Source: a virus
Taxonomy: Duplodnaviria > Heunggongvirae > Uroviricota > Caudoviricetes
Direction: 5' to 3' (one strand)
Length of the DNA: 15,433 nt
IMG/VR virus record: IMGVR_UViG_3300014970_000025
Shown: positions 1 to 15,433 of the stretch, in pieces
Layout of the letters: every line of letters starts with the position of its first letter
Numbering within the stretch: position 1 is the first letter of the stretch
Notes under the pieces: model-generated
Database searches by the model: none
What the model was told of the DNA's origin: nothing
What the model saw: the letters and a program-made list of their open reading frames with translations, nothing else
Program-made: the position numbers and the translations under genes

Positions 1-831
1 ACTCAGTAATATCCATTTTGCAATATCTATGAATTATTTGTGAGACGTATATTAATGAACATTGCAAGGGCTCACAAGCAGTAGTGTTGAGAAAACCATC
101 GGGGAAATGAGGCTAAGCCTTTGAATTTACAAGTACAAAAAAGATACTTTTCCTCATAATGTGAATTAATTTTATGTTTCGTTTGATGATTGGACCGGTC
201 TCGAAAACCGGAGTAGGGGCAACTCTACCGGGGGGGCAAATCCCCCTCTCTCCGCCACTTTATCAATGACTTATCTCCCGACTTCCCGCCTTGCTTTTCC
301 TAAACAGAACAATCGTAGAATATTCTTGAAGGGTTAGATCGTCACTGTTTTCTGTTCGATACTGTGACATTCAGCACTTGATTCGCTATGGATCTGACAG
401 GAAGGTTTCGAGCGAAAATCTGCAGTTATTCAGTCGTTTTCTTATCGGTCACCATTATTCTTTTAGACATTGATCCTACAAAGCTGCCGCAAAGTTGGTG
501 GTGGGAACTGAAGTTGCGTAGAGAAGGGGTCAATACCCGGAGGCAAACATGGGCTGGCAAAAGTGTAGCGGTATTAGGCGCAGCTATTTAGCCTAGTTAT
601 GTTTTATGAAAACTTGATATCATATAAGTGTCTTACTTATTGGCTGTAAATAAGGTTTTCTAAGGAATTGTTTCTTTAGTATCATTTGTAACTGTAACGG
701 AATTTATAATCCTTTGCTTTATTTTTACGGTATTTTTTATCACACCCTATTTTTTGTGTGGTTTTTTATACTGAAGTTTGGCAAAGTGAACTTTATATGC
801 ATATACTTCATCCTGGTTTCAGTTAAATTGG

Positions 832-1584
832 GTGGATGATATGGCAACTACATGTTCAGTTATATTGATTTTGGAGTCCTTTGATGTTTATTTCGGAAAA
901 GAGAGAGTGTTTCTGGATAGAGGTTTATCTGTACTTGTCGACTCTAGCTATAGAGATTTTTTCCTGACATATCCTGAAAGAGTGATAGTGGCGGATTTTG
1001 GCGCTGAGTTTATTAGTCGCTATTTGAAAGCTAATAACTTAAGGGATATTTCTGATTGTAGGGAATATCCATCTTATTTAAAAATAAACTTTGCTGACTT
1101 CAGTTTAATTAAAGGATTAATTAGTTGGGCTAATCACTGTGCTGAATATATAGAAATTTTTGATGAGTCTATTGCTTTTACATGTCTCTCTGCATTTTCT
1201 TCTGAAAAACAATTTGGAGTATTTCTGTTTGGATGTTTGAAAAGCACAGGGGCTAAAGTTAAAACGATTATTCATACGGATTTATCTGCACCATGGCATC
1301 TTAAGGATATATCATCAAGATTATATCTCAGCGAAAGTTTACTAAAGAGGAAATTGAAAGAAGAGGGGGTATCATTCAGTAAGATCATACTTGATGAGAG
1401 GATGCAAATGGCTGAATATTTACTCAGCACTCGTTGTTATCCTGTTAGTAAAGTAGCTAAGGTCTGTGGTTATGCCAGTGTCTCATACTTTACTTATGTA
1501 TTTAGACGTTATTTTGGTGTTTCTCCAAGTCAATACTCTCAGAGGAGTTCAGAAAGTAAAATTCTTACTCACCAGGGAATCTGA
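832..1584 (+). CDS. AraC-family transcriptional regulator, AppY/EnvY/AdiY-like (250 aa)
   Basis: Intact 250-aa ORF. C-terminal double HTH region (WHLKDISSRLYLSESLLKRKLKEEGVSFSKI...VAKVCGYASVSYFTYVFRRYFGVSPSQY) matches the AraC/XylS signature and resembles, from memory, E. coli AppY ([22 protein letters not shown]...QKCGYNSTSYF). Preceded by a very AT-rich upstream region (600-830), typical of horizontally acquired AraC regulators. Start may be 832 or 841. Confidence 0.85.
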   Translation: MDDMATTCSVILILESFDVYFGKERVFLDRGLSVLVDSSYRDFFLTYPERVIVADFGAEFISRYLKANNLRDISDCREYPSYLKINFADFSLIKGLISWANHCAEYIEIFDESIAFTCLSAFSSEKQFGVFLFGCLKSTGAKVKTIIHTDLSAPWHLKDISSRLYLSESLLKRKLKEEGVSFSKIILDERMQMAEYLLSTRCYPVSKVAKVCGYASVSYFTYVFRRYFGVSPSQYSQRSSESKILTHQGI

Positions 1585-1625
1585 TCATTGTTCTTGCCCC
1601 CTTATTTCCAGACAGGGGGTGTATC

Positions 1626-2062
1626 TTAAGTTAACGTTACCCGCTGACGTCGATATTCTCGCGGAGAGCGATAACCCAACGCACTGTGCGGATGGTTTTC
1701 ATTGTAATGTTCGATCGCCACTGCAAGATTATGCAATGCCGTTCTTACATTCGGTTTCGGCATGAACGCGATGTAGTCTTCCTTCATCGTTTTCACGAAC
1801 CTTTCTGCAATTCCATTACTCTGAGGACTGCTGATTGCCGTTGTGCAGGGCTCCAGATTCAACTCTCTGGCGAACTGCCGTGTTTCATGCGCTCTATACG
1901 CTGAACCGTTATCTGTCAGCCACTGGATGGACTGTTCCGGTACTTTATCGCCAAAGCGTTTTTCTATCGCTCCTAACATGACATCCTGCACTGTCGCTTT
2001 ATCGTAACCTCCCGTGCTTGCGGCCCAGTCTATGGCTTCACGATCGCAACAGTCCAGGGCGA
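1626..2062 (-). pseudogene. IS3-family (IS2-like) transposase OrfB, C-terminal fragment (rve/DDE integrase core remnant)
   Basis: Minus-strand translation ...[51 protein letters not shown]...[14 protein letters not shown] matches the C-terminal end of IS3-family OrfB and resembles IS2 InsD as recalled. The frame is open only to an in-frame stop near 2063; the N-terminal part and OrfA are absent; no inverted repeats identified. Confidence 0.8.
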
Positions 2063-2338
2063 TTCATCTGGGCCAATCCTTGCTCATAACAGGCATTCAC
2101 TTCAGTCATGGCAGAAAGGTATGCATGCTGGAGAAGTCGTGAAAGAAAAGAAGACTGCTGCGCCGTTTGTCGTCACGTTTATCTTCATTGGCTATGCAAG
2201 TCGTAATACAAGGTGGGACAAAACTGAGACACATAAGGCCTCGCAATGGCTTGCAAGGCTTTACATGTTTTGATGTGGTGGGACGTGTGAGCGCAGTGTT
2301 GATGGGGTAATGCTTTGAATTAGAAGCGGATTCTTATA

Positions 2339-2384
2339 ATTCGTAATGCGAAGGTCGTAGGTTCGACTCCTATTATCGGCACCA
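2339..2384 (+). repeat. thrW: 3' 46 nt of tRNA-Thr(CGU) gene (anticodon loop to CCA): attachment-site core / direct repeat; not a complete tRNA
   Basis: ATTCGTAATGCGAAGGTCGTAGGTTCGACTCCTATTATCGGCACCA matches, from memory, the 3' part of E. coli thrW (T-arm GGTTCGACTCC, acceptor 3' strand, CCA). The 5' half (GCCGATATAGCTCAGTTGG...) is not present upstream, so this is a partial copy, as left at junctions of tRNA-integrated elements. Confidence 0.75.
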
Positions 2385-2989
2385 TCAAGAAAATCAATAA
2401 CTTAGCTTAACTTCTCTAAGAAATTGTATCTTCTGTTATCACTTACAAACGCCTATACGTTGTTATGGGCTTTGGTAGTGTAACACGTATGGGCGAGTAG
2501 TTCCCAGGCTCAACCTCGTAACAAGTTCCTTTGAAGCTGGAAGACGTGCCACCGTCTCTAAACCTTCTACCAAAACTCTTAGCAAGATGTTCCACACCTG
2601 GCGCGGTGTCCAATGATGCTACACGTCGTGAGACGTTGCAGAGGATAAACAGGCTAAATGATGGGAAGAGTTTTAAGTGCAATAGTGGATTAAAGCCCAC
2701 CTCTTCAAAACCTAACTTGATCGGGAAAGAATCAAGCTCTAGCACGGTTTCGTCCACCGGAGTACAACGGGTGCCTGATAAGAGAAGAACTGCTAAGACT
2801 TCATAGCTTTTGTGAAAAAGCCCTTTTTAGTGGATACGCCTACGGCGCTTATTTTTTGGTATAACCATCAAAGGCGCTTTATGGCTCCTATTGTCTTGAA
2901 AATGTATCTTTACTTGTATTGTGTTTTATGCGTAGTCTCCCTGTGTAGTATGTAACTTGTTAATTTTCATATGAATACAGAGGCAAACG

Positions 2990-3148
2990 ATGAAAAACAT
3001 TGCAGCTATCAAACGTAATAACCGCAAGATTCACGCTCGTAAGTTCCTGTCTACGCCAGAAGGAAAAGCCTGGCTAGAGCGTAAACAGAGAGAGAACGAA
3101 GAAAGAAAACTCCTTAGTGAGTTGAAATGGCTTAGAGAGGATTTCTGA
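2990..3148 (+). CDS. small basic hypothetical protein (52 aa; MKNIAAIKRNNRKIHARKFLSTPEGKAWLERKQRENEERKLLSELKWLREDF)
   Basis: ATG at 2990 preceded by GAGG about 7 nt upstream; below the 60-aa cutoff of the ORF track. Lys/Arg-rich and helical in character. No recognised family. Confidence 0.4.
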   Translation: MKNIAAIKRNNRKIHARKFLSTPEGKAWLERKQRENEERKLLSELKWLREDF

Positions 3149-3309
3149 AAATCTCCAGAACGCAACAGGGCGCATTCTAACGCTGTTTTCATTGCTTGGT
3201 ATAGGGATTATAGGTGATGTGTGTTTAATGCGTCTGTGAGCTTTTTTTGTGCCTTATTTTGCATTTTCATAATGCAGGAGAGAACACGGAAAGCCTTAAA
3301 ATTAATTAT

Positions 3310-3480
3310 TGGGGTATTTAAGGCTATTTTTAGGTGATTTAAGGGTATTAAACTTGATTTAATTGGTTAAAATATAAACAGATAGTTGTGTATCTTATTG
3401 GTTTATAAGGTTATTTTTAAATAAAGGTAAATAAAAAATAAATACCCATAAATAGCTATAAATACATCTAAATACCTATA
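3310..3480. repeat. iteron-like repeat arrays in AT-rich DNA (candidate origin or regulator-binding array)
   Basis: Three ~20-21-bp spaced units (G/T)ATTTAAGG(G/C)TAT at ~3314, 3335, 3355, with a related unit at ~3401; then TAAATA at 3428, 3439, 3449 and 3459, 3469 with exact 10-bp phasing for the last four (ATAAATACCC / ATAAATAGCT / ATAAATACAT / CTAAATACCT). Confidence 0.55.
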
Positions 3481-3491
3481 TCCCCTCCCTT

Positions 3492-3875
3492 ATGGCTAGA
3501 TTGCGAGAGGTGCTTAACGCGATTTTCAGCGCCCCCCGATCTGGAAAATCCAGAATCCCCAAATATCAGCAAGGAATTTTCTTGCGTAATCAACATCGTT
3601 TTTACCTATTAAATCATTACACAGAAAGCCTTTCTGTAATGTCTCTCACTAAACTTTCACTAAACACGAGAATGATCGGTTTTATGTCGGATCAGATGCT
3701 AGAAACAGCACCACGTCTCACAAGGGCTGTAAGCGATGAAACCAGTGTTTATGCGGGTGCAGGTCAAAATATAGGCCAAAATCCATTTAACATAATAAAC
3801 GTAATATGCACTAAGGAACACATAGAACGCCTTGAGTTGATGTATCAGGGGAAAAGTGGTGGATTTTTTACGTAG
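3492..3875 (+). CDS. hypothetical protein (127 aa), doubtful
   Basis: ORF present in track but no Shine-Dalgarno (ATG preceded by CCCCTCCCTT), composition unremarkable, no recognisable domain. May be non-coding. Confidence 0.25.
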   Translation: MARLREVLNAIFSAPRSGKSRIPKYQQGIFLRNQHRFYLLNHYTESLSVMSLTKLSLNTRMIGFMSDQMLETAPRLTRAVSDETSVYAGAGQNIGQNPFNIINVICTKEHIERLELMYQGKSGGFFT

Positions 3876-3894
3876 GAGCACGAGAGGGCTTCTA

Positions 3895-3922
3895 TTGACT
3901 TTTGTATGCTATGAAATATAAT
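3895..3922 (+). promoter_or_regulatory. near-consensus sigma-70 promoter (TTGACT-N16-TATAAT)
   Basis: TTGACT at 3895-3900 and TATAAT at 3917-3922, 16-nt spacer; directs rightward transcription into an ORF-poor region. Confidence 0.5.
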
Positions 3923-4356
3923 AGAAGGTTTTTATTTTTATGTTGATAGTGATTGCACATTAAAGATTGAAAGCAAATTTAAACATAAATTTTCAACACG
4001 TGAAAGAAACTTGTTCGACAAATAATAGATTGATTTTTAATCAACAATTTCTGATAGTGCTCTGTAAGCCGCATTACACAAGGCTTTGCGAAAGTGATGT
4101 AAAAGTGAAGAAAGCTAACATTGCTCTTTTAAGCCACTTTTCATTGAATTTTTAGTATGGAATTACATAGGGATTAATCATCAATTACATTGAATTTAAG
4201 CCTGTTTTAGATAGCAAGAAACACTTTTACTGATTATAAGAAGATCATTGCACAGATGTTATGTGATGGATGTAACGGTAGGTCACTGTGAACTATCCCC
4301 TACAGAATTTTGTTACCTATTAGATCAACTATCAAACTACAATTAAATTATCTTTT

Positions 4357-4576
4357 ATAAATTCTTTTATCTTTAAAGAATAATTATAGGGATACCCGTT
4401 GGATGTAACGATGGGTTACATCGGCAGATGACCGGGGGGGTCGGTCACGATGACCGGGGGGGGTCGGTCACGATGACTGACAATAAGATTACTTTAATAA
4501 TACTAATAATAAAACTAACATCTATAATACTAATAAATTCTTTTATCTTTTAAGAATAATTATAGGGATACCCGTT
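4357..4576. repeat. 44-bp direct repeat pair (43/44 identical) flanking a hairpin and tandem G-tract palindromes
   Basis: DR1 4357-4400 and DR2 4533-4576: ATAAATTCTTTTATCTTT(A/T)AAGAATAATTATAGGGATACCCGTT. Between them: hairpin GATGTAAC-gatgg-GTTACATC (4402-4422); tandem units GATGACCGGGGGGGTCGGTCAC (4427-4448) and GATGACCGGGGGGGGTCGGTCAC (4449-4471), each containing the palindrome TGACCG-N7-CGGTCA; partial third unit 4472-4480. Confidence 0.8.
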
Positions 4577-4581
4577 AGGGG

Positions 4582-4655
4582 AGTCTAACGACTATCCCTT
4601 AATCTATTGGCATTCGCCAGAACCTTGCACAAGTTAGAGTGTTAGTCGTTAGACT
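4582..4655. repeat. 12-bp perfect inverted repeat AGTCTAACGACT / AGTCGTTAGACT separated by 50 bp
   Basis: Arms at 4582-4593 and 4644-4655. The core CTAACG recurs at 4823-4830 (TCTAACGA) and in a bulged hairpin GCGTTACCCC-ttt-GGGGatgcTAACGC at ~4889-4914. Confidence 0.7.
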
Positions 4656-5183
4656 GCTTGTCATAACACATAGTTTTTGTTTGTTGATGTTAGTTAGTAG
4701 ATCTATGTTCGCTAATGCCGCTCACAACGAATATGTAATCTACTATGTGCAAATAGCCTACGGCTTGCGTAAGGCTAAATAGTCTTGCGCTGTGCGCAGA
4801 ACGATAATTAACTAACTACCATCTAACGATCATCAATCATCTAAAATAAATTTCTTGTGCAATGTTCTTGCGAATGCAATTAGGGTAGCGTTACCCCTTT
4901 GGGGATGCTAACGCATAACTATAGATCAACCATCAAACAGACAAAAAAGAAAAATATGGTTTAAAGATGTTAGGTAGTAGATGAGTTTCTACCGCTTAAA
5001 TCAAGCCGTAGGCGAGCAAAACAACCTCTACATAAGGGAATGTATTGTTTTTATCAAAATCTCGTCAGAATGCGTTTTAGAGCGTTTTAGCGGATAATGA
5101 AGAATAGCACCACACAGGAGAGCACGAATTGATAAGAAAAAATGTAAGCGCATGAAAAAGATCAGGTTTTTTATGAAAAGGTA

Positions 5184-5212
5184 TTGACAAATGTTTCTTT
5201 ATATGTAATAAT
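5184..5212 (+). promoter_or_regulatory. sigma-70-like promoter (TTGACA-N17-AATAAT with upstream TG)
   Basis: TTGACA 5184-5189, TGT then AATAAT 5207-5212; sits ~120 bp upstream of the first gene of a + strand gene cluster. Confidence 0.5.
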
Positions 5213-5330
5213 AGGTATTAAAGGGACAGGAAAATATTCTTATCCTCTAAGTAATTAAACCAATGCACCGCACTTTGAAGCCCAAGGCTTGCAAGGTGTC
5301 TATTTCTTTTAACTGAATAAGGAGTTTTTT

Positions 5331-5513
5331 ATGAAATGGTTTACATCGGAACGCGTCGTAGAGGCATTTAAAAAAGGTGAGCTAACACGACATCAAATAG
5401 TAATGAATCGTAATATGGCAAGGAGTCGAGGTTATCCAGAGCGTGAAAAATGCTTTGACGATGCACTAAAAATTATTGATGAACTGCGTAAGGCAGAGGC
5501 AGAGAAAGAATAA
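5331..5513 (+). CDS. small hypothetical protein (60 aa)
   Basis: Strong SD (AAGGAG, 6-nt spacing) before ATG 5331; product MKWFTSERVVEAFKKGELTRHQIVMNRNMARSRGY..., no family recognised. Confidence 0.55.
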   Translation: MKWFTSERVVEAFKKGELTRHQIVMNRNMARSRGYPEREKCFDDALKIIDELRKAEAEKE

Positions 5514-5534
5514 TAACAAGAGAAGGAGAAAACT

Positions 5535-5705
5535 ATGAGCGAAACTACAGAAAAGAAAAGACAACCACGCACTTGCTTTCATATTCCTGATGAAGTATTT
5601 CAGGTGTTATTTAAAGAAGCAAGAAGTAAACGTATCACTGTTACAGATTACATTCTTGATATGTTGAAAAGAGAGGCTGAAACACTCTCAAATAAAAGCA
5701 AGTGA
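5535..5705 (+). CDS. Arc-like ribbon-helix-helix (RHH) DNA-binding protein (56 aa)
   Basis: SD AGGAG before ATG 5535; below ORF-track cutoff. CFHIPDEVFQVLFKEARSKRITVTDYILDMLKRE aligns by eye with P22 Arc (FNLRWPREVLDLVRKVAEENGRSVNSEIYQRVMESF): beta-strand followed by two helices, RHH pattern. Confidence 0.65.
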   Translation: MSETTEKKRQPRTCFHIPDEVFQVLFKEARSKRITVTDYILDMLKREAETLSNKSK

Positions 5706-5759
5706 TTTTTATCACCATAGTAGCGCCGTAGAGCGTGATTACATACAGGAGATTTTTTA

Positions 5760-6386
5760 ATGATTAACCAACCAACTTTTACAAAACACTATGACACGTT
5801 CGATAACATCTCGAAGATTTACTCTGATAAATTGCCTCAAGGAAAAGATTTAGAGCTATTACACATTGTGCTTTATTTTCGATTTCTTAGTTATCAGGAG
5901 AACAATCTTAATTGTTACGAAAGTCACGAGACATTAGCTAAGATTTTTAAGGCTTCGGTATCAACGATTCAACGTAAGATTAAAGATCTTAAGGAGATGG
6001 GGTTATTAGATACATCCCCGCACTCTGATCCTAACATTACATCCCTTGTTTATACTGCTCTCCCTCTCACAGATGCACACATTACACCACCGGAAGACGT
6101 GAAATTCGCTGTAAACGTAGAACGGGCTGCACCTGAATATCAGGAAACATTAGAAGCGACACACTCTATTGAGCAGGAAACACAGGAATCAGCGTTCCCT
6201 GAGCGGCCCGAAATTTTTACTTGGCTTCTTTCCCTTGATAAGAAGAAACCACCACACGAAGAAACAGAAGATTTTGTAAAACGAGCATTAGATTCAAAGA
6301 ATATCTATCTTTGTGAAAATGATTTTGACTCTTTGATAATTGATCTCAAAAGTGAGAGCACAATATATGATTCACTACCCTTCTAA
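5760..6386 (+). CDS. winged-HTH DNA-binding protein, replication-initiator/organizer-like N-terminal domain (208 aa)
   Basis: SD AGGAG before ATG 5760. N-terminal LLHIVLYFRFLSYQENNLNCYESHETLAKIFKASVSTIQRKIKDLKEMGLLD follows the pattern of phage/plasmid Rep-type winged-helix domains; C-terminal half acidic and unassigned. Confidence 0.7.
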   Translation: MINQPTFTKHYDTFDNISKIYSDKLPQGKDLELLHIVLYFRFLSYQENNLNCYESHETLAKIFKASVSTIQRKIKDLKEMGLLDTSPHSDPNITSLVYTALPLTDAHITPPEDVKFAVNVERAAPEYQETLEATHSIEQETQESAFPERPEIFTWLLSLDKKKPPHEETEDFVKRALDSKNIYLCENDFDSLIIDLKSESTIYDSLPF

Positions 6387-6521
6387 GGAGAATAAATGAC
6401 TTATAACATCACAAACAATCAATAACAACAGATCGGGCAATACATATGGCAAATGCATTTATGGCGATATTCATCGTAACAATGGCATTCAGTTTTTATA
6501 ATCCACATAAAAAGAGGGAAA

Positions 6522-6905
6522 ATGGGAAGAAAGAAGAAGAACAACTTAAAACGTATTGAAAAAAACAGTAACTTCAATTCAACAAGACAACGTCCACCGA
6601 CACACACCAATAACGAAATTCCAGGGGAAGAGATAATATTTATTCTTGAAACAGAATCCCCTGAATTAAGCGATGAAGAATTAGAAATAATCCAGTCAAT
6701 GCCAGGCGTTTACTTTCGCCCAAGAACAAGAAAACAAACTATCATTTCTGATGGCACTCTGAAACGTTGGCAGCTTTTAGGGTTTAGCTCCTATCATCAT
6801 TTTTTGGGATTTAACGCTTTCAATAATTGTGTAGGTGGTGCATCGGAAGTCGATCTGATGGCTCATTTAGAAGATACATTAGCTTCTAACAAACGTTCTA
6901 ACTAA
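6522..6905 (+). CDS. hypothetical protein (127 aa), basic N-terminus and acidic middle
   Basis: SD GAGGG before ATG 6522; no family recognised. Confidence 0.5.
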   Translation: MGRKKKNNLKRIEKNSNFNSTRQRPPTHTNNEIPGEEIIFILETESPELSDEELEIIQSMPGVYFRPRTRKQTIISDGTLKRWQLLGFSSYHHFLGFNAFNNCVGGASEVDLMAHLEDTLASNKRSN

Positions 6906-6920
6906 TAAAATGATGGGCGT

Positions 6921-7166
6921 ATGTATAAGCGCCCAATGAAAATATTCAAAAAAGGAAAAATAATGATTGGCTATATTCAAGAAACACAATTATTTCAGAT
7001 GATCCTGTCTGATGCAAAAAACTATGCTGAGTTAATCCGACTGGCAAAAGAAACAGAAGACTACGAAGCATTAGAGCGTTATCGTGATGAAGTGCTGACG
7101 CTCAAGACACCTTTTAACATCGTATTGAATATGATTAATGATGCATTACAAGGAGAAGCCGCATAA
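6921..7166 (+). CDS. small hypothetical helical protein (81 aa; alternative start 6963 gives 67 aa)
   Basis: Internal ATG 6963 has the better SD (AAGGAAAAATAATG). Stop overlaps the next start (TAATG at 7164-7168), suggesting translational coupling. Confidence 0.45.
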   Translation: MYKRPMKIFKKGKIMIGYIQETQLFQMILSDAKNYAELIRLAKETEDYEALERYRDEVLTLKTPFNIVLNMINDALQGEAA

Positions 7167-7474
7167 TGGAAGAAGATATTAGCAATGCAATGGAACAACT
7201 TTTAGATCTGACTATCTCACTACAAACAAGAATAAATCAAGCCTATTCAGATTTATGTGATTACACGCTCTCTCAATGCGTTATTAGCTTAATGAAGGTG
7301 AATGTAAGCCTTGACGATTTTATCTCTCTGGTGAGCGATTTAGAGCTATCAGAGGACGATGCAAAACAGTGTAATCAAATCATCACAGACATCGCCACCA
7401 CGTTAAAGGTTGCAAGTGAAGAGATTCAGCAATTAGTAGATGATTTAGCAAAAAGTGCTATTTTCTCTAAATGA
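7166..7474 (+). CDS. acidic helical hypothetical protein (102 aa)
   Basis: Start overlaps the upstream stop; product rich in D/E/L/I; no family recognised. Confidence 0.55.
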   Translation: MEEDISNAMEQLLDLTISLQTRINQAYSDLCDYTLSQCVISLMKVNVSLDDFISLVSDLELSEDDAKQCNQIITDIATTLKVASEEIQQLVDDLAKSAIFSK

Positions 7475-7487
7475 TAATGAAAATTAT

Positions 7488-7516
7488 TTGCATTTATAAT
7501 GATTTTGTTATATAAT
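7488..7516 (+). promoter_or_regulatory. near-consensus sigma-70 promoter (TTGCAT-N17-TATAAT)
   Basis: TTGCAT 7488-7493, TATAAT 7511-7516, plus a second TATAAT at 7495-7500; followed by ~0.9 kb without any + strand ORF above ~25 codons. Confidence 0.5.
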
Positions 7517-8401
7517 AATTTTAGGGGTAGATAAAAAGATTTTAGTTGGTGTTAATCCTTCTACTGTCATAAATCCCTGCATATGGAAGGTGATAGCCTC
7601 AAAGGTTGAGTGGCATTAACCTCTAACAAATATTACCTTCCATCTCTCAAGAAGTTTTAGAATAATCATAACTCCCTCTTTGATTGTTGATTGTTTCTAC
7701 GTTGTGTTGATGAATGTTGTTAGGCATTGTGCTTAATTTTGATAAAAGCGGGTAGGTGTTATCTCCTTGCCCTTCCCGCTCTTATTTTTCATCTATGCTT
7801 ATCCTAAAGCTCCTTATTTTGTCCGAAAACATTAAAGAGCCTTACACTGATAGTTATATTTTATAACTATTTACTAACATCATTAAACTCTTATTTAATG
7901 ACGGAAGTTAGTAACAGAATAATCTATTAAGTTGTTGTCAAAAAACTATCATCTGCATAGCGTTAGCCGCAAGTAGAGAGAGTTTAGCTAAGAATGGTGC
8001 AATAAACTTTGGAAATATTGATAGCAAAACGGGTTTTATAGAATGCGGATCTATAAGCTTTGGTTGTAAAAACGATTTTCTGAAACGGTAGATTACTGTT
8101 GGTGTAGTTAATCCTATTAAAATTTGATCTGTGAGTAGATTAGAATTGGAATAGTGATTCCTTAAAGCCTTACTTTGTTGCATCCACAGCAAAAACAGGC
8201 AGCGGTTTAGCCCCCGCATCGAATAGCAGGATCGTAGATTCCAAAGGGTTGGCCCCTCCTAAGAGCCAATTTCTCCTGCGGTCCTGTTATTCACCCTTAA
8301 CATATCTCTAAGCGTATTTATAAAAGTATTCTTAGAGATAACGTTAAACCTCCTCAAAGTTGACTTATCACAATATGTATTTTGCCCGATACAAAATAAA
8401 T

Positions 8402-8452
8402 AAGCCCCTTGCTATTGTTGATTGAACCTCTTATAGCCTGGGGCTTTTTATT
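8402..8452 (+). terminator. stem-loop followed by T-run (possible intrinsic terminator or RNA 3' structure)
   Basis: AAGCCCC (8402-8408) pairs with GGGGCTT (8440-8446), followed by TTTTATT; loop is long (31 nt) so classification is tentative. Confidence 0.3.
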
Positions 8453-8480
8453 ACTCGGAACATAACGGAATCGTTATTTT

Positions 8481-8690
8481 ATGAAACAAGAAATTATCCT
8501 GAAATATGGCAATGAAAAGTTAACACTAACTGAGGATGTGTTGAATGCTACAGCCTACGCGCTTGGCATCACTCCTACAGAATTAAAGAAACAGTGTGAA
8601 CGTCTTTATAAGGCTGACAGCAATAAACCATCTCACCAAGATTTGATTAATGCTAAAGCTCAACAAATCAAACAATCTAAGGAAAAATAA
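8481..8690 (+). CDS. small hypothetical protein (69 aa), possible HTH-like segment
   Basis: Stop overlaps the start of the next gene (TAATG at 8688-8692). Segment ATAYALGITPTELKKQ is HTH-like. No family assigned. Confidence 0.5.
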   Translation: MKQEIILKYGNEKLTLTEDVLNATAYALGITPTELKKQCERLYKADSNKPSHQDLINAKAQQIKQSKEK

Positions 8691-9064
8691 TGGCTATTTT
8701 AAAATTAAGCGATGTTTTCCCACATCGTAAAAGCATCACTGACGTAGTGAGCTATGCAACCGACCCTTACGCGGCTGTAGAAAGCAAAAAATTTGCAGCA
8801 CTTGCACAAGATGTAACGTGCGGCGACCTCATTGATTCATCCGGCGCTAAATATGTTAGCGGCGCTGATGTTCTTGTCGTTGTGTCTGACTTCGTAACTG
8901 CTGATTCAAATAAAACAGTTAACGTGCTTCGTGCTAATGCCGGACTCGTTTGCATCAAAGCTGATGCCCTGAATGCCGAAGGCGCTGTAAAAGAAGCTGC
9001 TATTGCAGCTCTCGCTGCTAAAGGCTTCCAGCTTGAAGGCTTCCACTCTGTTTTCACATCTTAA
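8690..9064 (+). CDS. putative head decoration protein (lambda gpD/SHP-like position and size, 124 aa)
   Basis: SD AAGGA; lies immediately upstream of an E-like major capsid gene, as D does in lambdoid head modules; size typical; Ala/Val/Gly-rich. Assignment rests mainly on synteny and composition. Confidence 0.45.
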   Translation: MAILKLSDVFPHRKSITDVVSYATDPYAAVESKKFAALAQDVTCGDLIDSSGAKYVSGADVLVVVSDFVTADSNKTVNVLRANAGLVCIKADALNAEGAVKEAAIAALAAKGFQLEGFHSVFTS

Positions 9065-9080
9065 GAAGGAATAAATAATA

Positions 9081-10109
9081 ATGATTATCGGAAATGAAGT
9101 GGTTGATCTTGCTCCACTGTTTGAATTAAACGATACCCGTAACTATCTGCTGTCTACTCTGGATTTTACTGATCCTGTGCCTGTAGAAAGTCACAAAGTG
9201 GCTGTTTCCCAGCTTATCGAGAGCAATGAATCTCTGTTCAACCATCCTACAAGCCGTTTTAGCTCTGAGCATAACGTTACTAAACGTGAAAACGCGGAAG
9301 AGTGGCTGATTGAAATTCCTTATTTCCTGCGTGAAGACCTGATCACACCGCAGGACGTGCAAGGCAAACGAAAAGCCGGAAGCTCTATTGAAGAAACACT
9401 GCCGGATCTGTATGCGGAATATATCGCTAAACACAATGTTGCATTCCAGCGCACTAAAGAAAGCATCCTCGCGGCTTCTCTGTTCTCTGGCAAGACGCAT
9501 ACCCCGAAAACTGACGATGTTCTGATCGACTACAGCACTCTGTTCGGTGTGTCTCCAATGACTGCAACCGTTGACGCATCCAGCACCAACACAATGACTG
9601 TGTTCAAACAGTTTGACCAGATGCATACGGATATGATTGCTAAAGCACAAAGCCAGGCTGCAACCATTGAGCGTGTTGTTGTGTTCTGTAAGCCTGCGGC
9701 ATTCAACGCTATTCGTTACAGCGTTGGCATGGTTAATGCGTTCCAATATGCAAGCCCTGTAGACGATGCAAACGTGGTGTTTAATGTGCGCTCTCTGCTG
9801 CCTGGTGTAACTACTTTCACCATTCCAGGAACTAACATTGATCTGATCAAAGTGACTGATCCGCTGCTGCTGGCACATATGACCGCAGACGCTGTAGCTG
9901 TTCCTAAATTCGCTAAAGGTGCAGGTGTTTACCAATCTATTTATGGCGCTCCTTCCAGTTCCTTCGATCTGCTGTCTCAAGGCGCTAAAGAGTATTACAG
10001 CTATGCTTTCGAATCGAATCGCGGCGACGCAGTGCACGTAGTGACCGAGAATAGCTCGCTTGTGGTTAACCACGGTGTTGGCTTCTCTGTGCAGATCACA
10101 GTAGCGTAA
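9081..10109 (+). CDS. phage major capsid protein, lambda gpE-like family (342 aa)
   Basis: SD AAGGAA; length nearly identical to lambda gpE (341 aa); C-terminus ...VVNHGVGFSVQITVA resembles gpE ...DPDEFVSVQLA and internal ERVVVFCKPAAFNAIRYS resembles gpE NIIVFDPKGWALFRSF (by recall). Confidence 0.8.
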   Translation: MIIGNEVVDLAPLFELNDTRNYLLSTLDFTDPVPVESHKVAVSQLIESNESLFNHPTSRFSSEHNVTKRENAEEWLIEIPYFLREDLITPQDVQGKRKAGSSIEETLPDLYAEYIAKHNVAFQRTKESILAASLFSGKTHTPKTDDVLIDYSTLFGVSPMTATVDASSTNTMTVFKQFDQMHTDMIAKAQSQAATIERVVVFCKPAAFNAIRYSVGMVNAFQYASPVDDANVVFNVRSLLPGVTTFTIPGTNIDLIKVTDPLLLAHMTADAVAVPKFAKGAGVYQSIYGAPSSSFDLLSQGAKEYYSYAFESNRGDAVHVVTENSSLVVNHGVGFSVQITVA

Positions 10110-10273
10110 AAAGTGTTAAAGACGTTCCCCTACGTCTGGAAATAATCGGGGGGCAATAAGGGTAAGGAGATTAACTAACCTGTAGGCGCAAATACAGTAA
10201 CGAATCTCTTTGCCCTTTTTGTTTTTCTACTGTCTACAAATCCAAATAAAAATATATATGTGAGAGAAAACCA

Positions 10274-10471
10274 ATGAACACAGAAAATTCACAGGCATTA
10301 ATTCTTAAATCTGTAAAAGAACTGGCAGCTATTAGCGATGACTCAATAATCAATGTCAGTGCCTTATGCAGAATGCTTTCAATTGATGCAAATAATGTGC
10401 GGCAGCGTGTGTTTCAGACCGGGTGCAGCACTTTCGAAGCAATCCAATATTATTGTTCTAAAAAACAATAA
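10274..10471 (+). CDS. small hypothetical protein (65 aa)
   Basis: Weak SD; segment VSALCRMLSIDANNVRQR is HTH-like; uncertain. Confidence 0.35.
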   Translation: MNTENSQALILKSVKELAAISDDSIINVSALCRMLSIDANNVRQRVFQTGCSTFEAIQYYCSKKQ

Positions 10472-10505
10472 CAAACAACAATCATAATACAGGGAAACAA
10501 TCAGT

Positions 10506-12347
10506 ATGTTAGAACTAAACGTGGCACGCCTCTCGAACGTTGTCACCTTCGAAGTTAACCGACCATCATTAGAGAAAGCAAAAGCAGAAGTAGAAAAACT
10601 TCGTAAACAAATGGCGGCGGTGAAAGATATAGAATTGCGTGTTAAGACACATAAACAATCAACCGCTAAAGCAAAAAAAGACGTAGACGATATTGCTAAA
10701 AAGCAAGCACAGGCAGATAAAGCCAATGCTAAAGCACAATTAGCCGCTCAACGTGTAGTTGCAAGAGAACAAAAAGCCCTGGCAGCACGGAAAGAGAAGG
10801 CTGAATTAAAGCTTTTAGACGTTGGAGCAAGCATTAGCGCATTGCACCGTCTTTCTGTAGCGGAACAATATAAAGCTATTGCACAGGCTAGAGAAATTGC
10901 CCTCCAATATGAAAGAGGCGCTATTAGTCTGGCACGTATGAATAGCCAAATGAAACGCCTACAACAGCAACAACGTAAGATTAATGGCAATCGTAACGCT
11001 CACGCTAAAGCCTATGCACCTGTTAAGGGTAGCGGGAGTATTGGCGGCGGTGCTGCGGCTGTTATGCTGGGTGGCTTAGGCGCTGGCGCTGCATATATGG
11101 CTATGAGCAAAGCTTCTGAATTTGTTACTAACAGCTTTGCGAATGCTGAAACGCTGGGAGAATTGTATAGCCGTGCGAAGCTGGGCGGTGTAGACGTTAA
11201 CCAGATGAACAATATTGAGCAATGGGCGTATAAAAACGGCGTTGATTCAATGATGGGGGATCAAGGTAAACGTAAGTATCTCGATCAGATGAAAGATGTG
11301 CGTGAGCGTGCAACCAAAAGCTATGATGAGGCTGAATATGTAGTCGATAAAAAAACAGGCAAAGGTGAATGGAAGGGCGGCGATAGCGGCATCAACGTTC
11401 TCATGAACGAAGGATTCTTAACTAAGAAAGATTTGAAAGACTTTGCTGATAATCCTGCTGGCCTGGTTAGTAAAGCAGTTCAGGGAATGGTAGCTAAAGG
11501 CTATTCAGATGCACAAATCGGTAGTCGTCTTGAAGACTTGGGCGATGATTTGATGCTCACCTCTAAATACTGGACACGCTCCGCTAAAGAAGTGGAACAA
11601 TCAGCACGAGAACAACGAGAATCAGGGCGCTGGGTAACACAGGCACAACAGGAAAGCGTTATTAAATTCCGTGAACTGAATAATGCACTTAGTGGGCTTT
11701 CTGACTCACAAGGGATCGCCTTTGTTGATGGCTTTATGAAATCTCTTGATCCGAAAGTGATTGAAGAGTTTAAAAAGAGCATGGTTGCAATGCTGCCAAT
11801 GTTTACCAAATTAGGCGAGGCTATCGGCGGATTGGTTAACGCTGTAATGAAAGCAATCAACTGGCTGATGAAAAACGACGAGAAGACGGCAGCTATTCAG
11901 AAGAATTTAGGTGATGCACCGCCACTATCTAACGAAGGAATGAAGCAGAATCTTTCTAATCTCACTCCTGATCAATATAAAGGCGCTGGCACCGGAACAA
12001 CTAAGCCAGATAACAGCAATTCCCTGGTTAACACTATTAAAAGCTGGTTTATGCCAGAAGAAACGGTAGGTGGGGCGCAGGCTGTAAATCAATACAGTCT
12101 CGAAGGACAAAACATTGCAAATCTGAAACAGAGTGCAGCACAACAAGCTTTCAAGGCTCCTTCTTACACCTTTGCACCTGTTATTAACTTCAATCCAGAA
12201 TTACAAGTAAATGCAGAAGTGCCGCTAACTATCGAATCAGACACCGGACGATTGAGCGAATTTATCGACTTCAAATCAAAGGCATCCTCCGCTGAGTTTA
12301 GCAAGCTATTAACGCTGGGTGTTATGTCAGGCGGGTCAACCTATTAA
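10506..12347 (+). CDS. tape-measure-like protein: long Lys/Ala/Gln coiled-coil N-terminus, Gly-rich hydrophobic segment, large C-terminal region (613 aa)
   Basis: Residues ~20-170 are heptad-like charged helix (EKAKAEVEKLRKQ...KAQLAAQRVVAREQKALAARKEKAELK), followed by GSGSIGGGAAAVMLGGLGAGAAYMAMS (membrane-like). This architecture is typical of phage tail tape-measure or ejection proteins. No enzymatic motif seen. Confidence 0.5.
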   Translation: MLELNVARLSNVVTFEVNRPSLEKAKAEVEKLRKQMAAVKDIELRVKTHKQSTAKAKKDVDDIAKKQAQADKANAKAQLAAQRVVAREQKALAARKEKAELKLLDVGASISALHRLSVAEQYKAIAQAREIALQYERGAISLARMNSQMKRLQQQQRKINGNRNAHAKAYAPVKGSGSIGGGAAAVMLGGLGAGAAYMAMSKASEFVTNSFANAETLGELYSRAKLGGVDVNQMNNIEQWAYKNGVDSMMGDQGKRKYLDQMKDVRERATKSYDEAEYVVDKKTGKGEWKGGDSGINVLMNEGFLTKKDLKDFADNPAGLVSKAVQGMVAKGYSDAQIGSRLEDLGDDLMLTSKYWTRSAKEVEQSAREQRESGRWVTQAQQESVIKFRELNNALSGLSDSQGIAFVDGFMKSLDPKVIEEFKKSMVAMLPMFTKLGEAIGGLVNAVMKAINWLMKNDEKTAAIQKNLGDAPPLSNEGMKQNLSNLTPDQYKGAGTGTTKPDNSNSLVNTIKSWFMPEETVGGAQAVNQYSLEGQNIANLKQSAAQQAFKAPSYTFAPVINFNPELQVNAEVPLTIESDTGRLSEFIDFKSKASSAEFSKLLTLGVMSGGSTY

Positions 12348-12357
12348 TCATCACTGT

Positions 12358-12373
12358 GGGGCTGTTTAGCCCC
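12358..12373 (+). terminator. GC-rich hairpin GGGGCT-gttt-AGCCCC with weak U-tract
   Basis: Perfect 6-bp stem, 4-nt loop, 10 nt after the stop of the 613-aa gene; followed by CTTAAAT rather than a strong T-run. Confidence 0.35.
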
Positions 12374-12394
12374 CTTAAATAAGGATTACAAATT

Positions 12395-13072
12395 ATGGCA
12401 ATGGGTCCGTTAACCATTGGTCGCCCGACTGAGGCGAAAATCAACAGCACAAGCAACGATAGCAACGGTAGAACAACCAAAGGGGGTAACGGCTTTGCGA
12501 TCATTGCCTCTAACCTCGGCAGTGGTGCAAATGCTGCTTACAATGACTACCAGGCATTATCATTTGATAGCGTGGAATCGACGAAAGTTAGCAGAAATGC
12601 GGACGTTACAAGCTATGCCGTCGAATCAGGATCAGAAGTTAGTGATCATGTTCAAATACGGAATAACAAGTTCACATTACAAGGGCGTATCTCTGAAACC
12701 GTATTGAAGCTCAATCCCGATATGATTAAGAATGCGGGAATTAACGGCAATAGACGTATGCTTATGCTTGAATACCTAAATCAGTTGATGGACAGTCGCC
12801 AACCTTTCCTACTTGTCACTGAGTTAAAAAATTATGACAACGTTGTGTTAGTTGGCATGTCTTACGAAGAAGAAGCAAGCGAAAGTATATTGTTTACTCT
12901 TGATTTTGAGCAAATTCGTCTTGTCTCTAAGGCCACCACTAATGCTATTGCTGTAAAAACAGCACCAAATAAATCTGTAGGGGGACAGGTTAAAATGCAG
13001 GTAAATACAACAGAACAGAAAAATCAAAAAAGCCCAGGGCAAGACGTTGTAACACCAGTATTTAAACAATAG
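12395..13072 (+). CDS. hypothetical protein (225 aa), Ser/Thr/Asn-rich N-terminus; possible virion-associated protein
   Basis: SD AAGGA 9 nt upstream; follows the tape-measure-like gene; no family recognised. Confidence 0.6.
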   Translation: MAMGPLTIGRPTEAKINSTSNDSNGRTTKGGNGFAIIASNLGSGANAAYNDYQALSFDSVESTKVSRNADVTSYAVESGSEVSDHVQIRNNKFTLQGRISETVLKLNPDMIKNAGINGNRRMLMLEYLNQLMDSRQPFLLVTELKNYDNVVLVGMSYEEEASESILFTLDFEQIRLVSKATTNAIAVKTAPNKSVGGQVKMQVNTTEQKNQKSPGQDVVTPVFKQ

Positions 13073-13153
13073 CCTTAAACGCCTATGAAACGCTCTGTAA
13101 CGATGTAATTATAAAAGAGGCTACCAATCTATGTTGAAGCCTCCTTATTACGT

Positions 13154-14488
13154 CTATGGCGTTGTTTTACGCCTTAAATTTGATTTTTTATTGATTGATA
13201 AGCCTTTCTCTATTTCAGGGTAGCGTAAAAGCTCAATATATTTTTTAAGCTCTACTGGAGAAGCTGCATTTTTGCTATATGTGCGGAATGTTTCTGTATT
13301 GCCGCGTGTATGGCCCAGGAGAAGGGCGATCCTGTCTTCTGGAATTTGATTTCGATCAAGAAGCTGTGCTACTCCGTGTCTCAGAGAATGAAACACTTTC
13401 CTTTCTGTTCCCTTTTCCCCTAAAGCCTTTCGTTTAGCTCTTGTAAATCGTTGTGTATGCCACGTAGAGCGTTTACCGTCAGCACGTTCTGTAATGCTGG
13501 CGTGATAGAACAAAAAGCCATTGTGAGGCTTTTCACGCAGCGACAACACCAACGGAGTGATAAGGCTATGTACAGGCACAACACGTGCCGCTGCTTTCGT
13601 CTTTCCCTGTGTGATTTCAAAACACAGCACACCTTCGATCTCTTTCACATCGTCTATTGTGAGACTTGCTATCTCATTGATCCGCATACCTGTATATAAA
13701 CCGATAAGACACAAAGCCGTCATTTCTTTGTTTTCTGCTGAATTACCGGAAAATACTTGCAACACCTGCAATAGCTCTTTGTTAGAAAATGCCTCGTAGC
13801 TCTCTCTACTTTGTGCCACATCAAGCCTATGCCCTCGCCAGGGGGAGAGCGCCCTTTCTGGCGCATCGTGGTAACGTGATGAAGCTAACTCCCATAGCTG
13901 GGCCATTGGGCTGATATAATTTGCAATTGATTGTTGTGAAAGAGTTTTTTGCATGTGTTCAATCCAGCCTGTAACAGTGGTGCGGCTTACGTCTTGCAAT
14001 GCAATATCAGGCTTTTTACGGTAGGAGAGAAACATCTCTACCGCTTTTCTTGCCTTAGCTAAAGTGGCTGGCTTCTTCTTCGTGCTGTTAATTGTCAGGT
14101 AGATTTCAAGAATTTTAAGCAATGACGGACACGAAGACGCTGTATCTTGCATTCTGGTAGCTGTTTTGGCGTATTTAGCCTTACTGCGTAACAGTTCCAG
14201 CGTGTTTTCTATTGTGCTGTTTACAGGGGCAACACTCTCCCGTAAGCAATGGTATTCATCTGCAATCTGATCACGCTTTCTACGTGCAACACGAAGATTA
14301 CTTGTGTGCAGACTTCTGACAAACGTCCTTTTTCCTTCAAAAAAGGGCTGCATATACACAGGCAGCGTGATCCTTAAATAGTAGTTACCGTAAGAATCAC
14401 AGATTAAGTATTGGTTAGGCTTGTATCTCATAAAATCTCCGGCTAAAGTGTCGGAGCGTTTGTAATGTGAAAATTGATTGTGACGCAT
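13154..14488 (-). CDS. tyrosine site-specific recombinase (phage/P4-type integrase, 444 aa; alternative start at 14431)
   Basis: Catalytic-domain motifs TGMRINE (Arg), HSLRHGVAQ (His-x-x-Arg), LLGHTRGNTETFRTYSK (His, Tyr nucleophile); N-terminal YLRITLP...FFEGKRTFVRSL typical of tRNA-site integrases; lies adjacent to a tRNA-Thr-derived repeat. Confidence 0.9.
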   Translation of the reverse strand: MRHNQFSHYKRSDTLAGDFMRYKPNQYLICDSYGNYYLRITLPVYMQPFFEGKRTFVRSLHTSNLRVARRKRDQIADEYHCLRESVAPVNSTIENTLELLRSKAKYAKTATRMQDTASSCPSLLKILEIYLTINSTKKKPATLAKARKAVEMFLSYRKKPDIALQDVSRTTVTGWIEHMQKTLSQQSIANYISPMAQLWELASSRYHDAPERALSPWRGHRLDVAQSRESYEAFSNKELLQVLQVFSGNSAENKEMTALCLIGLYTGMRINEIASLTIDDVKEIEGVLCFEITQGKTKAAARVVPVHSLITPLVLSLREKPHNGFLFYHASITERADGKRSTWHTQRFTRAKRKALGEKGTERKVFHSLRHGVAQLLDRNQIPEDRIALLLGHTRGNTETFRTYSKNAASPVELKKYIELLRYPEIEKGLSINKKSNLRRKTTP

Positions 14489-14528
14489 AGAAAATGATTA
14501 TTTTTCTATAAGATTCAATCAATTAGTA

Positions 14529-14591
14529 ATGGTCGTAGGTGATGGCATTAACACGAGATTAATCGAGTGTTTTACTCCTATTATCGCACCA
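14529..14591 (+). pseudogene. degenerate tRNA-Thr 3'-end copy (ptwF-like att remnant)
   Basis: GGTCGTAGGT (14531-14540) ... ACTCCTATTATCGCACCA (14574-14591) matches the thrW 3' end except for a ~33-bp insertion replacing the T-loop and one missing G; same orientation as the 2339-2384 copy. Confidence 0.6.
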
Positions 14592-14717
14592 TTAAAATCA
14601 AAGAGTTACCCCATATTTAAATACACCACGTTTCCTCCTGTGCCGCATTTGTGCCATTGTAACCTTGGCAATTCATCAAAATACTGTTCTGACATCAGGC
14701 AGTGCAGGTGCAGCTAT

Positions 14718-15128
14718 TTAAACCAATTGCTGCCGCCATTCTTTGACGTAGTCAATCAGGGCGCGGAGCTTTGGTGCAATATTGCGACGCTGTGGGAAAT
14801 ACAGATAGAAGCCCGGAAATTGTGGAAGAAAGTCATCAAGCAGCGATACAAGCTTACCGCTTTCAATATATGGCCTGAAAGTTTCCTGAGTGGCAATTGT
14901 TATTCCTCCGCCGGCAAGAGCCAGCCTCAACATCAGACGCAGATCATTAGTCGTAATCTGCGGTTCAATCGCAAGGTCGAAAGTTCTCCCGTTTTCTTCA
15001 AATGGCCAGCGATAAGGCGCAACCTCCGGGGACTGACGCCAGCCGATACACTTATGGGTATTTCCCCCGGAGGCGAGAAAGCGCTCTCCACGCCCGGCCG
15101 CAAGGATCAGGACGACGGGGGCAGGCAT
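14718..15128 (-). pseudogene. LysR-family transcriptional regulator, C-terminal substrate-binding-domain fragment (no HTH)
   Basis: C-terminus ...LALAGGGITIATQETFRPYIESGKLVSLLDDFLPQFPGFYLYFPQRRNIAPKLRALIDYV is a typical LysR C-terminal end. The N-terminal HTH is absent because the upstream gene ends at ~15104. Consistent, from memory, with the yagP pseudogene next to ptwF in E. coli K-12. Confidence 0.65.
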
Positions 15129-15433
15129 GAATCCTCCTCCTGATGGAGACGTACAGAGGCGACTTCTGCCAGCACGGAGAGTGCCAGAGTATGCGCATCC
15201 CGGGCTTTGGGGAATATCCCGACGGGTGCCCGGATTTGCGTTGTTTCCTCCCTGGACCATCCCAGCTCGTGGAGCTTTTGCAGACGTAACGTGTGGGTTC
15301 GATAGCTGCCCAATGCGCCGAGATAAAAGGGTTTTGCTTCTCGCGCGGCCTGCAACACTGGCAGCTCCCGGTTGAGATCATGGCACAGCAAAATGACCGC
15401 CGTGTCGGTATCGATCTGAGCGCTGGCTGAGGC
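15104..15433 (-). CDS. XdhC/CoxI-family molybdenum-cofactor insertion chaperone (PaoD-like), C-terminal part; gene continues beyond window end
   Basis: Minus-strand frame is open to the window edge: ...DTDTAVILLCHDLNRELPVLQAAREAKPFYLGALGSYRTHTLRLQKLHELGWSREETTQIRAPVGIFPKARDAHTLALSVLAEV, characteristic of XdhC C-terminal domain; GC-rich, core-genome-like composition. Confidence 0.7.

What the first reader, a model, noticed from the sequence alone, without database searches (positions are those of the whole stretch)
10274..13072. Tape-measure-like 613-aa protein and 225-aa partner with no tail tube, sheath or baseplate genes
The 613-aa protein has the coiled-coil plus Gly-rich hydrophobic architecture of tape-measure or ejection proteins. 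It sits directly after the capsid gene with only a 65-aa ORF between, and is followed by one 225-aa ORF and then the integrase. Its position at the integrase-proximal end, where prophages often carry accessory cargo, raises the alternative that it is a membrane-associated accessory protein (for example superinfection exclusion or defence) rather than a structural one.
Basis: inference. Interest (0 to 1): 0.5.

Follow-up and report, generated by a model that had tools for sequence, protein, structure and literature searches.

The report
Phage-satellite tape measure and tube initiator
The two genes are a tail tape-measure protein and a tail-tube initiator related to those of large lytic phi92-type coliphages, carried with a capsid gene on a 12-kb integrating island that looks like an undescribed phage satellite able to build the core of its own virion from a helper phage's parts.

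Summary
In detail: a 65-aa, a 613-aa and a 225-aa ORF sit between a capsid gene and an integrase, and there are no tube, sheath or baseplate genes. The 613-aa protein is an end-to-end homologue of the phi92 tape-measure protein gp134. The 225-aa protein is 51-54% identical to the phi92/phAPEC8 tail-tube initiator gp135, whose structure is solved.

They belong to a 12.2-kb island in thrW, bounded by tRNA-derived repeats. The same six-gene module (about 67 aa, about 124 aa, capsid, about 65 aa, tape measure, tube initiator) recurs in relatives down to 33% tape-measure identity. These relatives use other integrases and another chromosomal site, and some are 13.8-14.0-kb circularly assembling molecules without an integrase. 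No relative examined has further tail genes, except one that adds an adaptor and a Pam3_gp18-like gene. dN/dS is 0.05-0.30.

The island also holds a 40-nt perfect copy of the boundary of phi92's direct terminal repeat. A sister variant carries the phAPEC8-type version.

Best reading: a new family of satellites of virulent Stephanstirmvirinae that assembles chimeric tails, as shown for Vibrio PLEs in 2026, and its own capsid shell. This is inferred from sequence only. About 9% of complete E. coli genomes carry such a pair.

The parts
2339..2384 (+). attL: 3' part of tRNA-Thr (thrW), the left boundary of the island. Sequence to its left (1-2338) belongs to a different island.
   Evidence: The match to E. 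coli SF-088 starts inside its annotated tRNA-Thr. An 18-nt direct repeat lies at 2361-2378 and 14569-14586. Sequence read. ARAGORN finds no whole tRNA in the window.
3491..3573 (+). Copy of the helper phage's terminal-repeat boundary; candidate terminase recognition or cut site. Positions 3501-3540 are 40/40 identical to phi92 nt 357-318, and a CAAATATCA box follows.
   Evidence: the match straddles the end (nt 343) of phi92's annotated 343-bp left direct terminal repeat; a related motif occurs once in most E. coli-clade family members examined; the sister variant matches phAPEC8-type phages.
3900..5330 (.). AT-rich stretch with no ORF of 50 aa or more. It holds a 44-nt direct repeat (4357, 4533) and a 21-nt tandem repeat (4434, 4457). 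Possible replication origin; function not shown.
   Evidence: No Rfam family.
5760..6386 (+). 208-aa HTH_36 protein, similar to replication initiators.
   Evidence: Pfam HTH_36 3.7e-07. PHROG replication-initiation families around 1e-06.
6522..6905 (+). 127-aa core protein of unknown function, found in most relatives examined.
   Evidence: tblastn hits in most of the related loci compared, at 29-100% identity. No Pfam or PHROG hit.
8481..8690 (+). 69-aa protein that heads the capsid operon. It is conserved in position, and a stable hairpin plus U-run precedes it.
   Evidence: Alignment A4; upstream sequences; fold z-score -3.6.
8690..9064 (+). 124-aa protein in the position of the phi92 cement/decoration protein gp123. 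This identity is putative, not proven.
   Evidence: Same size and position as gp123. Both have a C-terminal ...FTS end. hhalign is not significant. The AF2 model is poor (pLDDT 60). The top Foldseek hits are small chains of the Sf14 capsid, at E 0.18.
9081..10109 (+). Major capsid protein of the lambda gpE / HK97-fold family, 342 aa.
   Evidence: Pfam Phage_cap_E 9.4e-19, full length. 24% identity over the full length to phi92 gp124.
10274..10471 (+). 65-aa four-helix protein directly upstream of the tape measure. It is conserved in position across the family; its function is unknown (chaperone or small DNA-binding protein).
   Evidence: Alignment A3. AF2 pLDDT 87. No significant fold match. 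No similarity to phi92 gp133. A hairpin plus U-run lies upstream.
10506..12347 (+). Tape-measure protein, 613 aa, homologue of phi92 gp134 (659 aa).
   Evidence: phrog_16051 3.7e-32. BLASTP against gp134 5e-27, with N- and C-termini aligned. PDB 21vq_V 1.9e-21. Identity by region. dN/dS 0.13-0.30.
12395..13072 (+). Tail-tube initiator, 225 aa, homologue of phi92 gp135.
   Evidence: Pfam Dit_like 1.4e-27. 51% identity to gp135 and 54% to the Phapecoctavirus protein. PDB 21vq_N 6e-55, plus 'tube initiator' chains 9cuy_K and Pam3 gp17. Role of gp135 taken from PMC13450770. dN/dS 0.05-0.14.
13154..14488 (-). Tyrosine integrase (DUF6538 + SAM-like + catalytic domains).
   Evidence: 98-99% identical in all thrW relatives.
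14569..14590 (+). attR: imperfect repeat of the thrW 3' end. The flank beyond it is the yagP (LysR fragment) / paoD region.

Best explanation
The 613-aa and 225-aa proteins are a tape-measure protein and a tail-tube initiator. They belong to a roughly 12.2-kb thrW-integrated mobile element that is a satellite of virulent phi92/phAPEC8-type myoviruses (Stephanstirmvirinae).

Proposed mechanism:
1. When such a phage infects, the element replicates with its own initiator.
2. The phage terminase acts on the element's copy of the phage's terminal-repeat boundary.
3. The DNA is packaged into a shell made of the element's own capsid protein, probably with its own cement protein, on the helper's portal and scaffold.
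4. Tails are assembled on the helper's hub, spike, wedges, tube and sheath. The two innermost parts are replaced by the satellite's versions: the trimeric tape measure inside the tube, and the hexameric initiator ring on which the tube starts. This gives a chimeric and probably slightly shorter tail.

Shown here: the homologies, the gene set, its conservation and selection, the element boundaries, the autonomous circularly assembling relatives, and the shared terminal-repeat-boundary sequence. Inferred only: helper dependence, packaging, incorporation of the two proteins into tails, and any harm to the helper.
For: (1) Identity of the proteins.
- TMP: phrog_16051 3.7e-32. BLASTP against phi92 gp134 gives 5e-27, with the first 33 residues and the C-terminal tip aligned. 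The C-terminal region of gp134 is the part seen inside the phi92 baseplate.
- Identity is highest at residues 1-40, 241-360 and 601-613.
- 225 aa: Pfam Dit_like 1.4e-27, 51-54% identity to gp135-type proteins, and PDB 21vq_N 6e-55.

(2) Best phage relatives. All three structural proteins match roughly 150-kb strictly lytic myoviruses, and in the same gene order: cement, MCP ... TMP, initiator.

(3) A selective subset. Only MCP, TMP and initiator are present.

(4) The same module in many relatives.
- 24 thrW elements carry a mosaic of alleles.
- Others sit at the yciQ/rluB site with a different integrase.
- Members occur in Phytobacter and Buttiauxella; homologues of the 124-aa module protein are also named from Klebsiella, Pluralibacter and Dryocola, where context was not examined.
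- TMP identity goes down to 33%.

(5) Purifying selection: dN/dS is 0.13-0.30 for TMP, 0.05-0.14 for the initiator, and 0.10-0.21 for MCP within a type.

(6) Autonomous molecules. Contigs of 13,816 and 14,035 bp assemble as circles, seen as three different permutations. They have no integrase, and one has a ParA-like gene.

(7) Sequence shared with the helper.
- Window 3501-3540 equals phi92 nt 357-318, spanning the end of its 343-bp terminal repeat.
- The motif is present once in most E. coli-clade members examined.
- The L007-type variant shares 81% identity over 85 nt, and a 25/25-nt spacer, with phAPEC8-type genomes. In records that start at a physical end, the match lies about 270-360 nt from that end.

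(8) One clade's initiator is 75-78% identical to phi92 gp135, which points to repeated exchange with these phages.

(9) Precedent. Vibrio PLEs encode TMP, TAC and BhuB with 20/20/41% identity to ICP1's proteins, and build chimeric, 10-nm shorter tails (PMC12987554).

(10) TMP lengths. Ten family TMPs are 599-624 aa, against 659-662 aa in phi92 and ESCO5.
Against: - No experiment has been done: helper-dependent induction, packaging and transfer are all unobserved.
- The element lacks a portal, scaffold, protease and small terminase. Its capsid protein is only about 24% identical to phi92's, so co-assembly with helper head parts is not obvious.
- Identity to known phage TMPs is only 26-31%. The true helper may be an unsampled phage.
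- The terminal-repeat-boundary motif was not detected in the more distant, non-E. coli relatives, and no copy of the other repeat boundary was found. The motif could instead be a regulatory or recombination site.
- The circularly assembling contigs come from sequencing runs whose nature I could not look up. They could be plain plasmids.
- The identity of the 124-aa protein as a cement protein is unproven.
Confidence: 0.7

Rival explanations
1. Defence by structural mimicry without self-transfer. The island's capsid, tape-measure and tube-initiator look-alikes are decoys. They co-assemble with the parts of an infecting phi92-type phage and poison its head and tail assembly, protecting the population. 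The element would not itself be packaged.
For: - Blocking tail assembly is a known defence strategy of satellites and prophages: Tai systems (PMC11364771) and PLE11 Rta, which targets the ICP1 tape measure.
- The proteins keep the terminal regions that contact helper parts but diverge elsewhere.
- The alleles form a strong mosaic with high divergence beside a near-identical integrase, which looks like an arms race.
- The variable left arms of relatives carry defence genes such as retron RT, SduA_C and Imm_superinfect.
Against: - Decoys would not need a complete capsid protein, a copy of the helper's terminal-repeat boundary, own replication functions, or a narrow 12-14-kb size with autonomous circular forms.
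- No PADLOC model hits these proteins.
- In PLEs, interference and self-packaging coexist, so this rival is not exclusive of the best explanation.
Confidence: 0.15
2. Decaying remnant of a prophage related to phi92-type phages that has lost most of its head and tail genes. The surviving genes would have no present function.
For: The genes lie next to an integrase at a tRNA site that often holds defective prophages (CP4-6 in K-12, from my own knowledge; flank genes seen). RefSeq annotates them only as 'hypothetical protein' and 'phage baseplate protein'.
Against: - phi92-type phages are 150-kb lytic viruses with no integrase, from my own knowledge of the group; only parts of these genomes were read here.
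- Exactly the same six-gene subset is kept in lineages with 33-38% TMP identity, with three different integrases, and in plasmid-like forms.
- All the ORFs compared for selection are intact, with dN/dS 0.05-0.30.
- No relative has sheath, tube, hub, spike, portal or terminase genes.
- Element size is uniform at about 12-14 kb.
Confidence: 0.04
3. One reading: the 613-aa protein is a membrane-associated accessory protein (superinfection exclusion or another defence) carried as integrase-proximal cargo. The 225-aa protein is its partner, and neither has a role in a virion.
For: Two hydrophobic segments could span a membrane. Some RefSeq records call it a 'flotillin family protein'. Its position is next to the integrase.
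Against: - It is an end-to-end homologue of a tape measure whose C-terminus is seen in the phi92 baseplate. From my own knowledge, Gly-rich hydrophobic segments are common in tape-measure proteins.
- The partner is a tube-fold initiator ring protein.
- In the integrase-less circular relatives the pair keeps its place after the capsid gene, while true cargo (Imm_superinfect, a lipoprotein-like gene) follows it.
- No PADLOC hit.
Confidence: 0.03

Closest known systems
[quoted passage not shown]
   Same: - Both are small integrative elements apparently tied to a virulent myovirus.
- Both carry their own tape measure plus a baseplate-core protein that are only distantly similar to the helper's: 20% and 41% for PLE, against 26-31% and 51-54% here.
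- In both, the satellite's TMP is shorter than the helper's.
- Neither has tube, sheath or fibre genes.
- Both have defence cargo in variable regions.
   Different: - The host is Enterobacteriaceae and the presumed helper is a Stephanstirmvirinae phage.
- This element has a tyrosine integrase at thrW or yciQ/rluB, or no integrase at all.
- It has its own major capsid gene, whereas PLE remodels ICP1's coat with TcaP.
- No recognisable tail assembly chaperone was found; the 65-aa protein is unassigned.
- Sequence homology to PLE genes was not tested, because no PLE sequence was at hand.
- The PLE mechanism is experimentally shown; this one is inferred.
Capsid-forming PICIs (cf-PICIs)
   Same: Both are satellites that encode their own major capsid protein and take tails from a helper. 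Some cf-PICIs carry putative tmp genes (Extended Data Fig. 10 legend of PMC12987554).
   Different: cf-PICIs are defined by about 11 core genes, including terS, terL, portal, protease/decoration, head-tail adaptor and connector, alpA and a primase. None of the portal, terminase, adaptor or connector genes is present here. SatelliteFinder treats tail genes as forbidden components, so it would reject this element.
Satellite P4 (helper P2)
   Same: Similar genome size (about 11.6 kb for P4, from my own knowledge, against 12-14 kb). Both carry a copy of the helper's packaging or end sequence. Both appear to exist in integrated and plasmid-like forms.
   Different: P4 has no structural genes. It resizes P2's capsid with Sid and uses the P2 tail unchanged, and P2 is temperate. 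No psu, sid, delta or alpha homologues were found here.
phi92 gp134 (tape measure) and gp135 (tube initiator), cryo-EM structure PDB 21vq (PMC13450770)
   Same: Direct homologues in the same adjacent gene order. The TMP termini and the initiator's tube-like domain are conserved.
   Different: The window's genes are not in a phage genome. The TMP is 46 residues shorter and 26% identical. The initiator is 51% identical, though 75-78% in another clade of the family.

Membership tests
Tape-measure proteins of phi92/rV5-type myoviruses (PHROG 16051) | Sequence homology over the whole length, including the N-terminus and the C-terminal baseplate-bound tip | tested here: met
   phrog_16051 3.7e-32. 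BLASTP against gp134 5e-27, plus a match of residues 1-33 at 3e-05. PDB 21vq_V 1.9e-21. Regional identity 35-47% at residues 1-40, 241-360 and 601-613.
Tape-measure proteins of phi92/rV5-type myoviruses (PHROG 16051) | Gene lies directly upstream of the tube-initiator gene | tested here: met
   Window 10506-12347 is followed by 12395-13072. The same order holds in phi92 and ESCO5.
Tape-measure proteins of phi92/rV5-type myoviruses (PHROG 16051) | Sits as a trimer inside the tail tube and sets tail length | not testable with these tools
   This needs particles (EM, mass spectrometry). Only the length difference is known: 613 aa against 659-662 aa.
Tail-tube initiator / Dit_like (PF21821) | Matches the Pfam model above its curated cut-off | tested here: met
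   96.8 bits against a cut-off of 24.2, E 1.4e-27, model positions 1-125 of 127.
Tail-tube initiator / Dit_like (PF21821) | Homology to a structurally defined tube initiator | tested here: met
   phi92 gp135 (21vq_N) 6e-55; 9cuy_K 'tube initiator protein' 2.5e-10; Pam3 gp17 9.7e-04. gp135 is the hexameric tube initiator in PMC13450770.
Phage satellite (functional class) | Mobile element with its own integration or replication functions but an incomplete set of virion genes | tested here: met
   att repeats, integrase and an initiator-like protein are present. Only MCP, TMP and initiator of the helper-type structural set are present. The same holds in the relatives compared.
Phage satellite (functional class) | Carries the helper's packaging or end-recognition sequence | tested here: inconclusive
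   There is 40/40 identity to the phi92 terminal-repeat boundary, and a variant-specific match to phAPEC8-type phages. That the site is a terminase target is inferred. It was not found in distant relatives.
Phage satellite (functional class) | Helper-dependent induction, packaging and transfer | not testable with these tools
   This needs infection experiments.
PLE (Vibrio cholerae) | Family-specific core genes (large serine recombinase, RepA, NixI, CapR, TcaP, LidI ...) in Vibrio, with ICP1 as helper | not tested
   No PLE sequence was available for comparison. The host, the integrase type (tyrosine) and the presumed helper all differ, so it is treated as an analogue and not a member.
cf-PICI | Portal, large and small terminase, head-tail adaptor and connector, protease or decoration module (about 11 core genes) | tested here: not met
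   No such Pfam or PHROG hits in any island ORF. phi92 portal and terminase do not hit the window or its relatives. Definition taken.
P4-like satellites | psu, delta, sid, epsilon and alpha primase-helicase core genes | tested here: not met
   No corresponding Pfam or PHROG hits among the island proteins.
Defective prophage remnant | Relatives with fuller tail and head modules; pseudogenes; relaxed selection | tested here: not met
   No relative has sheath, tube, hub, spike, portal or terminase genes. dN/dS is 0.05-0.30.
Known anti-phage defence systems (PADLOC 2.0) | Match to a defence-protein model | tested here: not met
   No hit for the 65-aa, 613-aa or 225-aa proteins at E<=0.01.

The most novel reading that the evidence does not exclude
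A widespread family of 12-14-kb satellites, not described in the literature I could search, occurs in Escherichia and other Enterobacteriaceae and parasitises virulent phi92/phAPEC8-type myoviruses, a group used in phage-therapy work. About 9% of complete E. coli genomes carry one. Forms are integrated at thrW or yciQ/rluB, or are plasmid-like. The satellites build hybrid virions with their own capsid shell and their own tail core (tape measure plus tube initiator) on helper baseplate, tube and sheath. They are packaged through a mimic of the helper's terminal-repeat boundary, and allele variants are matched to different helper genera.
Probability: 0.6. Interest if true: 0.85.

Novelty: new variant of a known kind. 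Interest (0 to 1): 0.78.

Why it matters
If true, E. coli and its relatives carry a common satellite family aimed at large virulent myoviruses. So far that has been shown mainly for Vibrio (PLE with ICP1, and PICMIs).

It would be the second known case of a satellite that replaces the innermost tail parts of its helper. It would be the first to combine this with its own capsid protein while lacking portal and terminase genes. That makes the minimal requirements for hijacking a T=13 contractile-tailed virion directly testable in a tractable host, with a solved helper structure (phi92).

There are practical consequences. phi92-, phAPEC8- and rV5-type phages are popular therapy and biocontrol candidates. 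A resident element that diverts their assembly could lower their yield and spread genes between strains, including pathogens such as O104:H4, which carry the gene pair.

It also exposes a blind spot in current satellite finders, which reject candidate PICI-type elements that contain tail genes.

Tried and rejected
- **65-aa protein as the counterpart of phi92 gp133 or a tail assembly chaperone.** BLASTP and hhalign found nothing. The AF2 model is confident (pLDDT 87), but Foldseek against the PDB gave no hit better than E 2.7, only vague HTH-like matches. Function left open.
- **124-aa protein as the cement protein gp123.** BLASTP E 0.06 and hhalign E 0.032 are not significant. The AF2 model is poor (pLDDT 60). 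The top Foldseek hits are small Sf14 capsid chains at E 0.18. This is suggestive only.
- **Paralogy of the 69-aa and 65-aa proteins.** hhalign gave P 0.008 over 22 columns, which is not enough.
- **Rfam scan of the whole window.** No family found.
- **Simple promoter/terminator scan.** Nothing above the shuffled expectation. The long hairpins upstream of the operons were found by eye and by folding.
- **PADLOC and NCBIfam.** No hits for the three proteins.
- **Species-representative genome scan.** It returned only two loci.
- **The second (left) boundary of the phi92 terminal repeat in the satellites.** No match above noise.
- **The boundary motif in distant relatives.** Not detected.
- **The L003-type capsid protein.** It has no phage or PDB sequence match at all, so its capsid identity rests on position, size and 17-20% alignment to the window's capsid protein.
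- **PLSDB and INPHARED.** Neither holds the circular form.
- **Literature.** Seven searches found no description of this family. This covers only the open-access library held here.


Full report
**1. Observation**

- 65 aa at 10274-10471
- 613 aa at 10506-12347
- 225 aa at 12395-13072

They lie downstream of a 342-aa protein (9081-10109) that matches Pfam Phage_cap_E over its full length (E 9.4e-19). They lie upstream of a tyrosine integrase on the minus strand (13154-14488).

The 613-aa protein has a charged, Ala-rich first 165 residues. It has a Gly/Ala-rich hydrophobic stretch at 177-201 and a second hydrophobic stretch at 426-444. No other tail gene is present. Of all ORFs of at least 60 aa in the structural regions of phi92 (30 kb) and ESCO5 (24.6 kb), only the capsid protein, the tape measure and the gp135-type protein find a match in the window.

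**2. What the two proteins are**

The 613-aa protein:
- It hits PHROG 16051, 'tail length tape measure protein' (3.7e-32).
- It aligns with the phi92 tape measure gp134 from the first residue (MLELNVARLSNVVTFEV against MLEINTSKIKNTVTFTV) to the C-terminal tip (BLASTP 5e-27; PDB chain 21vq_V 1.9e-21).
- Identity is concentrated at residues 1-40 (35-47%), 241-360 (33-47%) and 601-613 (38-46%).
- In the cryo-EM structure of phi92, the C-terminal residues 631-656 of the gp134 trimer sit inside the baseplate (PMC13450770).

The 225-aa protein:
- It matches Pfam Dit_like far above the cut-off (1.4e-27).
- It is 51% identical to phi92 gp135 and 54% identical to the Phapecoctavirus homologue.
- It hits the solved gp135 chain at 6e-55, as well as chains named 'tube initiator' from other myoviruses.
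- In phi92, gp135 is the hexameric ring on the hub from which the tail tube grows.

So the pair is the tape measure and the tube initiator, which are the two innermost components of a contractile tail. They are encoded in the same order as in phi92 and ESCO5.

**3. The surroundings**

The window is an E. coli thrW locus.
- The match to strain SF-088 begins inside its tRNA-Thr.
- An imperfect repeat of the tRNA 3' end recurs at 14569-14590.
- This delimits an island of about 12.2 kb (about 2361-14590), with the integrase at its right end.
- Bases 1-2338 belong to another island, and the right flank is the yagP/paoD region.

Besides the structural genes, the island encodes:
- a replication-initiator-like HTH_36 protein (5760-6386)
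- several small ORFs
- a conserved 127-aa protein of unknown function (6522-6905)
- two long ORF-free stretches (3900-5330, with direct repeats, and 7475-8480)

None of its proteins matches a portal, terminase, protease, scaffold, sheath, tube or hub family.

**4. All three structural proteins point to one group of phages**

Their best matches in 50,697 phage records are roughly 150-kb lytic myoviruses of the phi92/phAPEC8 group. These are mainly Stephanstirmvirinae, with related Klebsiella, Citrobacter and Pseudomonas phages:
- tube initiator: up to 54% identity
- tape measure: 26-31%
- capsid: 24-26%

phi92's gene order is scaffold, cement gp123 (130 aa), capsid gp124 ... sheath, tube, chaperone, gp133, tape measure gp134, initiator gp135, plug, hub, spike. 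The island keeps a selective subset in the same order: 124 aa, capsid, 65 aa, tape measure, initiator.

**5. Relatives show a conserved design, not decay**

Twenty-four IMG/VR loci from E. coli genomes carry the same integrase (98-99% identical) but a mosaic structural module:
- One set is window-like.
- One set has 98% identical tape measure and initiator, but a capsid/124-aa pair only about 19-30% identical.
- One set has tape measure 62-71%, initiator 58% and capsid 73% identical.

More distant members keep the same series (about 67 aa, about 120 aa, capsid of about 345 aa, about 62 aa, tape measure of 599-624 aa, initiator of 211-237 aa). They have other integrases or other sites:
- L029/L030 (38% TMP identity)
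- L031 (33%), which adds a PhiTE-type head-tail adaptor and a Pam3_gp18-like gene
- L034 and L035
- Phytobacter and Buttiauxella loci
- the E. coli yciQ/rluB site, with a 557-aa integrase
- a clade, L042-L046, whose initiator is 75-78% identical to phi92 gp135

Two of them, L034 and L035, lack an intact initiator gene.

No relative has phi92-like terminase, portal, sheath, tube, chaperone, hub or spike genes.

Pairwise dN/dS:

| Gene | dN/dS |
|---|---|
| Tape measure | 0.13-0.30 |
| Tube initiator | 0.05-0.14 |
| Capsid (within a type) | 0.10-0.21 |

The tape-measure family is small: 69 cluster representatives among 1.84 billion proteins. It is nevertheless common in E. coli, where 491 of 5,426 complete genomes carry a homologous pair, always on the chromosome.

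**6. Autonomous forms exist**

A sister clade (tape measure 87% identical) sits on many contigs of 13.2-13.8 kb from public sequencing runs.
- Three of these contigs are circular permutations of one another.
- One has the k-1 terminal overlap of a circular, or terminally repeated, assembly of 13,816 bp.
- They carry no integrase. In its place are an Imm_superinfect gene and a lipoprotein-like gene, and they have a 492-aa helicase-like protein.
- A more distant member is a 14,035-bp circle with a ParA-like gene.
- Neither form is in PLSDB or INPHARED.

Element sizes are uniformly about 12-14 kb, close to 9% of the helper genome.

**7. A direct sequence link to the presumed helper**

I searched the non-structural half of the island against phage genomes. 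This found a short but striking match. Window 3501-3540 (TTGCGAGAGGTGCTTAACGCGATTTTCAGCGCCCCCCGAT) is 40/40 identical to phi92 nt 357-318, and 65 related phage records share it.
- In phi92 this stretch straddles position 343, the annotated end of the 343-bp left direct terminal repeat.
- The boundary falls within GCT|TAACGCG, the best-conserved core of the motif.
- A related motif, G(C/T)TTAACGCG-N5-TCA(G/A)C...N-CAAATATCA, occurs once, at a syntenic place, in most E. coli-clade family members examined, including the circular and rluB-site forms.
- Its conservation does not depend on the overlapping 127-aa ORF, which is absent or truncated in several members that keep the motif.
- The L007-type variant instead matches phAPEC8-type (Phapecoctavirus) genomes. 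Identity is 81% over 85 nt, with a 25/25-nt identical spacer. In records that start at a physical end, the match lies about 270-360 nt from that end.
- One member (L026) is a recombinant of the two versions.
- No similarity to the other boundary of the repeat was found. The motif was not detected in distant, non-E. coli relatives.

I read this as mimicry of the helper terminase's recognition or cut site. A regulatory site shared with the helper is the alternative. Either way it ties these islands specifically to Stephanstirmvirinae.

**8. Mechanism proposed**

The best-supported explanation is that the island is a satellite of virulent phi92/phAPEC8-type phages. On infection:
1. It replicates.
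2. It is cut and packaged by the helper terminase via the boundary mimic.
3. The DNA fills a small shell made of its own capsid protein, probably with the 124-aa protein as cement.
4. It is fitted with tails built on helper baseplate, tube and sheath, but containing the satellite's tape measure and tube initiator.

The satellite tape measures are 599-624 aa, against 659-662 aa in phi92 and ESCO5. With 24 tube rings for 659 aa in phi92, this predicts tails about two rings shorter (inference).

The precedent is recent. Vibrio PLEs encode a tape measure, a chaperone and a hub protein with 20/20/41% identity to ICP1's. They exclude ICP1's versions from their virions, have tails 10 nm shorter, and need their own TMP for transfer. 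One PLE additionally blocks the helper's TMP with an 80-aa protein (PMC12987554).

Why a satellite should own these two parts is not shown here. Possible reasons are escape from its own or the host's tail-directed interference, or discrimination between satellite and helper tails.

Steps shown: homology, gene content, conservation, selection, boundaries, autonomous forms and the shared motif. Steps inferred: induction, packaging, chimeric assembly and interference.

**9. Rivals**

- *Pure 'decoy' defence.* This is plausible and not exclusive, but it does not explain the full capsid gene, the end-sequence mimic, the replication functions or the size-constrained autonomous forms.
- *Decaying prophage.* This is contradicted by the identical minimal gene set in deeply diverged lineages and by purifying selection.

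**10. Unresolved pieces**

- The 65-aa protein is a confidently predicted four-helix protein (pLDDT 87). It has no significant fold match and no similarity to phi92 gp133. It is conserved in position in all family members.
- The identity of the 124-aa protein as a cement protein is only suggested, by position, size, a shared C-terminal ...FTS end, and weak Foldseek hits to Sf14 capsid accessory chains.
- Both structural operons are preceded by a stable hairpin followed by a U-run, in the eight family members examined. This hints at control by antitermination.

**11. Comparison with what is known, and novelty**

- It works like a PLE in its tail core.
- It resembles a cf-PICI in having its own capsid.
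- It resembles P4 in its end-sequence mimic and its apparent dual integrated/plasmid life.
- It fails the membership criteria of cf-PICI, PICI and P4-like families. It has no portal, terminases, adaptor or connector, and no psu, sid or delta.
- It differs from PLEs in host, integrase type and presumed helper.
- SatelliteFinder uses tail profiles as forbidden components for the PICI models, which would hide such elements.
- Seven full-text searches found no description of this family, nor of any satellite of Stephanstirmvirinae. This covers only the library held here.

I rate it a new variant of a known kind: a new satellite family that uses a recently discovered strategy. My confidence in the satellite reading is about 0.7.

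Noticed in passing
window 3491-3573 (core 3501-3540): A 40-nt perfect match to phi92 nt 357-318, spanning the end of its 343-bp direct terminal repeat. A related motif is found in most E. coli-clade family members examined, and a sister variant matches phAPEC8-type phages. It overlaps the start of a 127-aa ORF (3492-3875) that is dispensable in relatives.
   Followed up: yes
window 8395-8460 and 10135-10235: Stable hairpins followed by U-runs (z -3.6 and -4.1) lie just upstream of the 69-aa and 65-aa genes that head the two structural operons. Equivalent hairpins are present in all eight family members inspected. This may mean control by antitermination.
   Followed up: partly
window 3900-5330 and 7475-8480: Two long stretches without ORFs of 50 aa or more. 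The first is AT-rich, with a 44-nt direct repeat (4357, 4533) and a tandem 21-mer GGGGGGGTCGGTCACGATGAC (4434, 4457). It has no Rfam hit, and may be an origin with iterons or a non-coding RNA.
   Followed up: no
L003 (13,816 bp), L004, L037; L036 (14,035 bp): Integrase-less relatives that assemble as circles. The E. coli-type form carries Imm_superinfect and a lipoprotein-like gene where the integrase would be. L036 carries a ParA-like gene. Neither form is in PLSDB or INPHARED.
   Followed up: partly
L038 (E. coli BA92, between yciQ and rluB); also L035: A second chromosomal integration site for the same kind of element, with an unrelated 557-aa tyrosine integrase and a small 'recombinase family protein' next to the boundary motif.
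   Followed up: partly
L031 6739-7242 and 11809-12243: One distant relative also encodes a PhiTE-type head-tail adaptor and a Pam3_gp18-like protein. The number of helper parts replaced therefore varies within the family.
   Followed up: no
L042-L046: A clade whose tube initiator is 75-78% identical to phi92 gp135 while its tape measure is only 27-30% identical. This suggests repeated gene exchange with the phages.
   Followed up: partly
L007 6831-7862; L003 7991-9025: An alternative capsid-gene allele, 17-20% identical to the window's capsid protein, with no sequence match in phage records or the PDB. It is combined with a near-identical tape measure and initiator.
   Followed up: partly
window 6522-6905: A 127-aa protein (motif PGVYFRPRxRK) conserved in most relatives examined. 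It has no Pfam, PHROG, NCBIfam or PADLOC hit.
   Followed up: no
window 1-2338: A separate upstream island with an AraC-family regulator gene (832-1584) and a fragment of an IS3-family transposase (1626-1991, minus strand). Its match to chromosomes ends at the thrW-derived repeat, and no whole tRNA gene lies in the window.
   Followed up: no
left arms of relatives: The variable regions of related islands carry retron reverse transcriptase, a primase-helicase, a LexA-like regulator, a Shedu (SduA_C) protein and a Dam methylase. This is a cargo hotspot like that of other satellites.
   Followed up: no

What the first reader, a model, noticed from the sequence alone, without database searches (positions are those of the whole stretch)
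14529..14591. Integrase-adjacent att copy is degenerate (33-bp insertion) while the distal copy is perfect
The repeat next to int has the T-loop replaced by unrelated sequence and lacks one G, whereas the copy at 2339-2384 is an exact tRNA 3' end. Neither is a full tRNA, so the functional thrW presumably lies further left, implying tandem elements at this hotspot. The decayed int-proximal site suggests this element can no longer excise precisely, unless the integrase uses a different core.
Basis: partly seen in the sequence, partly recalled or inferred. Interest (0 to 1): 0.4.

Follow-up and report, generated by a model that had tools for sequence, protein, structure and literature searches.

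The report
Normal attachment site, not decayed
The "degenerate" tRNA-like repeat next to the integrase is the ordinary, conserved end of a 12-kb mobile island in the E. coli thrW tRNA hotspot, so it is an ordinary finding and gives no evidence that the island is stuck.

Summary
The reading as decay is mostly wrong. The window is the E. coli proA-thrW...yagP-paoD hotspot. A 12.2-kb island (2386-14573) has a DUF6538-type tyrosine integrase at its right end. The same island lies directly beside intact thrW in O104:H4 and O26.

The integrase-side sequence, including GGTCGTAGGT and the 33-nt "insertion", was identical in every copy read. These copies abut at least four different right-hand neighbours. 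A matching segment is present in 445 of 5426 complete E. coli genomes. A Citrobacter relative (integrase 55% identical) has a homologous arm. The arm is therefore island DNA. The repeat this integrase uses is only the last 20 bp of thrW (ACTCCTATTATCGGCACCAT).

The missing G is a minority polymorphism: 19 copies beside yagP and 6 of 73 beside the vat island. It also occurs beside three unrelated islands and in five full-length thrW genes, at island-free sites and directly beside vat. That pattern fits a crossover 5' of the G, with the lesion moving between attR and thrW.

The perfect distal copy (2339-2384) is the thrW fragment displaced by an upstream neighbour, a lambdoid prophage in the comparator strain. 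This confirms the tandem array.

The parts
1..2338 (.). Right end of the upstream neighbour, a lambdoid prophage or island remnant. It includes an AraC-family gene at 832-1584 and an IS integrase-core remnant at 1626-1991 (-).
   Evidence: window 1-2386 is 99% identical in many E. coli, including O157:H7. (in strain 2018-10-2CC this is the distal end of a lambdoid prophage whose integrase abuts intact thrW).
2339..2384 (+). A 46-nt exact thrW 3' fragment (anticodon loop to CCA). It is the displaced fragment (attR) of the upstream neighbour, and its last part serves as attL of the 12-kb island.
   Evidence: No tRNA gene by ARAGORN. A similar junction behind a different left-hand prophage occurs in ET791 (L033).
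2366..2385 (+). attL core of the island, ACTCCTATTATCGGCACCAT (20 nt, with GG).
   Evidence: This is the only block identical between attL and attR in GG copies (L005, L008, L010). Coordinates.
2386..2685 (+). Left (P') arm of the island. It has an IHF-consensus match AATCAATAACTTA at 2392-2404 and TTACAAACGC at 2443-2452, the inverted partner of 14456-14465.
   Evidence: The same sequence follows intact thrW in O104:H4, NCCP12480 and AHB22. Repeat analysis. The IHF match is by eye against WATCAANNNNTTR.
5760..6386 (+). HTH protein resembling phage replication initiators.
   Evidence: Pfam HTH_36. PHROG replication-initiation families at E about 1e-6.
9081..10109 (+). Major capsid protein, lambda gpE-like family.
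   Evidence: PF03864, E = 9e-19. phrog_29. 24-26% identity to phi92/rV5-like myovirus head proteins.
10506..12347 (+). 613-aa protein with weak similarity to tape-measure proteins.
   Evidence: phrog_16051, E = 4e-32. No Pfam family.
12395..13072 (+). Dit-like tail/baseplate protein.
   Evidence: PF21821, E = 1e-27. phrog_817.
13154..14431 (-). Full-length tyrosine integrase (425 aa) with DUF6538, SAM-like and catalytic domains. The 444-aa ORF starting at 14488 is an upstream extension.
   Evidence: 98-99% identical over the full length to the integrases of NCCP12480, O104:H4 and O26. The motifs TGMR, KTK, HSLRH, LLGH and RTY are visible in those alignments.
14432..14573 (+). Integrase-side (P) arm of the island. 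It holds a hairpin over the int ribosome-binding site (14437-14456), GCGTTTGTAA (14456-14465) and a diverged pseudo-thrW stretch TTAGTAATG-GTCGTAGGT (14523-14540).
   Evidence: Identical in all E. coli and IMG/VR copies read. Alignable throughout with the Citrobacter arm. Hairpin.
14541..14573 (+). The '33-nt insertion', an ancient part of the arm. It contains the dyad AACACGAGATTAATCGAGTGTT (14550-14571).
   Evidence: Homologous in Citrobacter as AACACAAGATTTATCGCGTGTT. The dyad occurs once in the window against 0.01 expected.
14574..14592 (+). attR core, ACTCCTATTATCG-CACCAT (19 nt, one G missing).
   Evidence: The one-G form is a minority allele.
14593..15433 (.). Chromosomal flank: a yagP remnant (about 14718-15056, -) and the 3' part of paoD (from about 15107, -).
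   Evidence: Identical to the flank of an unoccupied thrW (L004). Annotation transferred from NZ_CP009050.1.

Best explanation
Window 14529-14591 is the ordinary right junction (attR) of a 12.2-kb thrW-specific integrative island. The island carries capsid-like and tail-like genes, so it may be a phage satellite. Its DUF6538-type tyrosine integrase recombines within the last roughly 20 bp of thrW, ACTCCTATTATCGGCACCAT, which runs from the end of the T-loop to one base past CCA. The crossover most likely lies within ACTCCTATTATCG, the T-stem/acceptor-stem 'J' sublocation defined in Islander. Everything to the left of that block, including GGTCGTAGGT and the 33 nt, is the island's own arm. That arm is an old, diverged pseudo-copy of the thrW 3' half, split by a conserved insert that contains a palindrome. 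It travels with the island and did not decay in place. The missing G lies on the chromosomal side of the crossover. It is a lesion of the displaced tRNA end that stays with the flank. Excision would pass it into thrW, and the next island to integrate would replace it with its own good 3' end. The perfect distal copy is the thrW fragment left when another element integrated into thrW after this island; in the comparator strain that element is a lambdoid prophage that crosses over in the anticodon loop. The fragment's last 20 nt still serve as this island's attL. Shown: the arm is conserved, the contexts differ, the repeat is 20 bp, the array is tandem, and one-G thrW genes exist. Inferred: the exact crossover position, the shuttling of the lesion, and present-day activity.
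For: (1) The same island lies directly between intact thrW and the yagP flank in O104:H4, NCCP12480 and O26, with the same arm.
(2) The 101-nt int-side segment is present in 445 of 5426 complete E. coli genomes. Nineteen IMG/VR proviruses contain the 43-nt arm probe exactly.
(3) In every copy read, the 70 nt to the left of the core are identical. The sequence to the right of GCACCA(T) falls into at least four classes: native yagP flank, vat/P4-like island end, a third island (TCTCCACTTC...), and the int end of the lambdoid prophage. This indicates repeated independent integrations, each carrying this arm.
(4) GG copies share exactly 20 bp between attL and attR. A related island at glyU (integrase 32% identical) shares only TTCGATTCCCTTCGCCCGCTCCA with its tRNA.
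(5) A Citrobacter thrW-type relative (integrase 55% identical) has GCGAAGGTCGTAG, then a homologous insert of about 35 nt, then ACTCCTATTATCGCACCA.
(6) The one-G allele is a minority: 19 genomes are 100% identical over the yagP-flank query, and 6 of 73 in the vat context. It does not track the integrase allele, because the window's Int is as close to the GG-type O26 Int as to the O104 Int.
(7) The one-G allele also lies next to an intF-like island, a P4-like island and a third island.
(8) It also occurs in five full-length thrW genes. The three inspected are thrW(one-G) directly followed by the yagP flank with no island (EC24.26) and thrW(one-G) directly followed by the vat island (SCU-176, VTB96815v).
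(9) The island-free one-G site shares its flank haplotype with one-G copies that sit beside three different islands.
(10) The integrase is full length.
(11) The 'J' sublocation and tandem arrays are described in Islander (PMC4383910).
Against: No excised (attP) junction was found in IMG/VR or JGI metagenome contigs. No excisionase was recognised among the small ORFs. The crossover position is inferred from population patterns and has not been mapped. The same G loss is also seen in Citrobacter (one integrase allele, two flanks) and in a leuX-type relative. Shuttling within E. coli thrW cannot explain those cases. They could instead point to a mutational hotspot or to a crossover 3' of the G. 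One-G occurs on two yagP-flank haplotypes, so more than one origin or some recombination is needed. A 1-bp deletion in the right half-site could still lower excision efficiency in this particular copy.
Confidence: 0.75

Rival explanations
1. The int-proximal repeat is a decayed attachment site, damaged by an insertion in the T-loop and by loss of a G, so the island is fixed in place and can no longer excise precisely.
For: The interruption and the 1-nt deletion are real. No attP junction was found in public contig collections. No recognisable excisionase was found. Some copies carry IS insertions, for example JMF1 and SF-088.
Against: The 33-nt segment is identical in every copy read, beside at least four different neighbours. 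It is homologous in Citrobacter, so it predates these integrations. The G loss is absent from most copies. It is also found in island-free thrW genes in the same two contexts. The integrase is intact.
Confidence: 0.1
2. The crossover lies 3' of the G, inside GCACCA(T) at the very end of the gene. The G count would then belong to the island's attP, and one-G would be an island-borne variant that still integrates.
For: An identical Citrobacter integrase allele has one G beside two different flanks. O104-type islands with one G occur beside both the yagP flank and the vat island.
Against: One-G does not track integrase or island subtype: JMF1 is a different subtype, and the window's Int is closest to the GG-type O26 Int. 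One-G plus the same flank also occurs next to three unrelated islands and in island-free thrW, which this model does not predict. The sequences 3' of CACCA differ completely between contexts, so the right half-site would have no conserved sequence.
Confidence: 0.15
3. The recurring loss of this one G is not inherited but arises repeatedly. It would be a mutational hotspot, or a scar of abortive strand cleavage next to TATC|GG, and perhaps is selected because it stabilises the island.
For: The same deletion appears in E. coli thrW-type, Citrobacter thrW-type and E. coli leuX-type copies, and on two flank haplotypes. No other core mutation was seen in the copies examined.
Against: There is no mechanistic evidence. 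Within E. coli thrW, shared flank haplotypes fit inheritance plus island turnover. The sampling of non-E. coli relatives is very small, at 2-4 loci each.
Confidence: 0.2

Closest known systems
tRNA-gene integrative islands with a displaced 3' tDNA fragment, including tandem arrays (the Islander principle; Hudson, Lau and Williams 2015, PMC4383910)
   Same: A tyrosine integrase, a target tRNA gene regenerated by island sequence, a co-oriented 3' tDNA fragment marking the far end, a short 'J'-type identity block (T-stem/acceptor junction to the 3' end), and several islands stacked at one tRNA, each with its own fragment.
   Different: Within this window the left boundary is itself only a fragment, because a second element lies between it and thrW. 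The arm next to int also carries a diverged, interrupted pseudo-copy of more of the tRNA. That makes the fragment look longer and 'damaged'.
E. coli K-12 cryptic prophage CP4-6 (thrW ... intF-ptwF-yagP)
   Same: The same hotspot, the same chromosomal flank after CACCA, and an integrase at the end distal to thrW, next to the displaced fragment.
   Different: IntF is only 24% identical, over 152 residues of the catalytic domain. Its fragment is a clean 47-nt copy starting in the anticodon stem, which implies an anticodon-loop crossover. The gene content is unrelated.
Phage satellites that carry capsid genes (cf-PICI) and P4-like satellites
   Same: Small size (about 12 kb), integrase at one end, a replication-initiator-like gene, a capsid gene, and tRNA integration in Enterobacteriaceae.
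   Different: Pfam and PHROGs scans of about 18 of its ORFs returned no AlpA, primase, portal, protease, terminase, Psu, Sid or Delta match. The island instead has tape-measure-like and Dit-like genes. No helper or induction is known. Membership is not established.

Membership tests
tRNA-targeting integrative island (Islander definition) | A tyrosine integrase gene inside the island | tested here: met
   13154-14431 (-). PF00589 at E = 1.5e-17, plus SAM-like and DUF6538 domains. Full length relative to homologues.
tRNA-targeting integrative island (Islander definition) | A co-oriented tDNA 3' fragment at the end opposite the tRNA, forming a direct repeat with the tRNA 3' end | tested here: met
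   20-nt repeat in GG copies and 19 nt (13 + 6) in this window, both on the + strand.
tRNA-targeting integrative island (Islander definition) | An intact target tRNA gene at the other end | tested here: not met
   The window has only a 46-nt fragment. The feature is met for the same island in O104:H4, O26, NCCP12480, AHB22 and BEN2908. Here a second element intervenes.
tRNA-targeting integrative island (Islander definition) | An unoccupied site in related genomes equal to the left flank, the core and the right flank | tested here: met
   Z1322HEC0001 has thrW followed directly by the yagP flank. EC24.26 has the same with one G.
'J' sublocation attP (crossover at the T-stem/acceptor junction; PMC4383910 Table 1 footnote) | The identity block between island and tRNA starts in the T-loop/T-stem and runs to the 3' end | tested here: met
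   The block starts at A58 of thrW and at T54 of glyU in the relative.
'J' sublocation attP (crossover at the T-stem/acceptor junction; PMC4383910 Table 1 footnote) | Strand exchange mapped to that junction | not testable with these tools
   Only inferred, from the G polymorphism lying on the chromosomal side.
CP4-6 / IntF-type thrW prophage | An integrase orthologous to IntF and a 47-nt ptwF-type fragment | tested here: not met
   24% identity over 152 aa only. The fragment structure differs.
cf-PICI / PICI phage satellites | An int-alpA-primase/rep module plus a packaging set (capsid, portal, protease, small terminase), and helper-dependent induction | tested here: inconclusive
   Capsid-like and Rep-like genes are present. 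The Pfam and PHROGs scans of its ORFs returned no alpA, portal, protease or terminase match. Induction cannot be tested here.
P4-like satellites | A P4-type integrase (Arm-DNA-bind_3) together with Psu, Sid, Delta and alpha primase | tested here: not met
   None of these families was found. True P4-like neighbours are visible in L031 and L070 for contrast.

The most novel reading that the evidence does not exclude
The roughly 33-nt insert with a palindrome that splits the pseudo-tRNA arm may be a functional module and not a relic. An analogous hairpin-bearing insert of about 31 nt sits in the leuX-type relatives. The module could be an operator or directionality-factor site next to the core. 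It could also be an 'insulator' that keeps rival integrases (anticodon-loop or T-loop types) and RecA from using this island's attR in a crowded tRNA hotspot. Separately, the recurrent loss of the same G in ...TCGGCACCA at thrW- and leuX-type junctions may mark the bottom-strand cleavage point, as a scar of abortive recombination.
Probability: 0.15. Interest if true: 0.55.

Novelty: new member of a known kind. Interest (0 to 1): 0.3.

Why it matters
It removes a false lead. A tRNA-like repeat that looks damaged need not mean a dead island, because only the part on the crossover and tRNA-restoring side has to match. The comparison also yields three testable points.

1. A tRNA lesion appears to move between a displaced fragment and the live thrW gene as islands come and go. 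If so, excision can break a tRNA gene and the next integration can repair it.
2. A short palindrome next to the core is conserved across genera in this integrase family.
3. The island belongs to a widespread family of 11-12 kb elements in Enterobacteriaceae. They carry capsid-like genes and use thrW, leuX or glyU. I found no description of the family in the searchable literature.

It also shows that published 'thrW PAI' spans can be composites. One example is the 20-kb PAI-APECO1-thrW listed in PMC7545054. APEC O1 carries this island's junction with the vat-type flank inside that span.

Tried and rejected
- Excised circular form: I searched for the predicted attP junction (P arm + core + P' arm) in IMG/VR and JGI metagenome contigs with two patterns. 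There were no hits.
- Integrase search of GTDB species representatives: one locus only, Escherichia sp. E1V33.
- Profile-based search of IMG/VR: almost only the same island again.
- Sigma-70 promoter scan of the int-att spacer: no int-strand promoter found.
- Pfam scan of eight small ORFs for an excisionase or AlpA: nothing.
- The generic repeat finder did not report the att repeat, because of the indels. I found it by direct pattern matching.
- Literature searches for DUF6538, thrW plus satellite, and phi92/rV5 satellites: no description of this island. Williams 2002 (PMC100330) is not held, so the sublocation classes are cited from Islander.
- Island-borne one-G (crossover 3' of the G): considered and down-weighted once one-G turned up beside unrelated islands and in island-free thrW.
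- IntF/CP4-6 homology: rejected.
- The 204-aa ORF at 14529-15143 that starts in the att copy: treated as spurious, because it lies antisense to the yagP remnant annotated on the opposite strand of the same flank.

Full report
**Observation**

- Window 14531-14540 is GGTCGTAGGT, identical to thrW positions 45-54.
- Next come 33 nt (14541-14573) where the tRNA has only TCG.
- Next comes ACTCCTATTATCG-CACCAT (14574-14592), with one G fewer than the tRNA.
- Window 2339-2384 is an exact 46-nt thrW 3' end.
- ARAGORN finds no tRNA gene in the window.
- The matches are not chance. The 10-mer and the 12-mer core occur only at these two places. A match of 10 nt or more to the 5' part of thrW arose in 25 of 5000 shuffles of the arm.

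**Where this is**

The window matches the E. coli proA-thrW ... yagP'-paoD region. The sequence after CACCAT at 14593 is the same flank that directly follows thrW in an unoccupied strain (L004). It also follows ptwF in K-12.

Between the two repeats lies a 12.2-kb island with these genes:
- a replication-initiator-like HTH protein;
- a lambda-gpE-family capsid protein;
- a 613-aa tape-measure-like protein;
- a Dit-like protein;
- at the right end, a 425-aa tyrosine integrase with an N-terminal DUF6538 domain.

The integrase is full length and 98-99% identical to copies in other strains.

**The 33-nt 'insertion' belongs to the island**

In O104:H4 (NCCP15648), NCCP12480, O26:H11 11368, AHB22 and BEN2908, the island sits directly next to an intact thrW. 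Its integrase end carries exactly the same arm. The 101-nt integrase-side segment is present in 445 of 5426 complete E. coli genomes. Nineteen IMG/VR proviruses contain the 43-nt arm probe exactly.

In every copy I read, the roughly 70 nt to the left of CTCCTATTATCG are identical. What follows GCACCA(T) falls into at least four classes:
- the native yagP flank, including diverged versions in cryptic Escherichia;
- the left end of the vat / P4-like island;
- a third island, starting TCTCCACTTC...;
- the integrase end of the lambdoid prophage.

The boundary between island and neighbour therefore lies at the end of the tRNA sequence. The interrupted tRNA-like stretch travels with the island through many independent integrations.

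A Citrobacter freundii relative, whose integrase is 55% identical, has the same design. It reads GCGAAGGTCGTAG, then a homologous insert of about 35 nt, then ACTCCTATTATCGCACCA. The two arms align along their whole length. Inside the insert, the dyad AACAC-N2-GATTWATC-N2-GTGTT is kept in both. It occurs once in the window, against 0.01 expected by chance. The E. coli arm also reads TTAGTAATG-GTCGTAGGT against thrW TTCGTAATGCGAAGGTCGTAGGT. The arm is therefore an old, diverged pseudo-copy of the whole thrW 3' half, not a recently damaged one.

**The real repeat**

In copies with GG, the only block shared by the left and right junctions is ACTCCTATTATCGGCACCAT (20 bp). A related island at glyU (79% nucleotide identity in the structural genes, integrase 32% identical) shares only TTCGATTCCCTTCGCCCGCTCCA with its tRNA. 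Both blocks run from the T-loop to the 3' end. This corresponds to the 'J' (T-stem/acceptor junction) sublocation that Islander distinguishes from the anticodon-loop class (PMC4383910). By contrast, K-12 IntF is barely related (24% over 152 aa), and its fragment is a clean 47-nt copy starting in the anticodon stem.

**The missing G**

The one-G form is a minority.
- 19 genomes are 100% identical over the 101 nt that include the yagP flank. Many of them are O104:H4-type strains. The next rows carry one extra base.
- In the vat-island context, 6 of 73 genomes have one G.
- All 19 IMG/VR copies have GG.
- The allele does not follow the integrase allele or the island subtype.
- The same one-G sequence with the same yagP flank also lies next to an IntF-like island (J31), a P4-like island (S30) and a third island (L042).

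Five complete genomes have a full-length thrW with the same deletion. I looked at three. EC24.26 has thrW(one-G) followed directly by the yagP flank, with no island. SCU-176 and VTB96815v have thrW(one-G) followed directly by the vat island. These are exactly the two contexts in which this island is found with a one-G attR. The sequences are exactly what recombination between attL (GG) and attR (one G) would leave if the crossover lies 5' of the G. Run in reverse, they are what an island carrying a good 3' end would repair on integrating.

The island-free one-G site shares its flank haplotype with one-G copies next to three different islands. The simplest reading has two parts. The G lies on the chromosomal side of the crossover, which places the crossover within ACTCCTATTATCG. 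The lesion then persists with the flank while islands turn over. This is inference from population patterns and has not been mapped.

Two things remain unexplained. One-G sits on two flank haplotypes. The same G loss also appears in Citrobacter (two flanks) and in a leuX-type relative. That suggests a hotspot, a recombination-linked scar, or selection.

**The perfect distal copy and the tandem array**

Window 1-2386 matches the right end of another element. In strain 2018-10-2CC, window 1-3000 is 99.2% identical. There it forms the distal end of a lambdoid prophage of about 40 kb, whose integrase abuts an intact thrW about 42 kb to the left. A similar junction behind a different left-hand prophage occurs in ET791. 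The opposite order, thrW-island-lambdoid prophage, occurs in several IMG/VR contigs.

The 46-nt copy is therefore the fragment displaced when an anticodon-loop-type element entered thrW after this island was already there. Its last 20 nt remain this island's attL. It is 'perfect' because it was the working tRNA end until that event. It cannot be seen in the window itself.

**Can this copy still excise?**

Evidence in favour:
- The integrase is intact.
- The arm is the normal one.
- The left core is perfect.
- The one-G form appears to have taken part in precise recombination in nature.

Evidence against, or still unknown:
- No attP junction was found in IMG/VR or JGI metagenome contigs.
- No excisionase was recognised.
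- A 1-bp deletion in the right half-site could lower efficiency.

If excision occurred from this array, it would leave a 45-nt one-G fragment next to yagP.

**Wider family (seen in passing)**

Homologous integrases at 55-65% identity head syntenic 11-12 kb islands in E. coli, Klebsiella, Citrobacter and Enterobacter.
- Many use leuX. Their integrase-side arm is a pseudo-leuX copy split by a different insert of about 31 nt, which carries the hairpin GCTTGC-N3/4-GCAAGC.
- A K. variicola relative has an uninterrupted 66-nt leuX copy.
- The capsid protein is only 24-26% identical to head proteins of phi92/rV5-like myoviruses.
- I found no paper describing this island family.

**Verdict**

The tandem-array inference is supported. 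The 'decayed, immobilised' interpretation is not supported. The feature is the ordinary attR of a thrW-specific island with a short 3'-terminal core, carrying a minority one-base polymorphism.

Noticed in passing
window 2386-14573; relatives L006, L059-L064, L068, L070, L071: The island belongs to a syntenic 11-12 kb family in E. coli, Klebsiella, Citrobacter and Enterobacter. The order is DUF6538 integrase, Dit-like (in some members), a roughly 615-aa tape-measure-like protein, a roughly 65-aa ORF, a capsid-E-like protein, small ORFs and a Rep-like HTH protein, often with a small recombinase. Targets are thrW, leuX or glyU. The capsid is only 24-26% identical to phi92/rV5-like myovirus head proteins. 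No description was found in the searchable literature, so this may be an uncharacterised phage-satellite family.
   Followed up: partly
window 14550-14571: An imperfect 22-bp palindrome, AACACGAGATTAATCGAGTGTT, lies inside the '33-nt insertion', 2 nt from the att core. It is conserved in the Citrobacter relative as AACACAAGATTTATCGCGTGTT and is unique in the window. It is a candidate protein-binding site of unknown partner.
   Followed up: partly
L059-L062, L068 (about 100-130 nt upstream of int), L070: leuX-type relatives have an analogous split arm: GTTGATTCAA(A) from the leuX anticodon arm, then an insert of about 31 nt with the hairpin GCTTGC-N3/4-GCAAGC, then a 43-nt exact leuX 3' end. 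L059 lacks the same G of CGGCACCA. L070 has an uninterrupted 66-nt leuX copy.
   Followed up: partly
H251-H255; L065, L066, L067: Five complete E. coli genomes carry a 75-nt thrW with a 1-nt deletion in the acceptor-stem 3' strand. It is still annotated as tRNA-Thr. The lesion probably impairs the tRNA, and its function was not tested.
   Followed up: partly
window 14456-14465 and 2443-2452: A 10-bp inverted repeat, GCGTTTGTAA / TTACAAACGC, has one copy in each arm of the reconstructed attP. These are candidate arm-type integrase sites. The left copy is partly conserved in Citrobacter.
   Followed up: no
window 14437-14456 (int 5' UTR, minus-strand sense): A hairpin, CTCCG...CGGAG, overlaps the integrase Shine-Dalgarno sequence. 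An equivalent CCC(Y)...GGGG stem is present in six of seven family members, with little covariation. It may control int translation.
   Followed up: partly
window 4357-4400 and 4533-4576: A 44-nt direct repeat (98% identical, 176 nt apart) lies in an ORF-poor, AT-rich stretch (about 3.9-5.7 kb) upstream of the Rep-like gene. It could be iterons or an origin.
   Followed up: no
L047, L049, L050, L023, L026, L029 compared with window/L002/L032: Both orders of the tandem array exist in nature: thrW-lambdoid prophage-island and thrW-island-lambdoid prophage. Each element has therefore integrated into thrW when the other was already present.
   Followed up: partly
window 2392-2404 and 14596-14608: Matches to the IHF consensus (WATCAANNNNTTR) lie just 3' of CACCAT. 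One is in the island's left arm (AATCAATAACTTA) and one is in the native chromosomal flank (AATCAAAGAGTTA). Matched by eye only.
   Followed up: no
window 14529-15143 (+) and 14432-14488: The 204-aa ORF that starts at the ATG of the att copy lies antisense to the yagP remnant and is probably spurious. The 444-aa integrase ORF likewise over-extends the 425-aa protein used by all homologues.
   Followed up: partly
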